This document shows, piece by piece, positions 1-64,000 of a stretch of 64,000 nucleotides of DNA. The notes under the pieces are model-generated. The model was not told the origin of the DNA and searched no databases. It saw only the letters and a program-made list of their open reading frames with translations. The position numbers and the translations under genes are program-made. The stretch is from Adhaeretor mobilis (GTDB lineage Bacteria > Planctomycetota > Planctomycetia > Pirellulales > Lacipirellulaceae). The DNA is taken from positions 3,023,178-3,087,177 of the forward strand of contig NZ_CP036263.1 in the NCBI RefSeq assembly GCF_007741515.1, given 5' to 3'. How positions within the stretch are numbered: the first letter of the stretch is position 1; each line of letters starts with the position of its first letter.

Positions 1-927
1 CAACGGAGTCATCGGCGATGAGGGTAAAAAACCGCAGGTCGTGCCAGCAACAACCTGCGTGGCCTGCATGAGTAGCTTAGATTCGCAGATCCATTGCCTG
101 CTTGAAGATTGGGTGTGCTTTCAAATGCGCTCGAATAAGTAGTTCGTGATTTCTCGTTCGTCCAACCGGGTGGCACTTCGTCAAACACCCTTTGATCCAT
201 AGGCCACAATACAAATCTCGGTGCGGCTGAACCGATAGCCGTGCCTCTGATCATGCTACGCTATTGTAATAGGAAATGGCTAAGTTAGCTAAATGTGGAC
301 AGAATAAATCCACCTGAAGAACTCTTTTCTAGCGAAACGAGAGCCGAAGGCCGAGGTGAAAGTCGTTTAGTGATGGGCTCGGCTGAAGGGGGACAGGTCA
401 TGACTTCTGCTGAGGCGTCGGCTGCTGAATTCAGTGTGGCAGGCTGCGTCGAAACAACGCGCACCACGCGAATCGGTTTTTGGCGTCTGTCACGGTCACT
501 AACAGCCAATTTAGTATTCTCTGACTACTCATAATGACCAATCTCAGCTCGCTCTCGGTCGCCATCAGTGAGATGCGTAGCCCAGTCAAGACTCTGGAGA
601 GCAGTCGCAGGGCAAGTCATTCTAGCAATTTTATCGAATCGCTTGTTTGGTTGTCCACAATCGTGGGCTCTATGCCATATACTTTTACAGAGTGAACTGA
701 CCGCCATGGAATAGTCAAGCAACTGCTACACGACAGAAATCCAGAATGTGCGCTACTCGAGTTTTTTAGTGTTCGGATCCGTCGGCACCTCGATGTTGGC
801 GCAAGTGAGTCTTCCCCTCTCACCGAATTTCCCTTTGCCATCGTAGAACGCGACAGGATCAATATACGGTAGACCTTTGAAGTTGCTCCCGTGTGGAAGG
901 TACACGTCAGATTGAACGGACTATTTC

Positions 928-2013
928 TTGCAGCAGGCGTCCCTGCCGTCGCGCCCCTTTTCATGTGAAAACAAGAGACCATCGGCGATGGATAGAACCT
1001 TCACAAGCAGAATGTGCGTCATAGCCGTATTGGCAGCCTGTGGCCTGCCGATCTTCCCATGTACTGTCGCCAAGGCAGTAGAAGACGTTGTCGCTACGGT
1101 AAACGGGCACGACATCACACTTCCCGAATTCCGTCGCAGCCTTTTGGATCACCGGGCCGCGGTGTTCGACTATTTCAGCCGCCAATACGGGGCTGATGAA
1201 GTTCAGGGGAAGTTCTGGACGAGTTCTTTCGATGGTGAAGTGCCCCTTAAGAAGCTTCGCAAGTTGGCGCTCGACTCCTCGGTGCGGATTAAGTTGCAAC
1301 AGCAGCTTGCACTCGAGAAAGGACTGGTACGAGACATCAGTTATGCCGCTTTTCTCAGACGCCTAGCAGAAGAAAACCGGAATAGAAAAAGAGCAGTCGA
1401 AAACCATGAACCGATCTATGGACCGGTCGAATACAGCGAGAGCACAGGGTATACCCACAATTTTAGCTTGCTTGTTGTGAGGCTAAAACAAAGTCTGGCT
1501 GACGACGATTGCGAGATCACCGTAGCGGAGCTGCGTGACTTTTATGAAGCAAACAAGGAGCAATTCAAGAGGCCGGATCCAGTGACTTTTCGGGGGCTGC
1601 GCGCCAGTGATACCGATGCCAAGGAAATTCTTCGCCAACTCGCCAGTCAGCTTCGGGAAGGCGGCGAGATAAAGGACTCGATGCAAAGTAAGCGTGCCGG
1701 TTTAGTCTATTTCGAACAAACCATACGTGACACGGCAAGGCGTGGTGAGCTGTCCGGCAGCGTTGACTTTTCCCCAGAGGTGCGCGAGCTACCAATGGGT
1801 GCAATCAAGCTTTTCGATCAAGCGAGCGAATTATTCCTGATTCAAGTAGTCGCACGCCGCGACATGGGGTATTACCTCTTCAACGACAAGCTGAAGCGTG
1901 TACTTCAAAGGCGCTACATTGACCATGCCTACGAGAGCTCCATTGCACAGCGAGTGAATGAGGCTGAGGTCGTCGTTGACGAACTAGTGTACGGCCGGGT
2001 CATGGCGCATTAA
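928..2013 (+). CDS. hypothetical secreted protein (N-terminal signal peptide, cleavage AVLAACG/LPIFPC)
   Basis: 361-aa ORF with a hydrophobic N-terminus; no diagnostic catalytic motif recognised; a SurA-like chaperone fold is only a guess. Confidence 0.4.
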   Translation: MQQASLPSRPFSCENKRPSAMDRTFTSRMCVIAVLAACGLPIFPCTVAKAVEDVVATVNGHDITLPEFRRSLLDHRAAVFDYFSRQYGADEVQGKFWTSSFDGEVPLKKLRKLALDSSVRIKLQQQLALEKGLVRDISYAAFLRRLAEENRNRKRAVENHEPIYGPVEYSESTGYTHNFSLLVVRLKQSLADDDCEITVAELRDFYEANKEQFKRPDPVTFRGLRASDTDAKEILRQLASQLREGGEIKDSMQSKRAGLVYFEQTIRDTARRGELSGSVDFSPEVRELPMGAIKLFDQASELFLIQVVARRDMGYYLFNDKLKRVLQRRYIDHAYESSIAQRVNEAEVVVDELVYGRVMAH

Positions 2014-2112
2014 CGATGGATGACTGTTTGGACAGTGGCAATGTTCTAAATCCCATTAAGATGCGCGAAATCCGTTTTTCGCGAACATGAAATCAAGTCA
2101 GGAGAATCAATT

Positions 2113-3657
2113 GTGAAATCAACACGAGATTCTATTGGTAAGAGTTTGCTCCCGTTATTTCTAGCTGTTCTCTTGCCGCTAGAACTTGCGGCAGAGACTT
2201 ACCATATCGACTCTGCTGCTGGCGACGACCTTGCCGCAGGGAACTCGATTGACACGGCGTGGCGCACCTTGAAAAAAGTCAATGCAACTACCTTTATGCC
2301 GGGTGATCGCATTCTCTTTAAGGCCGGCGGCGCGTGGAGTGGGCAACTCCACCCAAAGGGGTCGGGCAACCTGGACAAACCAATCATGATCGACCGGTAC
2401 GGGGAAGGACCTCGACCCATCATTGCCGGCCAAGGCGCCACAGAGCTGCCCGGGAGAGCTGCAGTCTATCTCTATAACCAGGAGTATTTCGAGATTGCCA
2501 ACTTGGAGATTACCAATTATCTGGAAGGAGACAGCGGGGCCAAATGCGGCATCTACGTTCTCGCTGAGGACTTTGGCGCGGTCCATCATATCCATCTTCG
2601 CAATCTTTTCGTACACGATGTGAACGGCAATCTGAAAACGAAGTACAACGGAGGAGTCTTCTTGGAAGTCGTTGGCAGCAAGAAGAAGACGTGGTTTGAC
2701 GATCTGCTCATCGAGGGTTGCCATATTCGCGATGTCGACAGAACCGGCATCTCCAATCAGTCTGAGTGGCGTTTTCGCAGCTTGGAGGATGACGGCAATT
2801 GGGTTCCCAACAAGCATGTTGTCATTCGGAACAACATCGTCGAAAGGGCGGGACAGAACGGATTGATAGTTCGCTGTACCGATTCGCCTCTGATCGAGCA
2901 CAACTTGTTCAAGGATAATGGTGGCAAAGGCACTGGCAACGCAATGTTCACGTACAACTGCGACAATGCCCTCGTGCAATTCAACGAATCCTACGGCACC
3001 AAGTTCGCCCCTGGTCAGATCGATGGAGCCGGTTTCGATAGCGACTACCAGTGCAAGAACTCTGTTTTTCAATACAATTACAGTCACGACAACGACCACG
3101 GATTTATCCTGGTCTGCTGCCAGGGGCGTACGACTGATTTCAACGACGGCACCGTGGTCCGCTATAACATCAGCCAGAACGACGGGGGGAATGTATTTCG
3201 TATCTCTGGCAAGGTCACTAACACGTCCATTTACAATAACGTGCTCTATCAAGGGCCGAAAAGGGAAACACGGGTGATTTGGCACAAAGAATGGGACGAC
3301 GCTTGGCCCGATGGAACCGCCTATTTCAACAACATCTTCTACAATCTGGGAAGCGGCGGCTATGATTTCGGCATTAGCAAGGACAACCGGTTCGAGAGCA
3401 ACATCTTCTATGGGAATCACCCTGACTCTGAACCCGAGGATCCACATAAGTTGACTAGCGATCCCTTACTTGTCGCCCCTGGAGAGGGAAAAGTGGGACG
3501 GGATTCGCTTGCGGGATATCAACTAAAAAAAGGGTCGCCAGCCATCGACTCCGGCCAGAAGATTTCGGACATGCCACCCGTGGACTTCTGGGGCAACCCG
3601 CTTCATCGCAGTCGTGTCCCCGACCGTGGTGCCTTTGAATATGAAGTGGAGCAGTAG
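2113..3657 (+). CDS. secreted right-handed parallel beta-helix repeat protein (pectate-lyase/NosD-like fold)
   Basis: signal peptide LLPLFLAVLLPLELAA; repeated N-x-I/V-x-x-N beta-helix rungs (NNIVERAGQNGLIV, EHNLFKDNGG, VVRYNISQNDGGNVF); the antisense ORF 2179..3447 is spurious. Confidence 0.6.
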   Translation: MKSTRDSIGKSLLPLFLAVLLPLELAAETYHIDSAAGDDLAAGNSIDTAWRTLKKVNATTFMPGDRILFKAGGAWSGQLHPKGSGNLDKPIMIDRYGEGPRPIIAGQGATELPGRAAVYLYNQEYFEIANLEITNYLEGDSGAKCGIYVLAEDFGAVHHIHLRNLFVHDVNGNLKTKYNGGVFLEVVGSKKKTWFDDLLIEGCHIRDVDRTGISNQSEWRFRSLEDDGNWVPNKHVVIRNNIVERAGQNGLIVRCTDSPLIEHNLFKDNGGKGTGNAMFTYNCDNALVQFNESYGTKFAPGQIDGAGFDSDYQCKNSVFQYNYSHDNDHGFILVCCQGRTTDFNDGTVVRYNISQNDGGNVFRISGKVTNTSIYNNVLYQGPKRETRVIWHKEWDDAWPDGTAYFNNIFYNLGSGGYDFGISKDNRFESNIFYGNHPDSEPEDPHKLTSDPLLVAPGEGKVGRDSLAGYQLKKGSPAIDSGQKISDMPPVDFWGNPLHRSRVPDRGAFEYEVEQ

Positions 3658-3860
3658 ATTCATGAGAAATCCGAATGCTTTGCCGTCGGCTTTTTGATAA
3701 ATCTAGTCCGTCTAAAACCGCACGCACAAACCGGGAGGAGTGAGATTGTCGTCTCGCCAGTTACCGTCGACCCGGAGATTATGCGGCTGCCCTAATGCAA
3801 TCGAGCTAAGACACTCACCGACGACCTCGAGGTTATGAGAGAGGCCCGGTCGTCCTGAAA

Positions 3861-3893
3861 AAACCACTGCGTTTACAGTGGTTTTCTGATCTT
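3861..3893 (+). terminator. rho-independent terminator-like hairpin
   Basis: AAAACCACTG-cgtttac-CAGTGGTTTT perfect 10-bp stem followed by a TTTTCTG run. Confidence 0.4.
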
Positions 3894-4440
3894 ACTACGG
3901 GCTCAAGTCGCTTGAAAGGACATCAAGTATTATCATCGATTAGCAAGCGTTAGCGCTTTTTTGACGCAGCGTGCGTAGTCACTTTGCGAGCGCTACCCGT
4001 GAAGAAAATCGGGCGCGTGTTTTGCGAAATCTTGTCTCCACTCAACTACAAGTCGAGTGCCTGATGAAAAGCTACGAGTCGCGGTAATCGCATCGCATCG
4101 GATTTCCCGCAGTAGTTATTCCATCCAAGGTGTCAGCTCACTAGGGCAGGCAATCCCCAAATAGCTAAGAGCTTCGCGATAAGAATCGCTCACCCCAAGT
4201 GCCATTTTCAAAGCTGCGATCTATCTGCCGCTAGAATAGTAGCCAGTCATTTACCGATCGGCGTCCGCTGATCGCTCTCGTTATCCCCCTCCTCCCAGGC
4301 TCTGAAAAGAAATGGAAGGCAAGCTGTTCAGCTTGAGAAACACAGGAGCAAACTTTCTCGGGCTTTCCCGAATCAACGCGAGTCTCTTGGCCTGCCCCCA
4401 AAACCTAGTCCATGTGTTATGAGAGTCTAACCCGCCAATT

Positions 4441-4677
4441 TTGGCCAGGAGCGACGTGATGCTCAACACGGGCAAAGACGTGGCAGCGGTGCTGCAAGCC
4501 TTGGAGATTAGCGAAGCGACCTACCACCGCTGGCGTGCGAAGTACGGCGGTATGAAGGCCGAAGAAGCGAAGCGACTGAAACAGCTTGAAGACGAGAACC
4601 AGCGTCTGAAAGAGATCGTGGCTGACCAGCAACTCGACATCAAGATGCTGAAGCACCTGGCAGAGGGAAGCTGGTAA
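4441..4677 (+). pseudogene. IS3-family transposase OrfA-like fragment (HTH + leucine zipper)
   Basis: TYHRWRAKYGG HTH and LKQLEDENQRLKEIVADQQLDIKMLKHL zipper; flanked by 21-bp direct repeats at 3819-3839 and 4718-4738. Confidence 0.5.
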
Positions 4678-4906
4678 GCCCTGCTCGGAAGCGTGCGGAC
4701 ACACAGAACTTCAAGAGCGACGACCTCGAGGTTATGAGGCCCACAAGCCTGAATTGCTGAAACTACAACACTGACAGAGACTCACGCAATTCATATCCCC
4801 GCTTGCAAGCTTGCAACCATTAGCAAGGGACCTCAATTTTTAGCAACGATTAGCAAAAAATCGTAGCGCAAGCGGGGATGCCAATAGCCGGTCTAAGGGC
4901 CCTCGA

Positions 4907-6085
4907 TTGAGGTCGCAACTTGCGAGATTTCGCCGATCAGCGAGAATCAAAACCAACCCCAGGTGTTCAGCTAGATTGTCACAATGGAATCCTCGGTCTT
5001 TTCGCACGAAAGTCTCATGTATGAACAGCTGGTTCTCGCCGTTGCTGTACCTATCGGCAAGCTCATCAGAGGGTGATTTGCGTCGCCACATCGAGTTCTT
5101 GAAGGCAGAGAATGAGATGCTTCGACGGCGCGTGCCCAAGCAACGGATTTTCCTGGATAAGGGAGAGCGAGAGCGACTGATGAAGCTGGGGAAAGCCATT
5201 GGCCCTGGAGTCCTGAAACTAATTAAGATTGTCCATCCCCGAACCCACCAGCGATTGTACCAATGGCAAAGGGATGTGAAACCAGCCAAGCGAATGGGCC
5301 GAACAAAGACTGTAGAGTCGGTTCGACAGCTGGTTATCAGAATCGCCAGAGAAACTGGCTGGGGCTACGGCCGCATCGTGGGAGAATTACGAAAACTAAG
5401 AATACATTGTGTTGGTCGCACAACGGTGAGAACAATACTGAAAGAGGAGGGCGTCAATCCTAGCCCCAAACGGGGCAAGGGCACCTGGGACGAGTTTGTG
5501 AAGATCCACGCGGACACTCTGTGGCAAGTCGATTTCTTCAGCAAGAAGGTCGTCACCAAGACGGGCTTGAAGCAAGCGTTCGTGTTGGCGTTCCTGCACG
5601 TGTAGTCACGGCGGGTAATCTGCTCTCCTGCGACATTTAACCCAATATCCGAATGGATGGTTTCCCAAGCAGAGGCACTGATTCAGCAGGCAGATGCTGC
5701 TAGCCTGCCGATCCGATACTTGATTCGAGATCGTGATGGGTGTTACTCACGTGAGTTCGACGAGGTGTTTGAAAAAGCAGACGTCTTAGTCGAGCCCACC
5801 GCACCCCGAGCACCCAATCAGAATGCCTACATCGAACGTTGGATTGGTTCGTTAAAGTATGAATGCCTGAATCGGTTTATTACCTTCGGGCTTAGGCACC
5901 TCGACTACATCGTGGGCGAATACGCATCCTTCTACAACGAACTCAGGCCACATCAGCGGAAAGATAACCGCCCACTCACTGGCTCTTGGCTAGCAGTTGA
6001 TGAACCGCTCATTCAAGAAAGCGATATCGTCTGCGAAACACGCCTAGGCGGTGTGCTCAAGAATTACGAACGGATGGCTGCTTAA
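4907..6085 (+). mobile_element. degraded IS (IS3/IS481-like) transposase, split into two ORFs (4907..5605 and 5657..6085) by a frameshift or stop
   Basis: zipper EFLKAENEMLRRR, HTH_21-like GRTTVRTILKEEG, LWQVDFF (W-D motif), then rve-core DRDGCYS ... NQNAYIERWIGSLKYECL (the D..D..E acidic residues of the DDE motif) in a second frame. Confidence 0.55.
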
Positions 6086-6207
6086 AAACACATAATACTG
6101 ACTGATTCTTTGCCAGAGCAATTCGACTATTTGACTGTGTAAGTCGGCAACGACCCGAACTTATTTGATAGGGATTTACAGGTAACAAATGTTATGAATA
6201 AAAAGCA

Positions 6208-7407
6208 TCAAGTTAGCGTAGCCGTCTTGATGCGTGTCGCCAGCGACTGCAAGTCAGTCCCCCTAAGCGCGCCTTCCACCAGCTCAGGCAATTTCTGCGG
6301 CGTGCAGCCAAAGCAGGGAATTCCCAGACTAGCTAGCTTTTTAGCTAGCCCTTCGTCGTAACTGGGAATGCCACTATCAGACAGGGCGAGAAGGCACAGC
6401 ACACGAACTCCGGATTCGACCATCTCACTCAGCCGACGCACTAACTGCGCTTCGTTGCCACCCTCGTATAGGTCGGTTAGAAGGATAAAGAGCGTCTCGC
6501 CTGGTTCGGTGATGAATTGCTGGCAATAGGCCACTGACTGATTGATATCCGTACCGCCTCCCAGTTGAACTCCGAACAACATATCGACCGGGTCATCGCC
6601 ACATTGTTCGGTTAAATCGACTACCTCAGTATCGAACGCCACGACATGCGTCTTAAGCGCTGGCAGGCTGGCGAAGATTGAGCCAACCACCGCGCCGTAG
6701 ACAACCGATTCAGCCATTGAACCACTTTGATCCATGTCGACAATGACCGTCCAATTGTTCGTGCGCTGGGCTCTTGAATAGAAATAGACGCGTTCGGGAA
6801 TCAAAAGCCCGAGTTCGGCGTTGTAATTCTTGAGATTGCGCCCGATTGTCCATTTCCAGTCGATGCTATTCACATGGGGAATTGGCGAGTGTTCGTTGCG
6901 GTTGAGTGCGCCAAGTACCGCCTGTCGTATTTTCTGTTCGAGCGAAAGCTTGATCTTGTCGACTACGGCCCGCACAACCATCCGAGCCGTCTCTTTTGTG
7001 CGTTCCGGGATTTGACCTTTTAGCGCCATCAGTGTGCCCACTAACTGGACATTCGGTTGGACATTCTTGAGCATCTCGGGCTCAAATAACAACTGCGTCA
7101 TTCCTTTACGCTCAATCGCGTCTTGTTGGATAACGGTGACGACATCTTCTGTGAAATATGTGCGGACGTCCCCTAGCCATTTTGCCAACCTAGGGGCCGA
7201 CTTCTCGAGACCGGCGCCCCGAGACGAAGATTGTTCCGCATCCGTTTCATCGTAAATCGCCGCAAGCGCTTCATCCATTAGCAGTTGATCGGCACTGAGT
7301 GCCAGCCCTCCCGAGCTGTAGTCGGAGAGTTGATCTTGAGAGTCCTTGCCTAGAATCAAACGCCAACGGCGAAGTTGAGCGTCATCGATCGCTTTTTCAT
7401 TCGTCAT
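6208..7407 (-). CDS. von Willebrand factor A (VWA) domain protein with MIDAS motif
   Basis: VIVDMDQSGSMAE (DxSGS MIDAS); last gene of the five-gene minus-strand operon; YehP-like. Confidence 0.7.
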   Translation of the reverse strand: MTNEKAIDDAQLRRWRLILGKDSQDQLSDYSSGGLALSADQLLMDEALAAIYDETDAEQSSSRGAGLEKSAPRLAKWLGDVRTYFTEDVVTVIQQDAIERKGMTQLLFEPEMLKNVQPNVQLVGTLMALKGQIPERTKETARMVVRAVVDKIKLSLEQKIRQAVLGALNRNEHSPIPHVNSIDWKWTIGRNLKNYNAELGLLIPERVYFYSRAQRTNNWTVIVDMDQSGSMAESVVYGAVVGSIFASLPALKTHVVAFDTEVVDLTEQCGDDPVDMLFGVQLGGGTDINQSVAYCQQFITEPGETLFILLTDLYEGGNEAQLVRRLSEMVESGVRVLCLLALSDSGIPSYDEGLAKKLASLGIPCFGCTPQKLPELVEGALRGTDLQSLATRIKTATLT

Positions 7408-7445
7408 AACAATCGCCTGATTATTGATTTGCCGATGGTTAGAAC

Positions 7446-9827
7446 TCAGAGATCATCAAAATCAAACTCGTTCAAATCGTCGATGGCCTGTTCCTCATCC
7501 TCCAAAAGGGGTTGCGATAGCACTTCGCTGGTCAGGTCTCCACCGACTCCCCAACATTCGCCAAGATTCTCGGAGATCGATCGTTTCTCCTGCGGGCTGA
7601 AGCTGCCAAACGCTCTGCGCAGAAAAACCAACGCCCGTGAAAACTGTTCGTCGTCCAACGACTTGACGTAGTCAGCCAGTTGTTCCCATAAAACTTGGCG
7701 TGCCAGCAGAGCATAGCGATTCCTGCCGGAAAGGCCTTCAAACCATCCGGCTCCCAAGTCGGCTTCGATTCCAGGAGATAAACGACGCGAAACTTCGCGA
7801 CCGAGTTGCTCGTTAGTGATCTCGTTGCGTTCCAGCAATATTGCACAAGCGTAACCCGAAAGCAGCGGGTTGTGATCGTCAGCGTCTGAAAGGTTGTGTA
7901 ATTGCGCGATCCAAGCAGGTTCGTCAACTTGGTCGTGGTACTCCAAGGCGACTTTATTCAAAGCGTCCATGCCACTTGCGATTGGCTTTGCTGCGTCGTT
8001 GCCACAATTCGTCGCGTGGAACAGTCCCAGCGTGCCTTGTACGAATAGTGCTTCGATCAAGGGCACCAGAGGCTTCGGATCGAACTGACGCACATCCCCA
8101 TAGCGGACCACGACTGAAAGCTCCTGAGCCGCCTGCGCAATCGACGGAAACGCCGAAGTATCTGCTGACAGTCTTTGCAAAACGCCGCGTGCTTGGTCCA
8201 TCGCACGCATCATCCCGCATTCGCACGCTAAGCGGACCATTGAACCAGCGGCACCGATAGTCGTGCATTTTTCCAATTCTGTTTTGAACTTAAAAGCTGC
8301 TGCCAATTCGACGGTTTCTCCCAATAGAACGGCTTCGACAAGGCCGATTTCTGCTCCGGGCGTCCAGTGCAAGTGCCAACGTTCGCGCCAGGTGGTTGAT
8401 TCTTGCTTGTCTGGCTGAGGCGCGGCAAACGAAACCTCCAGCAAGGACAGACGATTAAGGAACGAAGATCGGCTCAAGTCCAGAAACGCGGCCGCTTCGG
8501 TTTTCGCCCGTCGGTTCTCGCGTAGATCGAGTGCCAGCTCTTGTTTCACGCCTTCGCGATATTTCGTTAGTTTCAGCCTCTCTAGTTCTCGGTCAAAATC
8601 TTCTTGTATTGAGGTCTGACTGACCCCCTTGGGTAATCGTCCGATGGCGGTACCGACTTCCACGCGTGCTAGCGACTCTTGCACGACCGAGCGTTCACCG
8701 TGTCCTATCAGTGTGATCGCCGCGTCCTGTAAGTCTCGCAAAGTGGGAGCTAATCCCTCCTTAAGGGCCGAAAGTGTTTTGGCTAAGCGCACGCCCTCGA
8801 TGACTTCCGCTGTCGAACGGGACGTTCCGGCCTTGCGGAGGTGTCGTGTAACCAACGAGAGGTAACGCGCCGGCAATTGTGACAATTCGTCGGCCTCAAT
8901 GGCCTCCCACAGCAACTCGAAGTAGGCGGGAGCGCGATTGCCAGCGCCGTAGCCCGACTGCGAGGAAAGCTTGAAATACGAGTAGGGCATCAACGTGAGC
9001 TTGCTCGCCAAAGAGCTGAGCGATTCCAGCTCGCTGTCTGTCATGGCAGGCTCGCCATCGTTTAGTACCGGCGCATGAAATGCGCCTACGATCGCCACGA
9101 CTTTCTCGGCAGGGCAACCGCTGGCAAGGACATGCTGAATCCGTCGCCGCATGTACGCTTCGCGAACAAGATTTTCCGCATGAAAAAAAGGTTCTCGACT
9201 GTCGCACTCACGGAGTCCCCGGCCGAATTCAAAGGAGGATTGACGATAGGCATCGGCAGCTCCGTTGTGCTCGAAATTCCGCTCCCAATAGCTTTCGTAG
9301 TCGTGTTCGCCGACTAGTTCCGCCATTCGTGCATACATCGCCCACGACGCCTCGGGAGCGCTGTTGTCGCCAAGCGTCTCGCCATTTGCATCTTCAACAG
9401 GAGGTTCGTCAGGCCTTCTTTCTCCTTCTTCCTCTTCGGCAGCTATCTCGGCCTGTAACTCTGCCAGCCGCCTTTCCTCCTCGTTTGCTTGCAACGCTAA
9501 GAATTTGTCGGATGGCAAGTCAAAGAATTCGACACGTGCCTTGTTTTCCTTAGACCAGGCAATTGCCTGATACTCGGGACTATACTTTGCCAACGGATAA
9601 ACGAGCGTACGAACCGGCACTTCTTGGGTATATGCAAGAATTGCAATTGGCGGCTGCGTTCCCTTGCGAACGATGTCCGAGATCAAGTAGGTCGCATCCT
9701 CCAAGCCTTCCACCAACACGACCCGAGGTTGCACTTCGTCCAAGAACCGGCGCAGCTGCCAAGCTCCCATCGGTGACAGATGGCGAACTCCAAACGTTGG
9801 CACCATGGTTTCTGTCGTTTTAGGCAT
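7446..9827 (-). CDS. large uncharacterised protein (793 aa), YehM/DUF5682-like by position and size
   Basis: no catalytic motif recognised; acidic Glu/Asp-rich segment in the middle; translationally coupled (overlaps the upstream ATPase gene by 8 nt). Confidence 0.45.
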   Translation of the reverse strand: MPKTTETMVPTFGVRHLSPMGAWQLRRFLDEVQPRVVLVEGLEDATYLISDIVRKGTQPPIAILAYTQEVPVRTLVYPLAKYSPEYQAIAWSKENKARVEFFDLPSDKFLALQANEEERRLAELQAEIAAEEEEGERRPDEPPVEDANGETLGDNSAPEASWAMYARMAELVGEHDYESYWERNFEHNGAADAYRQSSFEFGRGLRECDSREPFFHAENLVREAYMRRRIQHVLASGCPAEKVVAIVGAFHAPVLNDGEPAMTDSELESLSSLASKLTLMPYSYFKLSSQSGYGAGNRAPAYFELLWEAIEADELSQLPARYLSLVTRHLRKAGTSRSTAEVIEGVRLAKTLSALKEGLAPTLRDLQDAAITLIGHGERSVVQESLARVEVGTAIGRLPKGVSQTSIQEDFDRELERLKLTKYREGVKQELALDLRENRRAKTEAAAFLDLSRSSFLNRLSLLEVSFAAPQPDKQESTTWRERWHLHWTPGAEIGLVEAVLLGETVELAAAFKFKTELEKCTTIGAAGSMVRLACECGMMRAMDQARGVLQRLSADTSAFPSIAQAAQELSVVVRYGDVRQFDPKPLVPLIEALFVQGTLGLFHATNCGNDAAKPIASGMDALNKVALEYHDQVDEPAWIAQLHNLSDADDHNPLLSGYACAILLERNEITNEQLGREVSRRLSPGIEADLGAGWFEGLSGRNRYALLARQVLWEQLADYVKSLDDEQFSRALVFLRRAFGSFSPQEKRSISENLGECWGVGGDLTSEVLSQPLLEDEEQAIDDLNEFDFDDL

Positions 9828-10941
9828 TCTGGTCCGAACAGGCGTTGAACAGTGGCCGCCAGCTCGCCCCTCGTTTTTTCATGACGTTTTTCAGATACTC
9901 AGACCAAACGACATGATCTTTTTCTTCGTCTTTTACAACTGAGCCCTGTAATGCAGCCGCGATATCTTCGTCGGTGATGGTCCCTGAGCCGAAGTTGCCG
10001 GCGAGCGCCATGCTGTTGGCTAGAAGCGAAATGGCTTCTGCTGTCGATAGTACACCGGATGGCGATTTCACTTTATTTTTGCCATCAAGGGTCTGCCCCG
10101 ATCGCAACTCGCGGAAGATGGTCACAACCTTTTCTACCGCATCCTCAGTGGGCACTTCAGCCTGGAGGTCAAGATTCGATGCTAGTTGCTCAACGCGGCT
10201 AGTCACAATTTGAATTTCTGTTTCGATGCTGGCCGGAGACGGAAGCACGACAAGATTGAAACGTCGCTTGAGCGCTGCCGACATGTCGTTGACTCCCCGA
10301 TCGCGGGTGTTAGCCGTTGCGATGACCGAAAAACCTTTTTGGGCGGGGATTTCTTTTTCGAGTTCGGGAAGCGAAAGTCGTTTCTCGGAAAGCAGCGAAA
10401 TCATCGCGTCCTGTACTTCCGAAGCACAACGCGTGATCTCTTCAAAACGAGCGAGTGATCCTTCTTCCATGGCGCGATAAACCGGACTTTTGATCAATGC
10501 CTGATCGCTGGGACCGCTGGCAATGAGCATCGCGTAGTTCCAGGTATATCGAATCTGCTCTTCGGTTGTGCCGGCCGTGCCCTGCACCACTTTTGTTGAG
10601 TCGCCGTTGATGGCAGCTGCCAGGTGCTCTGACAGCCAGGACTTGGCGGTCCCTGGCTCGCCAATCAAAAGCAATGCGCGATCGGTGATCAAGGTAGAAA
10701 TTGCGATCTCGACCAAACGCTGATTGCCGACGTACTTGGGAGTAATCGCCAACTTGCCCGAATTGCCACCGCAGATGTAAGTCAATACCGCCCGAGGCGA
10801 CATACGCCAACCCGTGGGCTTTTCGTGCATATCGTTCTTGATTAGCTCGTCGATTTCTTCTGCGAAAAGGATCTCAGCAGGTTGCCGAAGCATTTTGCCA
10901 TTGGATTCTTGAGTCATCTTCGGAGCCTGTTTTTTTGCCAT
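9820..10941 (-). CDS. AAA+ ATPase, MoxR/AAA_5-like (YehL-like)
   Basis: Walker A LLIGEPGTAKS, Walker B/sensor region ATANTRDRGVNDMSAALKRRF. Confidence 0.7.
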   Translation of the reverse strand: MAKKQAPKMTQESNGKMLRQPAEILFAEEIDELIKNDMHEKPTGWRMSPRAVLTYICGGNSGKLAITPKYVGNQRLVEIAISTLITDRALLLIGEPGTAKSWLSEHLAAAINGDSTKVVQGTAGTTEEQIRYTWNYAMLIASGPSDQALIKSPVYRAMEEGSLARFEEITRCASEVQDAMISLLSEKRLSLPELEKEIPAQKGFSVIATANTRDRGVNDMSAALKRRFNLVVLPSPASIETEIQIVTSRVEQLASNLDLQAEVPTEDAVEKVVTIFRELRSGQTLDGKNKVKSPSGVLSTAEAISLLANSMALAGNFGSGTITDEDIAAALQGSVVKDEEKDHVVWSEYLKNVMKKRGASWRPLFNACSDQNA

Positions 10942-10948
10942 GGTACAG

Positions 10949-12760
10949 TTACCTTGTTTTCTGCTTCAGTGTGACCAGATGCGGCGTGATTTGGTCGATA
11001 TACGATTCAGACAATCCCTCAAGAGCAGATTCTACCTTCTTGGTTGCTGATTTAGGGAGTTTAGAGATTAGCGGGAACAACCAATAAGAGATTCCGTAGT
11101 GGTTGTTCTTCTTTTTAGACGCAGCGATGATCGTTGCCAGCAAAAGTTCGGGGGCTTGTTTGTGCTTCATCTCGATCAACTTTTCAAGGGCGTGCGTACT
11201 TTCCCAGCCATCGAGCTTATGGCCTCGGCTTTGCACCCAGCTGACCAGAAAGTCGCCCGCTGTTTTGTGCTTGGCATTGGCCAAACGGCAAACAACCTCC
11301 ACGTCTTCTGTCTCGATGGCCAAATCAATCCAGCGTGGGTCCCACTTGGCCTTACTAAGCATTTCTTTGTTGACATCGCCGCCATGGCATTCCAGGAAAT
11401 ATCCATATGTGTGGTCACGCGAATCACTCCCCAACAGAGAAGCAACGATTTCTCGCTGACCTTTCTTTGATCTGCGGCTGCCTTTAGTGCCATCGTAGTA
11501 CCCTCGCAACTCATCGAATGCCTGCTTCGGCGTACGCGTGACCAACACTGCGACCACCGACGATAGGAAAGCATTCGTAGCTTCGTCATCCAATGTTGAG
11601 TGGATGTCGGCAACCACCAGTAACAGCTTCTTGTCGCCAGTAGATACCATCACTGAACAGAGGCTTTCCAATAGGGTATCGCCACCGATAATTGCGGTGA
11701 GCTTTTCACGACCGTTGAACAGGCCTAGTAGCATGTCACTCGTCGATTTCTCATTTCGGCCATAAAAACAGCTTATTAGAACGTCTAATCGATTGACGAG
11801 GCTTTCACGTTTCTTTTTTTCTTTCGCCTTGAGCAGATCGTCGAAACAGGTCTTAGTTTGCTGCTGGGCGATCGCCAATATTCTGGTGTTGCGGGTTTCA
11901 CGGATTGGTTTCACAACCAAATCAACATCCCCGCTGCAAATCGCCTGTTCAAATACGTTGTCGACCTCCTTGCCCTTGAAAAGCGACAGGCGATCCAAGA
12001 CTACACGACGAACGTCCTTCGCTTTCGCTTTTATTTGATCAAGCAAATGCGGCAGATCTTTCTTCGAGTCACCCAAGCAACAGAGTGCTGCAATCTTCAT
12101 TTCCTTCGAGCCCGAGTCGAAGGCTGCTTCGACAATTGGTCGCGCAGTCTCGGGATCGAGTTGATACAGTAACTTCAGACGCCTCACGTTACCCGCTCTG
12201 CCCTTGATGTCGATTCGATCTTTGATTTCGGGGAGAATTGCTGGCCCATACTTGGGCAGAACCTTCTCTGCGACAAAATCCGCAAGCTCGGGGTAAACGT
12301 CGTTCAAGGCGTTGATGGCTGGATTGATTAGCCTCAAGTCATTGAAAGCACCGCGATCAAACGCTTCTTGCACTGTTTCCAATCGACCAGAACCCGTGGT
12401 GCTTAGGGCTTCGAGCAGTGGTTTCAGTACGCGAGACGAAACCTGTGTTGTGCTGATTCCTACTTCCAGGGACTCGATCGCTTTGGTCGCTCCCTTCACA
12501 CCCGTGGCGCCCTGCGTATACAAGATCGCCAGCAGGAGTGAGCTCAAATCTAATAATGCTTGAGGCGAATTCTTTTCATCGCCGTCAACCAGTTGCTCGA
12601 TGCTGTCAGCGACTTTCGTGAACACCGGAGCCTTATTGCTCGACTTTCGCAAAGGTTCTACCAGCTTCTTCAGGCGAAAATCGCCAACCGCCAAATTGCT
12701 GCCGGCAATCGTGAGGCGTCGCGTTTCGTCGTAAACCTGATTCAGTACTGCAATGCTCAT
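10949..12760 (-). CDS. hypothetical protein (603 aa), operon member
   Basis: ORF only; lies between the SWIM and ATPase genes on the same strand with 8-57 nt spacers. Confidence 0.4.
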   Translation of the reverse strand: MSIAVLNQVYDETRRLTIAGSNLAVGDFRLKKLVEPLRKSSNKAPVFTKVADSIEQLVDGDEKNSPQALLDLSSLLLAILYTQGATGVKGATKAIESLEVGISTTQVSSRVLKPLLEALSTTGSGRLETVQEAFDRGAFNDLRLINPAINALNDVYPELADFVAEKVLPKYGPAILPEIKDRIDIKGRAGNVRRLKLLYQLDPETARPIVEAAFDSGSKEMKIAALCCLGDSKKDLPHLLDQIKAKAKDVRRVVLDRLSLFKGKEVDNVFEQAICSGDVDLVVKPIRETRNTRILAIAQQQTKTCFDDLLKAKEKKKRESLVNRLDVLISCFYGRNEKSTSDMLLGLFNGREKLTAIIGGDTLLESLCSVMVSTGDKKLLLVVADIHSTLDDEATNAFLSSVVAVLVTRTPKQAFDELRGYYDGTKGSRRSKKGQREIVASLLGSDSRDHTYGYFLECHGGDVNKEMLSKAKWDPRWIDLAIETEDVEVVCRLANAKHKTAGDFLVSWVQSRGHKLDGWESTHALEKLIEMKHKQAPELLLATIIAASKKKNNHYGISYWLFPLISKLPKSATKKVESALEGLSESYIDQITPHLVTLKQKTR

Positions 12761-12817
12761 GGTTCTACTGTCTCTTATGGCCGTTCACCCATGCGGTGAT
12801 ATTCGTCACTGAAACTC

Positions 12818-14272
12818 TCACAATGTCAGTCGGTAAATCTGTGACTTGGTAATAATGCTCAGTGGTTTCACCTTGAGCGTGTGAGAATCGAGATCATGAT
12901 GAAATCTGGCAATCAAGGTCTGGTCTTTGTGCATTTCTTTTGGCAACAACCATAATAAGTGACAACTGGGCGGCTCTTCGGACAACCCAGACTCGGTAAA
13001 CGCAATTCGATCCCCTTGTGTATCTTCCACGACCAGCTTGTTACCAACAGTTGCTATTTGCGAATAACTCAGGGCCGCAATGGGGCGCTTGTTAGCCAGT
13101 GGCGACTTCAAATCACCTTTGATCTGTTTTACCAAAGCGGCAAAAGTCCTTTGGCCATGGCAGCGGATAGCCTGCAAGTCTTTGCCGTCAATTTGCCGTG
13201 TTGTTGCCGCATCCCAACGCACACGCGGATTCACTTTCCCTGGGTAGCGACACAGCTCTGGCACTTGTCTTACTTGGAAAAAGCTGTCCTCACTCTTGAT
13301 ATATTTTACCGCTTTATACGGGCGAAATGTCTGAGTTAACTGGATGACACCAGTTGCAAGATTCATCCAAACGCCCGTGTCAACGAACTCGCGCCGCGCC
13401 ACGTCGTCGTATGAATTAAATGCTAACTGAATGAGCTCGACGTTTGATTCGACGAGGCCCGCCGTCTTCAATTCGCTCAACTGCCACGCATGCCCCAACC
13501 ACTCCGCAATGGGCGTGTCTATTTCTGGAGCAAGTTCCGCGTCCGCCAGTCGCTCGGAGAGGTACTTGCGACCCTGTTTCACCAAGGCATTTAACTGAGT
13601 GAGTTGGGCCATCGCTTCGCTATAGACTCGCTCGCGATTCTTGGCGGATATTTCGGCATCGAAGTACCAGTCATCTTCGACAAACAACTTCGTGTAGTTG
13701 TGGAGTGCAGACTGTGCGCCGGGCAGGTATGCATTGCCGAGTTGCTTGGCTTGGTCTTCGATTTGCCGCGCGAGCTTGGCATTCATGTTGCCCATGCCGG
13801 CGCGGACTAGATCGTGCGTTAGCTGTTCGAGCAAATCAAGGCCTTTTAGCTTTGCGGCGATCTTCTTTTTGAGTGCCGCCTTGTTAATCTTCTTGGGCTT
13901 CGTAGCTTGCTCTTGTCGTTTCTGCACCCGCTGCTGCGCCTTGGCTCGTTTCTCTGCAATATCTTCGGGGATTCCTGCCGCTTTGAACTTTTTGCCGTCT
14001 GCATACGCGTACATCAAACCCAGACAGTGCTTGCAAGGAAATTGACGGCTCGGGCAGGAGCATCGGTAGACGGGCTTTGCAGGATCGAGGAAGTCACACG
14101 AACACACATAGTTGGATTGGCCACTCCCCGAGCACTCACCAAAGATTAGTGTGTCGTCTTTGCTTTTATGAAGTTCGACGAACTTGCCTTTTACCAACAA
14201 TCCGCGGCCATTCTTAATAGCGTTGCTGTTGGGAGCTTCTCCGTCGATAAAATCTTCATTGATCTCAATCAC
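12818..14272 (-). CDS. SWIM zinc-finger protein (YehQ-like)
   Basis: CxCx(n)CxH SWIM signature YVCSCDFLD...YRCSCPSRQFPCKHCLGLMY. Confidence 0.65.
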   Translation of the reverse strand: MIEINEDFIDGEAPNSNAIKNGRGLLVKGKFVELHKSKDDTLIFGECSGSGQSNYVCSCDFLDPAKPVYRCSCPSRQFPCKHCLGLMYAYADGKKFKAAGIPEDIAEKRAKAQQRVQKRQEQATKPKKINKAALKKKIAAKLKGLDLLEQLTHDLVRAGMGNMNAKLARQIEDQAKQLGNAYLPGAQSALHNYTKLFVEDDWYFDAEISAKNRERVYSEAMAQLTQLNALVKQGRKYLSERLADAELAPEIDTPIAEWLGHAWQLSELKTAGLVESNVELIQLAFNSYDDVARREFVDTGVWMNLATGVIQLTQTFRPYKAVKYIKSEDSFFQVRQVPELCRYPGKVNPRVRWDAATTRQIDGKDLQAIRCHGQRTFAALVKQIKGDLKSPLANKRPIAALSYSQIATVGNKLVVEDTQGDRIAFTESGLSEEPPSCHLLWLLPKEMHKDQTLIARFHHDLDSHTLKVKPLSIITKSQIYRLTL

Positions 14273-14502
14273 AGTGCACCTAGACTATTCGCAAGACTAC
14301 AACTCAAGCCCGAGCGGGAGGCAATAGCGTTAATAGATTGTATTGAGAAAACTAGCCTGGGCAAAGAGGAAAGACTCGCCCAGAGAGTGAGTAGAGAGTT
14401 GGCTGCTAGTTCAGTTTCTCGGAACTTGGCAGGAGCCGCCTCTGTAGAAACTACCGGCCGTGGTCATCATGTCGTAGAAACCAAAATAGCGTGGGCCACT
14501 AA

Positions 14503-15636
14503 TCAAACACCCTTGTAAGTCAGCAATGGACTCAATTCTCGGATAACCCGAGTAAGGTCTCGCTGGGCTTTCATAACTTGCCTGATGTCCTTGTAAGCTG
14601 CCGGTGCCTCGTCACGCAGTTTCGTGGTCCGTCGATGGTCGTACCACAGTCCCCCAACCTGTCGAGCAAACTCTTTGCCACCAATTTTCTGTCGTGCCTC
14701 AGTGCGACTGAGCTGACGGCCTGCTCCATGCGAACAAGTCGTAAGGGCATCTCTGCAGCCCCTGCCCAGGGTATGGAAACTGGCTGCTCCCATTGAACCT
14801 GGAACAATCCCTGGTTCGTTTGCTATAGCAGACTGTGCTCCTTTCCGATGTATCCATCGCCATTCACCGTCGTGCACCTCGCGCTGCACATGATTGTGGT
14901 CGCAGTGAATTAGGGAATCCCAGTCTGCTTTGATACCAAATAGTGTGTCCAAGAGCTGAGTAACCGCTGCCATCATGGCAAGGCGATTCTCAGCAGCGTA
15001 CTTACGAGCCCATTGGACATCAGATAGGTAGGCTTGACCTTGCCCCTCAGCCGTATCTAGCCATTTGAGGCCAGATTCTCCAGTGTTAGCGCTTCTCATG
15101 TGACGTTCCATGACCGCTTGCCCGATTGCGCGTGAGCCGCTGTGGATCATCACCCAAAGTTGGCCGCCCTGATCAGACTGGAGTTCCAGGAAATGATTTC
15201 CACGCCCTAACGTCCCTAGCTGCACGCGACCCTCCCTGTCAGCGATTCGCTGCAATCGCGCATCACTTAGCTGCAAGATCTCTAAACTTACTGGAAGTTC
15301 GCGCAGCTGTTGATGCTTATTAGCAGGTACACACTCGTAAAGTCCAGCTAGTATCTTTGCCGCCGAATGTTCGTTATCGATGGCAGTTGCCTCAACATCG
15401 AAAGAGACCGCGGCCATGCCACACCCAAAATCACCACCTACAGCAGACGGGTAAACGAGATCTTTCGTAGCAACTACGGCGCCGATGCAGACATCTCTGG
15501 ATAGATGCACGTCAGGCATCAAGGCAACATGCTGAACATCGTCTGAACTGCGCAAGCGATCGACTGACCGTGACACCTCTCGTGAGAGAGGCTCCATTAG
15601 CCACGTTGTCAAAGGTGCTAAGTCAGCTTGTGTCAT
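14503..15636 (-). CDS. compact RtcB-family RNA ligase paralog (377 aa)
   Basis: MPDVHLS...GGDFGCGMAAV, HNHVQ, HRKGAQ, GSMGAASFHTLGRG, CSHGAGR: all RtcB metal and GMP-binding motifs present, but short. Confidence 0.75.
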   Translation of the reverse strand: MTQADLAPLTTWLMEPLSREVSRSVDRLRSSDDVQHVALMPDVHLSRDVCIGAVVATKDLVYPSAVGGDFGCGMAAVSFDVEATAIDNEHSAAKILAGLYECVPANKHQQLRELPVSLEILQLSDARLQRIADREGRVQLGTLGRGNHFLELQSDQGGQLWVMIHSGSRAIGQAVMERHMRSANTGESGLKWLDTAEGQGQAYLSDVQWARKYAAENRLAMMAAVTQLLDTLFGIKADWDSLIHCDHNHVQREVHDGEWRWIHRKGAQSAIANEPGIVPGSMGAASFHTLGRGCRDALTTCSHGAGRQLSRTEARQKIGGKEFARQVGGLWYDHRRTTKLRDEAPAAYKDIRQVMKAQRDLTRVIRELSPLLTYKGV

Positions 15637-16139
15637 TGCTGCACCTCGTTCGATTTTTCATTGCTGGTGCAATCAGGCCCAATAACGTTAAACACTAATG
15701 TAGGTGTTTTCTTGCGAGTGATACTGGCCGCAATCTCATAACGCAGCTGCCCATGCCGAACTGCCAATTGCTGTTCGATTGTGTCGCGATCAAAACCCTC
15801 GGGATCACAGTCTGCATAGAGAGTCACTAGTAGCCGGGATGCGTCCGGTGCAGGCACAACGCCAGACACGCGGAGTCCTCGGAGAACGTCGTCACTAATC
15901 TCGCCCGACAATACTTGGTCGAGAGTTTCCGCCACCTGGCGGCAAAGTTGCTTAGTCTTACGATCATCTTTCTTGTGGATACGACTTGCTTTGAAGAACT
16001 CACGAGGGTCGGTACCATCGTCTTCGTGGATTTCACCACAATGCGCAAGCATCTGCTCACGCGTACGCTTATCAAGCGGCATGTTTGTCTCGCTGATTAG
16101 AAATGTGGCTGCGCAACGATTGCGCAGACAGACTGACAA
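15633..16139 (-). CDS. RbfA-like (ribosome-binding factor A family) protein with N-terminal extension; overlaps the rtcB paralog by 4 nt
   Basis: pattern QLCRQVAETLDQVLSGEISDDVLRG.RVSGVVPAPDASRLLVTLYADCD...AVRHGQLRYEIAASITRKKTPTLVFNV parallels RbfA ([41 protein letters not shown]...[22 protein letters not shown]); true start may be an internal Met. Confidence 0.45.
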   Translation of the reverse strand: MSVCLRNRCAATFLISETNMPLDKRTREQMLAHCGEIHEDDGTDPREFFKASRIHKKDDRKTKQLCRQVAETLDQVLSGEISDDVLRGLRVSGVVPAPDASRLLVTLYADCDPEGFDRDTIEQQLAVRHGQLRYEIAASITRKKTPTLVFNVIGPDCTSNEKSNEVQQ

Positions 16140-16436
16140 AGAAGAATCAGTAGTGAGCGAGAGCCTGGCCTAGCTGGGACCAGTCGAGCGTCCGAGATGA
16201 CGCGTAGAGGTCCTCAGCAAGAGCACAAGCTCTGAGGCACAGGGATAGGTAGTATCGATTGCACGGTAGAGTCTCCTATGTGACGACCGGTATGCGCTTG
16301 CCGTCGTGATAGTTGCAAGTCACCGGAACTCTGCTGGCAGTGACATGGGACGATTCATTAGACCCACTTGAAGGCTGAAGGTTCACCATCTCCTTAAATA
16401 GCGAGATTTTCGTAAAGAGCGATTGACGACCCACAC

Positions 16437-16461
16437 GATAGTGTATAGGTTACACTAACGG
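16437..16461. promoter_or_regulatory. candidate NrtR operator: palindrome TAGTGTA-taggt-TACACTA, 16 nt upstream of the pncB start
   Basis: perfect 7-bp inverted repeat; related half-sites TTAGTGTA and ACACTAAG recur upstream of nrtR. Confidence 0.4.
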
Positions 16462-16476
16462 AAGGGAGTAGCTGAC

Positions 16477-17955
16477 ATGCTTGATGAACTCTACCGACCG
16501 CCATTGGCCCTGTTAACCGATCTCTATCAGCTGACGATGGCCTATGGCTATTGGAAATTAGGCCGCGCCGAAGAGGAGGCTGTCTTTCACCTGTTTTTCC
16601 GTAAACCGCCGTTTGAGGGAGGTTATGCGGTAGCCGCTGGTCTAGGGCCAGCGCTGGAGTATTTGCAAGCCTATCGGTTTAGCGAGTCTGACATCGAGTA
16701 TCTCGGTACGCTTACTGGTAACGATGGCGAGCCACTTTTTGAGCCTGAGTTTCTCGGCTACTTAGCAGATCTTCGGCTAACGGTAGACGTCGATGCTATG
16801 CCTGAGGGAACGGTAGCATTTGGGCAGGAGCCGCTGCTTCGTGTAAAGGGGCCAATCCTTCAGTGTCAGCTGCTAGAAACGCCGCTGCTGAATATCATCA
16901 ATTTCCAAACGCTCATAGCGACGAAGGCTTCGCGAATCAGCACTGCGGCTGCTGGTGAACCGATCCTCGAATTCGGTTTGCGACGTGCCCAAGGCATCGA
17001 TGGAGCGCTGGCAGCCAGCCGAGCGGCTTATGTCGGCGGATGTGCAGCAACATCAAACGTTCTCGCCGGGAAGTTGTACGGCATTCCAGTGAAGGGAACC
17101 CATGCCCACAGTTGGGTCATGTCGTTCGACACAGAAGTCGATAGCTTTGAGCGTTACGCTGAGGTAATGCCCAATAACTGCGTCTTCCTGGTCGATACGT
17201 ACGACACCCTTGAGGGTGTTCAGCAGGCGGTCGAGGTGGGAAGAAAGTTACGCGAGCGTGGCCACGAAATGGTTGGAATTCGCCTAGATTCAGGAGATCT
17301 TGCCTACCTGAGTATAGAAGCTCGCAAGATTCTTGATGAAGCTGGTTTTCCGGAAGCAGCCATTGTTGCCTCGAATGATCTCGACGAGCATATCATCGAG
17401 AGCCTGAAGAATCAGAGAGCAAAGATCGCTGTCTGGGGAGTGGGCACGAAACTTGTTACGGCTTACGATCAACCCGCTTTGGGAGGTGTCTACAAGCTTG
17501 GAGCGTTACGAGATAACGACGGCAAATGGCATCCCAAGATAAAGCTTTCAGAGCAAGTGATTAAGACTTCGATCCCCGGTACTCTTCAGGTGAGGCGTTA
17601 CGAAGATGCTAACGGCCTCATCGGTGATATGATTTTTGACGAGACAAATGGCATCGATGACCGTGGGATCATTGTTGACGCGAAAGACCCAACGCGTCGC
17701 AAAAAGATCGCAAGCAACGCGAATGCTGTCGACCTACTTCGGCCTGCATTCCGTGCAGGCAAAGTAGTGGCAGAGCCGGAGAGCTTGGAAGTTATTCGCC
17801 AGCGAATGCACGAGAACATCGAGCGACTCCATCCAACGGTCCGTCGTTTTATGCATCCTCACGAGTACCCAGTTGGGCTGGATGTTGGGCTGCACGAACT
17901 GCGAGATGAAATGATACTGCAAGCTAGGCAAGTTCGACTGGAGATGGCCCCATGA
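16477..17955 (+). CDS. pncB: nicotinate phosphoribosyltransferase
   Basis: NAPRTase-family N-terminus [15 protein letters not shown] and overall architecture. Confidence 0.85.
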
Positions 17956-19928
17956 AGCTAATCCGCGTGGCTGCAGCCGCACTGAATCAAACGCCGCTTG
18001 ATTGGGACAACAATACGTCGAACATCCGAGCTGTGATTCACACAGCCCGCTTGCGCGGAGTCAGTGTACTTTGTCTGCCAGAGCTAAGCATTACTGGCTA
18101 TGGCTGTGAGGACGCTTTTTTCTCTCACGCCGTTCAGCAGTCAGCTCTAGATGTGCTGCAAGAGATTGCGCCACTTACGACGGGTTTGGCTGTCGCCGTT
18201 GGGCTGCCGCTGCTGCACGCCGGTGCTCTCTATAACACCTCTGCGCTCTTGGTCGATGGTCAGCTGAAGGGCTTCGCTGCGAAACAGCGACTTGCAGGCG
18301 ATGGCTTGCATTACGAACCTCGTTGGTTCAAAGCGTGGCCGGCAGATACCGTTGCCTCGATTGCTATCGACGGTGAGAAGTATGCAATCGGTGACCTGCT
18401 CTTTGATGTAGGCGGAATCCGAATCGGCTTTGAGATTTGCGAGGACGCTTGGGTTGCTGAGCGCCCTGCCAAAGACCATGCCAAGCTGGCTGCGGACATC
18501 ATTTTGAACCCTAGTGCTAGCCATTTTGCGTTCGACAAAGCGGCGGTTCGCCAGCGTCTAGTAATCGAAGCATCGCGTGCTTTCGGGGTCACTTATGTTT
18601 ACAGCAATCTGATTGGCAACGAGGCGGGGCGCATCATTTACGACGGGCAGACGCTTATCGGTACCCATGGCGAATTAGTTGCTCGCGGTTCACGATTTAG
18701 CTTTCAGCCGGTGACCGTTTGCGACGCGGTTGTTGATATCGATGCCACGAGAATGCGTCGAGTTCAGTCTAGCAGCTATGAGCCGCAAATCGACGTTGAT
18801 CAAAATCGCGTAGTTGACGTGAGCTATACGCTCGAAGCTGCAGACCCAGAGGCTGCCAACTTAGATTCAAACACTTGGGAACAAAGTAATTGCTTGCAAG
18901 AGGAAGAGTTCACGCGGGCGATCGCTCTAGGGCTCTACGATTATCTTCGCAAAAGCCACTCCAACGGTTTTGTGGTCTCGCTCAGTGGAGGCGCTGATTC
19001 AGCTGCTGTGACGTGCCTAGTGGCTCTTATGGTGAAGATTGGCTGCGAAGAAGTAGGGATAGGGGCCTTTGCAGGCAACACTGCATTGAGCAATCAGAAT
19101 GCACCGACACAGGAAGCACTAGTCCATCAATGGCTCACCACAGTCTACCAGGCAACCAAGAACAGCTCTAAGACAACAAAGAATGCTGCACGCATTCTAG
19201 CTGAGGCGGTCTCCGCACACCACTACGAACTCGACGTTGAGGACATTACGGAGAGCTATACGAAGAAGATTGAAGAGGCCTTGAGCCGCGAGCTTACTTG
19301 GGAGCAAGACGACATCACACTGCAGAATATTCAAGCTCGGGTCCGTGGACCTGGTGCCTGGATGCTAGCCAACATCAACAATGCGTTGTTGCTCGCCACT
19401 AGCAATCGCTCGGAAGCTGCCGTTGGCTATGCGACAATGGACGGAGATACTTGTGGAGGCATTAGCCCGATAGCTGGGATTGATAAAGCTTTTCTGCGCA
19501 AGTGGCTGCAGTGGGTAGAACGTGAAGGACCTCAAGGCATTGGGCCCATCCCTGAACTAGCTGCAGTCAATCAGTTGCAACCGACTGCCGAGTTGCGGCC
19601 GCAGGAAGCGGGCCAGATAGATGAAGAGGATCTCATGCCTTACGAACTGCTGGATGCGATTGAGCATCAGGCAATTGGAGAGAAACGATCCCCACAGGAG
19701 GTCCTCACGGCAGTTTCTGCCGAGTTCGACCAATACACTAGTGAGCAACTGGTAGTTTGGGTTCGCAGGTTTTTCCAGCTCTGGAGTCGAAATCAATGGA
19801 AACGGGAGCGGTACGCCCCTTCGTTTCATGTCGACGACAAGAATCTGGATCCAAAGACATGGTGCCGGTTCCCTATTCTCTCGGGCGGTTTCCAACGCGA
19901 GCTAGCAAATCTGGAATCGCCCAAATAG
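17952..19928 (+). CDS. nadE: glutamine-dependent NAD+ synthetase (CN-hydrolase + NAD synthetase domains)
   Basis: N-terminal nitrilase-like domain, C-terminal PP-loop SGGADSAAV; start overlaps the pncB stop (ATGA). Confidence 0.85.
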
Positions 19929-19980
19929 CTCGATCCTGCTGTACTTTCCCAAATATTAGCGGAGTAATCGTCAAAGCCCT

Positions 19981-20033
19981 TGACTTAGTGTAACTATCAC
20001 ACCATAATAGTGTCGATAGGACACTAAGTGACA
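19981..20033. promoter_or_regulatory. candidate autoregulatory NrtR half-sites upstream of nrtR
   Basis: TGACTTAGTGT (19981-19991) and ACACTAAGTGACA (20021-20033) inverted relative to each other; inner imperfect palindrome GTGTAACTATCACAC. Confidence 0.3.
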
Positions 20034-20055
20034 TTGATGTTATCTGGAGCTCAAT

Positions 20056-20745
20056 ATGGCCCATGCCTACGAATTCGCCCGCCCTGCCTTGACGGTTGAT
20101 ATCGTCGTGTTCGCACTCGACGAGGAAGACCTGCAAGTCATGCTCATTGAGCGTGACCTAAAGCCCTTCGAGGGCCAATGGGCATTGCCGGGCGGCTTTG
20201 TGAGAGTTGACGAAACTTTGGAAGAGGCAGCGCGACGTGAACTGGAAGAAGAGACGGGCCTAAAGGACATCTATTTGGAGCAACTTTACACGTTCGGCGA
20301 CATCAAGCGTGATCCGAGAGAACGTGTTGTCACCGTGACCTATTACGCCCTGGTCAACTTAGAGGGACATGACGTACAAGCCAGTACAGATGCTCGCAAT
20401 GCAGCTTGGTTTTCTATGAATGATCTGCCCAAGCTGGCGTTTGATCATAAAACGATTCTTCGTGCGGCCCACGAGCGATTAAGGGGCAAGGTGAGATACC
20501 AGCCTATTGGATTCGAACTATTGCCAGAGAAGTTTACTCTCCGACAAATGCAGCATCTCTACGAGGTAATTCTCGATCGCGAATTGGACAAGCGGAACTT
20601 TCGCAAGAAGGTGCTCGGGATGGAGATTGTGAAAGAGACCAAAGAGATTGAGAAGGACGTCGCACACCGAGCAGCACGTCTCTACCGGTTCGATAAACGC
20701 AGATACGACAAACTTACCAAACAAGGTTTCAACTTCGAGATTTAG
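20056..20745 (+). CDS. nrtR: NrtR-like Nudix-related transcriptional regulator (Nudix domain + C-terminal winged HTH)
   Basis: Nudix box [24 protein letters not shown]; C-terminal [14 protein letters not shown]...NFRKKV; sits beside pncB-nadE as in described NrtR regulons. Confidence 0.65.
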
Positions 20746-20760
20746 TCCCCTAGAAGAATC

Positions 20761-21813
20761 ATGAACCGATATCCGCATATCCTTGGATGCCTACTCGGCA
20801 CAGCCTTAGGCGACGCCGTTGGGCTTAGGCGTGAGGGTCTTTCTCGAAGGCGCGCGGAGAGGATGTACGGTGGTACCCCTCTGGGACCAGACTTTATTCT
20901 TGGTCTCGGCTTTTGCAGTGATGATGCCGAACATACGCAAATGGTTGGCCGAGCGCTCGTGTTGTCAGCTGGGCATGTAGCAAAATTCGAGAAGGAGCTT
21001 AGTCGTCAGCTGAAGCGTTGGCTAGTAGCACTTCCCGCTGGCATTGGTTTGGCAACGTTGAGAGCTTGTATCAAGTTGCTATTGGGTTTTGGTCCAAAGC
21101 GGAGTGGCGTATTCAGTGCGGGCAACGGTCCCGCAATGCGTACGGCTCTAATCGGCGTCTGGGCAGAGTCTGACGACCAGCTCAAGGAGTTGGTTCGAAT
21201 CTGCACAAGGCTGACACACACCGACCCAAGAGCTGAAGAAGGTGCGTTACTTGTAGCCAAAGCAGCTCGACTGACAGCCAGCGGGCAATATGTCGAACCG
21301 ACTGAGTTCCTCAGAGATGCAGTAGGCGAGGTCGAGGGCGAAGAACTTCGTGAAAGCTTACAGATGGCAATTAAGGCGTTGGCTGCTAACAAGGCCCCGA
21401 AAGAGTTTGCTGATTCGCTTGGGTGGTCAGAAGGCGTGACTGGATATGTCAATCATTCGGTACCTGCTGCTTTGTACTGTTGGGCAGACTCGCCGAACGA
21501 CTTTCGACGCTGCGTGGAAAACGCCGTCCTCTTGGGCGGCGATACGGACAGTGTTGCAGCAATTGCTGGAGCCATTTGTGGAGCTAACGTTGGTAGCGAA
21601 AACTTGCCACCTGATTGGCTCATTAGCCTAGCTGAGTGGCCTCGCAGCAAAAGCTGGATGCGACAATTGGCTGAAGCGTTGAGCAATGAGGCCAAAGTAT
21701 GCGAGCTACCAAAGCCACCTGGAATGCGCTGGTTGGCGACCGTCCCAAGAAACTTCGTTTTTGCTGCAATCGTGTTGGTCATCGGGTTTAGGCGATTACT
21801 TCCACCGTATTAG
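20761..21813 (+). CDS. ADP-ribosylglycohydrolase family protein (DraG/ARH-like)
   Basis: ILGCLLGTALGDAVGL and GGDTDSVAAIAGAICGA binuclear-metal motifs. Confidence 0.75.
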   Translation: MNRYPHILGCLLGTALGDAVGLRREGLSRRRAERMYGGTPLGPDFILGLGFCSDDAEHTQMVGRALVLSAGHVAKFEKELSRQLKRWLVALPAGIGLATLRACIKLLLGFGPKRSGVFSAGNGPAMRTALIGVWAESDDQLKELVRICTRLTHTDPRAEEGALLVAKAARLTASGQYVEPTEFLRDAVGEVEGEELRESLQMAIKALAANKAPKEFADSLGWSEGVTGYVNHSVPAALYCWADSPNDFRRCVENAVLLGGDTDSVAAIAGAICGANVGSENLPPDWLISLAEWPRSKSWMRQLAEALSNEAKVCELPKPPGMRWLATVPRNFVFAAIVLVIGFRRLLPPY

Positions 21814-21823
21814 AGATTTGAGC

Positions 21824-22285
21824 ATGAATTACCTTGAAGCCCCTACTGAATATGATGCCGATGGCCGTGCGGTGTTCTTGGCTGGTGGAATCACGGATGC
21901 AGAAAACTGGCAATCAGATCTTATTGAATCACTGCAAGGTGTTGATGCGACTGTCCTCAATCCGAGGCGTAAAGAATTTCCTATGAATGACGAATCTGCT
22001 GGATTGCAGCAGATCGAATGGGAGCATCGGCACCTAGCAAAAGCAGACTTGATTGCTTTTTGGTTCCCTCCGCAAACCTTGTGTCCGATAGCGTTGTTTG
22101 AGCTGGGAGCTTGCTGTGCATCAAGCGTCCCACTGGTTGTCGGGACTTCTCCGGAGTATGCGAGAAGATTCGATGTCGTCACGCAACTTCGATTACTACG
22201 ACCAGAGGTGAATGTGCATGACAGCCTGGAAGAGCTGCAGCTTGCCATCATGGAGCACCCCTTGTTCGAGGAGTCTTTGCGATGA
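21824..22285 (+). CDS. nucleoside 2-deoxyribosyltransferase-like Rossmann protein (start reassigned to MNYLEAP)
   Basis: AVFLAGGI ... IEWEHRHLAKADLIAFWFPP ... ALFELGACCAS...PLVVG resembles the NDT-like/DUF4062-type fold; the ORF-track start at 21686 overlaps the ARH gene. Confidence 0.4.
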   Translation: MNYLEAPTEYDADGRAVFLAGGITDAENWQSDLIESLQGVDATVLNPRRKEFPMNDESAGLQQIEWEHRHLAKADLIAFWFPPQTLCPIALFELGACCASSVPLVVGTSPEYARRFDVVTQLRLLRPEVNVHDSLEELQLAIMEHPLFEESLR

Positions 22286-22878
22286 AAGCCTTGCTACTGA
22301 TCGACATCCAAAATGATTTCCTGCCGGGTGGTGCGCTAGCAGTAGCCAATGGCAACGAAGTTGTGCCAATCGCAAATAGATTAATGGCCGATTACGACCT
22401 CGTCGTAGCGACGCAGGACTGGCATCCGGAAGGCCATGGCTCATTTGCAAGCCAGCACCCAGATCACGATGTTGGCGAGATTGTGACCCTAAATGGACTC
22501 GATCAAATCCTATGGCCCGATCACTGTGTCCAAGGAACTTCTGGAGCTGAATTTGCAAGAGAACTGAACACAGCAGGCATAGACCATGTCATTCAAAAAG
22601 GAACCGACAGAAACATCGATAGCTACAGCGGATTCTTCGATAACGCTCGTCGTAAGGCGACGGGTATGGAGACCTACCTACGTGAGCAGCAGGTTGATGA
22701 AGTCCATGTTGTGGGCCTCGCAACGGACTACTGCGTGAAGTTTACCGCACTGGATGCAGTCGACCTAGGATTCAAGACATCGATTCTGATGGATGGTGTA
22801 CGAGGAGTAGATTTGAACGAAGGTGACTGTCAAAGAGCAATAGATGAAATGAAGGCGGCTGGAATAGCCGTCGCATGA
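22282..22878 (+). CDS. pncA: nicotinamidase (isochorismatase family)
   Basis: LIDIQNDF (Asp), DWHPEGHGSF metal site, catalytic Cys in ATDYCVKFT. Confidence 0.7.
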   Translation: MKALLLIDIQNDFLPGGALAVANGNEVVPIANRLMADYDLVVATQDWHPEGHGSFASQHPDHDVGEIVTLNGLDQILWPDHCVQGTSGAEFARELNTAGIDHVIQKGTDRNIDSYSGFFDNARRKATGMETYLREQQVDEVHVVGLATDYCVKFTALDAVDLGFKTSILMDGVRGVDLNEGDCQRAIDEMKAAGIAVA

Positions 22879-22887
22879 AAGAGCAGA

Positions 22888-23742
22888 ATGATGAATCGAA
22901 ATAATCGAAAACAAATAGGCAGCCAGACTGTAGAGATCGTAGACCGAGGATGGTACGAGCTTGACAGTCATGGTCGTATTGATATTGCTGCACCGGTGAA
23001 AAACTGCCTGAGCGATACTCGGCTTTACACTCCACATGAATCGGACGACTTGCTGAATAATGAGTACTCCCGTGCATATGAAACCGTGATTGAAGTCGAG
23101 AATGAGACCACCCTGTCGGCTGCAACACGTCTCATCGTTGAGCAGAAACGTCCTAACACTTTGTGTTTGAACTTCGCCTCTGCAAAAAACCCAGGAGGTG
23201 GATTCTTGGGTGGGAGCCAGGCGCAAGAAGAGAGCCTTGCACGTTCGTCCGCACTCTACGCATCTTTGTTGACGCAAAATGTGTACTACGAGACCAATCG
23301 GGCTTGTCGTACCGCGTTATACACTGATCTCATGATCCTCAGCCCAGACGTTCCAGTATTTCGGGCTGATGAGGGCAGCTTATTGCCCGATCCCTATTTG
23401 TTGAGCATTTTGACTTCTCCAGCTGTGAATGCCGGAGCAGTGAAGAAGAATGAGCAGGACAAAGAACCGATGATCATTCCGACTATGACTCAACGTATCG
23501 CAAAGGTGCTCACGATAGCGGCTGAGCATGGCTACGAGCATCTCATTTTTGGGGCATGGGGATGTGGTGTATTTCGAAACGATCCAGGTGAGATCGCAAA
23601 GCTATTCGCGGAGGCGCTACTCGATGGTGGACAATTCTGCAATCGATTCGCCAGTGTGACCTTTGCCGTTTTGGACGGAACCGATGGTGAGCGAATTATC
23701 AGACCGTTCAGACAAGAGTTCGTGAAAGGAGCGTTGAATTGA
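22888..23742 (+). CDS. bacterial-type poly(ADP-ribose) glycohydrolase-like protein (DUF2263/TIGR02452 macro fold)
   Basis: PARG signature NPGGGFLGGSQAQEESLARSS (GGG-X6-8-QEE). Confidence 0.7.
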   Translation: MMNRNNRKQIGSQTVEIVDRGWYELDSHGRIDIAAPVKNCLSDTRLYTPHESDDLLNNEYSRAYETVIEVENETTLSAATRLIVEQKRPNTLCLNFASAKNPGGGFLGGSQAQEESLARSSALYASLLTQNVYYETNRACRTALYTDLMILSPDVPVFRADEGSLLPDPYLLSILTSPAVNAGAVKKNEQDKEPMIIPTMTQRIAKVLTIAAEHGYEHLIFGAWGCGVFRNDPGEIAKLFAEALLDGGQFCNRFASVTFAVLDGTDGERIIRPFRQEFVKGALN

Positions 23743-24716
23743 ATAACACAGCAGTTGATCAACCGTCGACTATTGTCACTGCGGGCATTGTCGGACAAGC
23801 CGTTGGTGATGCTCTCGGCGTTCCAGTTGAATTTCAATCCCGTGAAAGCCTCGATCGAAATCCAGTGATTGGAATGCGTTCAGGTGGTTCGCATGATCAG
23901 CCAGCCGCCACCTGGTCGGACGACTCATCGCTCGTATTCTGCCTTGCTGACAGTATTTGTGAGACAGGCGTTAACTATAAGGACCAGGCGGCTCGTTTTA
24001 TTGGTTGGTTGCTCCGTGCTGAATGGACGCCGCACGGAGATATATTCGATGTTGGAAACGCGACACGTGAAGCCATCCTCCGACTTGATGCGGGCGTAGA
24101 ACCAACTCAAGCTGGACCTACAGGCGAATTCAGTTGCGGTAATGGCTCACTAATGCGAATCCTCCCGATTGCCCTCTACCTCGCTTATGCCAATCGAAAT
24201 GAGCGAATTGAAATAGCTATGAATTGCAGTCGGCTAACGCACGGTCACATCAGGTGCCAACTAGCTTGTGCACTGTTTGTAGAGATTGCAGCAGGCTTGG
24301 CGAGAGGAGGCAGTATCGCCACAAGTTTAGCAGTTGCGCAAGCAACACTTCAGCCGCTAGTTGACGCACAAGAGGAAGCAGAAGTACTGCACTTTTCTAG
24401 GTTGCTTTCCCCGGAGATCGGAGACCTCGACCGATCTGACATCTCTCGTAGCGGATACGTCATACATTGTTTGGAGTCCAGTTTATGGTGCAGCCTAAAT
24501 GCTGGCAGTTATTCCGAAGGTGTCTTGGCCGCCGTAAATCTTGGTGAAGACACGGATACAACTGGCGCAGTAGCTGGTGCACTTCTTAGTCTCATTTACG
24601 GTGTTGATGGGATTCCAAACGATTGGAAGGAATCCCTAGCCCGCAAGAAGGATGTGTGTGAGCTGTCGCACCGCTTCGAAATTGCTTGTCGGAAACGATG
24701 GGAGTTAGACAAATGA
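23739..24716 (+). CDS. ADP-ribosylglycohydrolase family protein (second paralog)
   Basis: VGQAVGDALGVPVEF and GEDTDTTGAVAGALLS. Confidence 0.75.
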   Translation: MNNTAVDQPSTIVTAGIVGQAVGDALGVPVEFQSRESLDRNPVIGMRSGGSHDQPAATWSDDSSLVFCLADSICETGVNYKDQAARFIGWLLRAEWTPHGDIFDVGNATREAILRLDAGVEPTQAGPTGEFSCGNGSLMRILPIALYLAYANRNERIEIAMNCSRLTHGHIRCQLACALFVEIAAGLARGGSIATSLAVAQATLQPLVDAQEEAEVLHFSRLLSPEIGDLDRSDISRSGYVIHCLESSLWCSLNAGSYSEGVLAAVNLGEDTDTTGAVAGALLSLIYGVDGIPNDWKESLARKKDVCELSHRFEIACRKRWELDK

Positions 24717-26185
24717 TCAATCTCAAAACAGTACGCCGAGGCGACCGCGTCGCCGTTTGGAATGCAAAAGGTGAAGTCCGCTTTGTCGACGGACCGAAAC
24801 GCCTGTTGCTATTTCGCGAACGAATCGAATCCTTGCGACGCTACCGAGCCGAACCACATCAGTATCTCGTCGTTCAGTTCCTGGACGGTCGTACCGAGCA
24901 CGTGCGAGGGCCAGCTGAACTTTGGTTAAGCCCCGTCGAGCACGATTCGATAGCCGTGCAAGAAGCAGAGGCGATTGACGCCAACCAGGCTGTGCTGGTT
25001 TACCAACGACAGGATGACGAAAGTGTAAGCCGTCGTGTGCTGTATGGGCCTGCCCAGTACATGCCGGAGTCCAATGAGTGGTTGCAGCGGTTAGATCCAC
25101 TGCGCAGACACAACGCTGAGGCGCACCAGTATCTGGTAGTTCGGTTTCTCGATGGTCGTACCGAGCATCTGCGGGGCCCAGCCGATATTTGGTTTCATCC
25201 AGACGAGCATGAATCCATTGCCGTGGAAGATGCCACGCCAGTCGATGCGCATCAGGCACTGGTTATCTACCGTCGTGAGGCAGACGAACACATCAGCCGC
25301 CGAGTCCTTCATGGCCCTGCTCAGTACGTGCCAGAGGCAAATGAATGGCTTCACCAGTTTCGTTGGCATGGTGCTGACCCCAACGACCCTAAGCACAAAG
25401 TGCCCAGGGCGCTGCGGTTCACCAAACTGCGTGTGATCCCTGACCAAATGTACTTCGATGTGGAGGATGTACGGACAGCAGATGATGCATTGCTGGTCGT
25501 ACAGCTCATGGTCTTCTTTGAGCTCGAAGACATTGAGAAAATGCTTGATCAGACACACGACCCGATTGCCGACTTCATCAATGCACTAGCTGCCGACGTC
25601 ATTGATTTTGCCGCTAGTCGGTCATTTGAGGAATTTAAGGAAGCGACCAACAGCCTCAACGAACAGAACGAGTACACCAATCTAGTTAGTCGCGCTGAAC
25701 GCATCGGGTACCGAGTTAATAAGGTCGTCTATCGAGGCTACGTTGCTTCCAGCAAATTGCAGTCGATGCACGACGATGCAATTGAGAAGCGAACAGCCTT
25801 AAAGCTCGAAGCCGAAACTGAGCGACAAGCACAGGAACTCGCTGATTTGAAGTTGGAGCGTGAGGCCGAGAGAGAAGAAACGCGACGTGGAATGCAACGT
25901 GAGCAAGCTGAGCATGAGCAACGATTGCTACAAGTCCAACATGATGGGGATAGCGGACGCTTGGATGCGGACCAAAAACAGGAGATTGCCCATAAGCGTG
26001 AAATGCAATTGGCGGATGTGGAGCACCTGCGTGGAGAAAACGAAGAACGCCTGAGGTTCCTACGTGAGATTCAGGGGCTACAAGTTGATCTTACCCGCTA
26101 TTTAGTCGCTCAGTACCAGCACCCGGATCGGCTGATCCGAGTAGATGGCACCAACGGCAGTCAACTACACCTACACGACAATTGA
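24686..26185 (+). CDS. SPFH/band-7-like protein with N-terminal tandem ~88-aa repeats and C-terminal coiled coil
   Basis: 2.3 copies of HQYLVVxFLDGRTEHxRGPAxxW...RRVLxGPAQYxPExNEWL; then VEDVRTADDALLVVQLMVFFELEDIEK band-7-like core and an E/R-rich coiled coil. Confidence 0.5.
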   Translation: MSETMGVRQMINLKTVRRGDRVAVWNAKGEVRFVDGPKRLLLFRERIESLRRYRAEPHQYLVVQFLDGRTEHVRGPAELWLSPVEHDSIAVQEAEAIDANQAVLVYQRQDDESVSRRVLYGPAQYMPESNEWLQRLDPLRRHNAEAHQYLVVRFLDGRTEHLRGPADIWFHPDEHESIAVEDATPVDAHQALVIYRREADEHISRRVLHGPAQYVPEANEWLHQFRWHGADPNDPKHKVPRALRFTKLRVIPDQMYFDVEDVRTADDALLVVQLMVFFELEDIEKMLDQTHDPIADFINALAADVIDFAASRSFEEFKEATNSLNEQNEYTNLVSRAERIGYRVNKVVYRGYVASSKLQSMHDDAIEKRTALKLEAETERQAQELADLKLEREAEREETRRGMQREQAEHEQRLLQVQHDGDSGRLDADQKQEIAHKREMQLADVEHLRGENEERLRFLREIQGLQVDLTRYLVAQYQHPDRLIRVDGTNGSQLHLHDN

Positions 26186-26197
26186 TGCGAGGTAGAG

Positions 26198-26743
26198 ATG
26201 GATGAAAAAAGCGAACTAACGACCGTATACGAAGGTCGACATCTGTCGATGGTCCGGAGGGGGCATTGGGAATTCGCAACGCGTAATACCAAGAAGCCCG
26301 CTGTTGGAATTGTCGCCATCACAGACCAAATGAATGTTGTTTTGGTTGAACAGTTTCGTCCACCGGTTGGGCGTAAGGTGGTAGAACTCCCTGCCGGGCT
26401 GGCTGGTGACATTCCAGGCTCGGAGAATGAAGCCCTTGTCGAAGCAGCTAAACGGGAATTGCTGGAAGAGTCCGGATATACAGCAAGTGAATGGACGGAC
26501 CTTGGAAGTGGTTACTCTTCCCCAGGGCTCACGGACGAGTCGATCGTGCTATTCCTGGCCAGGGGCTTAGAAAAGACTGGGCCAGGTGGCGGCGATGAGA
26601 GCGAAGACATTATTGTCCATGAAGTTCCATGGACGGGAGTGGTAGCGTGGCTGCAGCGGCGAGAAGCAAAGGCCGATCTAAAACTTCTTGCTGGATTATA
26701 TGCCGCCTCGCATGCACTAGACAGCACGAAAGGAGCAAACTAA
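26198..26743 (+). CDS. Nudix hydrolase (ADP-ribose pyrophosphatase-like)
   Basis: Nudix box ELPAGLAGDIPGSENEALVEAAKRELLEESG. Confidence 0.75.
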   Translation: MDEKSELTTVYEGRHLSMVRRGHWEFATRNTKKPAVGIVAITDQMNVVLVEQFRPPVGRKVVELPAGLAGDIPGSENEALVEAAKRELLEESGYTASEWTDLGSGYSSPGLTDESIVLFLARGLEKTGPGGGDESEDIIVHEVPWTGVVAWLQRREAKADLKLLAGLYAASHALDSTKGAN

Positions 26744-27367
26744 GTGCCACTACCTATAGAACTTTGGTTAATTCATCCTAAACGCGAAGCCACGCAAGCG
26801 TTTGCATGGCGTTTCGATGGTTTACCGTCTGTGCGCTGCGTCCAAACCAGTTATGAAAATTTGGAGCCGCACGACTGCTTCGTAACCGCAGCTAATTGCT
26901 ACGGGATTATGAATGCCGGTATTGACGCTGCCGTAATCGGAGTCCATGGCGTTGAGCTATGCACTAGAATTCAGAACCGCATTCTTGATGAGTACCTTGG
27001 TGAACAGCCGGTCGGGACTGCGATCATCGAGCCAACGCGAAGTGCTCGCAACCCCTATGTGTGCCATGCTCCAACAATGAGGATCCCTGGGTCGATATGC
27101 GGCACGGACAACGTCTACCGCGCGACGTTCGCCGCCCTGACTTCGATATATCGATACAACGTCTCGCACGATCACCCAATCCATTCGGTTGCTCTACCTG
27201 CAATGGGGTGTGGCTTCGGCGGAATGGACTTCTCTGAGTCTGCGAGACAAATGGCAACTGCGTATACACACTACTTGAGTCCTCCCCATCACCTTGACTG
27301 GGACAATGTGGTGGGCCGTGAGAAAGCGATTTGCTACGACGGTGATACGAGAATTATTCAGACCTAA
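26744..27367 (+). CDS. macro-domain protein (ADP-ribose/Appr-1-p processing)
   Basis: VTAANCYGIMNAGIDAAV and ALPAMGCGFGG motifs of the macro fold. Confidence 0.6.
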   Translation: MPLPIELWLIHPKREATQAFAWRFDGLPSVRCVQTSYENLEPHDCFVTAANCYGIMNAGIDAAVIGVHGVELCTRIQNRILDEYLGEQPVGTAIIEPTRSARNPYVCHAPTMRIPGSICGTDNVYRATFAALTSIYRYNVSHDHPIHSVALPAMGCGFGGMDFSESARQMATAYTHYLSPPHHLDWDNVVGREKAICYDGDTRIIQT

Positions 27368-27924
27368 TGATAACTATGAACGAACAGAAATTGAAAAAAA
27401 TAAGTAAGAGCCTTAGCTATGTGCTACGGCACCGGCCCGACAGCGTAGGGCTAGAATTGGGCGACGGCGGCTGGGTAGCCGTGGAAGATCTATTGGCCGC
27501 TTTCCAGCGATCTGGCAAGACGCTGTCACGAGAGTTGCTCGATGTGGTAGTTGCTGAGAACGACAAACAACGATTCGAGTTTTCAGAGGACAACACCCAA
27601 ATTCGAGCACGGCAAGGACATTCGGCTGAGGTTGATCTCGGCTATGAGCCGGCCACCCCACCAGATGTGCTGTACCATGGCACGGCTACAAAAAACTTAG
27701 AATCGATTCGTCAGAAGGGGCTGATCAAAGCCAATCGACATCATGTGCACATGTCTACGAACAAGGAGACAATGCTCGATGTTGCGAAGAGGCATGGGAA
27801 ACCTATTTTATTGGCAGTCGATGCCAAGCAAATGCTCGCCGATGGGCATGAGTTCTTCGTCACTGGAAACAGTGTCTGGCTGACAGATCATGTACCGCCG
27901 GAGTACCTCTCGCAGGAGGACTGA
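27367..27924 (+). CDS. kptA: RNA 2-prime-phosphotransferase Tpt1/KptA
   Basis: LSYVLRHRP, RFEFS, IRARQGHS, LYHGT, RHHVHMS, GNSVWL: the KptA/Tpt1 signature residues. Confidence 0.8.
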   Translation: MITMNEQKLKKISKSLSYVLRHRPDSVGLELGDGGWVAVEDLLAAFQRSGKTLSRELLDVVVAENDKQRFEFSEDNTQIRARQGHSAEVDLGYEPATPPDVLYHGTATKNLESIRQKGLIKANRHHVHMSTNKETMLDVAKRHGKPILLAVDAKQMLADGHEFFVTGNSVWLTDHVPPEYLSQED

Positions 27925-27949
27925 TCAGCGCGATTCATCACGATAGTGG

Positions 27950-28828
27950 TTACGGCTGTTTACGGCACCTACGAGCAGAGCGTCGACGGGTGAGAATTCC
28001 ATCTCTCCGCGCAGCCACTACTGCATAGAGCGAATCAGGATCTGAAAAACTGTGTTTTTCGGCCAATACCTGTCTTCTCGCTTCAGACGCCGCTAATCGC
28101 CGCTCTTTGTAGTCGCTGAATATCTGCACTTCTCCGTCGGGCCAGCGATAGCAGTTTCTGTCGGCCATGTAATAGTAGACCATGCCGTAGCTAGCTGGGT
28201 CCATCTGAGCAATGGTCTGAGCTCTGAGTCTAAGGATCTCAGGAGGGGCAGAGTAGCAGACAAAACCGCCGCATCGGCACATATTTTCTTCAAGCCATAA
28301 CCGCTTGTTCTCTTGATAATGTACCCAGTCCTGTTCAGTGTTCTCTATGGCCGAATTATATGGGCCGCTTTCCCGTTCTCGCTCTAGCGCCGCATCCAAG
28401 CCAAATGTGTGCCATCGCAGGGTGCATTGAGAAGGCCCCAGATACTTCAGTTGGCCGCGTAAGGTCGTGAGGCTTTTTGCGTCAATCTTTGTCAGGTTGC
28501 TGTTTGTGATGAGAATCGGATCAGACGGCTCAGCACCAAACGGAGTAGGCTTAATGTGTTCGCCATGAATAAGAATGGCCGTTCCTGAAATCCGCTGAAA
28601 GGATAGCCCCCACAAGAGTCGAGCAAGGAGTTTTGCTCCGTACTGGTCACTTACTATGTGCCAAGTGTCGTGGAAGTAATTCGTGCTGTAGGCGACTTCG
28701 CTATGTGGGCGTAGCGTGACCAATCGATAGGAAGTTCCGCGCAGCTTTAGCACTCGCAGATGAAGCTTCATGCGATCGCATGCGCTTCTGCGTTTGCCGT
28801 ATCGTTGGGTTTTGCGGTTTGCTGACAT
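27950..28828 (-). CDS. hypothetical protein (292 aa, Cys/Trp/Tyr-rich)
   Basis: ORF only. Confidence 0.35.
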   Translation of the reverse strand: MSANRKTQRYGKRRSACDRMKLHLRVLKLRGTSYRLVTLRPHSEVAYSTNYFHDTWHIVSDQYGAKLLARLLWGLSFQRISGTAILIHGEHIKPTPFGAEPSDPILITNSNLTKIDAKSLTTLRGQLKYLGPSQCTLRWHTFGLDAALERERESGPYNSAIENTEQDWVHYQENKRLWLEENMCRCGGFVCYSAPPEILRLRAQTIAQMDPASYGMVYYYMADRNCYRWPDGEVQIFSDYKERRLAASEARRQVLAEKHSFSDPDSLYAVVAARRDGILTRRRSARRCRKQP

Positions 28829-28869
28829 GGGCGCTATGACACCCGAGACCGCGAGATGGTTCGGCCATT

Positions 28870-29634
28870 TCAGTTGCCAACTCGCAGCTTTACCAGCAAT
28901 TCATTCAACTTAGCCTTCCCGGTTGCCTGTTCCGGAAGAGTTGATTTCTCCATCGCCACTTCTAGATCGGCAACTAGCCGCTCGTACTCTTGCTCGTGGA
29001 ACTCTAGGTCAGCTGCATCGAGACGGCCTTTCTCTGGCCCAGCCAGTTTGCGTTCAACTAACTCACCGATGTAAGGCAACTTCGCAGTTTCGTTGAGGGT
29101 CAGCAAATTTGCTTCGACTTCACCGGTTTGCATCAGGTGGATACCCGTCAACAGCACGCGGTAGACGTACAGCAGCGGCTTCACCTTGGGCGGATCTTCC
29201 TTGCGGAATAGCTTCCACTGCGTTGCGGCAAAGCCCAAATAATGGTGAGCGTGGAATTTGGTGATGCAGTCCTTGGCAATTGCCTTCAGTTCCTCGTGCT
29301 CAGGTGTTGTCTGCACAACGAGCGGCGAGAGCAATTGCTCCAACACGTACCCGTTCTTCTTCAGCATCAGGCCAAAGAATTTCTTGGCATCGTGGGTAAC
29401 CAAGTCCATCTCCAACCCATCGTGGATGCATTCCTTCTCAACGGTCTCTTCGCCAGGGTCGAGACCGACCACTTGCTCCAGCGGCAACAGGTGCACGCCT
29501 CGCAGATCGAAGTCGGAATCTGCGGACGGAAAGCCATACAGGTGGGCACCGCTAATCGTCGCGAAGACGAGTGGGTACGGATGGGCGTCCACGTGCTTTT
29601 GCAGTTTTGCGTAGTCAATGGTTTGTGCGTTCAC
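28870..29634 (-). CDS. pol-beta-superfamily nucleotidyltransferase, PF10127 (RlaP-like)
   Basis: GAHLYGFPSADSDFDLRGVHL (GSxxYG..SDxDxxGV). Confidence 0.6.
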   Translation of the reverse strand: MNAQTIDYAKLQKHVDAHPYPLVFATISGAHLYGFPSADSDFDLRGVHLLPLEQVVGLDPGEETVEKECIHDGLEMDLVTHDAKKFFGLMLKKNGYVLEQLLSPLVVQTTPEHEELKAIAKDCITKFHAHHYLGFAATQWKLFRKEDPPKVKPLLYVYRVLLTGIHLMQTGEVEANLLTLNETAKLPYIGELVERKLAGPEKGRLDAADLEFHEQEYERLVADLEVAMEKSTLPEQATGKAKLNELLVKLRVGN

Positions 29635-30413
29635 TGAAATTCCTCCGTATCCTCTGCAGTTTGGCCATTGATGCTCGCAAGCCGTCTGACTTCCTCTAGA
29701 TTCGTTCCAGCAGGCAACACGCCTAGCTTTCCACTTAGCGTGATGAAGCGAATACTACCTGCATGAGGTCGAGTCAGCTCTAAGAAGTTGACACCACTTG
29801 TCGACTTGAGTTCGTGAATCGAAAGGTCTCTTGGCTCTGCCCATTCAATATCTGAGTTTGTTATTTCTAAGACCAAGATAGGGTCAGACGTGTCTGGTAT
29901 GACGGATACAGAGATTGTTTGATCGCCAGGAAACAATGTGTCTTCACCGACCAGGACTACATAGCTCGTGAGTGTAGTTCCGTCCTCCAAGCCACAGGGG
30001 CACGCAAATCTGCTCTCAGATACCGGCTGGAACAGCCGTTGATTTCTTGAACCATTCCATGGATCTGTCATGTCATATGCCTCGTAGATGCCATCCCCGT
30101 CAATTCCCAAGGAATCCAAGTGCGGAAGAATTAGAACCCGCCAACTATGAGCAGCATTGCCATCTGGCCCCTGGAGGAACGGAGGGGGCAATGAGCCGTA
30201 AACCGAGTCGTACTCCAGCAGTGCATGACGTAGCTTAAACAAACTCGCATGACACAGCGTTTCATGGACAGCATGTCGTGCGTTTGAGACTAGGAAGGCC
30301 AAGACTCCACAAATAATCACTACGATCCCACCTGCCGAAATCAACGTCGACTTGGAAAATCGCTCCTCCTCAGGAACGGGACTGTCTAAAGGTTCGGTTT
30401 TCTCATCGTTCAC
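29631..30413 (-). CDS. membrane-anchored hypothetical protein, possibly Planctomycete DUF1559-like
   Basis: single TM helix LISAGGIVVIICGVLAFLVS; C-terminal HAGSIRFITLSGKLG loosely resembles the H-X9-DG tail; overlaps both neighbours by 4 nt. Confidence 0.35.
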   Translation of the reverse strand: MNDEKTEPLDSPVPEEERFSKSTLISAGGIVVIICGVLAFLVSNARHAVHETLCHASLFKLRHALLEYDSVYGSLPPPFLQGPDGNAAHSWRVLILPHLDSLGIDGDGIYEAYDMTDPWNGSRNQRLFQPVSESRFACPCGLEDGTTLTSYVVLVGEDTLFPGDQTISVSVIPDTSDPILVLEITNSDIEWAEPRDLSIHELKSTSGVNFLELTRPHAGSIRFITLSGKLGVLPAGTNLEEVRRLASINGQTAEDTEEFQ

Positions 30414-31360
30414 GGCAGCTCCTCCGCAATCGCCGCTCGACGTGCTCGCACCAAGAACTCGTTCGCTCGCTCGTAATCTGGTCGCTCCGGCAAATCAGTC
30501 TCTTCCAACGCTTTGTCGAACTCCTTGTGCAGCTCCTTCCGCCACGCCTCGATGTCGCCCCAAGGTATCTTTTCGTTCTTGATAGCAAACAGCCGCTCGC
30601 GGTGCTGGCCAACATCGACTGGCACAAACCCCTCGCGGAGCACGTGGATGCCTGACAGCAACAGTCGAATGAGGTGCATCACGTGTTTGGGTTTGATCTT
30701 GCCCTGGTTACGAAGGTCGGCCTGCATCCGCTTGAACTGCGACATCACGTAGCCATTGTACGTCTGGTAGACCAGCCGCGAGAGGAATGCATCCCGCATG
30801 TCGAGCAGCTCCTGGGCGAGCGGCGAAGCGAACTCGACCAGTGGCGTGTAGAGGCACTCCAGGATGTTCGGGTTCCCCTTCAAAGCCATAATGAGGAACT
30901 TTTGCAGCTCCCAGCACGCTTCCTCAGTCTCGTCGTTCTCCAATTGCTCGGGCACACCGTAGAGCGACCAATGCAGGTCTGCGGGTGGCAGATAAATGCC
31001 ACGTCGGTCAGTGTCCGACTCCTCGGTATCGAGGCCAAACGCCCGCGAGCCGACGACGCACCGATAGATCACGCGGTCGAACAGTCCATGTGTAGAAAGC
31101 GTCTTGTTCGCGTCGTTGATAGCACCTTGCTTGTACTCGGCCAGCAACATGAGATTGTTATGGTGCAGTGCCGACTCGAACCCGTCGGGGAAACGGACGC
31201 GGTACGAATGCTGCCGATCACGTGGCGAACGGACCACCACCCCCACGGCACCCGCTGGGTGCACAGCCTCCCCGTTGGACCCTTGCACCTGCTTGAGCGC
31301 AACGACCTGCGTTCCCACCGAGTAGATGAGGTTCGGACTGTTGTGGACGCGTGATTTCAT
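30410..31360 (-). CDS. second PF10127-like nucleotidyltransferase (paralog; start trimmed to MKSRV)
   Basis: GSRAFGLDTEESDTDRRGIYL; same architecture as 28870..29634. Confidence 0.6.
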   Translation of the reverse strand: MKSRVHNSPNLIYSVGTQVVALKQVQGSNGEAVHPAGAVGVVVRSPRDRQHSYRVRFPDGFESALHHNNLMLLAEYKQGAINDANKTLSTHGLFDRVIYRCVVGSRAFGLDTEESDTDRRGIYLPPADLHWSLYGVPEQLENDETEEACWELQKFLIMALKGNPNILECLYTPLVEFASPLAQELLDMRDAFLSRLVYQTYNGYVMSQFKRMQADLRNQGKIKPKHVMHLIRLLLSGIHVLREGFVPVDVGQHRERLFAIKNEKIPWGDIEAWRKELHKEFDKALEETDLPERPDYERANEFLVRARRAAIAEELP

Positions 31361-31448
31361 ATTCGTTGATAGCTTGATTCTGCAGGAGATTATACTGCAA
31401 ATTGAAAAACCGGAGGCCAAGATCACTCCCGGCCTCCGGCGTTCACTA

Positions 31449-32699
31449 CTACAACAGGTTGACGACCCGATCGGCCAGGCCCTTTTCGCCTAGCACGACG
31501 TTGAGGTTACCAGTTGTGGCAACCCGCTCCAAAACTTCCAGTTCTCGGAGTCGCATGAGGGTCGGGTTGTCGGCCAGTAGCTTGGCAGTGTTTGCCTGGC
31601 TACGCATAGCCGCCGTCTCCTCACGTCGGAAAATCAGGTTCGCCTCAGCCGCCTTCTTGGCTTCGGTGACCTTGTTCATCAGGTCCTTCATGTCGCCCGG
31701 CAGGATGACATCTCGGACACCTACCGAAACAACTTCCAGACCCAATTCACCCGCACGCTGGCGGACCTGCTCCTCGAATTCGTTAGTAACGGCATCCTTA
31801 TCCGTCAGGAACGAATCCAAATCACGAGTACCAACCACGGCACGCAAAGCCAACTGTGCCTCACGGTAAAGCGACTGCTTTGCGCCGTCGGTAACGGTTA
31901 CGGCCTTACGCGCATCGATGATGCGGTAAGTGACCAGCGCGTTCATACGCAGGGTGACCTTGTCGGCGGTCATGATTTCCTGACCCGCCACATCCAAAGC
32001 CTGCTCACGCATGTCGACTTCGACAACCTTCGAATCAGCCACGTTCTTCCAAAACGCGTACTGACCTGGGGCCAATGTCTCTACGTAGTCGCCGTCCTGG
32101 AACGACACACCGACGTGGTTTCGCTCAACCGAGCAGATGTCTAGCATCTGTTCAGCATAAGGTGACCGGACAATCGTCTTCAGATCACCATGCTGCAAAC
32201 GAACTTCGCGGGCGTCGATCACTTCAATACGTACGTCCTTAAAGCCCGTCCAGTAGGCGCATAGCCCTGGTGGCAACACGTGTGTGAAACGACCTTCAAT
32301 CCAGACTAGTGCGCGCTCGTAGTCCTTCAGGTCAACGACCTCAGCAACATCCGTGAGTGCACCACTCTTGACGATCACATCGAGCTTGTCGTGCGTGATC
32401 AATGGTTCTCGCTGTGAGACCACGTCGACGCGGACCTTCCACAGCGGATCGAACAACCTGTACCGACCCTTGGTCAGCAATCGCTGGAATTCACCGTCGC
32501 GGAAGTACAAACCGACTCCATAGCTGCGAATCTTTACTCTCTTAAACAACATGAGGTTGCACCTCCTTTCTTGCCGAATTGCTACATTGTTGGAAGTGGG
32601 GTGTTCGGCTCGCCACGCACTTCTTAGTAAATCTATGTACAGGGAGTTGAAGACTATTGATTTATGTTCTTGGTTCGCAATAGCGTGAAATAAAAACAC
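31449..32699 (-). CDS. SPFH/band-7 (stomatin/HflC-like) protein with two N-terminal beta-repeat modules
   Basis: TADKVTLRMNALVTYRIIDARKAV...DVILPGDMKDLMNKVTEAKKAAEA. Confidence 0.7.
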   Translation of the reverse strand: MFLFHAIANQEHKSIVFNSLYIDLLRSAWRAEHPTSNNVAIRQERRCNLMLFKRVKIRSYGVGLYFRDGEFQRLLTKGRYRLFDPLWKVRVDVVSQREPLITHDKLDVIVKSGALTDVAEVVDLKDYERALVWIEGRFTHVLPPGLCAYWTGFKDVRIEVIDAREVRLQHGDLKTIVRSPYAEQMLDICSVERNHVGVSFQDGDYVETLAPGQYAFWKNVADSKVVEVDMREQALDVAGQEIMTADKVTLRMNALVTYRIIDARKAVTVTDGAKQSLYREAQLALRAVVGTRDLDSFLTDKDAVTNEFEEQVRQRAGELGLEVVSVGVRDVILPGDMKDLMNKVTEAKKAAEANLIFRREETAAMRSQANTAKLLADNPTLMRLRELEVLERVATTGNLNVVLGEKGLADRVVNLL

Positions 32700-33037
32700 C
32701 CTCGGGCAGCGGAACGAATCACTTAGTCACACATCCGCACGCGGAGTGCAATTTGAGCGGTCATGTTCGCAGCATCTTTCAGTTGCTTTCACCAGTGAGG
32801 CCGTTACGAGCATTGCTCGTTAGGCGACACGTAGCTTCCGCAACCTTCGGACACAGCGTGCGTGAAAGCGGTATCCACACACTGCATAGCGCCGGTCTGT
32901 GCTGTCGCTACGCTATCGTCTTACCGAAGTAAGTACGACAACGCGCGGCTGACCAAACAACCGTTCGCTACCCTCGGGCTTCATGGTGACGCTTTCGCGC
33001 CGGTTCCCTTGCATAGGGGAGCAGGTTTACAGCCTGC

Positions 33038-33110
33038 GGCTTGGTACGGGAATCGAACCCGCGACTTCCAGAGTCATGGTCTGGTGCTCTACCCACTGAG
33101 CTAACCAATG
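33038..33110 (-). tRNA. tRNA-like, 73 nt; good D and T arms, anticodon loop CCATGAC (non-canonical C33), isotype unresolved
   Basis: minus-strand TAGCTCAGTGGGTAGAGC D-arm, GCGGG-TTCGATT-CCCGT T-arm; positions 1-72 and 2-71 mispaired. Confidence 0.4.
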
Positions 33111-33232
33111 GTGGTCTTGCCTCGCCTTCGTAATAATCCAATCACGGAACACATCACACCGACCACTAACGTAGGGTGCAATGCGCCGCTGGCCCAGCGA
33201 CGACAAATCCTTGCTTAAAAGTTCTTGCTAAG

Positions 33233-33303
33233 AGACGCCGGTGGGAGTCGAACCCACTTCAACCGGGTTGCAGCCGGTGGCCTAGCCGTCTGGCTCCAGC
33301 GTC
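33233..33303 (-). tRNA. tRNA-Cys (GCA)
   Basis: acceptor GACGCTG/CGGCGTC, anticodon stem-loop ACCGG-CTGCAAC-CCGGT, T-arm GTGGG-TTCGACT-CCCAC. Confidence 0.7.
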
Positions 33304-33312
33304 TTTCTTAAG

Positions 33313-33384
33313 TAGCCCATCCAGGAGTTGAACCTGGCCCTCGACCTTCGCAGGGTCGCGTGCAATCCACCACACTCACAGGCT
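33313..33384 (-). tRNA. tRNA-Arg (GCG), tentative anticodon
   Basis: anticodon arm CGACC-CTGCGAA-GGTCG; T-arm CCAGG-TTCAACT-CCTGG. Confidence 0.5.
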
Positions 33385-33389
33385 ATAAG

Positions 33390-33461
33390 TACCGTGTCAG
33401 GGAATCGAACCCCGTCCCGCAGTTTCGAAGACTGCGATGCTATCCAGCACACCCACACGGC
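33390..33461 (-). tRNA. tRNA-Arg (TCG)
   Basis: GCAGT-CTTCGAA-ACTGC; T-arm CGGGG-TTCGATT-CCCTG; only 5 nt from the previous gene. Confidence 0.6.
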
Positions 33462-33469
33462 ATGTTTAG

Positions 33470-33541
33470 TATCTCGACCTGGAATCGAACCAAAACTTGG
33501 ACTTTAGGAGAGTCCTGTGCGATCCGTTACACCATCGAGAT
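33470..33541 (-). tRNA. tRNA-Arg (CCT)
   Basis: perfect acceptor ATCTCGA/TCGAGAT; GGACT-CTCCTAA-AGTCC. Confidence 0.65.
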
Positions 33542-33545
33542 ATGG

Positions 33546-33633
33546 GGCCGACGACTGGATTCGCACCAGCATCAACCGCCGCTCTTTCAATGAACGGGGC
33601 AAAACCGGTGCCTAGCTATTCGGCCACGTCGGC
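33546..33633 (-). tRNA. aberrant 88-nt tRNA-like: canonical acceptor, D and T arms, Ser(TGA)-like anticodon arm CGTTC-ATTGAAA-GAGCG, plus a 13-nt extra hairpin between D and anticodon arms
   Basis: acceptor GCCGACG/CGTCGGC perfect; T-loop TGCGAAT. Confidence 0.35.
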
Positions 33634-33637
33634 AAAG

Positions 33638-33707
33638 CACGAGTGCAAGGATTCGAACCCTGTCCGTCAGTTTTGGAGGCTGACTGCTCTCCCAGGAGCA
33701 CACTCGT
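33638..33707 (-). tRNA. tRNA-like, 70 nt, 9-nt anticodon loop (CCTCCAAAA); isotype unresolved
   Basis: acceptor ACGAGTG/CACTCGT perfect; T-arm CAGGG-TTCGAAT-CCTTG. Confidence 0.35.
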
Positions 33708-33713
33708 ATTGAG

Positions 33714-33787
33714 GGTATCCAATGGGAGTCGAACCCATACTTCCTGCTTCACAGGCAGGCGTGCGTACCACGTACACTACAGACACC
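33714..33787 (-). tRNA. tRNA-His (GTG) with encoded G-1
   Basis: G-1 opposite C73; CCTGC-CTGTGAA-GCAGG; T-arm ATGGG-TTCGACT-CCCAT. Confidence 0.6.
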
Positions 33788-33796
33788 ATATATAAG

Positions 33797-33868
33797 TAGC
33801 TCGACCAGGATTCGAACCTGGAACCTCTCGTTAGAAGCGAGACATGATGTCCGTTTCACCATCGAGCC
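33797..33868 (-). tRNA. tRNA-Arg (TCT)
   Basis: TCTCG-CTTCTAA-CGAGA; T-arm CCAGG-TTCGAAT-CCTGG. Confidence 0.65.
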
Positions 33869-33890
33869 ATTTCATAGAATCAACTTCCAG

Positions 33891-33979
33891 CGGAAGGCAT
33901 GGGATTTGAACCCACATGACCTTTGTAAAGTCGCACGGTTTAGCAAACCGGCCCGGCGAGCCGTATAGGGCTACCTTCC
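33891..33979 (-). tRNA. tRNA-Ser (GCT), type II with long variable arm
   Basis: anticodon loop TTGCTAA; variable hairpin GACTTT-ACA-AAGGTC; T-arm GTGGG-TTCAAAT-CCCAT. Confidence 0.55.
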
Positions 33980-33990
33980 ATCTTTTTCAG

Positions 33991-34077
33991 TGGACCCACT
34001 GGGAATCGAACCCAGCCAGGTCCCTAGAGAATTGGCCAGCCTGCCGAGCTGGTGTCTTCCCTTTTGACCATGAGCCC
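33991..34077 (-). tRNA. type-II-length tRNA-like (87 nt), anticodon loop TCGGCAG (C33), isotype unresolved
   Basis: acceptor GGGCTCA/TGGGTCC (two G-U); T-arm CTGGG-TTCGATT-CCCAG. Confidence 0.35.
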
Positions 34078-34082
34078 TAAAG

Positions 34083-34153
34083 TGGAGCGTCGGGGAATCG
34101 AACCCCGATTGCCTGGGTGCAAGCCAAGCGTCTTCCCGTTGGACCAACGCCCC
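34083..34153 (-). tRNA. tRNA-Ala (TGC)
   Basis: G3-U70 identity pair; CTTGG-CTTGCAC-CCAGG; T-arm CGGGG-TTCGATT-CCCCG. Confidence 0.7.
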
Positions 34154-34169
34154 ATTAGTTTTCCTAAAT

Positions 34170-34240
34170 AGGTCCGTCCGGGAATTGAACCCGGTCCTCG
34201 TCCTTACCACAGACGTGTGCCGCCGAAACACTTACAGACC
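34170..34240 (-). tRNA. tRNA-Thr (GGT)
   Basis: CGTCT-GTGGTAA-GGACG; T-arm CCGGG-TTCAATT-CCCGG. Confidence 0.6.
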
Positions 34241-34250
34241 AATCATCAAG

Positions 34251-34323
34251 TGATCCCGGATGGAGTCGAACCATCGCTTTCCTGGTTGTCATCCAGGCGT
34301 CTTAGCCGTTGGACCACGGGATC
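34251..34323 (-). tRNA. tRNA-Val (GAC)
   Basis: perfect acceptor GATCCCG/CGGGATC; CCTGG-ATGACAA-CCAGG. Confidence 0.7.
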
Positions 34324-34329
34324 ATTAAG

Positions 34330-34405
34330 TGACTAGGGTGGGAGTCGAACCCACAAAATCATCAGACTCTCGACCTGATCGCTTTGCCAGTTTGCGTACC
34401 CAGTC
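34330..34405 (-). tRNA. class-I tRNA-like with Leu-type anticodon region (TCAGG-TCGAGAG-TCTGA, GAG?); D-arm CGC-AAACTGGCAAA-GCG shared with 35215..35293
   Basis: T-arm GTGGG-TTCGACT-CCCAC; no long variable arm. Confidence 0.35.
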
Positions 34406-34428
34406 ATTTTTTTTGTTGTTCTCCCTTA

Positions 34429-34926
34429 ATGAACGAAAACAAAATCGCATTGACCCAGGCGGATCTTATCCCGCTTGAAGACTTCGAATTGTGCTGGCGG
34501 TGGAGAGACCCGCAATACATACTCCTTGCGGACGAAGAACTATCCGAAATCACTCCTCTATGTCCAACTGCGGCGCAAAAGGTCTACTCTGTTGCGAGAT
34601 CGTTTACCCTCGACTCTTCCTTTCGTTTGTCGTCGTCTCTCTTTCGAGAATGTGTTGATTGCGACACTTCTGGCGAGCCCAGCGACGGGCGAAAGTGGCT
34701 CGAAAGAGTCACACGATCATTTGATCCTTCACTGGACATTGTTGTAACGTGGAGCGAGGAACTTGCTGTCGCAACGAAGTTGTGGCTGTTCGTGAAATAC
34801 TGGGACGACTTTTGCTACCCGATGTCGGATGACACTACGGTGTTTCCAAGTGAATTAAAGTGGGCAATTCAGTATTGGCACGAAGAACATCTTTACTTTG
34901 GCAAATACGTTCGACAGTCAGATTGA
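34429..34926 (+). CDS. hypothetical protein (166 aa from MNENKIAL) embedded in the tRNA array on the opposite strand
   Basis: ORF only; Trp/Cys-rich; fills the one gap in the array. Confidence 0.35.
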   Translation: MNENKIALTQADLIPLEDFELCWRWRDPQYILLADEELSEITPLCPTAAQKVYSVARSFTLDSSFRLSSSLFRECVDCDTSGEPSDGRKWLERVTRSFDPSLDIVVTWSEELAVATKLWLFVKYWDDFCYPMSDDTTVFPSELKWAIQYWHEEHLYFGKYVRQSD

Positions 34927-34951
34927 TCGCAATCTAACTCATTCATATAAA

Positions 34952-35021
34952 GTTGCGGCATCGGGGGTCGCACCCGACGATCCAGGCTTATGAGGCCCGG
35001 TTGAGCACTGGCTCACCCGCG
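34952..35021 (-). tRNA. tRNA-Met (CAT)-like, probably degenerate
   Basis: canonical anticodon arm CGGGC-CTCATAA-GCCTG, but T-loop TGCGACC and an acceptor stem that does not close. Confidence 0.3.
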
Positions 35022-35033
35022 CTAGTTTTCTTA

Positions 35034-35105
35034 GTAGCCCGTACGGGATTCGAACCCGTGCCGCGAGATTGAGGGTCTCGCATCCTGCCGCTAGACCAAC
35101 GGGCC
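35034..35105 (-). tRNA. tRNA-Glu (CTC), tentative (C33)
   Basis: CGAGA-CCCTCAA-TCTCG; T-arm ACGGG-TTCGAAT-CCCGT. Confidence 0.45.
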
Positions 35106-35117
35106 ATGTTGCTTTCA

Positions 35118-35199
35118 GTGCGCCGGGCAGGAGTTGAACCTGCAAAGCTCGAAAGCGGGTGGGTTACAGCCACTTGGGCTCGCCAATGCCCAGCCGACG
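35118..35199 (-). tRNA. tRNA-Tyr (GTA), type II
   Basis: D-stem GGGC/GCCC, loop CTGTAAC, variable hairpin GCT-TTCG-AGC, T-arm GCAGG-TTCAACT-CCTGC. Confidence 0.6.
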
Positions 35200-35214
35200 C
35201 ATGTCTTTCATCAA

Positions 35215-35293
35215 GTAGCACGGGTGGGAGTCGAACCCACAAACAGTCACGAAGGTTTGAGCTTCGTCGCTTTGCCAGTTTGCGTACCGCGCC
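35215..35293 (-). tRNA. class-I tRNA-like with CAA anticodon (CGAAG-CTCAAAC-CTTCG); paralog of 34330..34405
   Basis: identical D-arm TACGCAAACTGGCAAAGCG and T-arm GTGGGTTCGACTCCCAC. Confidence 0.35.
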
Positions 35294-35300
35294 TTAGTAA

Positions 35301-35375
35301 GCGTCCCCGATGGGATTTGAACCCACGACCTCCTGCGTGACAGGCAGGCGAGCACTCCAAGCTGCTCCACGAGGA
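35301..35375 (-). tRNA. tRNA-Asp (GTC)
   Basis: CCTGC-CTGTCAC-GCAGG; T-arm GTGGG-TTCAAAT-CCCAT. Confidence 0.65.
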
Positions 35376-35391
35376 CAGAGTTTTTGTTGCA

Positions 35392-35465
35392 GTAGCCCAG
35401 GTGGGACTCGAACCCACAGCATCCCTGGTTCTAAGCCAAGGTGGTCTGCCAATTGCCTACCGGGC
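35392..35465 (-). tRNA. class-I tRNA-like with TAG (Leu-type) anticodon, poorly formed D-arm
   Basis: CTTGG-CTTAGAA-CCAGG; T-arm GTGGG-TTCGAGT-CCCAC. Confidence 0.35.
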
Positions 35466-35481
35466 CATTCTTATTTATGAA

Positions 35482-35554
35482 GTAGTCCTGGGTGGACTCG
35501 AACCACCGATTGCCTTCTTGTAAGGAAGATGCCTTAGCCGCTAGACCACAGGAC
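35482..35554 (-). tRNA. tRNA-Val (TAC)
   Basis: TCTTC-CTTACAA-GAAGG; T-arm GGTGG-TTCGAGT-CCACC. Confidence 0.65.
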
Positions 35555-35560
35555 CATGTA

Positions 35561-35645
35561 GCGGAAGTCGAGGGACTCGAACCCCCAAGTCGCCGGGGCG
35601 ACCAACTGTTTTCAAGACAGTCTCCTCATCCGGCCGGATGACTTC
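35561..35645 (-). tRNA. tRNA-Ser (TGA), type II
   Basis: perfect acceptor GGAAGTC/GACTTCC; ACTGT-CTTGAAA-ACAGT; variable hairpin GGTCGCC/GGCGACT. Confidence 0.65.
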
Positions 35646-35650
35646 CGTTA

Positions 35651-35722
35651 GCTGCGGGAGTTGGACTCGAACCAACATCAGAGCGTTCAGAGCGCCCCGT
35701 CCTACCGTTGAACGACCCCGCA
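35651..35722 (-). tRNA. tRNA-Gln (CTG)
   Basis: U1-A72; GGGCG-CTCTGAA-CGCTC; T-arm GTTGG-TTCGAGT-CCAAC. Confidence 0.65.
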
Positions 35723-35737
35723 TAATTTGTGTTGCTA

Positions 35738-35813
35738 GTTCCGGGGGTAGGAATCGAACCTACGGACTCCTGCTTCAAAGGCAGGCATCACTACCAGCAG
35801 CGACGACCCCGGA
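35738..35813 (-). tRNA. tRNA-Gln (TTG)
   Basis: U1-A72, perfect acceptor TCCGGGG/CCCCGGA; CCTGC-CTTTGAA-GCAGG. Confidence 0.65.
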
Positions 35814-35834
35814 ATGAATTCGTTCACTTCGAAA

Positions 35835-35906
35835 GAGTGCCCTGTGGGAGTCGAACCCACCTCGCCAGCTTGGAAGGCTGGAACCTTTACCGCTCGGCCA
35901 AGGGCA
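35835..35906 (-). tRNA. tRNA-Gly (TCC)
   Basis: perfect acceptor GTGCCCT/AGGGCAC; CCAGC-CTTCCAA-GCTGG. Confidence 0.7.
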
Positions 35907-35912
35907 CGCATA

Positions 35913-35987
35913 GCTGCGGAGGCAGGGATCGAACCTGCGTCTAAGCGATTAACAGTCGCCCTCCCGTACCAGCACAGGACCCACCGC
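35913..35987 (-). tRNA. tRNA-Asn (GTT)
   Basis: GGCGA-CTGTTAA-TCGCT; T-arm GCAGG-TTCGATC-CCTGC; one acceptor mismatch (6-67). Confidence 0.55.
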
Positions 35988-35995
35988 ATCAACTA

Positions 35996-36088
35996 GTCAG
36001 GACGGCTGGATTCGAACCAGCGATCCCCTGCTTCCAAAGCAGGCCCAGCGTTTCCTTGTGAAATTGGGACCAAGCTATCCCACGTCCT
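35996..36088 (-). tRNA. aberrant 93-nt tRNA-Pro (TGG)-like with a 22-nt insertion between D and anticodon arms
   Basis: perfect acceptor CAGGACG/CGTCCTG, D-stem GGGA/TCCC, CCTGC-TTTGGAA-GCAGG, T-arm GCTGG-TTCGAAT-CCAGC; a canonical 74-nt tRNA-Pro(TGG) is also present at 37003..37076. Confidence 0.4.
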
Positions 36089-36093
36089 GAAAA

Positions 36094-36164
36094 ATGCGCC
36101 CAGCCGGAATCGAACCGACACATCCTGCATGGCAAGCAGGAAGGCTGCCACTACATCATGGGCG
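36094..36164 (-). tRNA. tRNA-Gly (GCC)
   Basis: perfect acceptor GCGCCCA/TGGGCGC; CCTGC-TTGCCAT-GCAGG. Confidence 0.6.
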
Positions 36165-36219
36165 CAAGCTATTGCTAACCAAATTGTCAAAGATCGGGAA
36201 CGCATCGACGTTCCATGAG

Positions 36220-36289
36220 CACCGGGTCGGACTCTCTCGCGACGTCGCCGCTGTACGAGAGCGGAGTCTTGGCCGCTAGACGACCAGTG
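36220..36289 (-). pseudogene. pseudo-tRNA, Thr(CGT)-like, with a destroyed T-arm
   Basis: acceptor GCACTGG/CCGGTGC closes, D-arm GTCTAGCGGCCAAGAC, CCGCT-CTCGTAC-AGCGG, but the T-arm is replaced by GTCGCGAGAGAGTCCGAC. Confidence 0.35.
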
Positions 36290-36316
36290 CTTTACTATCA
36301 ACATGTTTTGCTGAGT

Positions 36317-36553
36317 ATGCTCAATTCACGTATACTTCGAGTTATGTGGAAAATTGGTCTAATTGCATTTCTCACCCTCAGCTTTATTGCCATCGCAGGT
36401 ACCGAATTCCTTCGCTCCCACGTTCGCCGTATTCGAGAGCGAGATCACCCAGTTACAGGAACTCAAGGTATTGCCATGTGGGGATCTCTAATCACGGGGA
36501 TATGCCTCTTAGGAACTTTCGTTTGTGGCATCATGGCTTGGTTATCAAGCTAA
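36317..36553 (+). CDS. small hypothetical 2-TM membrane protein (start trimmed; the upstream part of the ORF overlaps the pseudo-tRNA)
   Basis: MWKIGLIAFLTLSFIAIAG ... SLITGICLLGTFVCGIMAWL. Confidence 0.25.
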   Translation: MLNSRILRVMWKIGLIAFLTLSFIAIAGTEFLRSHVRRIRERDHPVTGTQGIAMWGSLITGICLLGTFVCGIMAWLSS

Positions 36554-36574
36554 GTAGCCAAAATAGTAATCAGT

Positions 36575-36640
36575 GGGACCAGAGGGACTCGAACCCTCAC
36601 CCCGCCGGTTAAGAGCCGCCCCGACTCCTGGGTAAATGGG
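36575..36640 (-). pseudogene. tRNA fragment (anticodon-arm-like CTCTTAA loop plus T-arm GAGGG-TTCGAGT-CCCTC) with no matching 5-prime acceptor strand
   Basis: manual folding; acceptor cannot be closed. Confidence 0.25.
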
Positions 36641-36679
36641 CTGCCGCTAACACCTCAGTCCCAAGTTTTCATTCATCAA

Positions 36680-36752
36680 TTGGCGTGGAAGGAATTGAAC
36701 CTTCGGCCCGCGACTTATAAGGTCGCCGCTCTCACCACTGAGCTACACGCCA
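36680..36752 (-). tRNA. tRNA-Ile (TAT)
   Basis: D-arm GCTC-AGTGGTGA-GAGC, GCGAC-CTTATAA-GTCGC, T-arm GAAGG-TTCAATT-CCTTC. Confidence 0.6.
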
Positions 36753-36756
36753 GTAG

Positions 36757-36829
36757 TCGGGCCGGAGGGATTCGAACCCACACCCACCTGATTAAAAGTC
36801 AGGGATGCTTCCGTTACACCACAACCCGA
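36757..36829 (-). tRNA. tRNA-Lys (TTT)
   Basis: CCTGA-CTTTTAA-TCAGG; T-arm GTGGG-TTCGAAT-CCCTC (one mismatch). Confidence 0.55.
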
Positions 36830-36904
36830 TAGTTGGTTGGGCATATCTGTTTACATCGCAGGACAGTTGACATCGTGTTTCTCCTTTCGATTCGTAGAAC
36901 GTTG

Positions 36905-36985
36905 AAAGTGGTAGCCCTGGGAATTGAACTCAGCGCAACTCGGTTATCAGCCGCCTATAACAATTGATGCTGGGGGCAATAAGCC
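36905..36985 (-). pseudogene. degenerate tRNA-like (GAT anticodon loop CTGATAA, weak stems, acceptor not closable)
   Basis: T-loop TTCAATT motif plus a terminal GGGGGCAATAAGCCC hairpin. Confidence 0.2.
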
Positions 36986-37002
36986 CTCGACTACCGTGTA
37001 AG

Positions 37003-37076
37003 TCAGAACGGTCGGACTCGAACCGACGATCTCTTGGTCCCAAACCAAGCGCGATGCCAAACTTCGCTACGTTCTG
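37003..37076 (-). tRNA. tRNA-Pro (TGG)
   Basis: perfect acceptor CAGAACG/CGTTCTG; CTTGG-TTTGGGA-CCAAG; T-arm GTCGG-TTCGAGT-CCGAC. Confidence 0.7.
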
Positions 37077-37083
37077 TTTTTAT

Positions 37084-37155
37084 TACCCCGTGAGGGAATC
37101 GAACCCTCATCTGCAGATTGAAAGCCTGCAATCCTTACCAATAGACCAACGGGGC
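37084..37155 (-). tRNA. tRNA-Glu (TTC)
   Basis: GCAGG-CTTTCAA-TCTGC; T-arm GAGGG-TTCGATT-CCCTC. Confidence 0.65.
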
Positions 37156-37380
37156 AAACAACTTAGCACACATGCCACGAAAGCATGTGAGCGCAAGGCG
37201 TTAGTAATCAAATCTCTATCTGCGTACCGGTAGCGCAAAGTGGGCTGGGAGGCGCTCGAATTCTCGTATGCGGTTCTTCAAACCGCCGCCCAGCTTTTGC
37301 AGGGAGACGGGGCATCTCAGCTACCAGCCCAAATTTGTTTTGGGGACCGCCTCTTTGATCGAGAGGAGCCAACAAAAAAA

Positions 37381-37412
37381 GCCCGGCGTCGCTATGACAC
37401 CGGGCCTTGTGG
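37381..37412 (-). terminator. rho-independent terminator downstream of rtcA (minus strand)
   Basis: plus-strand AAAAAAAGCCCGGCGTCGCTATGACACCGGGC = minus-strand GC-rich hairpin followed by a U-run. Confidence 0.5.
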
Positions 37413-37785
37413 CTCATCAAAGAGTAGGCCAAGTGTCATAATCGCCGCCCCATTGATTCAAAAGGGCCGCTGGCGAGCGCATATATGGGCTGTTCATTCA
37501 CCGGTTGGGCAAATGATTTATCAGCCGGCAAACATGCCGCCAGAGATCGGGCTATGAAACTTGGTCTTAAATGAATCATTTTGGTTACCTCTATCTAAAC
37601 CCAACTCTTAGGTCATTGGCCCATCAATGGAGCAATGTTTCGTTGGTCTCTCTATAAGAGTGTCAAATCGGCATTTGGTTCGTGCAAAATTCTCAAATTC
37701 TTCAAATCAACTTTGTGAAAGCATTCACGAGAGCTACTACATTTCACTACTGCCTTGCGCTCACTTGCCGTTTGGGCAAGTGTGC

Positions 37786-47315: not shown

Positions 47316-47591
47316 ATGAGCTTCCTGCCCAACCCAAAACCCAATAAGCACGTCGCTTTGACGGATGTCCCCGCCCTGTTGCCTAAGCGACGCGGCAAAA
47401 AGGTTCACCATTCCACCGTGTATCGTTGGGCAACTAAAGGCGTACGTGGCCGCGTACTGGAGAGCGTCAAGGTGGGTAATGTGCGTTTCACCACGGTCTC
47501 TGCCCTGAACCGTTTCTTCGAACCAAAGACATCTCGTGACGGAGACGAACGTCGCACGGCGATCAAACGCGCGCTGTATGGCGATCAATAA
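47316..47591 (+). CDS. Xis/AlpA-like HTH DNA-binding protein
   Basis: KKVHHSTVYRWATKGVRG helix-turn-helix. Confidence 0.4.
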   Translation: MSFLPNPKPNKHVALTDVPALLPKRRGKKVHHSTVYRWATKGVRGRVLESVKVGNVRFTTVSALNRFFEPKTSRDGDERRTAIKRALYGDQ

Positions 47592-47681
47592 TATGCCAGT
47601 GATGATTGCTCGGAACGGATATCGCCCACAAAGAAAGAGCCGCCCGTTTCCGGGCGGCTCCTGTGGGGTGAGGAGCAGGGC

Positions 47682-47954
47682 TTACGCCTTGCTCGCCTGG
47701 TAGTCAGCTTCTTCTAACTCGCGGACCCGGTCGTAGACTAGGCCGTAGAGTCTTGCCGCTTGGATCAGCTGGGTTCCACTCAGAGACGTGGTCTCGTGGT
47801 AGTTTCCAGCATCGTCCTTGTAGCTCCGCTGCACAGCCGAGGTCGTGTAGAAGGGGCGACCCTTCTCGCTCTCGTTCTTCCAGATAGCGATCTGCAAGAG
47901 GCCGTCCTTGATACGGGCGACAGGTTCGTTAGAGTTTTTAGTTTGGTTTGTCAT
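47682..47954 (-). CDS. DUF736-like protein (typical of ICEs and plasmids)
   Basis: IAIWKNESEKGRPFYTTS...YKDDAGNYHETTSL pattern. Confidence 0.45.
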   Translation of the reverse strand: MTNQTKNSNEPVARIKDGLLQIAIWKNESEKGRPFYTTSAVQRSYKDDAGNYHETTSLSGTQLIQAARLYGLVYDRVRELEEADYQASKA

Positions 47955-49361
47955 GGTCTTTCTCCTTTTCTAGTTAGTTGACTTACGCAGCCGACCAGTC
48001 AACCGCCAAGCAGGCGTGTCCAATGTTTGCCCGCAGGGACCACAAAAGAATTTCAAGCGCAGCGCCTTGTGAAATTGTTTTTGGCATTTGATTCGACTGC
48101 TGCGGGTGACAGGATAGCGCTACTCAATCTGACTTGGAAAGCAGAAAGTTCTGTAGAACGAAATTCAATCACGAACGGATTCTTCGTACGGAGCAAAGTC
48201 GCACCTACGGAAGCCGTTCTCTGAGAAGGGCGTGATCGAGCGGTCGTCTCAAAGACTCGGTCCTTGGCCGCGGTGCTGCCAGGGGCAAGGCGGGAGCGAC
48301 TGCGCGACCACAGAGGCGTGGTGGTGTCCCGGTTGTTCCAAGTGGCGTGGATCTCGCCGGCTGAAGAACGTGAACGTGAGGTGAGAGGAGGCGTCGGGCA
48401 AGAGAGGGAGGTGTAGCTCTTGATGCTTACCCCACAGGGGCTGTCTGGATAGGGACGAAATCTTCTGGCGAATTTACCATGGAACATCAAACTCTCAGAT
48501 CCCCAAACTGCTGGCTCTCAGGTAAGCCTAGCAGTCATGGAACACAACTCACACCACTGAGAGACCGGCGAAGTGGGCGTAGCATGGTGCCCTTGGATTA
48601 AGACTGGACAATCTCCTAGAGCCAAAGGATAGAATGGCTGTCCTATTCGATTGCGCAATAACTGGGATATAGGCTACCTGAGAACACACCCCCATGCTTG
48701 GTCGATTAAGGCCTCTCAGGCATCTAAAAGGGTAATCGGGTAACTCCACATTGGGCTGCGGTGAAATCAACCGAAGTCAGTTCGCAGAATTAGCTTCATT
48801 CAATGTGACTATTCGAGACCTCCACGAGGAGGGGGCATCCTGAAGCACGAACGGAAAGTACGAACTCGCAGAGGTGCGAATCACCTCACGCATTTTGGTC
48901 ACTTGCTTCTAGCGGGCGGCTGATGCAACCTCGCTCAGTTCGCAGTCTGTGAAACTCGCAGCGGTCTAGTTGCCTATCGCAGATATTGAGTTGCACCAGG
49001 CCATCCAGGCATTTTCTCCTTGGCGCAAGCTGGTCTTGTCGACATGCATGGCAACTTCGTTTGCCACTCCAGTATTCAACGTCGATCAGTGCTACTGCTT
49101 GGTTGCCAACGATACGTTTCAACTAGGTTAATTCGCCTGCCATTGGTGGCAAAATCTGCACAGTAGCCAAACGTTGAGCCTTCAGCTTTCACTCTCGTGA
49201 CAGCCGGTCCGGTAACAACTAAGTAAGTCACTACCCGAGGAGTATTCAATTTGAGCAGAGGCTGATTGGATTTGAGTAGGCCGGTGTTTCCATTTTCCAA
49301 ATGGTAAGTGAAAGTACGCCATGGCCGCATACCCCTAGTAGGTATATCATGGGGGCTGTAA

Positions 49362-51734
49362 ATGTCACTCCATGCGAGACAACTAATGTCAAAGACAATA
49401 GACCCGATTTGCGGAATGACGGTCGATGCCAACTCAGCTCTCGTGCTAGAAATTGAAGGCAAGTCGCACTACTTCTGTAGCTCTAGTTGTCGTGATCGCT
49501 TCGCAGCCCAACAAGGTGTCTCCGTAACAGCAGAGACTTCATCCGACCCTGGCGATGCTGCCTGCTGCCAAAGTGACTATGATGGCAAAAGTAAGATGAA
49601 GCTGCCAACTGACGCCGAGAGCGGTCAAATCTTCACTTGTCCAATGCACCCCGAAGTTGAGCAGGTCGGTCCCGGAAGCTGCCCAAAGTGCGGCATGGAC
49701 TTGGAACCGAAGACAATTTCTCTTGAAGAGGAAGACGATGGCTCAGAGTCAGCAATGACGCAGCGGTTCTGGGCAGGCGTCGTACTGAGCCTACCTCTGC
49801 TGGTGCTAACAATGGGACCGATGGTCGGTTTACCAATTCGTGAGTGGCTATCGCCTAAGATTGAGGGCTGGCTGCAACTGTTTCTGGCAACGCCCGTTGT
49901 ATTGTGGAGCGGTTGGCCGCTGCTGGCTCGCGGCTGGCAGTCGATTGTCCACCGCAGCCCGAATATGTTTACGCTCATCGCGATTGGCACGCTGACGGCG
50001 TTCTTTTTCAGCCTCGCAGCCGTACTGTTTCCTGGAGTCATCCCTCAAGCGTTTTACGAAGCGGGTCGGCCTCCGCTCTACTTTGAAGCTGCGGCGGTAA
50101 TCATCACACTGGTTCTACTCGGGCAAGTCTTGGAATTACGGGCACGCAAACGGACGAGCGGCGCGATTCGCGAGCTGCTAGAGCTTGCCCCCGAGACGGC
50201 CCTGCGAGTCACAGAAGATGGCGAGCAAGAAATACCACTTGAGCAGGTGAAAGCAGGCGACCGTCTACGAGTTCGCCCTGGTGAGAAAACGCCCGTCGAT
50301 GGAGTCGTTCGAGAAGGCTCAAGTTCCGTCGATGAATCAATGCTCACTGGCGAACCGATTCCGGTTCAGAAATCCGCGGGCGACAAGATCATAGCCGGTA
50401 CGCTCAACCAAACCGGAGCGCTACTGATCGAGGCCCAGCAGGTGGGTTCGGATACGGTGTTGAGCCGTATTGTGGACATGGTCGCCGCTGCCCAACGCAG
50501 CCGAGCGCCGATTCAGAAGTTAGTGGACACGGTAGCGGCGTGGTTCGTCCCTTGTGTCCTGGTGGCGGCACTGATCGCATTTGCGGTCTGGGCTGTCGTT
50601 GGACCTCAGCCCCGTTTAGCGCATGCCCTCCTAGCAGCGATCTCGGTGCTGATCATTGCTTGTCCGTGCGCTTTGGGATTGGCGACACCGATGTCCATCA
50701 TGGTGGGTGTCGGTCGTGGCGCTCGCGAAGGAGTTTTGATCAAGGACGCCCAGGTGCTAGAGACGATGGAACGGGTCGACACCATCGTGGTTGATAAGAC
50801 GGGGACTCTAACTGAGGGACGCCCGCGCGTCACGGAAGTGATTGCCACAGGCGAGCTGTCAAACGATGAACTCCTTTTGCTGGCCGCCGCTGTTGAACGT
50901 TTGAGCGAACACCCGCTTGCCAGAGCGATTGTCGAAGCTGCCGGGGAGAAAGAATTGGAGATTCTCAATGCCGTAGAGTTTGGCAGCACCACCGGCGGAG
51001 GAGTTGAAGCTCAGGTTGAGGGGCAACGTATATGCATTGGCAAGCCCGGTTTCTTGGAGGAGCAAGGTGTCTCCGTTGCCGAGCAGTCGATTTCTAAAGC
51101 CGAAGCCCTGCAAAGCGAAGGTCAGACTGTTGTGTTTGTTGCAAACGAGAATTCGTTACTGGGCATGATCGGAATCGCTGATCCGATTAAAGAAACGACG
51201 CCTGCCGTCATCAAGCAAATTCATGACCTCGGCTTAAAGCTGGTCATGCTCACCGGCGATGCCCAGGCGACGGCCCAAGCCGTTGCCACCAAGCTCAGTA
51301 TTGACGAGTTACAGGCGGGCGTCTCCCCCGAGCAGAAGCACGACTATGTTCGTAAGCTGCACGATGAGGGACGCGTCGTGGCGATGGCGGGTGACGGCAT
51401 CAATGATGCGCCCGCCCTAGCGGCTGCCGACGTAGGAATCGCAATGGGCACCGGTAGCGATGTGGCCATCGAGTCGGCAGGAGTGACGCTTGTTGGTGGC
51501 GACCTGCGCGGCGTCGTCAAAGCGGCTGCTCTGAGTCGGGCGACGATGCGCAACATCCGGCAGAATTTGGTTTTTGCCTTTGGATACAACGCACTCGGCA
51601 TCCCTATTGCGGCGGGAGTCCTCTACCCGATCTTCGGTTGGCTGCTGAGCCCCATGATCGCCGCTGCGGCGATGAGCTTGAGCAGTGTGTCGGTGATCGC
51701 AAATGCACTCCGGCTACGCAGTGTGAAGCTTTAA
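49362..51734 (+). CDS. copA: copper-translocating P1B-type ATPase with N-terminal YHS/TRASH and CPMHP-type metal-binding modules
   Basis: DPICGMTVD...[12 protein letters not shown]; [24 protein letters not shown]; CPC ([12 protein letters not shown]); DKTGTLT; [10 protein letters not shown]. Confidence 0.85.
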
Positions 51735-51867
51735 GCATTAGCCCGAGTATGTGGCCCGCAAAGTCAACCTGACTGCCGCCAAGTAGACTTCGCCAAGCTA
51801 TAATCGGTATTTTCCGCATGCAAGGATGTACCCCCCAGGGGTAATTGGACGATGGAAGCACTAGGAA

Positions 51868-53334
51868 TTGCTCTCAGGTTACATCGGCAAGGCAGCCCAA
51901 AGCATGAGTTGGCGTCAGGCATCTATCATAGCTGTGGTTTGCATTGTCGGTCTCACCGATACACGCGCTAAATCTCAGGAACTGCTAACCTCGCCAAAAG
52001 TAACGATTTTTAACGCCACCGGTCATTCTTACACAAAGCCTCCCGCAATCCCTTCGTCACCCGACGAGGTAGCGTCAATTGACTCGGCGATGAATGAGGC
52101 AGCGTCGACATACGGGTTGGATGAACTACTATCGCTAGCATCGGACAATAACCCAACACTCCGCCAGTCACGGCTGCATATCTCAGCCGAATTGGGTAAG
52201 GCACTACAGGCCGGACTCTATCCCAATCCGACTCTTTCCTACTCGGGCGAGCAAATCTTTCTGGACGTCGAGGGAGATAAGGATTCACCGGGTGAGTTTC
52301 AAGGCGGCGTGCTTGAGCAACGTTTTGTAACTGCGGGAAAGTTGCGTTTGAGCCGTCAAAAGTACATGCGGCGAGCCCATGTTGCTGAGCATCAAGCGAT
52401 GGTGCAGCGATTCCGCGTTTGCAACGATGTGCGGATTCACTTCTATCGCACACTCGCTGCCAGCCAGTCGCTCGCCATCCAACGAGAGTTGGTCAAGACG
52501 GCTGAGGATTCTGCTGTCACCGCACAAGAATCGTACAATATGGGGCAAGCTCGTCGCCCCGAAGTCCGCCGCGCGAACATCACTTTGCAAAGGGCTCGAC
52601 TGGCGGTGATGAAAGCAGAGAACGCTCATCGCGAGGCGTTCCGCAGCTTGACCGCCCTTGTTGGAATTCCGCTGACCGAAGGCATGGTCGTGGGCGAGCT
52701 TTTGACGCAATGCGATCCACTGTCATTCGACGAAGCGCTCGGTCGTCTATTGGCCGAAAGCCCAGAGATTGCAGCAGCACGTGCGAAGTTGTCGGTTGAC
52801 AACGCAACCATCCAACGAGAGAGCGTTGAATGGGTCCCCGATGTCGTCGTAAGTGGTGGAACGGGCTACAACTTCGATGCCAAAGAAACAACAGCAGTCG
52901 CGGGGATTTCGCTTGAAATTCCTTTCTATGATCGCAATCAAGGAACGATGCGGCAAGCACGGGCCGACTACGCTCGGCAACGGCAAGAAATACAGCGAGT
53001 TGAACTCCAGCTCCGCAATCGCTTAGCGACTGTCTATCAGCAGTACGTCACGGCACTACAGCATGTGTATGAGTATGAACGAGTAATTCTCCCTGAGTCG
53101 AAAGCTGCATACGCAGAACTGCTGGGTAGCTACAAGGAGAATCGAGTTGATTGGCCTGACGTGTTAATGGCTCAACACGATTATTTTGACGCACGATTGT
53201 TGCAAGTCGATAATCTCTTGATGGCTCGTGAGCATGAAGTGCTGATTCACGGCTATTTGCTTTACGATGGCTTAATGGCGGCAGAGGGCGTTGGGCCTCC
53301 GGGACATATCGACGCCGTACCAAAGCCTCGGTAA
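51868..53334 (+). CDS. TolC/CusC-family outer-membrane efflux protein
   Basis: OMF architecture, two coiled-coil/beta repeats, signal peptide. Confidence 0.65.
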   Translation: MLSGYIGKAAQSMSWRQASIIAVVCIVGLTDTRAKSQELLTSPKVTIFNATGHSYTKPPAIPSSPDEVASIDSAMNEAASTYGLDELLSLASDNNPTLRQSRLHISAELGKALQAGLYPNPTLSYSGEQIFLDVEGDKDSPGEFQGGVLEQRFVTAGKLRLSRQKYMRRAHVAEHQAMVQRFRVCNDVRIHFYRTLAASQSLAIQRELVKTAEDSAVTAQESYNMGQARRPEVRRANITLQRARLAVMKAENAHREAFRSLTALVGIPLTEGMVVGELLTQCDPLSFDEALGRLLAESPEIAAARAKLSVDNATIQRESVEWVPDVVVSGGTGYNFDAKETTAVAGISLEIPFYDRNQGTMRQARADYARQRQEIQRVELQLRNRLATVYQQYVTALQHVYEYERVILPESKAAYAELLGSYKENRVDWPDVLMAQHDYFDARLLQVDNLLMAREHEVLIHGYLLYDGLMAAEGVGPPGHIDAVPKPR

Positions 53335-53390
53335 GTCAGCCGACACCGAATAGGCAGTAGCAGTAAGCGTTTCCAAGCGAGATCAATACC

Positions 53391-54947
53391 ATGCAAGAAC
53401 CGCAAGCAACCCCACCTCGTCGCGACTTCCTAAAAAAATCGGCACTGGCTGCCGGTGGCGCGCTGGCTGGAAACCTGCTCGCCACTCCCGCACAAGCACA
53501 GGAAGGCCCAGCGATGCAGGGCATGAATATGCAAGGCTCGGGCAGTCGTCACGACATGCACGGCAGCGGCACTAAGCTACCGTCGCCTATCGGTGACGAA
53601 AATGCAGGTGTGCCATCTGGTGTCCAGGATGAGTACGACGGTTTCCGCCGCTTTACCCCGAGTCGCGGAAATAGTCCCGACTCCGACTACTATCTCGGTA
53701 AGTTAGTTCCGGGAATGCGCTCTGCCAGTGATGGACCCGCACCATTCGAGACGCCCGACATTCCGAAGCTGCCATTCAAGATGGTAGATGGCGTGAAAGA
53801 ATTTCATTTAGTGGCAACCCCGGTCGAAGCGGAATTTCTTCCCGGCTACAAAATGAATGTCTACGGATACAACGGCAGTATGCCGGGGCCGACAATTGAA
53901 GTCACGCAGGGGGATCGAGTTCGCATTGTCGTCACCAACGAGTTGCCCGAAAATACCTACATGCATTGGCACGGCTTTGAGTGCCGCGTGCAATACGATG
54001 GGGCTGCCGAACTAATCCAAGGTCCAATCAAGCCAGGTAAGAGTTTTAACTACGAGTTTACTTTCCACGAAGAAGGGACGTTCTTCTACCATTCCCATGT
54101 CGCCATGCAAGAAGCCTTCGGGATGGTAGGCTGGTTTATCGTGCATCCCAAGCGAGTCTTCGACCCGCCCGTCGATAGAGACTTCGGCTTGCTCTTTCAA
54201 AACTTCGCCATCGAACCGAGCCAAACCATCGCCGATAGTTGGTCGATGGATTGGAACTGGCATACGATCAACGGACGCAGCGGGCCGTTCAACTCCCCGC
54301 TGGTTTGCAAGCATGGCGAGCGGGTGCGGATTCGTATTCTTAATTTCGCTCCTATTCAGCATCATCCGATTCACTTGCACGGCCACACTTTCTGGATCAC
54401 CGGCCACGAAGGGGCGCGCATTCCAAAAAGTGCCTGGATACCTCGCAACACCGAATTGATTGGTGTCGCGCAAGCAACTGATTTCGAGTTTATCGCCAAC
54501 AATCCGGGCGACTGGATGATGCACTGCCACATGGTGCATCACATGATGAATCACATGACCCGGCAAGTTGGCCCGAGGGTTCGTCCGAATCAATCGGTGG
54601 ATGCCTATCTGGCGAATTTGGATCGGGTTCCTGATGTGAATCTGAATAATCCTGACCCAGGGTTCCATACTCCCGGCTATCCCCAAGACATGAAGGGGAT
54701 GAATATGGCCGCGATGATGGACAAGCGAATCACCGGGCGACGCGAAACGCTGGGGATGCGGCAAGGTTGGCAGATGGCCATCATGGGCCTGATGCTCGCT
54801 GTCCGCGTTCTGCCGGAAGATCTGTACCACTTGGTCATGGAAACCGACGAACCTATACAGCCGGGTGCTGTTCTTGCTGAAATCGTGCGGCGATTCGGTG
54901 ATCCTTCTGATTATCAAGCAGCACCAATGAAGCACGGAATGATGTAG
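53391..54947 (+). CDS. multicopper oxidase with Tat signal and Met/His-rich segments (CopA/PcoA-like)
   Basis: RRDFLKKSALAAGGALAG twin-arginine; HWHG, HSH, HLHGH, HCHMVHHMMNHM copper ligands; MQGMNMQG Met-rich. Confidence 0.8.
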   Translation: MQEPQATPPRRDFLKKSALAAGGALAGNLLATPAQAQEGPAMQGMNMQGSGSRHDMHGSGTKLPSPIGDENAGVPSGVQDEYDGFRRFTPSRGNSPDSDYYLGKLVPGMRSASDGPAPFETPDIPKLPFKMVDGVKEFHLVATPVEAEFLPGYKMNVYGYNGSMPGPTIEVTQGDRVRIVVTNELPENTYMHWHGFECRVQYDGAAELIQGPIKPGKSFNYEFTFHEEGTFFYHSHVAMQEAFGMVGWFIVHPKRVFDPPVDRDFGLLFQNFAIEPSQTIADSWSMDWNWHTINGRSGPFNSPLVCKHGERVRIRILNFAPIQHHPIHLHGHTFWITGHEGARIPKSAWIPRNTELIGVAQATDFEFIANNPGDWMMHCHMVHHMMNHMTRQVGPRVRPNQSVDAYLANLDRVPDVNLNNPDPGFHTPGYPQDMKGMNMAAMMDKRITGRRETLGMRQGWQMAIMGLMLAVRVLPEDLYHLVMETDEPIQPGAVLAEIVRRFGDPSDYQAAPMKHGMM

Positions 54948-55036
54948 CATCGACGACAGGATACCCCTGGTGGGTATGGGATTTGCTCAGTAACTTACTA
55001 CTGACAATTCCGTAACCTAAACCCAGGAGTCATTCG

Positions 55037-55360
55037 ATGGTCCAAAACACGTCGTATCAAAATTGTATCGAGGCTTGTCAGGAGTGTGCGGCCGAATGTT
55101 TGTCGAATGTCGTGTCTATGCTCGGCAAGAAAAGCGACAACGCCTGCCCTAAGTGCTGCCTAGAATGTGCTGCGATTTGCAGGCTCTGCGTGGAAATGAT
55201 GGCGATTGACGCCAAATTCGCGTCAGAAGCCTGCCGCTTGTGCGTGAAGGTTTGTGAGTGGTGTGCCGAGCAGTGTGCAGCGCACGACCACGATCACTGC
55301 CAGCAGTGTGCCGAGAGTTGCCGCCGCTGCGTCGAGGCTTGCCAATCGGTCGCCAAATAA
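55037..55360 (+). CDS. Cys-rich four-helix-bundle copper-binding protein (DUF326/Csp-like)
   Basis: 18 Cys in 107 aa in CxxxC/CxxC heptad-like spacing (CIEACQECAAECL ... CLECAAICRLC ... CEWCAEQCAAH ... CAESCRRCVEAC). Confidence 0.6.
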   Translation: MVQNTSYQNCIEACQECAAECLSNVVSMLGKKSDNACPKCCLECAAICRLCVEMMAIDAKFASEACRLCVKVCEWCAEQCAAHDHDHCQQCAESCRRCVEACQSVAK

Positions 55361-55477
55361 CCAGCTTGGTCTCGCATCGGCTAGCAGGCCCGTTCAATAG
55401 GGTCGCACGCCATCAATCGGCACGCTATTATAGATGACCTAGATAGTCCATCTTGTTACACCGATTGATGGCAGCCG

Positions 55478-55762
55478 ATGCTCTCTGACGACGAAAAAAC
55501 GAAGCTCGCAAACCGCTTGCGCCGAATTTCGGGGCAAGTCTCTGCTGTGCAGAGGATGATTGATGAAGACGAATACTGCGTTGACATTTTGATGCAGATT
55601 GCTGCCGCTAGTGGCGCCTTAGGGAAAGTCGGCCAACTGATTTTTGAAAGCCACGTTCACTCGTGCGTGAAAAACGCGATGGTCGATGGCAACACCAAAG
55701 AGCGAGACGAGAAACTTGCAGAGCTAGTTGAGCTTTTCCGCAAGTACGCTCGAATTGACTAG
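55478..55762 (+). CDS. csoR: CsoR/RcnR-family metal-sensing repressor
   Basis: RLRRISGQVSAVQRMIDEDEYCVDILMQIAAASGAL ... HSCV (Cys/His/Cys ligand set). Confidence 0.75.
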   Translation: MLSDDEKTKLANRLRRISGQVSAVQRMIDEDEYCVDILMQIAAASGALGKVGQLIFESHVHSCVKNAMVDGNTKERDEKLAELVELFRKYARID

Positions 55763-55809
55763 GCCAGTACATTTTTCATAGAAGCCAAGAACTTGCTACA
55801 AGCATGTTT

Positions 55810-56880
55810 CTAGTTAACTGGTACTTCCTCGCAGGCTGCCAATAGTCGACGTATCCGATCGACTTCATCGTCTGTGAGTCGATCCTGATTGGTATTGGCA
55901 AAAGGCTGCACGCTAGCAATTCGCTCAGGCGAACGAAGCTTGATACTTGGATGTCGCTCACATATCTCGCGAATGATTGTTTGTGGATTCTCGCAGAATG
56001 ACTCATATGACACATCTGTCCAACGTTCACTGCTAATCTGTTCTCTTTGACGTTTGAGCAGCCTCTCATTGGCAGCAACTTGACGACAAACTGCTTCGAC
56101 ATCATCCATTGGATTTCCAGTAGCTGAGGAATCAACGCTACTTAGCCCCCAGCCTACCTTGCGATTTCCTTGCACCCACTCCCGAGCTTTGAGAAGTGAT
56201 TGTGCGACGTAAACGGGCTCACGGTGAACGGCAATGAAATGTGCGTTGGGCAGCAGTTCAGAGAGCAAAGTGGTGCAGGCCAGATTGCGGTTATTTTTAT
56301 TGAGCAGCGGCTTGGACGTAATGTGTGTCCATACGTGAAAGAACTGGCGCATTTTTCGGGCGGTTGATGAGTCCAAGGCAGACATTGCGTCATATCGCTC
56401 AATCCCCAAGTAGCGATTCCAAACGTGAAAAGCGTCGTTCACGCCCCTGAATCCACTCGTATTGCCGTATAAGTTTTCTCCAGTTACTGGCCCTGGGTCT
56501 AATCGCTTCTGAAAATACTTTGCCGCTGAAAGCGGGGACTTTCTAAACATGGCATTGAAGTTCGTGAAATAACTTACATCCAAACAGGACGCTAAAACTT
56601 GGTGCAATAGGCTAGTGCCGCTTCTTGGTGGACCCACGATGAGCAGCAGAGGGAAATCCGTCTTAAAGTCTTGGGCAAGCAGTGAGCGTTCTGACACCTT
56701 GAGCCAGTTGTCCAGTGGCTTTACGAATTGAGTGAGTGCTTCTCGGACAACGAGATGCTTGCCTACCGTACCACCTCGACACAAGAGACGAGAGATAAGG
56801 CCAACCGGGTCTTTGAAATTACCATAGAACTTGCGATTTGGGCGTTCCGTTGGTTGTACACTCGAAGAAGAAGTTGGCAT
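55810..56880 (-). CDS. sulfotransferase-family protein
   Basis: PAPS-binding P-loop-like LLIVGPPRSGTSLLHQVL. Confidence 0.5.
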   Translation of the reverse strand: MPTSSSSVQPTERPNRKFYGNFKDPVGLISRLLCRGGTVGKHLVVREALTQFVKPLDNWLKVSERSLLAQDFKTDFPLLLIVGPPRSGTSLLHQVLASCLDVSYFTNFNAMFRKSPLSAAKYFQKRLDPGPVTGENLYGNTSGFRGVNDAFHVWNRYLGIERYDAMSALDSSTARKMRQFFHVWTHITSKPLLNKNNRNLACTTLLSELLPNAHFIAVHREPVYVAQSLLKAREWVQGNRKVGWGLSSVDSSATGNPMDDVEAVCRQVAANERLLKRQREQISSERWTDVSYESFCENPQTIIREICERHPSIKLRSPERIASVQPFANTNQDRLTDDEVDRIRRLLAACEEVPVN

Positions 56881-57011
56881 TGAAGGCTTTCAACGTTTCT
56901 TTGGATAAAGGGCGGGGGCGATGGGCAATACCAAACAGTGAGACGAGAAACTCGACGAGTTGATTGAAAACTTTCGGAAGTAAGGCGACGTGATGGATTG
57001 ACCGCAAACGC

Positions 57012-57725
57012 CTAGACGCAGTCTCCAAATGCTAGAATCGGGCCTGTCGGTTTTGGGTACTTGCCCACGACCCATCTTCCGATTCCAAACCGCCAGTAGG
57101 TTGCCGCCTTGTTGAATCCAGCTCGATGGAAAGCCGACTGAGCAGAGTCGTTAACTATTTCCGTGGTTGCCACTAAGTATTTGATGCCATCGCTCTTTCT
57201 CAGAGAATCCGCTGCGCATCCCAGAACTTTCGACATCAGTCCTTTTCCACGAGCATCGGAAGACGTGTAAGCATGGAAAACGAACGTAGCATTGTCCTGT
57301 AACAGAATGGGAGTCGCTGTAGACGAGTCCCTGCCGTAGTTCATTCCCGCTTCCGCGGAGCCGAGGTGAAACCACGCAAACGATAGTAAATGGCCGCCTG
57401 ACTCGACGCCAAAACACGATAGGTTGCGTTCTTCAATTCGTGCCACTAAAGTTTGGCAGTACGGTGCCTCACTGTTGAGTATGTGTTCCTGTAGCGATTC
57501 AAGACTTAGCATCCTAGCCTTCTTGTCACTCGCGGTGATTTTCGATACTTGTTCGACGTGCCCAACTAACACCGAGACACCTTCAAGCACAATAAGCCGT
57601 TGTAAGCAGCGGTATCCAAATCGAAAAATTCTTTGCAGCGTCATGCTAGAGTCCAGATTGCTATAAAAGGGCGGGGGCGACGGGGCGTTTCGGTACGGAG
57701 GACCGTTACCTCCACGCGTCGCCAC
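57012..57725 (-). CDS. GNAT-family N-acetyltransferase
   Basis: ARGKGLMSKVLGCAADSL ... AFHRAGFN acetyl-CoA-binding motifs. Confidence 0.5.
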   Translation of the reverse strand: MATRGGNGPPYRNAPSPPPFYSNLDSSMTLQRIFRFGYRCLQRLIVLEGVSVLVGHVEQVSKITASDKKARMLSLESLQEHILNSEAPYCQTLVARIEERNLSCFGVESGGHLLSFAWFHLGSAEAGMNYGRDSSTATPILLQDNATFVFHAYTSSDARGKGLMSKVLGCAADSLRKSDGIKYLVATTEIVNDSAQSAFHRAGFNKAATYWRFGIGRWVVGKYPKPTGPILAFGDCV

Positions 57726-57744
57726 CCCCGCGAAAGTTTCTTTG

Positions 57745-64000: not shown

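Follow-up and report, generated by a model that had tools for sequence, protein, structure and literature searches.

Which kind of machine is encoded by the five minus-strand genes at 6208–14272 of the window (the whole 64,000-nucleotide stretch of Adhaeretor mobilis DNA analysed here), and what might it do? The question reaches beyond this locus. Its ATPase belongs to YehL, which is listed among the seven subfamilies of MoxR (PMC3893208). No member of this recognised subfamily has an assigned function, despite the presence of single-copy, chromosomal yehLMPQ in 98.7% of complete E. coli genomes and of ~3,600 clusters in many phyla (for the DUF5682 family, 3648 clusters at 50% identity in 1.84 billion representatives). 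The original prediction had compared the locus with E. coli yehLMPQ and knew of no function for the latter; the literature agrees, since it has yehLMPQ in gene lists only and no functional study was found. A search for functional literature on DUF5682 also found nothing, and searches with yeh gene names returned mostly noise.

The list of open reading frames contains exactly five minus-strand frames over this span, closely packed as first reported. In gene order they encode a SWIM-module protein (12818–14272, 484 aa, GTG start), a HEAT-repeat protein distantly like DUF5691 (10949–12760, 603 aa), a MoxR-class AAA+ ATPase of the YehL subfamily (9820–10941, 373 aa), a DUF5682 protein (7446–9827, 793 aa) and a CoxE-type VWA protein (6208–7407, 399 aa). 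In the same order, the first three genes are separated by 57 nt and 7 nt, the MoxR and DUF5682 genes overlap by 8 nt, and 38 nt lie before the VWA gene. All five proteins, including the GTG-start SWIM protein, match full-length homologues of equal length, so the genes are intact, and the earlier SWIM, AAA_5, DUF5682 and VWA assignments were borne out by the Pfam scan. The 230-nt gap between the upstream RtcB gene (14503–15636) and the SWIM gene holds a candidate sigma-70-like promoter of the five-gene unit (TTGCCC-16-TACAAT, 14337–14364, minus strand), located by a consensus scan and weakly evidenced, since the scan returned fewer sites than shuffles did. No terminator signal around the locus rose above chance.

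The 373-aa ATPase is matched by Pfam AAA_5 (E = 1.3e-39) and aligns over its full length with E. coli YehL (BLASTP, 40% identity, E = 1e-84); its nearest solved relatives are the AAA_5 modules of Midasin. The Walker A motif (GEPGTAKS), the Walker-B-like RFEE, the sensor-1 residue N211 and the Arg fingers R226/R227 are invariant in 76 sequences. The 399-aa protein is matched by VWA_CoxE (E = 2.8e-47) and is 36% identical to E. coli YehP (BLASTP, E = 8e-74). A helical domain bearing an RWRLILG motif forms its N-terminal part; the VWA domain follows, and nothing comes after it. Its MIDAS, D226-Q-S-G-S230 (6718–6732) plus D312, is 100% conserved in 70 sequences, and the combination of RWR/KL.LG with DxSGS is kept in the VWA proteins of Deinococcus, Bacillus, Hymenobacter, Rhizobium, Fusobacterium and E. 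coli. The invariance of these motifs argues that motor and adaptor are both competent. The MoxR ATPase is predicted to be the motor of the system and the VWA protein the adaptor linking it to an effector or client, with NorQD as the model of MoxR/VWA coupling (PMC9976466).

The SWIM match of the 484-aa protein has an E value of 3e-4 and a score of 20.6 bits against a cutoff of 19.6. The zinc finger (CxC...CxH, about residues 57–82) lies at the N-terminus and is followed by a basic linker, a helical bundle and a beta-rich C-terminal domain; no domain was found by the Pfam scan in the middle and C-terminal parts. The SWIM protein of the Deinococcus operon is homologous to it (hhalign probability 99%), and its similarity to E. 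coli YehQ is confined to the zinc-finger motif. The possibility that the SWIM protein or the 603-aa protein is part of a split YehQ was rejected, because BLASTP and hhalign align the SWIM motif only. The SWIM protein is predicted to be the receptor subunit of the system.

What, then, is the 603-aa protein? The Pfam scan gave no family above cutoff, DUF5691 included; HEAT_2 is present in most of its homologues and DUF5691 in about 10 of 120. When the profile of its family was compared with four DUF5691 proteins by hhalign, a probability of 86.9% and an E value of 4.2e-6 were obtained over 202 columns. By this profile comparison it is a distant DUF5691 homologue, and it belongs to the Pfam family itself only marginally, since its DUF5691 score lies below the cutoff. 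It was also tried as a relative of YehI/DUF4132, with an hhalign result that was not significant; its sole tie to DUF4132 is indirect, through a HEAT/DUF5691-like segment common to the DUF4132 protein of Bacillus mycoides. Identity to the window, taken as the median of 44 loci, is 37% for the HEAT protein versus 76% for MoxR, which makes the HEAT protein the fastest-evolving component, as expected for a specificity or scaffold subunit. Such a role, as partner of the SWIM protein, is predicted for it.

The DUF5682 protein (Pfam E = 6.2e-145) is 24% identical to E. coli YehM (BLASTP, E = 3e-28). It can be divided into an N-terminal domain (8973–9827, about residues 1–285), predicted to be a hydrolase domain of TIKI/TraB/ChaN fold, and an alpha-helical repeat C-terminal region (7449–8972) that ends in a conserved acidic tail (..NEFDFDDL). 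The AF2 model of the protein has a pLDDT of 74. Tentative fold-level matches of the N-terminal domain, of a TraB/ChaN/HopBA1-like kind, fall in the TIKI superfamily (Tiki, TraB/PrgY, erythromycin esterases, RRSP, ChaN, HopBA1), where TraB, ChaN, HopBA1, Ere and RRSP have in common an alpha/beta fold built around a parallel beta-sheet; the difference is that the domain sits in a protein of ~800 aa and is accompanied there by a large helical insertion and extension. Conspicuous residues of the domain are G13-V-R-H16, E40, E85, D103, R222-E223 and G248-A-F-H251. Among these, H16, H251, E40, E85 and R222-E223 are invariant in the family alignment, YehM included, and both GxxH histidine motifs are kept in eight distant family members. 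At the sequence level, two GxxH motifs with acidic residues look like the 2His/2Glu catalytic motif of the TIKI superfamily, as the motif is defined in PMC6254334. No sequence-profile link to TraB, ChaN or Ere was found with Pfam on the isolated N-terminus at E ≤ 10 or with a PDB profile search, and hhalign against E. coli YbaP, together with the Pfam and PDB profile searches, gave a single-motif match at best. The family-wide invariant His/Glu residues and the tentatively TraB/ChaN/HopBA1-like fold point to a TIKI-superfamily hydrolase, and we consider the assignment of the N-terminal domain as a TIKI-type hydrolase rather more probable than not. The protein as a whole is predicted to be an effector/scaffold. 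In the HMM check neither of the two large proteins that had been without assignment, of 603 and 793 aa, falls into a characterised pathway, and the first finding is therefore not refuted.

How ordinary is this arrangement? The order SWIM, helical protein, MoxR, DUF5682, VWA is the prevalent one, being seen in at least 55 of 80 related loci, which are distributed over Planctomycetota, Verrucomicrobiota, Bacillota, Fusobacteriota and Deltaproteobacteria; Fusobacterium itself has the same five-gene order. Protein lengths are uniform over 44 loci. The original prediction of a divergent variant, based on an extra 603-aa gene and a different gene order, was consequently not sustained. Nor is the 603-aa gene an extra one, as E. 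coli and B. mycoides have a fifth partner of their own (DUF4132, YehI): in both, a DUF4132 protein encoded upstream of the ATPase fills the helical slot, and the SWIM gene is shifted to the 3′ end. The proposed likeness to yehLMPQ held for YehL, YehM and YehP (40%, 24% and 36% identity, respectively) but not for YehQ beyond its zinc-finger motif. At the nucleotide level, megablast of the locus had no match in 5,426 E. coli genomes. Two natural fusions were found, SWIM::DUF5691 in Hymenobacter and DUF5682::VWA_CoxE in Streptomyces atratus, which suggests that the system is organised in two modules, a receptor pair and a motor/effector trio; we regard this organisation as likely. With a YehL-orthologous MoxR, an adjacent DUF5682, a MIDAS-intact VWA, a SWIM protein and a helical partner (of DUF5691 type, marginally), the window locus has every component of a YehL-class MoxR system, and it almost certainly is one.

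Given the gene content, homology, motif integrity, conserved operon architecture and natural fusions observed, how could the parts work together? We read the locus as a canonical and intact copy of the YehL-class system: five proteins that would form a cytoplasmic machine complete in itself and kept by vertical descent in many bacteria. This reading, taken together with the working model that follows, is given slightly less than an even chance. The MoxR ATPase would form a hexameric ring, on which the CoxE-type VWA protein would dock and present its MIDAS, by analogy with what is proposed for NorQ/NorD and other MoxR/VWA pairs. The VWA protein would partner DUF5682 directly, the two being a single polypeptide in Streptomyces, and DUF5682 would contribute a putative N-terminal TIKI/TraB-fold domain with a 2His/2Glu-type set, joined to a long helical scaffold. 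The SWIM and DUF5691-like HEAT proteins, a single polypeptide in Hymenobacter, might constitute a ZSWIM8-like receptor that chooses a protein or ribonucleoprotein client. ATP hydrolysis would then remodel the client or DUF5682, whereupon the TIKI-like site would cleave or hydrolytically process the client. As a complete mechanism, such a receptor-guided, ATP-gated hydrolase is possible but doubtful.

The same parts could be read differently. If the system were a chaperone dedicated to enzyme maturation or cofactor insertion, of the kind known from NorQ/NorD, CoxD/CoxE, CbbQ/CbbO or the CobS/CobT/CobN chelatase, MoxR and VWA would have a single client enzyme, encoded elsewhere, to remodel, SWIM and HEAT would be client adaptors, and DUF5682 would be a ChaN-like binder of a ligand, metal or tetrapyrrole, not a hydrolase. 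This is unlikely: none of ~90 loci examined has a co-located client gene as a client-linked chaperone would, whereas NorQD, CoxDE and CbbQO adjoin their clients, and both GxxH histidines are kept, along with the acidic residues, throughout the family, which resembles an enzyme active site. A neighbour family is found at 8 of 80 loci at most, and the shared ones are widespread planctomycete genes; 84 nearest neighbours represent 101 different Pfam families. Could the locus instead be an anti-phage or conflict system, in which SWIM/HEAT sense an invader and MoxR/VWA release DUF5682 as a protease-type effector? The E. coli yeh region is reportedly among the H-NS/Hha-silenced genes (PMC3686432), which counts for this reading. 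So do the self-contained nature of the module in variable neighbourhoods, the IS fragments beside the window locus and the TA and IS genes beside that of Methylosinus, a weak Pfam match to bpMoxR (31.5 bits), and a phyletic spread like that of the MoxR-vWA ternary systems (PMC7159879). Against it, PADLOC-DB 2.0 gave no match for seven window proteins, all five locus proteins among them, and scattered singletons only among 84 nearest neighbours of at least 44 loci, so that the suggested co-location with defence islands was not found. MoxR is 71–90% identical across phyla, and the E. coli genes are, as said, single-copy, chromosomal and near-universal. Plasmid relatives occur in 31 of 72,556 plasmids, mostly chromids or mislabelled chromosomes, and the one "phage" record is an unverified 14-kb contig. 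The invariant architecture and lengths, the lack of effector displacement and the lack of VWA-fused effectors also place the system outside conflict systems as delineated in PMC7159879. With no PADLOC matches, no conserved neighbours, no effector swapping and near-universal presence in E. coli, a classical defence system is unlikely, and the ternary-like version described here is decidedly improbable.

A tie to RNA repair is suggested by the neighbourhood. An RbfA-like/RtcB pair lies directly upstream of the window locus on the same strand, and the locus is situated at the edge of a 30-kb RNA-repair/NAD island that includes a tRNA array. Here the machine, as part of a seven-gene unit with RbfA-like and RtcB, would remodel or clear damaged RNA-protein complexes ahead of RtcB or Pnkp/Hen1. 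Elsewhere Hen1-TPR-Pnkp lies directly downstream in one locus (L073), RtcB (L078) and Tpt1 (L020) are neighbours in others, and an ATP-dependent ligase-like gene, plus Band_7, is directly upstream in three (L074, L076 and L081). This amounts to ~5 independent cases in ~81 loci versus ~1 expected, a crude estimate that ignores phylogeny. By analogy, SWIM modules can read nucleic-acid-bound states, as in ZSWIM8, and Midasin remodels pre-ribosomes. However, RNA-repair neighbours are missing from more than 90% of the loci, the closest relatives (L002 and L003) among them. RtcB is near only 1 of 80 other loci, so linkage to RNA-repair operons does not define the system, and RtcB and the SWIM gene are kept apart by the 230-nt gap with its promoter-like site. 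RNA-binding domains were not detected. The linkage is a minority pattern, weakly recurrent, and this reading is very improbable. The idea that RtcB and the RbfA-like protein join the five genes in one seven-gene operon was rejected, the pairing not being conserved in other loci; proteins of ~870 aa upstream of clostridial loci, taken as candidates for Pnkp, are actually methyltransferase-domain or DUF5050 proteins, and a true Pnkp/Hen1 pair occurs in L073 only. One may also imagine, at an equally small probability, a quality control of damaged RNA-protein complexes (ribosomes, tRNA complexes, stalled RNPs), in which a ZSWIM8-like SWIM/HEAT pair would sense the aberrant RNP, Midasin-like MoxR/VWA would perform extraction and the TIKI-like domain would cut a protein component, after which ligases of the RtcB or Pnkp/Hen1 kind would take over the freed RNA ends. 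Such a role would account for both the recurrent minority adjacency to RNA-repair genes and the position of the locus at the edge of the RNA-repair/NAD/tRNA-array island.

The window copy is an ordinary one and adds nothing unusual by itself. What emerges from the comparison is a system of five obligatory parts in two interchangeable architectures, in which the largest DUF probably has a TIKI/TraB-type hydrolase site, with residues for mutation named, and for which the usual guess of a defence system is disfavoured.

Among known systems, NorQ/NorD, CoxD/CoxE, CbbQ/CbbO and RavA/ViaA likewise pair a MoxR ring with a MIDAS-bearing VWA adaptor, and the window VWA protein is of the CoxE family; unlike the window locus, which has no linked client, they have a known client encoded adjacently and they lack DUF5682, SWIM and HEAT partners. 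The MoxR-vWA ternary conflict systems share the plan of a MoxR and vWA core with additional obligatory components and a possible peptidase effector, and likewise occur in planctomycetes and actinobacteria (Kaur et al. 2020, PMC7159879). The window system differs in having no VMAP, iSTAND, beta-propeller or FtsH-type third component, no variable effector domains on its vWA and no diversification, and SWIM or Yeh proteins are not mentioned in that paper. ZSWIM8, a eukaryotic cullin-RING substrate receptor, is the best match of the window SWIM module as a structural analogy only, with 8% sequence identity and with neither cullin-binding boxes nor a ubiquitin system on the window side. The order and components are identical in the clusters annotated in RefSeq as SWIM-DUF5691-AAA-DUF5682-VWA in Deinococcus taeanensis, Methylosinus trichosporium and Rhizobium etli, where the second gene is related to that of the 603-aa protein and DUF5682 is only 26–29% identical to the window protein; a small extra ORF lies between AAA and DUF5682 in the Deinococcus and Hymenobacter clusters. 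In the E. coli K-12 cluster yehI-yehK-yehL-yehM-yehP-yehQ, which makes the predictions directly testable in a standard model organism, the MoxR, DUF5682 and CoxE-type VWA proteins are homologous and in the same internal order, and this core is joined, as in the window, by a SWIM protein and by a large protein of helical repeats. The differences are that YehQ, of 614 aa and with two SWIM motifs, is encoded at the 3′ end, that the helical partner YehI is a 1210-aa DUF4132 protein where the window has its 603-aa DUF5691-like HEAT protein, and that the E. coli cluster adjoins WGR-domain genes.

The five genes under study are all on the minus strand and are exactly the ORFs of the ORF table that the original prediction had listed. 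They encode a 484-aa SWIM protein with a GTG start (12818-14272), whose Pfam SWIM match is just over the cutoff, a 603-aa HEAT protein (10949-12760), a 373-aa MoxR ATPase (9820-10941; Pfam AAA_5, 1.3e-39), a 793-aa DUF5682 protein (7446-9827; Pfam DUF5682, 6.2e-145) and a 399-aa VWA protein (6208-7407; Pfam VWA_CoxE, 2.8e-47). The predicted SWIM, AAA_5, DUF5682 and VWA domains were thus recovered by HMM search, and the 603-aa protein has no Pfam match; an NCBIfam scan of the five proteins gave nothing specific beyond Pfam. Gaps of 57 nt and 7 nt separate the SWIM, 603-aa and ATPase genes, the ATPase and DUF5682 genes overlap by 8 nt, and 38 nt lie before the VWA gene. A database entry of 100% identity is from Adhaeretor mobilis, a planctomycete. 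The five-gene locus is real, and since the protein lengths, that of the GTG-start SWIM protein included, equal those of homologues, the genes are intact. [quoted passage not shown] In all members, the Walker B acidic pair of the ATPase reads E-E (RFEEI), not D-E; the closest solved relatives of the ATPase by sequence are the AAA_5 modules of Midasin. Directly downstream of the VWA gene is a probable decayed IS (4907-6085, plus strand) with IS481/IS3-type transposase fragments, the HTH_32 and rve_3 parts being split between ORFs.

A scan with the DUF5682 alignment, using one genome per species, found close relatives in at least 591 species, from which the best 80 loci were fetched. In virtually all of these loci with enough flank, ORF homology mapping showed the order SWIM-HEAT-MoxR-DUF5682-VWA with all genes on the same strand; the loci span Planctomycetota, Verrucomicrobiota, Bacillota (e.g. 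Pseudobacteroides cellulosolvens), Desulfococcaceae and Myxococcales. The order is identical in Fusobacterium vincentii, and the more distant Deinococcus, Methylosinus and Rhizobium systems are annotated in RefSeq as SWIM / DUF5691 / AAA / DUF5682 / VWA. The 603-aa family aligns with DUF5691 proteins over 202 columns (hhalign probability 87%, E 4e-6), and a precomputed DUF5691 match exists for about 10 of its 120 close homologues. Bacillus mycoides has a second architecture, DUF4132 / AAA / DUF5682 / VWA / SWIM, like that of E. coli; in its DUF4132 protein, one segment matches HEAT_2 and another weakly resembles DUF5691. In a full-library profile search, the DUF5682 family comprised 3,648 clusters at 50% identity, nearly all of 730-830 aa. 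Because the same order recurs across the loci and the annotated distant members, the architecture in the window is the majority form across phyla and not, as had been proposed from an incomplete comparison with E. coli, a divergent variant with an extra gene; the interpretation was correct in outline and wrong on divergence. Across 44 complete loci, median identity to the window is 76% for MoxR, 72% for VWA, 61% for DUF5682, 59% for SWIM and 37% for HEAT. Among the 80 loci, the VWA proteins fall into two discrete classes (72-89% identity in 29 loci, 47-52% in 15), whereas the other four components vary continuously, which suggests that VWA subtypes may have been swapped between otherwise similar operons.

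Natural fusions divide the system into two sub-modules. In a 1009-aa Hymenobacter protein, a full DUF5691 domain (7e-100) is linked to a homologue of the SWIM protein (hhalign probability 98.7%, E 2e-16), and a 1255-aa protein of Streptomyces atratus is a DUF5682::VWA_CoxE fusion. The fusions argue that SWIM and its helical partner work as a pair, and DUF5682 and VWA together with the ATPase. The Streptomyces fusion lacks the N-terminal domain of about 155 residues present in free-standing VWA proteins, and we infer that this domain normally docks on DUF5682. On a Hymenobacter sp. HDW8 plasmid (L086), the SWIM::DUF5691 fusion gene is immediately preceded by NUDIX and DUF4406 genes (1793-2749), which echo the NUDIX and deoxyribosyltransferase-like genes near the window copy and WGR-domain genes beside E. 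coli yehI. These hint at a possible ADP-ribose/nucleotide connection, with cases too few to judge.

In the AF2 model of the DUF5682 protein (pLDDT 74, pTM 0.46), an alpha/beta domain at the N-terminus leads into a long helical region. A Foldseek search with the model returned no significant match, the highest-probability matches being to one TraB-family protein, and sequence-profile methods did not connect the protein with TraB or ChaN. The TIKI superfamily is known to include the structures of ChaN, HopBA1 and the Ere esterases, and a 2His/2Glu set is the hallmark of its active members (PMC6254334). In the DUF5682 alignment, YehM included, G-V-R-H16, E40, E85, D103, R222-E223 and G-A-F-H251 are invariant, and both His motifs are kept in Deinococcus, Methylosinus, Bacillus, Hymenobacter, Rhizobium, Fusobacterium, E. 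coli and Streptomyces. We consider it reasonably probable that the N-terminal domain is a TIKI-type hydrolase. An acidic C-terminal tail, ..NEFDFDDL (7446-7475, minus strand), is conserved in planctomycete, clostridial and Fusobacterium members; in those of Deinococcus, Rhizobium and E. coli, another motif, a hydrophobic one, stands in its place. The tail is a candidate ligand for the MIDAS or the pore that only the HEAT-type subfamily would have.

In the mechanism that we think most likely, modelled on NorQ/NorD and similar MoxR/VWA pairs (PMC9976466), the VWA domain would plug the ATPase hexamer and use its MIDAS to bind an acidic residue in a partner protein, DUF5682 being the obligatory partner in this system. 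The SWIM/DUF5691-like pair would recruit a client, and ATP-driven remodelling would gate hydrolysis by the predicted TIKI-like site. The main rival to such a gated hydrolase is a chaperone of the classical kind, for maturation or cofactor insertion, in which DUF5682 would be a ChaN-like binder. We hold this rival to be unlikely, since no client gene is linked and the His conservation in DUF5682 is enzyme-like.

A classical accessory defence system is less likely still. Kaur et al. define conflict systems by effector displacement or diversification and mention neither SWIM nor Yeh proteins (PMC7159879); by their criteria, neither was found in the system. PADLOC matched none of the proteins. The 84 nearest neighbours spread over 101 Pfam families with at most three members each, PADLOC matches among them being scattered singletons, so the suggested test for defence-island co-location came out negative. 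The order of the five genes is conserved across phyla, and all-against-all clustering of flanking ORFs gave no neighbour family common to more than 8 of the 80 loci; those that are common are ordinary planctomycete genes (sulfatases, DUF1501, WD40 proteins). yehLMPQ DNA is near-universal in complete E. coli genomes (5,353/5,426), single-copy and chromosomal, and plasmid relatives occur on just 31 of 72,556 records, mostly chromids or mislabelled chromosomes, with one unverified 'phage' contig. Together, these observations make classical defence improbable.

A link to RNA repair is a lead rather than a result, and a faint one. Hen1-TPR-Pnkp is directly downstream of the system in one locus (L073), RtcB is nearby in another (L078) and Tpt1 in a third (L020), and in three Pseudobacteroides-type loci the gene directly upstream is ATP-dependent ligase-like, with Band_7/flotillin present as well. 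This amounts to about 5 independent occurrences among about 81 loci, where about 1 would be expected on a crude estimate uncorrected for phylogeny. In the window, a short RtcB (377 aa) and a 168-aa ORF overlapping by 4 nt (14503-16139, minus strand) are upstream of the SWIM gene, across a 230-nt gap with a candidate promoter-like site. This RtcB reaches the cutoff of neither the PrfH-paired 'release_rtcB' model nor PRK09588, and the ORF has a sub-threshold RbfA (KH-like) match, an unusual partner for RtcB. Adjacency to RtcB is not conserved, even in the closest relatives L002 and L003, and the pair was not found beside the system elsewhere.

Further along, a twelve-gene NAD-salvage/ADP-ribose cluster (16477-27924) on the opposite, plus strand encodes NAPRTase, NadE, NrtR, ARH, nucleoside deoxyribosyltransferase-like and isochorismatase/PncA-like proteins, then PARG, ARH, a 499-aa protein without assignment, NUDIX, Macro and the RNA 2'-phosphotransferase Tpt1/KptA; it resembles an island for NAD+ reconstitution and RNA 2'-phosphate repair. 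On the minus strand are two RlaP nucleotidyltransferases (28870-29634, 30410-31426) and a Band_7/SPFH protein (31449-32699) beside a tRNA array, with a DUF1559-like ORF in the same group. Burroughs & Aravind reportedly described an SPFH/RlaP type of RNA-repair module in 2016, which we take the 28870-32699 group to be. The array of 30 tRNA genes (33038-37156, minus strand), 24 also called by Rfam, represents most amino acids, with no Met or Phe tRNA called; odd members are His-atg, Ile-tat, a 91-nt 'Gln' and an 88-nt 'Ala'. It is upstream of Band_7 and RlaP and directly downstream, on the same strand, of rsr-yrlA-yrlA-rtcB-(237 aa)-rtcA, and may be a backup tRNA set joined to an RtcR-controlled RNA-repair operon. 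This complete Rtc/Ro module (37786-45109) comprises RtcR (43526-45109, plus) and, on the minus strand, Rsr/Ro60 with TROVE+vWA (41697-43310), two YrlA Y-RNA-like genes (41070-41199, 41219-41415), RtcB (39543-41045), a 237-aa ORF without assignment (38852-39565) and RtcA (37786-38886). A copper-handling cluster (49362-58926) contains a CopA-type P-type ATPase with HMBD/YHS, an outer-membrane efflux protein and a multicopper oxidase; the opposite strand encodes a TRASH/YHS-domain protein.

In the literature, our search found no paper on DUF5682 and yehLMPQ in gene lists only; YehL is one of seven MoxR subfamilies, described just as the second MoxR protein of E. coli (PMC3893208). Pairwise comparison with the K-12 region confirmed the proposed likeness to yehLMPQ, the ATPase being homologous to YehL (40% identity), the DUF5682 protein to YehM (24%) and the VWA protein to YehP (36%). 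The gene yehP (12968-14104 of the E. coli yeh region, L001) is reportedly treated at length, with 39 mentions, in the paper on FSscan, a published +1 frameshift-site predictor (PMC2790909). In pairwise comparison, neither the SWIM nor the 603-aa protein has any likeness to YehQ outside the zinc-finger motif, and an origin from a split YehQ is rejected. This copy is not itself unusual, and the value of the analysis is a sharpened model for the whole YehL class, testable in E. coli. The five-gene locus belongs to the known YehL-type systems; its gene order differs from that of the E. coli cluster, which, with yehI counted, reads DUF4132 / AAA / DUF5682 / VWA / SWIM.

What the first reader, a model, noticed from the sequence alone, without database searches (positions are those of the whole stretch)
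14503..16139. Compact RtcB paralog translationally coupled to an RbfA-like protein
A 377-aa RtcB retaining every catalytic motif sits 4 nt-overlapped downstream of a protein whose pattern follows ribosome-binding factor A, a 16S rRNA 5-prime-helix binder. RtcB is reported to religate 16S rRNA after MazF cleavage. A dedicated RtcB plus rRNA-binding partner would be a candidate ribosome (16S) repair module, separate from the canonical rtcBA locus 25 kb away.
Basis: inference. Interest (0 to 1): 0.55.

Follow-up and report, generated by a model that had tools for sequence, protein, structure and literature searches.

The report
RbfA-like protein paired with RtcB ligase
A small relative of the ribosome-assembly factor RbfA and a compact RtcB RNA-sealing enzyme form a two-gene cassette found in at least seven bacterial phyla; it is probably an undescribed system that repairs cut 16S ribosomal RNA, but that function is inferred and untested.

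Summary
The window is from Adhaeretor mobilis (Planctomycetota). A 377-aa RtcB (14503..15636, -) keeps all catalytic residues. It overlaps by ATGA an upstream gene whose likely start is ATG 16082, giving 149 aa rather than 168.

That upstream protein is a divergent RbfA. Its Pfam RBFA match is just below threshold, the family profile hits only RbfA chains in the PDB, and the AlphaFold model's top 16 Foldseek hits are all RbfA.

In 77 of 79 testable species-representative loci carrying this RtcB clade, an RbfA-like gene sits directly upstream. The loci span Planctomycetota, Acidobacteriota, Myxococcota, Gammaproteobacteria, Nitrospira, Methylomirabilota and Riflebacteria. A Shine-Dalgarno site lies inside its 3' end, the overlap is usually 4 or 8 nt, no third gene is conserved, and the two proteins co-diverge (r = 0.79).

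The link is asymmetric: about a third of planctomycete-type RbfA-like genes have no RtcB next to them.

The RtcB is not the PrfH-coupled RtcB2 type. No paper I could search links RtcB and RbfA. The best reading is a 30S/16S repair module analogous to PrfH-RtcB2. I could not establish whether A. mobilis has another, canonical RbfA.

The parts
15633..16082 (-). RbfA-like gene, 149 aa. It has an N-terminal extension of about 40 aa (motif C-x-E-x-H-x-DDG-x-DPR-x-FF) followed by an RbfA-type KH fold (alpha-beta-beta-alpha-alpha-beta, residues about 43-135).
   Evidence: ORF and ATG at 16082. A 100% identical protein is annotated ribosome-binding factor A in Adhaeretor mobilis. Pfam RBFA E = 3e-7. 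The family profile hits only RbfA chains in the PDB. AF2 model: 75.5 mean pLDDT, about 77-92 per 10-residue block over residues 41-140. The top 16 Foldseek hits are all RbfA; the best ones (1jos, 7afq, 2dyj) have TM about 0.75 and rmsd 2.2-2.6 A.
16083..16139 (-).
   Evidence: Homologues are 144-150 aa and align from the ATG.
15642..15647 (-). Shine-Dalgarno-like GAGGTG for rtcB, embedded in the last codons of the RbfA-like gene.
   Evidence: Sequence. A GGAG/GAGG/AGGA core lies 8-20 nt (mostly 9-14) before the RtcB start in 70 of 81 loci.
15633..15636 (-). ATGA stop/start overlap, indicating translational coupling.
   Evidence: Across 80 resolved pairs the overlap is 4 nt in 47 and 8 nt in 23.
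14503..15636 (-). Compact RtcB 3'-phosphate/5'-hydroxyl RNA ligase, 377 aa.
   Evidence: Pfam RtcB 275 bits. Catalytic residues are all kept; 36% identical to E. coli RtcB1 and 26% to the window's own 500-aa RtcB. It fails the cut-offs of the PrfH-coupled models.

Best explanation
This is a self-contained, translationally coupled two-gene cassette. Shown: the first product is a divergent member of the RbfA family of 30S-binding KH proteins; the second is a catalytically intact RtcB ligase of a distinct compact clade; and that clade is almost never found without the RbfA-like gene immediately upstream. Inferred: the RbfA-like protein is the targeting subunit. Canonical RbfA binds free 30S subunits in the mRNA exit channel. 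There it grips the 16S 3' tail (U1531-C1535), wedges against h28 and keeps the h44/h45 linker unfolded. A paralogue docking in the same place would hold the severed 3' fragment on a damaged subunit and keep the decoding-centre linkers accessible. The coupled RtcB could then reseal a break with 2',3'-cyclic-phosphate or 3'-phosphate and 5'-OH ends in the 3' minor domain of 16S rRNA. Candidate breaks are the colicin E3/CdiA-type cut at A1493/G1494 and the MazF-type removal of the 3' tail. On this reading it does the same job as PrfH-RtcB2 but uses an assembly-factor paralogue instead of a release-factor paralogue. It would work separately from the RtcR/sigma-54-controlled Rsr-YrlA-RtcB-RtcA operon in the same window.
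For: Pairing: 77 of 79 testable GTDB species-representative loci of this RtcB clade have the RbfA-like gene directly upstream on the same strand. By record title these are 38 Planctomycetota, 17 Acidobacteriota, 13 Myxococcota/'delta', 5 Gammaproteobacteria, Nitrospira, Methylomirabilota, Riflebacteria and 4 unclassified. It also holds in four further contexts. Coupling signals: a 4- or 8-nt overlap in 70 of 80 pairs and an internal Shine-Dalgarno site in 70 of 81. No third conserved gene: the largest flank family is in 7 loci. Co-divergence: r = 0.79 against a permutation maximum of 0.11, and Steroidobacteraceae cassettes are nearest to acidobacterial ones for both proteins. RbfA homology and fold. 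The helix-kink-helix G-x-x-R and the R-K-R-x-P-x-L-x-F strand are kept. Active-site residues intact. Precedents: RtcB2 repairs only the 30S cut at A1493/G1494, and five of eight RtcB similarity clusters have no assigned substrate (PMC9304027); RtcB religates MazF-cut 16S (PMC5416887). RbfA binding site: PMC8177701. Independence from RtcR: no sigma-54-like site upstream of the pair, while one sits upstream of rsr.
Against: There is no direct evidence for 30S binding, for an RbfA-like/RtcB contact, or for any substrate. The association is one-way: of 56 planctomycete-type RbfA-like loci from metagenomes, 25-27 have RtcB downstream and 15 with at least 600 nt of downstream sequence do not, and these are interspersed with coupled ones. 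Two RtcBs of the clade lack the partner (L056, L060). Apparent RbfA-RtcB fusions turned out to be frameshifted long-read assemblies, so there is no Rosetta-stone support. A KH fold binds RNA in general, not only rRNA. Neither protein is in PADLOC, and no ribotoxin genes were looked for.
Confidence: 0.45

Rival explanations
1. The small protein is simply the planctomycete version of housekeeping RbfA, fast-evolving and carrying an N-terminal extension. The RtcB rides in its operon and acts in routine 30S biogenesis or quality control rather than in toxin-damage repair. Cassettes in other phyla would be transfers out of Planctomycetota.
For: NCBI, UniRef and JGI all name it ribosome-binding factor A. 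The same family occurs alone in about a third of planctomycete-type loci in unrelated contexts, as expected of a gene with its own function. The N-terminal DDG-x-DPR motif is richest in Planctomycetota and is missing from acidobacterial members. I could not show a second RbfA in A. mobilis.
Against: It fails the RbfA equivalog models: TIGR00082 scores 18 bits against a cut-off of 51. It is not next to infB. Rhodopirellula baltica, of the same order, has an rbfA (RB5503, 137 aa, pI 5.1) with a single gene slot of about 3.3 kb beside it, the size of infB; this suggests a canonical copy exists in Pirellulales, but it is unverified (PMC2754498). The cassette moves between phyla as a unit, and those phyla, by general knowledge, already have canonical rbfA. 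The family profile finds only 1,886 cluster representatives out of 1.84 billion, far fewer than a universal gene would give.
Confidence: 0.2
2. The RbfA-like protein is a general RNA-binding cofactor or activator of this RtcB, playing the role Archease plays for other RtcBs. The substrates would be tRNAs or mRNAs cut by anticodon nucleases or toxins, not the ribosome.
For: Many RtcBs need or are helped by a small, adjacently encoded partner (own knowledge of Archease). A KH fold is a generic RNA binder. One uncoupled RbfA-like gene sits divergent to an RtcA (L096).
Against: The fold and sequence match RbfA specifically: the top 16 Foldseek hits and all PDB profile hits are RbfA, and other KH proteins such as Era rank below them. 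Every characterised RbfA, bacterial or mitochondrial, acts on the small subunit. The genome already has a full tRNA-oriented Rtc operon. There is no similarity to Archease.
Confidence: 0.15
3. The pair belongs to an anti-phage or inter-bacterial conflict system in which the RbfA-like protein senses ribosome status and RtcB heals phage- or toxin-induced RNA cuts. It would be an accessory, mobile defence cassette rather than a housekeeping repair function.
For: The distribution across phyla is patchy, with cross-phylum nearest neighbours and variable flanks. PHROGs contains an RtcB family that matches this protein.
Against: Neither protein has a PADLOC model. No member of this clade was found on plasmids; the best hit is 38% identical. 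No toxin, immunity or mobile-element genes recur in the flanks. This rival overlaps with the best explanation rather than excluding it.
Confidence: 0.1
4. The adjacency in this genome is a chance neighbourhood with no functional link.
For: None beyond the general scrambling of gene order in Planctomycetota.
Against: The pair is present in 77 of 79 testable loci with conserved overlap and an internal Shine-Dalgarno site, across phyla and different flanks.
Confidence: 0.01

Closest known systems
RtcB2-PrfH ribosome rescue-and-repair operon (E. coli ATCC 25922; PMC9304027, PMC9223846, PMC13166195)
   Same: It is a two-gene operon pairing a compact RtcB (about 380 aa) with a paralogue of a ribosome-binding translation factor. 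It sits apart from the RtcR-controlled rtcBA operon. Its proven substrate is 16S rRNA in the free 30S subunit.
   Different: The partner here is an RbfA-family KH protein (149 aa), not a release-factor homologue. It therefore cannot release peptide from a stalled 70S and would act on free 30S only. The RtcB is not of the RtcB2 clade: it scores 142 bits on TIGR03073 (cut-off 272), the same as E. coli RtcB1 does. The gene order is partner first, ligase second, with overlap. The taxa are mainly Planctomycetota, Acidobacteriota and Myxococcota.
Canonical RbfA (30S ribosome-binding factor A; PF02033 / TIGR00082; e.g. PDB 1jos, 7afl)
   Same: It has the same type-II KH fold (TM about 0.75, rmsd about 2.2 A for the best hits). 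The glycine of the helix-kink-helix, the following arginine and the R-x-x-P-x-L-x-F strand are conserved.
   Different: It scores below the curated cut-offs of both models. It has an N-terminal extension of about 40 aa with its own conserved motif and a nearly invariant cysteine in helix 1 (QLCRQV). It is not in an infB-rbfA-truB context and is coupled to RtcB instead.
RtcR / sigma-54 regulated Rsr(Ro60)-Y RNA-RtcB-RtcA operon (present in this window at 37786..45109; cf. PMC7790460)
   Same: Both contain an RtcB ligase with identical catalytic residues.
   Different: The other locus has a long 500-aa RtcB only 26% identical, plus RtcA, Ro60, two YrlA RNAs, an RtcR activator and a sigma-54-like promoter. 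The pair studied here has none of these.
Archease-RtcB pairs (archaea, some bacteria, metazoa)
   Same: A small protein encoded next to RtcB that modulates the ligase.
   Different: There is no sequence or fold similarity to Archease: Pfam finds only RBFA and Foldseek finds only RbfA. Archease is not a ribosome-binding protein.

Membership tests
RtcB (PF01139) 3'-phosphate/5'-hydroxyl RNA ligase | Sequence match above the curated Pfam threshold | tested here: met
   275 bits against a cut-off of 27.
RtcB (PF01139) 3'-phosphate/5'-hydroxyl RNA ligase | Metal-binding Asp/Cys/His residues, the guanylylated His, and the GTP/phosphate-binding Asn/Arg residues | tested here: met
   D75, C78, N167, H168, H185, R189, H281, H337, R341 and R345 (E. 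coli numbering) are all conserved in the window protein and in 6 clade members.
RtcB (PF01139) 3'-phosphate/5'-hydroxyl RNA ligase | GTP- and Mn-dependent ligation activity | not testable with these tools
   Needs biochemistry.
RtcB2 (PrfH-coupled RtcB) | Match to the release-factor-H-coupled equivalog models (TIGR03073 / NF007153) above their cut-offs | tested here: not met
   142 bits (cut-off 272) and 187 bits (cut-off 407). E. coli RtcB1 scores 143 and 173 on the same models, so there is no special affinity.
RtcB2 (PrfH-coupled RtcB) | Adjacent prfH gene | tested here: not met
   The neighbours in the window are the RbfA-like gene and a SWIM-domain gene. No conserved third gene occurs in the flanks of about 78 loci.
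RbfA (PF02033 / TIGR00082) | Sequence match above the curated thresholds | tested here: not met
   Pfam 31.1 bits against 34.7 (E = 3e-7). TIGR00082 18 bits against 51. NF001802 14 bits against 142. 44 of 45 family members hit RBFA at E <= 0.01.
RbfA (PF02033 / TIGR00082) | Type-II KH fold, alpha-beta-beta-alpha-alpha-beta, with helix-kink-helix | tested here: met
   AF2 secondary-structure order. Top 16 Foldseek PDB hits are all RbfA, and the best ones have TM about 0.75. The profile hits only RbfA chains.
RbfA (PF02033 / TIGR00082) | Conserved infB-rbfA(-truB) operon context | tested here: not met
   The upstream neighbour is a divergent NAPRTase gene in the window. It is MarR, ferredoxin or other genes in relatives. 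The downstream neighbour is always RtcB.
RbfA (PF02033 / TIGR00082) | Binds the 30S subunit and assists 16S maturation | not testable with these tools
   Needs sedimentation, cryo-EM or genetics.
Archease | Archease domain | tested here: not met
   No Pfam hit other than RBFA. No Archease among the Foldseek hits.

The most novel reading that the evidence does not exclude
A second, PrfH-independent ribosome-repair pathway. A paralogue of the late assembly factor RbfA has been recruited as the damage-site adaptor or 'splint' for a dedicated RtcB. A 30S subunit with a cut 16S 3' minor domain would be held in an assembly-like state, religated, and sent back through the last maturation steps. This would give a substrate to one of the five orphan RtcB clusters and show that repair re-uses the biogenesis machinery.
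Probability: 0.35. Interest if true: 0.8.

Novelty: new variant of a known kind. Interest (0 to 1): 0.62.

Why it matters
Most bacterial RtcB ligases have no known substrate. The only partner-defined case beyond rtcBA is PrfH-RtcB2, which repairs the decoding centre of 16S rRNA. This pairing involves a sizeable family: about 1,400 cluster representatives at E <= 1e-10, in at least seven phyla. The partner's fold points to a specific place on the 30S subunit, next to the sites cut by colicin E3/CdiA and MazF. That makes a concrete hypothesis testable with assays that already exist, namely toxin-cut 30S ligation and colicin E3 protection. It would also correct an annotation problem, because these proteins are currently named plain 'ribosome-binding factor A'.

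Tried and rejected
1. Gene fusions as evidence of physical interaction. L043 (531 aa) and P0408/P0410 (519/524 aa) look fused. However, the RbfA part loses its conserved C-terminal motif through a frame change, a neighbouring RtcB in L088 is split, and the closest relative of L043 (97% identical) is unfused. These are long-read assembly frameshifts.

2. RtcR/sigma-54 control of the pair. There is no TGGCAC-N5-TTGC-like site in 16083..16476; the only well-placed one is upstream of rsr.

3. A conserved third component. Clustering the flanking ORFs of about 78 loci found nothing in more than 7 loci.

4. RNA elements or repeats around the pair. Nothing was found.

5. Defence-system and plasmid links. 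No PADLOC hit. No clade member in PLSDB; the best hit is 38% identical, and the best plasmid RtcB has no RbfA-like neighbour.

6. Literature. Three full-text searches pairing RbfA (or its full name, ribosome-binding factor) with RtcB or 'RNA ligase' gave only unrelated papers. The main comparative survey of RtcB neighbourhoods (Burroughs and Aravind 2016, NAR 44:8525) is not held, so I cannot exclude that it lists this association.

7. Whether A. mobilis has a separate canonical RbfA. No tool could search the rest of the genome. Matching R. baltica RB5503 by size and mass to the retrieved family members found nothing. The infB-sized slot next to RB5503 is only suggestive.

8. A strict two-way association. 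This was rejected by the reverse scan.
Full report
**What is at the coordinates.** The window is from Adhaeretor mobilis (Planctomycetota, Pirellulales, Lacipirellulaceae). Both proteins have 100% identical database entries from its 5,996,859-bp chromosome.

The minus strand carries a 377-aa ORF at 14503..15636 and, upstream of it, an ORF at 15633..16139. The 377-aa product is an RtcB: Pfam PF01139 scores 275 bits. Aligned to E. coli RtcB1, to the window's other RtcB and to six clade members, it keeps every residue I checked: D75, C78, N167, H168, H185, R189, H281, H337, R341, R345 in E. coli numbering. It is 36% identical to E. coli RtcB1 (408 aa) and 26% to the 500-aa RtcB elsewhere in the window. 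'Compact paralogue' is therefore accurate.

The 168-aa reading of the upstream ORF starts at a TTG. All homologues are 144-150 aa and begin at the equivalent of ATG 16082, so 149 aa is the better call. Its stop overlaps the RtcB start as ATGA (15636..15633). A GAGGTG lies 5 nt upstream of that ATG.

**Is the small protein RbfA-like?** Yes.
- Alone, it hits Pfam RBFA at E = 3e-7 over 89 of 105 model positions. This is just under the gathering score (31.1 against 34.7 bits), and it fails the NCBI equivalog models.
- 44 of 45 family members from many phyla hit RBFA at E <= 0.01.
- A profile of those 45 finds only RbfA chains in the PDB, with 1jos at 3.8e-7, then 2dyj, 1kkg, 7afl, 8bxa and mitochondrial RBFA.
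- The AlphaFold2 model has about 77-92 pLDDT per 10-residue block over residues 41-140 and the order alpha-beta-beta-alpha-alpha-beta. Its top 16 Foldseek PDB hits are all bacterial or mitochondrial RbfA; the best ones have target-normalised TM about 0.75 and rmsd about 2.2 A.
- The glycine of the helix-kink-helix, the arginine after it and the R-K-R-x-P-x-L-x-F strand align with canonical RbfA.

Family-specific features are an N-terminal extension of about 40 aa, poorly modelled, with a C-x-E-x-H-x-DDG-x-DPR-x-FF motif, and a nearly invariant Cys in helix 1 (QLCRQV).

**Is the pairing more than chance?** I scanned one genome per GTDB species with an alignment of the compact RtcB and kept the best 80 loci, 44-64% identical. 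By record title they are 38 Planctomycetota (Pirellulales, Planctomycetales, Phycisphaerae/Tepidisphaerales), 17 Acidobacteriota, 13 Myxococcota/'delta', 5 Gammaproteobacteria (Ca. Parabeggiatoa, Steroidobacteraceae), one each of Nitrospira, Methylomirabilota and Riflebacteria, and 4 unclassified.
- A homologue of the window's small protein lies immediately upstream on the same strand in 77 of them. One locus starts at the contig end, and two (L056, L060) truly lack it.
- Look-ups in Lacipirellula limnantheis, Pirellulimonas nuda, Planctomicrobium piriforme and a further MAG gave the same pair in different surroundings.
- Among 80 resolved junctions, the overlap is 4 nt in 47 and 8 nt in 23.
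- A GGAG/GAGG/AGGA core lies 8-20 nt (mostly 9-14) before the RtcB start, inside the partner's last codons, in 70 of 81 loci.
- Flanking genes are not conserved; the largest flank family occurs in 7 loci.
- Pairwise identities of the two proteins over 75 loci correlate at r = 0.79 (maximum of 500 label permutations 0.11).
- The Steroidobacteraceae cassettes are closest to acidobacterial ones for both proteins, so the pair moves and diverges as a unit.
- A profile of the small protein finds 1,886 representatives at E <= 0.001 and 1,371 at E <= 1e-10 among 1.84 billion clusters at 50% identity. It is a discrete, sizeable family.

**The association is one-way.** Scanning metagenome contigs with the planctomycete-type RbfA-like alignment gave 56 loci. 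Of these, 25-27 have the RtcB directly downstream, 11 are too short to tell, 3 have only about 250 nt downstream, and 15 have at least 600 nt of downstream sequence with no RtcB anywhere in the locus. The uncoupled genes are interspersed with coupled ones; for example L098 is 76% identical to the coupled L011. Their neighbours are unrelated, except L096, which sits divergent to an RtcA. So this RtcB clade essentially requires the partner, while the partner can be encoded alone.

**What the RtcB is not.** Against the PrfH-coupled models it scores 142 bits (TIGR03073, cut-off 272) and 187 bits (NF007153, cut-off 407). E. coli RtcB1 scores 143 and 173 on the same models. It therefore has no special affinity to RtcB2, and no NCBIfam model covers this clade.

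There is no sigma-54-like promoter upstream of the pair, whereas one lies just upstream of rsr in the canonical locus. That locus consists of RtcR (43526..45109, +), Ro60/Rsr, two YrlA RNAs, a 500-aa RtcB, an unknown 237-aa ORF and RtcA.

**Likely mechanism.** The shown facts are the conserved, coupled pair, the RbfA fold and the intact ligase site. The rest is inferred.

Canonical RbfA binds the free 30S subunit in the mRNA exit channel. It sequesters the 16S 3' end (U1531-C1535), wedges against h28 and keeps the h44/h45 linker disordered (PMC8177701). The two best-known endonucleolytic injuries to 16S are in exactly this 3' minor domain: colicin E3/CdiA-CT at A1493/G1494 and MazF removing the 3' tail. 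RtcB enzymes are known to reverse both (PMC9304027; PMC5416887). RtcB2 repairs the cut only in free 30S, not 70S, and PrfH exists to free the subunit.

An RbfA paralogue is therefore a plausible alternative way to address a ligase to that site. It would hold the 3' fragment in place, keep the linkers open and present the break. The authors of the RtcB2 work note that five of eight RtcB similarity clusters still have no assigned substrate.

I put about 0.45 on this ribosome-directed reading. I put about 0.9 on the weaker statement that the two genes form one functional unit.

**Rivals.** The main one is that this is the planctomycete's own housekeeping RbfA with an RtcB riding in its operon. 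The annotation and the stand-alone occurrences favour this. Against it:
- it fails the equivalog models and is not linked to infB;
- the cassette transfers between phyla as a unit;
- R. baltica's rbfA (RB5503, 137 aa) sits beside a single infB-sized gene slot (PMC2754498).

That last point is unverified, and I could not search the rest of the A. mobilis genome. Other rivals are an Archease-like cofactor role on non-ribosomal RNA and a conflict/defence cassette. Chance adjacency is excluded.

**Novelty and limits.** Three full-text searches pairing RbfA (or its full name) with RtcB or 'RNA ligase' found nothing relevant. PADLOC has no model for either protein. No clade member is on plasmids. 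The key comparative survey (Burroughs and Aravind 2016) is not held, so prior mention there cannot be ruled out. I class this as a new variant of a known kind: an RtcB repair module with a ribosome-factor paralogue as partner. MAG taxonomy labels may include binning errors, but isolates (Lacipirellula, Nannocystis, Planctomicrobium) and several MAGs per phylum support the breadth.

Noticed in passing
window 33038..37156 (-): An array of 30 tRNA genes, all on one strand, sits directly downstream of rtcA. It includes unusual anticodons (His-ATG, Ile-TAT) and duplicates. Long tRNA arrays have been reported to sit near rtcB and other RNA-repair genes (PMC8421152). Here the array appears to continue the Rsr-YrlA-RtcB-RtcA transcription unit.
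   Followed up: partly
window 37786..45109: A complete Ro60-type Rtc locus. It consists of RtcR (+), a sigma-54-like TGGCACGCCTGCTGCA at 43336..43351 (-), Ro60/Rsr 41697..43310, two YrlA Y-RNA-like genes 41219..41415 and 41070..41199, a 500-aa RtcB, and RtcA.
   Followed up: partly
window 38852..39565 (-): A 237-aa ORF between the canonical RtcB and RtcA, overlapping both ends. It has no Pfam or PADLOC match and may be an uncharacterised component of the Rtc operon.
   Followed up: no
window 6208..14272 (-): A five-gene cluster downstream of the compact RtcB: a SWIM zinc-finger protein, a 603-aa HEAT-like protein, a MoxR-type AAA_5 ATPase, DUF5682 and a CoxE-like VWA protein. It is separated from rtcB by 230 nt and is not conserved next to the pair in other genomes.
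   Followed up: partly
window 16477..20745 (+); L002 7695..12260: An NAD salvage cluster (NAPRTase, NAD synthase, NrtR regulator) lies next to the pair in both A. mobilis and Pirellulimonas nuda. In P. nuda it continues with a nicotinamidase-like isochorismatase-family gene, a NUDIX gene and a Tpt1/KptA RNA 2'-phosphotransferase.
   Followed up: no
L096 1039..2953: An RbfA-like gene without RtcB sits divergent to an RtcA RNA 3'-phosphate cyclase gene. This is the only uncoupled locus with another RNA-repair gene nearby.
   Followed up: partly
L088 3001..5965; L111 2..692: A second RtcB reading frame, split by frameshifts, directly follows the cassette in L088. In L111 an RtcB 3' end lies directly upstream of an RbfA-like gene. 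This hints at tandem cassettes or tandem RtcBs in some genomes.
   Followed up: no
L056 3113..5443 (-): In one of the two loci whose RtcB lacks the RbfA-like partner, a long antisense ORF's C-terminal part reads like a Tpt1/KptA RNA 2'-phosphotransferase. It lies just downstream of and convergent with the RtcB. No domain search was run on it.
   Followed up: no

Follow-up and report, generated by a model that had tools for sequence, protein, structure and literature searches.

The window analysed here is a 64,000-nt stretch of the Adhaeretor mobilis genome (NZ_CP036263.1, assembly GCF_007741515.1, positions 3,023,178-3,087,177), and all coordinates below are positions within it. Between 20056 and 27924 lie ten plus-strand genes, all of which were identified with Pfam and NCBIfam profiles, and pncB-nadE lies directly upstream on the same strand. 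This bears out an earlier sequence-only reading, which had placed ten ADP-ribose and NAD genes on one strand after pncB-nadE.

16439..16457, no strand: candidate NrtR operator before pncB (TAGTGTATAGGTTACACTA), an exact TAGTGT-N7-ACACTA
16477..17955, +: pncB, nicotinate phosphoribosyltransferase (NAPRTase_N, NAPRTase and NAPRTase_C domains)
17952..19928, +: nadE, glutamine-dependent NAD synthetase (CN_hydrolase and NAD_synthase domains)
19980-20008, +: promoter-like site TTGACT-17-CATAAT (promoter scan, 10/12 matches)
19986-20004 and 20008-20026: two candidate NrtR operators before nrtR (palindrome matches, the first with one mismatch, the second exact)
20056..20745, +: nrtR, Nudix-winged-helix ADP-ribose-responsive repressor (NUDIX and NrtR_WHD)
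20761..21813, +: ARH #1, ADP-ribosylglycohydrolase with a conserved hydrophobic C-terminal tail (PF03747, E 2e-56)
21824..22285, +: nucleoside 2-deoxyribosyltransferase-like (NDT-like) protein (PF15891, E 1.5e-20)
22282..22878, +: pncA, nicotinamidase (NF008623, an NCBIfam equivalog; 265 bits, cut-off 174)
22888..23742, +: PARG, bacterial-type poly(ADP-ribose) glycohydrolase (PF10021, formerly DUF2263; TIGR02452)
23739..24716, +: ARH #2, ADP-ribosylglycohydrolase (PF03747, E 2e-74)
24713..26185, +: MVPL, mini major-vault-protein homolog of 490 aa (true start ATG 24713)
26198..26743, +: Nudix hydrolase, ADP-ribose/ADP-sugar pyrophosphatase type (PF00293)
26744..27367, +: macro-domain protein, Ymx7/Poa1-like, candidate ADP-ribose-1''-phosphatase (PF01661, E 8e-13)
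27367..27924, +: kptA/tpt1, NAD-dependent 2'-phosphotransferase (PF01885; equivalog NF002014, 257 bits against 239)

The start of nadE overlaps the 3' end of pncB (ATGA). Within the ten-gene cluster the junctions are gaps of 0-15 nt or overlaps of the form ATGA, TTGA or TAATG, which is operon-style packing, and the last three genes (Nudix, macro and KptA) abut or overlap. The NDT-like gene probably starts at 21824, and homologs of KptA begin at the ATG at 27376. The genes most likely form two transcription units, pncB-nadE and nrtR-arh1-ndt-pncA-parg-arh2-mvpL-nudix-macro-kptA. Each of the three candidate operators in the window sits immediately 5' of pncB (20 nt before its ATG) or of nrtR, where the pair overlaps the nrtR unit's best promoter-like site (element span 19980..20026).

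Enzymes and a vault-like protein in the cluster

The catalytic motifs of KptA, PARG, the ARHs and PncA are intact. KptA residues R21-H22-R69-R124 line up with Runella Tpt1 (7KW8), and this R-H-R-R tetrad is invariant in five aligned KptA proteins of both paralog types. The predicted PARG signature, GGG-X6-8-QEE, was found as GGG-X7-QEE at residues 103-115 (GGGFLGGSQAQEE), a loop kept relative to T. curvata PARG (3SIG, E 1e-64). PncA carries the DWHP metal site and the D8, K106, C151 triad context. NrtR has a complete Nudix box (residues 47-69) and scores 196 bits against NF050029, under the 400-bit equivalog cut-off; the Nudix hydrolase carries E-X7-REUXEEXGU at residues 78-94, with weak NCBIfam matches to NudE and YffH/AdpP under their cut-offs. 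In ARH #1, the GDAVG, SDD and GGDTDS motifs line up with solved ARHs, from all of which the protein is distant, and most of 30 homologs carry a recognisable form of its tail, RN.xF..(V/I)VL.(H/I)GFRRLLPPY. The nearest solved relative of ARH #2 is Listeria Lmo0067 (8ZA7, E 1e-60), followed by Tri1 and DraG. Neither enzyme is specifically of the ARH3 type named in the sequence-only reading.

The AF2 model of the macro protein (pLDDT 93) has yeast Ymx7 Appr-1''-pase (1NJR) as its top Foldseek match (E 7e-11), with MacroD2, DarG and YmdB at about 1e-7. Because the best structural match is a yeast ADP-ribose-1''-monophosphatase, the model suggests that this protein disposes of the small-molecule by-product of KptA rather than taking ADP-ribose off RNA. 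The yeast pathway runs from Tpt1 through Cpd1 and Poa1/Ymx7 (Appr-1''-pase) to ADP-ribose, which passes to the Nudix enzyme Ysa1. With it the window operon has in common KptA, a macro protein resembling Ymx7 and a Nudix enzyme of the ADP-ribose type. Unlike the yeast pathway, the operon holds no 2H cyclic phosphodiesterase that would link ADP-ribose-cyclic-phosphate to the macro phosphatase, and there is no yeast-type tRNA ligase creating 2'-phosphate junctions.

MVPL had been described as an SPFH protein. Structure prediction does place an SPFH domain in it, although no Pfam Band_7 match at threshold was found; overlooked was the major-vault-protein-like architecture around that domain, with five vault-like repeats, an SPFH shoulder, a long cap helix and a conserved C-terminus. 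Sequence similarity to MVP is marginal (hhalign probability 76%), and the Vault_3 match of the window protein falls under the gathering score. The eukaryotic vault (MVP cage, PARP4, TEP1 and vault RNA) shares with MVPL the repeat-shoulder-cap-helix architecture and genetic links to an ART-superfamily enzyme and to NAD/ADP-ribose chemistry. Eukaryotic MVP is larger (about 890 aa and nine repeats, against 490 aa and five) and forms a cage, whereas cage formation and ligand binding by MVPL are proposals. In human MVP, NAD, ADP and ADP-ribose bind to the shoulder, and TEP1 has NADase activity (PMC12280208; bioRxiv 10.64898/2026.05.01.722283); only some of the human pocket residues map onto conserved MVPL residues. 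Bacterial MVP homologs from Myxococcales, Cytophagales and Oscillatoriales (bioRxiv 10.1101/872010) form a group apart, much closer to the eukaryotic protein. We found no literature report of a vault-like member under NrtR control. Operons in Posidoniimonas corsicana, Aeoliella mucimassa and Anatilimnocola floriformis are equivalent in other respects but lack MVPL, which is therefore not essential to the pathway.

Candidate operators and conservation in related genomes

In 1.31 Mb of related loci, TAGTGT-N7-ACACTA occurs in 57 exact copies, against roughly 0.05 expected by our estimate from base composition. All but one of these (56/57) lie 12-170 nt 5' of NrtR (28), PncB (23), MVPL (3) or PncA (2) genes, at 19-58 nt from pncB (23 loci) and 12-45 nt from nrtR (28 loci). 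Since predicted NrtR operators precede both units of the window, these are apparently co-regulated by NrtR, and the proposed coupling of NAD salvage to a multi-enzyme ADP-ribose set holds as physical linkage with predicted shared operators.

Dozens of genomes from Planctomycetota and Verrucomicrobiota carry the gene set on one strand, and most of the 51 related loci whose flanks are complete keep the same-strand arrangement (carriers include L001/L007, L003/L017, L004, L006, L011, L023 and L028). Member frequencies in these 51 loci are NrtR 94%, ARH 73%, PncA 71%, Nudix 59%, KptA 57%, PARG 29% and NADAR 20%, values that are biased because the table is anchored on MVPL. In cultured strains, searches anchored on KptA or macro also fall in NrtR operons. 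The clustering is far beyond chance. Given the intact motifs and the conserved linkage across phyla, neither inactive homologs nor scattered genes speak against the sequence-only reading, which as a whole is partly supported. Its term "island" does not hold: base composition is flat over the cluster, a predicted regulon that PVC bacteria have conserved by vertical descent. The recurrent same-strand set and the palindrome positions make it most likely that the cluster is one regulon of the ADP-ribose-sensing repressor NrtR and not a mobile island.

Membership shifts around a metabolic core of NrtR, PncA and Nudix, the most constant members. Even close relatives differ in what fills the hydrolase slots (ARH, PARG, PARG_cat_C, NADAR, macro), as seen across those whose MVPL is 94% (L082), 87% (L083) and 83% (L004) identical to that of the window. 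The NDT-like gene occurs in 3/51 MVPL-anchored loci and also in L082, L084 and L087; the macro gene, besides the window, was seen in just a few relatives (L082 and L084).

NrtR-pncA/B regulons are already known, as is KptA in NAD/ADP-ribose operons. The window operon has in common with the NrtR regulons of Rodionov et al. a Nudix-winged-helix repressor, control of the PncA-PncB-NadE salvage route and, as far as the excerpted text of PMC2330246 goes, a 19-21 bp palindrome with a GT-N7-AC core before pncB, nrtR and pncA. That excerpt gives '#pncB-nrtR-pncA; #nadE' for Blastopirellula marina. The window nrtR unit is longer by up to eight genes (two ARHs, NDT-like, PARG, MVP-like, Nudix, macro and KptA), which the same excerpt does not list for the known regulon.

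Alternative readings of the gene set

Dedicated immunity against foreign ADP-ribosylation, which would reverse phage or competitor modifications and let the cell survive NAD depletion, with salvage and KptA secondary, is an unlikely alternative that nonetheless fits several features of the operon. Several erasers of differing chemistry stand under one Nudix-HTH repressor, and slot displacement such as that described above is a hallmark of conflict systems in the portion of Iyer et al. 2022 consulted (PMC9503650, section 3.8). A bacterial PARG also counters the RNA-ADP-ribosylating toxin RhsP2 (PMC11833690). By the same portion of PMC9503650, the predicted ARG-centred anti-ADP-ribosylation systems resemble the window operon: they occur in planctomycetes, their ADP-ribosylglycohydrolase core is under negative control by a Nudix-HTH protein, macro and NADAR members are optional, and modules vary between close relatives. 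As defined there, they lack a coupled ART and include a coupled phosphatase (rhodanese-type or other, in about 55%) and peptide-binding chaperones. The window operon instead has KptA, itself of the ART superfamily, together with NAD salvage and the vault-like protein, and Pfam found no such phosphatase or chaperone in it. Further points against dedicated immunity are the metabolic nature of the most constant members, the lack of a matching PADLOC model and the existence of minimal NrtR-MVPL pairs without any eraser.

Two further readings seem very unlikely to us. In one, an endogenous cycle of RNA ADP-ribosylation, KptA would cap 5'-phosphorylated ends, macro, PARG and ARH would decap them, and salvage would refuel the reaction. 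The intact catalytic residues of KptA are compatible with this, and Tpt1/KptA enzymes do ADP-ribosylate 5'-phosphate ends in vitro, where bacterial PARG, macro and ARH enzymes take the ADP-ribose off again (PMC11833690; PMC8120803). A Deinococcus radiodurans operon (DRB0100-DRB0099-DRB0098: ligase, PARG, phosphatase-kinase) sets a bacterial-type PARG beside nucleic-acid end-processing chemistry and is proposed to clear ADP-ribose-blocked ends (PMC11833690), but it lacks NAD salvage, NrtR, KptA and an SPFH/MVP protein, and its ligase and kinase are absent from the window operon. At least one eraser accompanies KptA in 28/29 loci, yet a background rate of 86% already accounts for this, and erasers occur without KptA in 16/51. 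The idea that the erasers serve to reverse KptA capping, put forward in the sequence-only reading, is accordingly not supported. Eraser types also interchange freely while KptA stays the same, the macro model most resembles a small-molecule phosphatase, and in the 51 loci the conserved members of the operon include no gene for RNA binding or RNA end processing.

In the other, KptA would be an accessory to RNA repair, clearing 2'-phosphates from the RNA or tRNA repaired by its neighbours (RtcB, RtcA, RlaP, Ro60/Y-RNA and the tRNA array). The remaining operon genes would here dispose of ADP-ribose-cyclic-phosphate and restore NAD. In its favour, the operon is flanked on one side by a short RtcB (14503-15636) and on the other by an extensive repair block (two RlaP, SPFH, 30 tRNAs, RtcA, RtcB, two YrlA, Rsr and RtcR). 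The 94% relative has the same flanks, pncB of the 83% relative borders on tRNAs and SPFH, and Ro60 follows KptA in L020. The modelled likeness of the macro protein to Ymx7, which belongs to the Tpt1 by-product pathway of yeast, would also fit, as would the erasure of tRNA 2'-phospho-U47 by archaeal KptA, given in the abstract of PMC10622864. Against this, RtcB ligation leaves no 2'-phosphate, and neither a yeast-type ligase nor an Ark1-type kinase was seen within the window. No single repair gene neighbours the operon in more than about 2% of the 51 loci, and repair genes are absent in the 87% relative and in L001, L003, L086 and L087. By section 2.3.1 of the review PMC8120803, which reports de Souza & Aravind 2012, KptA occurs in NAD/ADP-ribose operons with macro, ARH, NADAR and sirtuins; there as in the window it sits amid ADP-ribose-processing domains with no conserved RNA-related partner, although the window operon has no sirtuin.

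Proposed ADP-ribose-inducible programme

We favour, as fairly probable, the reading of the two-unit NrtR regulon as an ADP-ribose-inducible programme that cleans up ADP-ribose and rebuilds NAD. In other NrtRs, release from DNA with ADP-ribose as effector is the established logic, and the operon is probably switched on by free ADP-ribose. At rest, NrtR would occupy TAGTGT-N7-ACACTA and repress both units. Consumption of NAD, possibly by ADP-ribosyltransferases, NADases or KptA itself, would raise free ADP-ribose and take NrtR off the DNA. ARH #1, ARH #2 and PARG would then strip ADP-ribose from macromolecules, with bond specificities that probably differ (protein Arg/Ser, ribose 2'-OH, phosphate ends). 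Free ADP-ribose would be split by the Nudix enzyme, and released nicotinamide would return to NAD via PncA, PncB and NadE.

Tpt1 has NADase activity, and NADP(H) serves as a 2'-phosphate donor, according to the excerpted part of PMC10622864. The donor for KptA could be RNA or NADP(H), each a known Tpt1 substrate. The macro protein, which is Ymx7-like and translationally coupled, would dispose of the KptA product together with the Nudix enzyme. In the least certain step, the vault-like protein may assemble into an oligomeric cage of the SPFH type and bind ADP-ribose or NAD, scaffold the enzymes, or both. The change of eraser slots between close relatives suggests that foreign ADP-ribosylating toxins or phage enzymes, and not one fixed endogenous writer, exert most of the selection on this programme.

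The NAD and ADP-ribose operon and its chromosomal setting

The segment from 16477 to 27924 carries twelve plus-strand genes.

Genes of the NAD and ADP-ribose segment
16477-17955, plus strand: PncB
17952-19928, plus strand: NadE, glutamine-dependent, followed by a gap of 127 nt to nrtR
20056-20745, plus strand: NrtR (PF00293, E 7.5e-24; PF21906, E 2e-28)
20761-21813, plus strand: ARH1, the first of two ADP-ribose-removing hydrolases of the ARH family
21824-22285, plus strand: NDT-like protein
22282-22878, plus strand: PncA
22888-23742, plus strand: bacterial-type PARG
23739-24716, plus strand: ARH2
24713-26185, plus strand: MVPL, the 490-aa vault-like protein, with no Pfam match at threshold
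26198-26743, plus strand: Nudix hydrolase
26744-27367, plus strand: macro-domain protein
27367-27924, plus strand: KptA/Tpt1

Pfam and NCBIfam searches recovered the genes that the sequence-only reading had named at 20056-27924, and its inventory was correct. Its view that NAD salvage and ADP-ribose-processing genes share one neighborhood was likewise confirmed, with pncB-nadE lying directly before the nrtR unit. Neighboring genes are separated by 0-15 nt or joined by ATGA, TTGA or TAATG overlaps, the pattern expected of genes that would be translationally coupled in an operon. The word "island" is not warranted, as base composition and GC are flat over the whole window and the flanking genes are ordinary chromosomal ones; on these grounds, and with no PADLOC system found, a mobile or phage island was rejected. 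PADLOC 2.0 matched no defense-system model on the operon and returned only weak generic matches, of the Nudix domain to PDC-S07 and of the macro domain to 32 residues of DarG.

The objection that these proteins are inactive homologs fails on their predicted catalytic residues, which appear intact in both ARHs, PARG, KptA and the two Nudix boxes, and on PncA, whose isochorismatase fold scores 265 bits against NF008623 (equivalog cut-off 174). ARH1 carries GDAVG (residues 17-21), SDD (53-55) and GGDTDS (259-264), and ARH2 carries GDALG (23-27), SDD (60-62) and GEDTDT (269-274). These motifs align to their equivalents in the solved ARHs MJ1187 and Lmo0067; the GDAxG, S/TDD and GxDTDS/T residues are the established metal ligands of such enzymes. 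The earlier label "ARH3-type" does not describe either protein: ARH2 best matches Lmo0067 (1e-60), T. thermophilus ARH, Tri1 and DraG, with ARH3 only at 1e-9 to 1e-10, and ARH1 shows about the same distance to MJ1187, ARH3 and DraG. The C-terminus of ARH1 (21733-21813) is a hydrophobic tail with the consensus RN.xF..(V/I)VL.(H/I)GFRRLLPPY. Most of a set of 30 homologs from several phyla have a recognizable version of it, and it may serve to anchor the protein in the membrane or to dock it onto a partner such as the vault-like cage.

PARG matches PF10021 (E 1e-48), TIGR02452 (287 bits against 50) and T. curvata PARG 3SIG (E 1e-64), and the GGG-X6-8-QEE signature ascribed to it is present, with GGGFLGGSQAQEE at residues 103-115 aligning to the catalytic loop of 3SIG. 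KptA scores 171 bits against PF01885 (cut-off 26) and 257 bits against NF002014 (cut-off 239). Its gap-free alignment to Runella slithyformis Tpt1 7KW8 (E 1.5e-52) places R21, H22, R69 and R124 on residues 16, 17, 64 and 119 of the catalytic Arg-His-Arg-Arg tetrad. The requirement for RH-R-R in Tpt1/KptA enzymes is described in a passage of PMC8120803, and the tetrad is invariant in five aligned operon KptAs that include both paralog types. NrtR combines an N-terminal Nudix domain, its box complete, with a C-terminal NrtR winged-helix domain, and reaches E 8e-58 (196 bits) against NF050029, under the 400-bit equivalog cut-off. The stand-alone Nudix enzyme carries E-X7-REUXEEXGU.

Blocks flanking the operon
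6208-14272, minus strand: MoxR-type system of VWA_CoxE, DUF5682, AAA_5 MoxR, a 603-aa protein and a SWIM protein
within 14503-16139, minus strand: short RtcB of 377 aa, incomplete in the N-terminal region relative to the Pfam model
27950-32699, minus strand, convergent on kptA: 292-aa protein, RlaP, DUF1559, RlaP, SPFH/Band_7 protein
33038-37156, minus strand: array of 30 tRNA genes in 4.1 kb (ARAGORN; 24 confirmed by Rfam)
37786-38886, minus strand: RtcA
38852-39565, minus strand: 237-aa protein
39543-41045, minus strand: RtcB
41070-41199 and 41219-41415, minus strand: two YrlA Y-RNA-like genes
41697-43310, minus strand: Rsr/Ro60
43526-45109, plus strand, divergent from Rsr: RtcR

On the left, the short RtcB gene overlaps that of a 168-aa protein weakly matching RbfA, and this pair, divergent from pncB, is kept in L082, an uncultured Pirellulales locus. 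On the right, the convergent genes run from the 292-aa protein through the tRNA array to RtcA and on to Rsr, with RtcR divergent. The segment 37786-45109 is a classical RtcR-controlled repair unit whose minus-strand genes run on into the tRNA array. The array itself, between the SPFH gene and rtcA, includes the unusual anticodons His-ATG and Ile-TAT and several isoacceptor duplicates. L082 has an equivalent block at 14189-20254, in which a NIF phosphatase replaces DUF1559 and an EF-Tu paralog is added, with tRNAs following. The repair and tRNA flanks are common to L082, partly to L004 and weakly to L020, two further MVPL loci, and are absent in L083, an 87% MVPL homolog locus, and nearly all others. 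An obligatory operon link to these neighbors was therefore rejected, and we regard the adjacency of operon and RNA repair as lineage-specific.

The DUF5682-VWA end of the MoxR-type system is also the immediate upstream neighbor of pncB in Posidoniimonas corsicana (L084 1-1696) and in a Sedimentisphaerales genome (L061 44-2900), so that its association with the NrtR regulon recurs. The copper and metal resistance neighborhood at 49362-63999 (P-type ATPase with HMBD/YHS, outer-membrane efflux protein, multicopper oxidase, TRASH/YHS, RND pump) appears unrelated to the NrtR operon.

Candidate NrtR operators and conservation of the linkage

Allowing up to two mismatches, the 64-kb window has three copies of the palindrome TAGTGT-N7-ACACTA. 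One site lies 20 nt ahead of the pncB start and two lie 30-70 nt ahead of the nrtR start, the latter pair overlapping the region's best sigma-70-like site, TTGACT-17-CATAAT. Across 1.31 Mb of related loci we found 57 exact copies, compared to about 0.05 expected from a base-composition estimate, and 56 of these are 12-170 nt upstream of PncB (23), NrtR (28), MVPL (3) or PncA (2). The operator is also present at loci whose MVPL gene has no adjacent nrtR. It carries the GT-N7-AC core given for NrtR boxes in a section of Rodionov et al. (PMC2330246), which lists Blastopirellula marina as '#pncB-nrtR-pncA; #nadE' and shows that ADP-ribose frees other NrtRs from DNA. Based on the presence of NrtR and the core, position and conservation of the operator, we treat the whole cluster, pncB-nadE and the nrtR unit, as an apparent NrtR regulon. 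The identities of the regulator and of the enzymes have good support.

A second objection, that the genes are scattered in related genomes, also fails. MVPL has about 1000 homologs, nearly all in Planctomycetota. Scanning at one genome per species gave 78 MVPL loci, whose ORFs we compared to the window proteins by BLASTP; these come from Planctomycetota, Verrucomicrobiota, a few Sericytochromatia, Thermoanaerobaculia, Armatimonadota, Victivallales and others, and the same-strand cluster was found repeatedly among them. Among the 51 loci whose flanks were complete, frequencies that are biased by being anchored on MVPL were 94% for NrtR, 73% for ARH, 71% for PncA, 59% for Nudix, 57% for KptA, 51% for PncB/NadE, 29% for PARG, 20% for NADAR and 6% for the NDT-like protein. 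The closest relatives found were L082 (94% MVPL identity) and the cultured Posidoniimonas and Aeoliella. Arrangements range from PncB-NrtR-ARH-PncA-PARG-ARH-MVPL-Nudix-ARH-KptA in L001 (72%) and PncB-Prs-NadE-NrtR-NADAR-79aa-ARH-PncA-PARG-PARG_cat_C-MVPL-Nudix-KptA in L003 (59%) to NrtR-MVPL only in Algisphaera agarilytica (L002). Other culturable bacteria that have the MVPL gene are Poriferisphaera sp. WC338, Haloferula rosea, Cerasicoccus spp. and Oceaniferula spumae. In the Pirellulales genome of L001/L007, a minus-strand gene at 13734-19238, convergent on kptA, encodes a 1834-aa helicase with DUF4011, AAA_11/12, MTES_1575 and WGR domains. The WGR domain is otherwise typical of PARPs.

Searches anchored instead on the macro protein or KptA again found the linkage, as NrtR operons without an MVPL gene in three cultured strains. 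Aeoliella mucimassa has PncB-NrtR-PncA-NADAR-KptA and Anatilimnocola floriformis has NrtR-NDT-PncA-NADAR-PARG-Nudix-KptA. In Posidoniimonas corsicana, ARH2 has only 134 aa (L084 9036-9440) with Nudix directly after it, and the truncation and the loss of MVPL look like a single deletion. Given these equivalent operons, MVPL was rejected as an indispensable core.

The vault-like protein

MVPL had been called an SPFH protein. Its AlphaFold monomer model (pLDDT 78) does contain an SPFH-type domain, placed between beta-repeats at residues 1-215 and a helix of about 120 residues; the model as a whole is nearest to major vault protein (MVP) chains, so that a plain SPFH protein is not the best description. 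The predicted fold has the repeat, SPFH shoulder and cap-helix architecture of MVP, and in the family alignment a unit of about 88 residues is duplicated and the central domain hardly varies. In Foldseek against the PDB, twelve MVP chains ranked first (E 1e-16 to 2.5e-12, about 550 aligned columns), followed by stomatin, flotillin and HflK/C at 1e-7 or weaker. The Pfam model Vault_3 gave 15.8 bits (E 0.016) on the window protein, under its 28.8-bit cut-off, and matched 11 of 24 family members, with a best E of 3.9e-7. Using hhalign, with the human MVP sequence checked against PDB chains, the family aligned to human MVP 349-852 over repeats and shoulder at 76% probability (E 2e-5). Searches of PDB sequences by phmmer and by hmmsearch, with a profile and a shoulder fragment, returned no MVP or SPFH chain, so the connection runs through fold comparison and hhalign only. 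On this structural modeling, the 490-aa protein is a predicted small MVP homolog.

At 50% identity the family falls into 1696 clusters, and its members span 250-810 aa, a range that suggests variable repeat numbers. No strongly hydrophobic segment was found in MVPL. BLASTP detected no similarity between MVPL and the SPFH protein at 31449-32699, and the two were rejected as paralogs. Compared to MVPL, the bacterial MVP homologs described earlier from Myxococcales, Cytophagales and Oscillatoriales form a separate group, much nearer to eukaryotic MVP (bioRxiv 10.1101/872010).

In studies from 2025-2026, the shoulder of human MVP was found to hold NAD, ADP and ADP-ribose in a basic inter-subunit pocket, native brain vaults were found to contain ADP-ribose, and TEP1 proved to be an NADase (PMC12280208; bioRxiv 10.64898/2026.05.01.722283). 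In the hhalign comparison, the invariant P243-D244 of MVPL falls on human P520-D521 and the likewise invariant K229 on R511, three listed pocket residues; the other human pocket residues have no match in the MVPL family, and a shared NAD/ADP-ribose pocket is suggestive only. We tentatively put forward, as a rather improbable reading, that MVPL is an NrtR-controlled, cage-forming bacterial mini-vault whose shoulder binds ADP-ribose or NAD and which organizes or buffers ADP-ribose metabolism. If so, ARH1 may be recruited to it through the conserved C-terminal tail.

KptA, eraser enzymes and comparison with known systems

We considered whether the ADP-ribose-removing hydrolases (ARH, PARG, PARG_cat_C, NADAR and macro, hereafter erasers) reverse RNA capping by KptA, as the sequence-only reading had proposed. 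The 51 loci carry 0-4 erasers each, the window having four, and 16 of them have at least one eraser without KptA. Of the 29 loci with KptA, 28 also have an eraser, as the 86% background equally predicts. Erasers also substitute for each other even among close relatives: L082 has KptA and a 158-aa protein at the position of PARG-ARH2 in the window and ends in macro-ARH-KptA, L083 has PncB-NrtR-PncA-MVPL-Nudix-ARH only, and L004 (83%) has PncA-PARG-MVPL-Nudix-KptA. Together, these observations leave the proposal unsupported and argue against erasers undoing the products of KptA. The shuffling of eraser slots is consistent with diverse outside sources of ADP-ribosylation as the selective force, as in an arms race with ADP-ribosylating toxins. 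The two KptA paralogs of the single L082 operon (8905-9450 and 13628-14179) are 53% and 86% identical to window KptA, and both retain the catalytic tetrad. Across loci, kptA stands either at the end of the operon or in the stretch from pncA to the MVPL gene.

A different role for the genes around kptA is suggested by the macro protein (PF01661, E 8e-13). Its structure model (pLDDT 93) best matches yeast Ymx7 (1NJR), an ADP-ribose-1''-monophosphatase, at E 7e-11 and TM 0.66, about 1000-fold better than MacroD2, DarG and YmdB at about 1e-7. In the DarG alignment, the Lys of the DarG stretch FPTK, its catalytic residue, lies opposite the Met of APTM in the macro protein. A Ymx7-like macro protein, an abutting Nudix gene and an overlapping kptA suggest that the macro and Nudix enzymes may dispose of the ADP-ribose-cyclic-phosphate product of KptA. 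No cyclic phosphodiesterase was found among the operon genes.

We propose that ADP-ribose would induce the operon, leading to ADP-ribose clean-up and NAD rebuilding. Within this program, KptA, macro and Nudix would make up a by-product line, with the vault-like protein serving as a nucleotide-binding cage. The enzyme substrates and the role of MVPL in this mechanism are what we infer.

The placement of KptA in operons of NAD/ADP-ribose metabolism reportedly goes back to de Souza and Aravind (2012). Part of PMC8120803 describes such operons with macro, ARH, NADAR and sirtuin, without RNA genes, and NrtR is an established regulator of pncA, pncB and nadE (PMC2330246). An extract of Iyer et al. 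(2022; PMC9503650) describes ARG-centered systems with Nudix-HTH regulators, in planctomycetes too, as predicted viral ADP-ribosylation counter-measures. As described there, these systems have a Nudix-HTH or WYL negative regulator, and the window operon likewise has NrtR as its first gene. They are defined by the absence of a coupled ART or sirtuin, whereas the window operon includes KptA, an ART-superfamily enzyme. The same extract gives them a rhodanese-phosphatase, calcineurin-like, HD or HAD phosphatase and a peptide-binding chaperone; Pfam found no coupled phosphatase or peptide-binding chaperone domain in the ten operon proteins. A portion of a 2023 study (PMC10622864) reports that Tpt1 uses NADP(H) as phosphate donor, proposes a role in NADP(H)/ADP-ribose metabolism and states that no regulation of Tpt1 expression is known. 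We found no link between NrtR and KptA or a vault-like protein in the literature, and the architecture may have been described earlier.

The cluster thus appears to be a richly extended case of a known kind, the NrtR-controlled NAD/ADP-ribose operon, and is conserved across PVC bacteria. It has an unexpected vault-like member and gives the long-puzzling KptA a regulatory context. This bears on the purpose of KptA/Tpt1 in bacteria without a 2'-phosphate-forming RNA ligase: KptA adjoins nicotinamide salvage and ADP-ribose disposal, and its recurrence in a regulon with the conserved operators of an ADP-ribose-sensing repressor provides a physiological context that was previously missing. The operon is also a native context for bacterial PARG and ARH enzymes. 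For vault function, MVPL is under apparent ADP-ribose control and often paired with NrtR alone, and such pairs offer a simple genetic system for asking whether nucleotide binding is the ancestral function of vaults. If the mini-vault reading is true, bacterial KptA would be an NrtR-regulated enzyme of NAD(P)/ADP-ribose metabolism and not a relic of RNA splicing, and the NAD and ADP-ribose ties of eukaryotic vaults (PARP4, the TEP1 NADase and shoulder-bound ADP-ribose) would descend from or converge on a bacterial ADP-ribose-response module. That module would be ancient, and the function of vaults would be open to test in PVC bacteria that can be cultured.

Follow-up and report, generated by a model that had tools for sequence, protein, structure and literature searches.

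A chromosomal long tRNA array in Adhaeretor mobilis, located between a candidate translation-sensing leader and a Band-7 module

The L-array of Anabaena is silent under ordinary conditions, is induced by translational stress and is co-regulated with rtcB; 23 of its 26 tRNAs are aminoacylated (PMC8421152). It is the precedent for the array described here. A tRNA-like RNA associated with Band-7 genes has also been described (bioRxiv 10.1101/312249). Within the family to which A. mobilis belongs, tRNA counts range from 46 to 77, and two Bythopirellula reference strains have 70 and 77 (PMC13315336). The array would thus presumably be redundant, adding to the housekeeping tRNA set. A. mobilis is a marine planctomycete, and the locus lies on the HG15A2 chromosome.

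An earlier note, made by reading the sequence, had described a dense minus-strand array of about 30 tRNA genes. ARAGORN, run on the whole stretch of DNA analysed (64,000 nucleotides, the window), confirmed it: the program called 30 minus-strand tRNA genes within 4.1 kb (33038-37156) and no tRNA gene in the rest of the window. The RF00005 gathering score was reached by 24 of these 30 calls in a whole-window Rfam scan, and a sensitive scan gave 26 matches of at least 29 bits. Altogether, 26 to 28 of the calls pass the Rfam tRNA threshold. Ser TGA and Ser GCT matched the related tRNA-Sec model below threshold in the sensitive scan, and Thr GGT and Tyr GTA were called by ARAGORN only. Rfam also identified two YrlA RNAs in the window, both outside the array. 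Comparison with relatives added Ser GCT and six degenerate units, one of which, a Phe unit, moved the 5′ end to 37330. The array comprises 36 units at 33232-37330, minus strand (Table 1), and is a chromosomal long tRNA array (L-array, or tRNA array unit), a known kind of locus.

The short spacers, redundant isoacceptors and aberrant members noticed earlier were all borne out. The median spacer is 9 nt, 28 of the 36 spacers are 21 nt or shorter, and no periodicity was found in the array. Pairwise identity among members has a maximum of 0.80 and a median of 0.61, which indicates that there are no recent duplicates and agrees with the diversity reported before. An encoded CCA is absent from all units, with the possible exception of the disrupted Thr TGT unit. 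Intact-looking genes cover 18 amino acids, with decayed Phe and initiator-like Met units besides. Every anticodon in the earlier list was correct (Cys; Arg GCG, TCG, CCT and TCT; His; Ser GCT and TGA; Ala; Thr; Val GAC and TAC; Tyr; Asp; Gln CTG and TTG; Gly TCC and GCC; Asn; Pro TGG twice; Ile TAT; Lys TTT; Glu TTC and CTC), and the list lacked Trp CCA, three Leu (TAG, CAA, GAG) and a second Ala (GGC). The units that had been left without an isotype were identified through their orthologues: Phe GAA, Ile GAT, Lys CTT, Thr CGT, Thr TGT, an initiator-like CAT unit and a Pro unit changed from CGG to TGG.

Table 1. Window coordinates of the array, its leader, the antisense ORFs and the Band-7 block
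Feature	Position	Strand	Basis or remark
CRP/FNR-like palindrome cGTGA-N6-TCACa	37709..37724	-	5′ edge of conserved leader block
Leader small ORF, 47 aa (MIHLRPSFIARSLAAC...GRRL), GAGG Shine-Dalgarno	37436..37579	-	ORF list
Antiterminator hairpin	37394..37439	-	predicted -23.0 kcal/mol, z -4.6
Intrinsic terminator, 13-bp stem + U7	37374..37408	-	predicted -23.7 kcal/mol
Phe GAA unit, degenerate, 18-nt D-loop insertion	37240..37330	-	ARAGORN low-threshold
tRNA-Glu TTC	37083..37156	-	ARAGORN; Rfam 61.9 bits
tRNA-Pro TGG	37002..37076	-	ARAGORN; Rfam 65.5 bits
Ile GAT unit, degenerate, 15-nt insertion	36908..36995	-	ARAGORN low-threshold, orthology
tRNA-Lys TTT	36756..36828	-	ARAGORN; Rfam 58.9 bits
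tRNA-Ile TAT	36680..36752	-	ARAGORN; Rfam 74.2 bits, highest in window
Lys CTT unit, 16-nt insertion common to B. goksoeyrii	36573..36662	-	orthology
Antisense ORF, 69 aa, hydrophobic, apparently two-segment membrane-like	36344..36553	+	
Thr CGT unit, T-loop destroyed, pseudogene	36218..36290	-	orthology
tRNA-Gly GCC	36094..36166	-	ARAGORN; Rfam 54.9 bits
Pro unit, ~19-nt D-region insertion	35996..36089	-	Rfam 25.3 bits, below threshold
tRNA-Asn GTT	35913..35988	-	ARAGORN; Rfam 37.5 bits
tRNA-Gly TCC	35835..35907	-	ARAGORN; Rfam 60.6 bits
tRNA-Gln TTG	35738..35813	-	ARAGORN; Rfam 34.3 bits
tRNA-Gln CTG	35651..35722	-	ARAGORN; Rfam 53.5 bits
tRNA-Ser TGA, long variable arm	35561..35646	-	ARAGORN; tRNA-Sec model 41.1 bits
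tRNA-Val TAC	35482..35555	-	ARAGORN; Rfam 57.4 bits
tRNA-Leu TAG, short variable region, 75 nt	35392..35466	-	ARAGORN; Rfam 43.2 bits
tRNA-Asp GTC	35301..35376	-	ARAGORN; Rfam 56.5 bits
tRNA-Leu CAA, truncated variable arm	35215..35293	-	ARAGORN; 79 nt vs 85 nt in L012
tRNA-Tyr GTA, class II	35118..35200	-	ARAGORN; no RF00005 match
tRNA-Glu CTC	35034..35105	-	ARAGORN; Rfam 59 bits
CAT unit, initiator-like, weakened acceptor stem, T-loop UGCGA	34951..35019	-	
Antisense ORF-A, 165 aa, DUF2947-like hypothetical protein, embedded in array	34429..34926	+	
tRNA-Leu GAG, 77 nt	34329..34405	-	ARAGORN; Rfam 42.4 bits
tRNA-Val GAC	34250..34323	-	ARAGORN; Rfam 60.8 bits
tRNA-Thr GGT	34170..34240	-	ARAGORN only; orthologues L010, L014, L015
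tRNA-Ala TGC, G3:U70	34082..34153	-	ARAGORN; Rfam 56.2 bits
tRNA-Ala GGC, 16-nt variable-loop insertion	33990..34077	-	ARAGORN; Rfam 41.9 bits
tRNA-Ser GCT	33890..33979	-	comparison with relatives; tRNA-Sec model 29.4 bits
tRNA-Arg TCT	33796..33868	-	ARAGORN; Rfam 60.5 bits
tRNA-His GTG, genomic G-1, C73	33713..33786	-	ARAGORN; Rfam 51.7 bits
tRNA-Trp CCA	33637..33707	-	ARAGORN; Rfam 35.3 bits
Thr TGT unit, anticodon loop split by 16-nt insertion	33543..33633	-	Rfam 37.1 bits
tRNA-Arg CCT	33469..33541	-	ARAGORN; Rfam 48.8 bits
tRNA-Arg TCG	33389..33461	-	ARAGORN; Rfam 41.1 bits
tRNA-Arg GCG	33312..33384	-	ARAGORN; Rfam 44.4 bits
tRNA-Cys GCA, final true array member	33232..33303	-	ARAGORN; Rfam 46.8 bits
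Conserved structured RNA block upstream of slipin	32690..33205	-	alignments, covariation
Band-7-associated tRNA-like RNA	33038..33110	-	Rfam 52.5 bits, model positions 3-68
Slipin/Band-7 (SPFH) gene, conserved downstream partner	31449..32552	-	Pfam Band_7
Intrinsic terminator after slipin	31409..31440	-	

A syntenic array or its remnant was found in all seven other Pirellulales loci examined (arrays in L008, from B. goksoeyrii, L010, L011, L012, L014 and L015; a remnant in L009). The arrays contain 4 to 36 genes in a shared order, one locus ending at a contig edge, and the same slipin/Band-7 gene always follows directly downstream. The conserved block consists, in sequence, of promoter region, leader ORF and switch, array, tRNA-like RNA and slipin/Band-7. 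The arrays have diverged among relatives with compensatory changes: in 19 orthologue groups, 95 of 428 stem pairs changed on both sides in a compensatory manner and 1463 of 1494 cells are canonical. The anticodon stem of tRNA-Asp GTC, for example, covaries across genomes. Compensatory changes between orthologous tRNAs indicate that the cloverleaf folds are under selection. The array is a genuine, selection-maintained set of about 36 presumably extra tRNA genes, apparently inherited vertically within this clade of Pirellulales. The horizontal acquisition suggested earlier does not hold for recent history, since locus and gene order are the same in every relative examined; an ancient acquisition is possible.

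Most of the aberrant units are normal tRNAs of the relatives in decayed form. Normal Phe GAA genes occur in L008, L012 and L015 and normal Ile GAT genes in L008 and L015, and the T-loop of the Thr CGT unit reads GCGAGAGAGTCC in A. mobilis vs GGTTCGAGTCC in L015 and L012. The Pro unit with the D-region insertion has the anticodon TGG in A. mobilis and CGG in relatives, and shares its insertion with L015. Among the intact members, the Ala GGC orthologues in L004 and L012 measure 72 nt. The CAT unit, kept in L008, L010 and L015, has the 1:72 mismatch and G/C-rich anticodon stem of an initiator, and only a weak Tymo_tRNA-like match in Rfam. ARAGORN called the Thr TGT unit as Gln, a miscall by orthology, the unit being a Thr TGT disrupted by an insertion. 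In total, A. mobilis has seven decayed units, which suggests that selection is relaxed over some of the array.

The 3′-most unit, counted earlier as an array tRNA and called "His ATG" by ARAGORN, was rejected as such. It keeps the D, anticodon and T arms; however, its acceptor stem is eroded and its "anticodon" loop differs between genomes. It fits the published Band-7-associated tRNA-like RNA of an RNA-repair module, and was assigned to the Band-7 module. The structured RNA block around it contains hairpins with GUGUUCCGU, then the tRNA-like unit, and a further ~350 nt closing with a long helix and a U tract. Of the 51 pairs in its first 230 nt, 14 have changed on both sides in a compensatory manner; canonical cells make up 96%, vs about 38% when partners are shifted. 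Apart from the tRNA match, no Rfam family was found for the block, which may have a promoter of its own. The slipin encoded in the window matches the A. mobilis slipin at 100% identity and that of B. goksoeyrii at 94%.

A conserved leader, overlooked in the earlier note, precedes the array. The palindrome at its 5′ edge is conserved (CGTGAATGCTTTCACA in the window, CGTGATAAGATTCACA in L008 and CGTGACGGATTTCACG in L015) and by its sequence may act as a CRP/FNR-like site. The leader ORF has orthologues of 43 aa (L008), 39 aa (L015) and 50 aa (L012) that show synonymous changes, such as Arg AGA to CGG. Its UGA stop (37438-37436) lies inside the 5′ strand of the antiterminator, AUGACACUUGGCC, and the antiterminator 3′ strand doubles as the terminator 5′ half; the predicted energies are nearly equal (-23.0 vs -23.7 kcal/mol). 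The stop codon lies within the pairing strand in L008, L015 and L012 too. The terminator, about 45 nt upstream of the first tRNA unit, is kept as a motif in L008, L012 and L015. In all, four genomes share the small ORF, the stop in the antiterminator strand and the terminator. Three of these leaders hardly differ from one another in the switch region, so comparative support for the alternative pairing comes mainly from L012. No run of diagnostic codons was found in the leader ORF, which may simply encode an ordinary small protein and have a terminator of its own.

Then, we hypothesized that this is a vertically inherited, supernumerary L-array that sits behind a leader switch and feeds the tRNA pool beside a Band-7 repair module, a reading to which we assign a probability of roughly 0.55. 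Transcription would start upstream of the leader ORF. During healthy translation, a ribosome at the UGA stop would mask the 5′ strand of the antiterminator, the terminator would form and the array would be silent. Ribosome stalling, through cleavage or depletion of tRNAs or poisoning of the ribosome, would let the antiterminator form and RNA polymerase enter the array, which would in this way be turned on by stalling. RNase P and a 3′ endonuclease would process the polycistronic precursor, the CCA ends would come from enzymatic addition, and the tRNA pool would be refilled together with the Band-7 repair module. Sequences, structures, synteny and selection on the fold are observations, and expression is entirely what we infer. 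The earlier interpretation of the array as a whole stands in part, buffering against tRNA depletion being the best functional guess, for which the leader switch would provide a concrete regulatory mechanism. Lying between a probable translation-sensing switch and an RNA-repair module in a culturable strain, the array allows the disputed function of L-arrays to be tested.

The placement of the array between a NAD/ADP-ribose/nucleotidyltransferase island and rtcBA, proposed before, was supported by gene calls and domain scans. A rival reading places the array in the RtcR-controlled rsr-yrlA-rtcBA operon, with damaged tRNA ends inducing it directly and with the leader ORF and terminator doing no more than mark the 3′ end of the operon. 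The array is on the same strand directly downstream of rtcA, no minus-strand terminator was predicted between rtcA (which ends at 37786) and 37408, and the single sigma-54-like site relevant to the rtc operon, at 43336-43351, is upstream of rsr. However, of the loci that allow a judgement, only that of A. mobilis shows this adjacency: orthologous rtcR-rsr-Y RNA-rtcB-rtcA loci in two Pirellulales MAGs (L001 and L002) have no array, and in L008, L012 and L015, where the 5′ flank is readable, array and leader adjoin unrelated genes. A strong predicted terminator separates both units, and the leader block has its own conserved upstream palindrome. We consider direct RtcR control very improbable. 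The rtcBA adjacency is peculiar to the Adhaeretor lineage, and Band-7 is the conserved partner. Under the leader-switch reading, the lack of an own terminator after rsr-yrlA-rtcB-rtcA means that damage-induced transcription from this RtcR/sigma-54 operon may feed the same gate in A. mobilis.

It is unlikely, though less so than RtcR control, that the tRNAs are expressed mainly for purposes other than decoding, as nuclease decoys or sponges (an idea raised for Anabaena, PMC8421152), as cofactors or clients of a Band-7/tRNA-like RNA scaffold, or as RtcR sentinels whose cleavage products with 2′,3′-cyclic phosphate ends activate RtcR. The fusion of the array to a tRNA-like RNA unable to decode is in line with such roles, as are oddities conserved across genomes (G55 T-loops in the Thr TGT and CAT units, short-arm Leu tRNAs), the insertion-bearing Pro and Lys units, each kept in two genomes, and the presence of Rsr/YrlA, RtcB, RlaP and Tpt1, all within 10 kb. 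Nonetheless, aminoacylation identity elements are kept where checked (His G-1/C73, Ala G3:U70, Gln U1-A72/G73, Leu A73), the anticodon loops of intact members are canonical, nearly every amino acid is represented in the set, as decoding predicts, and the Anabaena array tRNAs are charged in vivo. Somewhat more doubtful is the idea that an ancient phage or mobile-element tRNA cluster survives here as a decaying relic, hitch-hiking beside a conserved gene with no regulated host function. Best matches of individual members to actinophage and other phage tRNA clusters, an HNH endonuclease ORF within the L012 array, the variable gene content, the decayed units and inserted foreign ORFs would agree with it. 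Against it, compensatory substitutions keep the stems across genus-level divergence, and conservation extends to gene order, leader and 3′ partner but not to the flanks. DNA searches gave no phage, plasmid or E. coli match, and the scanned flanking ORFs contained no integrase or phage structural domain. The sole non-array host tRNA seen has the same "CU" motif after its discriminator.

Two antisense ORFs break up the array, a point against the favoured reading. The 69-aa ORF, of doubtful reality and specific to A. mobilis, sits in a 282-nt gap that is absent in L008 and has no family match. ORF-A matches an A. mobilis protein at 100% identity, and has distant homologues outside arrays and a 64% homologue (L005) on a contig of 580 bp, too short to show its flanks. 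Its 60% homologue is likewise embedded in an array, the partial fragment L004, which shares the gene order.

ARAGORN identified 30 tRNA genes in the 64-kb window, all of them on the minus strand between 33038 and 37156 and none elsewhere, which corresponds to about 7 tRNAs per kb (30 genes in 4.1 kb). In a whole-window Rfam scan 24 of the 30 passed the gathering score of RF00005, with 34 to 74 bits, and a sensitive Rfam scan gave 26 tRNA-model matches at or above threshold; two Ser genes were assigned to the related tRNA-Sec model. A relaxed ARAGORN threshold, together with orthology, brought the total to 36 units including decayed members, from 37330 to 33232. The spacers have a median of 9 nt and are 21 nt or shorter in 28 of 36 cases. 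Pairwise identity among the array members reached at most 0.80, with a median of 0.61; the array is therefore not periodic and did not grow by tandem accretion. Tran et al. (2016) define a tRNA array unit, or L-array, by a minimum of 20 tRNA genes and a minimum density of 2 per kb, and the structural traits of this class (gene number and density, single orientation, spacing short enough for co-transcription, lack of periodicity) were found here. The earlier note had described a dense minus-strand array and had named sub-threshold scores and trivial duplication as what would speak against it. The 30 ARAGORN genes and the 26 Rfam matches, with identities not exceeding 80%, agree with neither, so the array is real and the observation stands. 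The anticodons listed there were correct, as were the identity elements G-1/C73 in His, G3:U70 in Ala and U1-A72 in Gln, and the list had overlooked Trp CCA, three Leu genes and Ala GGC.

The array genes do not encode CCA, as read from the sequence. Across eight loci, C74-U75 instead of CCA directly follows the discriminator in 118 of 148 tRNAs, and the same CU motif is present in the single non-array tRNA seen, the Ser GGA of Bythopirellula goksoeyrii. This suggests a lineage-wide signal, probably a shared 3′-processing context of the host.

The coordinates of the features of the locus and its surroundings are collected in the table.

Features of the tRNA array, its flanking RNA elements and the neighbouring gene clusters in the Adhaeretor mobilis window
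Feature	Position	Strand	Remarks
Palindrome in leader block, cGTGA-N6-TCACa	37724-37709	-	
Leader small ORF with Shine-Dalgarno sequence	37579-37436	-	47 aa; 43, 39 and 50 aa in relatives
Strong terminator 5′ of array	37408-37378	-	
Phe GAA unit with insertion	37240-37330	-	orthology
Ile GAT unit with insertion	36908-36995	-	orthology
Lys CTT unit with insertion	36573-36662	-	insertion also in B. goksoeyrii
Pro unit with insertion	35996-36089	-	CGG in relatives, TGG in A. mobilis; insertion also in L015
Ala GGC unit with insertion	33990-34077	-	orthology
Thr TGT unit with insertion	33543-33633	-	orthology
Perfect 13-nt palindrome CGCTGGGCCAGCG, start of Band-7 RNA block	33186-33198	-	conserved in six loci
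Conserved covarying RNA, about 350 nt, from tRNA-like unit to slipin ribosome-binding site	32690-33037	-	
YrlA RNAs, two in tandem, between rsr/Ro60 and rtcB	41070-41199, 41219-41415	-	Rfam gathering score passed
Sigma-54-like site TGGCACGCCTGCTGCA upstream of rsr	43336-43351	-	
Rsr/Ro60	41697-43310	-	Pfam
RtcR, divergent from rsr	43526-45109	+	Pfam
NAD salvage/ADP-ribose island	16477-27924	+	Pfam

Several members of the array are aberrant, and orthology explains them. Compared with their orthologues, six A. mobilis units are longer by insertions of 15 to 19 nt in the D region, anticodon loop or variable loop, and the Thr CGT unit has lost its T-loop in A. mobilis. These insertions and the lost T-loop point to partial decay of the array in the A. 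mobilis lineage. The insertions in the Phe and Thr TGT units share the starting sequence GCCCCGT. Two isotypes proposed by ARAGORN were rejected on comparison with the orthologues: the "Gln TTG" of 91 nt is in fact Thr TGT in disrupted form, and the "Phe AAA" obtained at low threshold is the disrupted Pro unit. In two families the peculiarities are present in every genome: Thr TGT and CAT have the T-loop UGCGA, in which G replaces the near-universal U55, and the CAT unit resembles initiators in its mismatched 1:72 position and its G/C-rich lower anticodon stem. Variable regions are short in the three Leu tRNAs, whose total length is 75 to 79 nt; the Leu CAA of L012, a metagenome assembly, is 85 nt long.

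The order of the array was compared among Pirellulales loci that have an orthologous slipin gene, the Band-7 (SPFH) gene located 3′ of the A. mobilis array. Every fetched locus has tRNA genes of the same array directly upstream of slipin, in preserved order. They number 36 in a Pirellulales MAG (L015), about 20 in B. goksoeyrii (L008), 23, 17 and 14 in the metagenome assemblies L012, L010 and L014, and 4 in a remnant in Aeoliella mucimassa (L009); in a close Adhaeretor relative (L011), whose proteins are 83 to 94% identical to their window counterparts, the array is cut at the contig end. The 1-kb contig L004 carries a fragment with the same succession, Ser-Ala-Ala-(Thr)-Val-Leu-[antisense ORF-A]-tRNA, ORF-A being a 165-aa reading frame inside the array. 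Array content among the relatives ranges from 4 to 36 genes, while the locus and the gene order are inherited vertically. The tRNA counts within the family, 46 to 77, with 70 and 77 in two Bythopirellula reference strains (PMC13315336), fit about 46 to 48 basic genes to which an array is added. Nineteen orthologue groups, comprising 428 predicted stem pairs, were aligned for a selection analysis. Both-sided compensatory change was found in 95 of the 428 pairs, with examples in the Asp GTC anticodon stem and in both the anticodon and the acceptor stem of Leu GAG, and pairing is canonical in 98% of cells. This pattern indicates that the array genes are kept as folded tRNAs through genus-level divergence.

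The surroundings of the array are variable. Its 5′ neighbours differ from genome to genome (sugar catabolism, HEAT-repeat or HipAB genes), with rtcA in A. mobilis alone, and the genes 3′ of slipin vary likewise; RlaP, Tpt1, Macro and NUDIX genes follow slipin only in A. mobilis and L011. An HNH endonuclease ORF lies within the orthologous array of L012 (7613-8209, plus strand), between His GTG and Trp CCA, and recalls the HNH genes linked to cyanobacterial L-arrays. In L011 a divergent EF-Tu paralogue (393 aa, about 516 bits against E. coli EF-Tu) and a NIF-type phosphatase, both absent from the window, are inserted between slipin and RlaP (3479-5356, plus strand).

Between the end of the last tRNA gene, Cys GCA (33232), and the start of slipin (32552) there is a block of about 650 nt that is conserved in all eight loci. 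In its first 230 nt, both-sided compensatory change occurs in 14 of 51 pairs, and 96% of cells are canonical versus about 38% when the partners are shifted. The block includes a unit at 33038-33110 that scored 52.5 bits with Rfam, covering model positions 3-68 only. Candidate assignments of this unit to tRNA-His or tRNA-Met were dropped. It has the traits of a tRNA-like RNA: the D, anticodon and T arms are retained, erosion has left 3 to 5 pairs of the acceptor stem and the 7-nt "anticodon" loop varies freely between genomes. Its anticodon stem covaries (CCAGA/UCUGG, CCAGG/CCUGG, CCAUC/GAUGG, CCAGU/ACUGG). The "band 7-associated tRNA" of Burroughs and Aravind (2016), as outlined in bioRxiv 10.1101/312249, is predicted beside Band-7 genes in RtcB-type repair systems, and according to that preprint it awaits experimental validation. 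Compared by description, the A. mobilis unit seems to match it. As in that module, a tRNA-like gene lies directly 5′ of slipin, an arrangement kept in the eight loci, and in the window two RlaP genes are located downstream and RtcB and RtcR nearby; RlaP is linked in L011 too. In contrast to that module, the A. mobilis unit is part of a longer RNA, about 500 nt, that is conserved and covaries, and a full tRNA array lies 5′ of it, and in most relatives the Band-7 gene has no adjoining ligase or RlaP; no repair enzymes adjoin it in relatives other than L011. A Citrobacter plasmid locus has the order rtcR, sigma-54 promoter, RNA of about 250 nt, slipin and RlaP. The motifs GUGUUCCGU and GGGUUCGAUUCCC are common to that RNA, which neither ARAGORN nor Rfam called, and to the Band-7 block of the window. 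The RNA that extends from the tRNA-like unit towards slipin matched no Rfam family; it is closed by a long helix (GGGUAGCGAAC... / ...GUUCCGCUGCCC) together with a U tract, and may represent a large non-coding RNA or a 5′ UTR that attenuates slipin. The palindrome at the start of the block could act as an RNA hairpin or a protein operator. No sigma-54 promoter was found before the Band-7 block or the array.

At its other end the array is preceded by a leader consisting of a small ORF and a terminator. The possibility that the terminator is merely the end of rtcA was dropped, because the terminator and about 300 nt upstream are conserved in L008, L015 and L012, all of which lack rtcA at this place. 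Synonymous substitutions in the leader ORF argue for its translation. In all four genomes its UGA stop codon opens the sequence UGACAC, which pairs with GUGUCA of the terminator 5′ half. The predicted fold energies are -23.0 kcal/mol for the antiterminator (z -4.6) and -23.7 kcal/mol for the terminator, and the strand 37406-37394 is common to both, making the two hairpins mutually exclusive. From these features we infer a candidate ribosome-mediated attenuator. A ribosome at the stop codon would mask the antiterminator strand and transcription would end; a ribosome stalled earlier would leave that strand free and the array would be transcribed. The 47 codons encode 18 different amino acids, with no run that would point to a sensed amino acid, and the switch, if real, senses translation in general. 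Comparative support is thin, as three of the four leaders hardly differ in the switch region. The leader showed no convincing sigma-70 promoter. In the Rfam scan it matched no family, and there was no T-box, GOLLD or ROOL match. Attenuators of the trp/his/pheL type share with the predicted A. mobilis leader the small ORF with a Shine-Dalgarno sequence, the exclusive hairpins and a choice between them that would be made by ribosome position. However, the A. mobilis leader has three pairing regions rather than four, lacks a regulatory codon run, contains its stop codon within the masked strand and precedes tRNAs rather than genes for biosynthetic enzymes.

The earlier note had described bacterial arrays of this kind as typically horizontally acquired. 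For the A. mobilis array, a single fixed locus with shared gene order, vertically inherited across several genera, speaks against a recent transfer, and an ancient acquisition may have taken place. The note's observation that the array adjoins rtcBA is correct for A. mobilis and does not hold as a conserved trait, given the other neighbours in L008, L012 and L015. With its rsr locus the window provides a planctomycete example of the rsr-yrlA-rtcBA operon of Salmonella type (Chen et al. 2014; Hughes et al. 2020; as cited in PMC8421152); RtcR, a sigma-54 site, Rsr/Ro60, two YrlA RNAs, RtcB and RtcA are all found immediately upstream of the array. However, the array has its own leader, and the terminator sets it apart from the operon. 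Scanning of genome contigs with RtcA identified two Pirellulales MAGs (L001, L002) with orthologous rtcR-rsr-Y RNA-rtcB-rtcA loci, at 66 to 83% protein identity and without an array, in which the DNA downstream of the operon has nothing in common with the window. Together with the different 5′ neighbours in L008, L012 and L015, these loci indicate that the array is not a conserved member of the Rsr/YrlA/RtcBA operon, and its position beside rtcBA seems to be an Adhaeretor peculiarity.

For phage tRNA clusters, evasion of anticodon nucleases has been proposed as a role (van den Berg et al. 2023, PMC10264068). The A. mobilis array, as a redundant set, could likewise bypass tRNA-targeting nucleases, and single members such as the short-arm Leu tRNAs resemble phage tRNAs. 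Nonetheless, the array is chromosomal and host-maintained, and no phage genes were found around it: scanning of the flanking ORFs gave genes for repair, NAD and copper resistance and genes of the MoxR type. A phage cluster was rejected for these reasons. With megablast the array matched nothing in E. coli genomes, phages or plasmids; distant blastn searches of plasmid and phage collections returned single-tRNA matches, mostly to actinophage tRNA clusters, and no colinear array, and no slipin homologue was found in phages. By its synteny the array is an old one, linked to slipin rather than to rtcBA. Judging from these comparisons of sequence, it is best described as a vertically maintained, putatively supernumerary tRNA operon located between a candidate attenuator and a Band-7 module.

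Long tRNA arrays are established, Planctomycetes included (Tran et al. 2016, PMC4758250; Santamaria-Gomez et al. 2021, PMC8421152), and the kind of array is already known; the A. mobilis architecture appears to be new. The best-studied L-array, the 26-gene trn operon of Anabaena sp. PCC 7120, is silent in standard growth, is induced by ribosome-targeting antibiotics, shares its regulation with rtcB and yields tRNAs that are mostly charged (PMC8421152); its control is exerted by TrcR, a repressor acting at direct repeats (PMC10272220). The A. mobilis array resembles L-arrays in its at least 20 co-oriented, tightly spaced, non-periodic genes, which cover nearly all amino acids as a putative housekeeping supplement, in having some pseudogene members and embedded protein ORFs (including the HNH endonuclease of one relative), and in the RNA-processing or repair genes such as rtcB that are enriched nearby. 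The papers on mycobacterial tRNA arrays made no mention of repair genes. Unlike L-arrays, which are scattered by horizontal transfer, the A. mobilis array is vertical at one locus across several genera; it is fused 3′ to a Band-7 tRNA-like RNA and slipin, and it has a leader ORF with a predicted terminator/antiterminator switch where Anabaena has TrcR. In the searchable literature we found no fixed, vertically inherited fusion of an array to a Band-7 tRNA-like RNA and slipin, no leader-ORF switch before a tRNA array and no long structured RNA downstream of a Band-7 tRNA-like unit.

The earlier note had interpreted arrays of this kind in general as a proposed buffer against tRNA depletion by anticodon nucleases, which is reasonable for a function predicted from the sequence. 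A more specific reading, to which we tentatively assign about three chances in ten, is that the block is an integrated circuit that surveys and replaces the tRNA pool, repair and replacement being one regulated programme. The leader peptide would gauge the health of the tRNA pool through ribosome stalling, and the antiterminator with its embedded stop codon would turn on the spare tRNA set and the Band-7/tRNA-like RNA repair scaffold together. In Adhaeretor, RtcR-activated Rsr/YrlA/RtcBA transcription would feed the same gate, and the end-healing genes, RlaP and then the NAD-dependent Tpt1, Macro and NUDIX, would come after. The function of bacterial long tRNA arrays is disputed, with the work on Anabaena pointing to translational stress and the phage work to anticodon-nuclease evasion. 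A second model is available in the A. mobilis locus, from a strain that is in culture, has a closed genome and belongs to a phylum other than that of Anabaena, with an array that is flanked by readable regulatory logic, the predicted leader-peptide switch, and physically joined to the least understood RNA-repair module, Band-7 plus tRNA-like RNA. If the switch works as proposed, the cell would measure tRNA-pool integrity by translation and respond with a spare set, and the Band-7 RNA would gain a testable context. Since A. mobilis is in culture, the decisive experiments are feasible.

The chromosome of A. mobilis HG15A2 (CP036263; family Lacipirellulaceae, order Pirellulales) is 5,996,859 bp long. 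Both ORF-A and the slipin of the window showed 100% identity to A. mobilis proteins. The genes around the array are unusually rich in RNA-repair functions. The minus-strand gene set identified with Pfam comprises a 292-aa protein, RlaP, a DUF1559 protein, RlaP, slipin/Band-7 and the array, and continues with RtcA, a 237-aa protein, RtcB, two YrlA RNAs and Rsr/Ro60. The 237-aa ORF between rtcB and rtcA (38852-39565) is absent in L001. Pfam gave no family for ORF-A or for the 237-aa, 292-aa and 499-aa proteins, PADLOC found no defence-system match among eight neighbouring proteins, and scans of metagenome and viral sequences with an ORF-A alignment returned only distant homologues outside arrays, or nothing. 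The NAD salvage/ADP-ribose island encodes NAPRTase, NAD synthase (NadE), NrtR and two ADP-ribosylglycohydrolases, followed by a nucleoside deoxyribosyltransferase-like protein, a PncA-like isochorismatase, a microbial PARG, the 499-aa protein, NUDIX, Macro and Tpt1/KptA, a content consistent with NAD-dependent removal of RNA 2′-phosphate and clean-up of the ADP-ribose product. L011 has conserved, with 83 to 94% identity, the stretch that runs from the 499-aa protein to Tpt1 as well as the two RlaP genes that lie past it. A second, shorter RtcB (14503-15636) adjoins a 168-aa ORF within a minus-strand cluster at 6208-16139 that also encodes SWIM, a 603-aa protein, MoxR AAA+, DUF5682 and VWA (CoxE-like) proteins, and this cluster may be another RNA-repair or conflict system. 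At 49362-63999 there is a copper/heavy-metal resistance cluster, unrelated to the array, that encodes a P-type ATPase, an outer-membrane efflux protein, a multicopper oxidase and a CusA/CusB-like RND pump with heavy-metal-binding domains.
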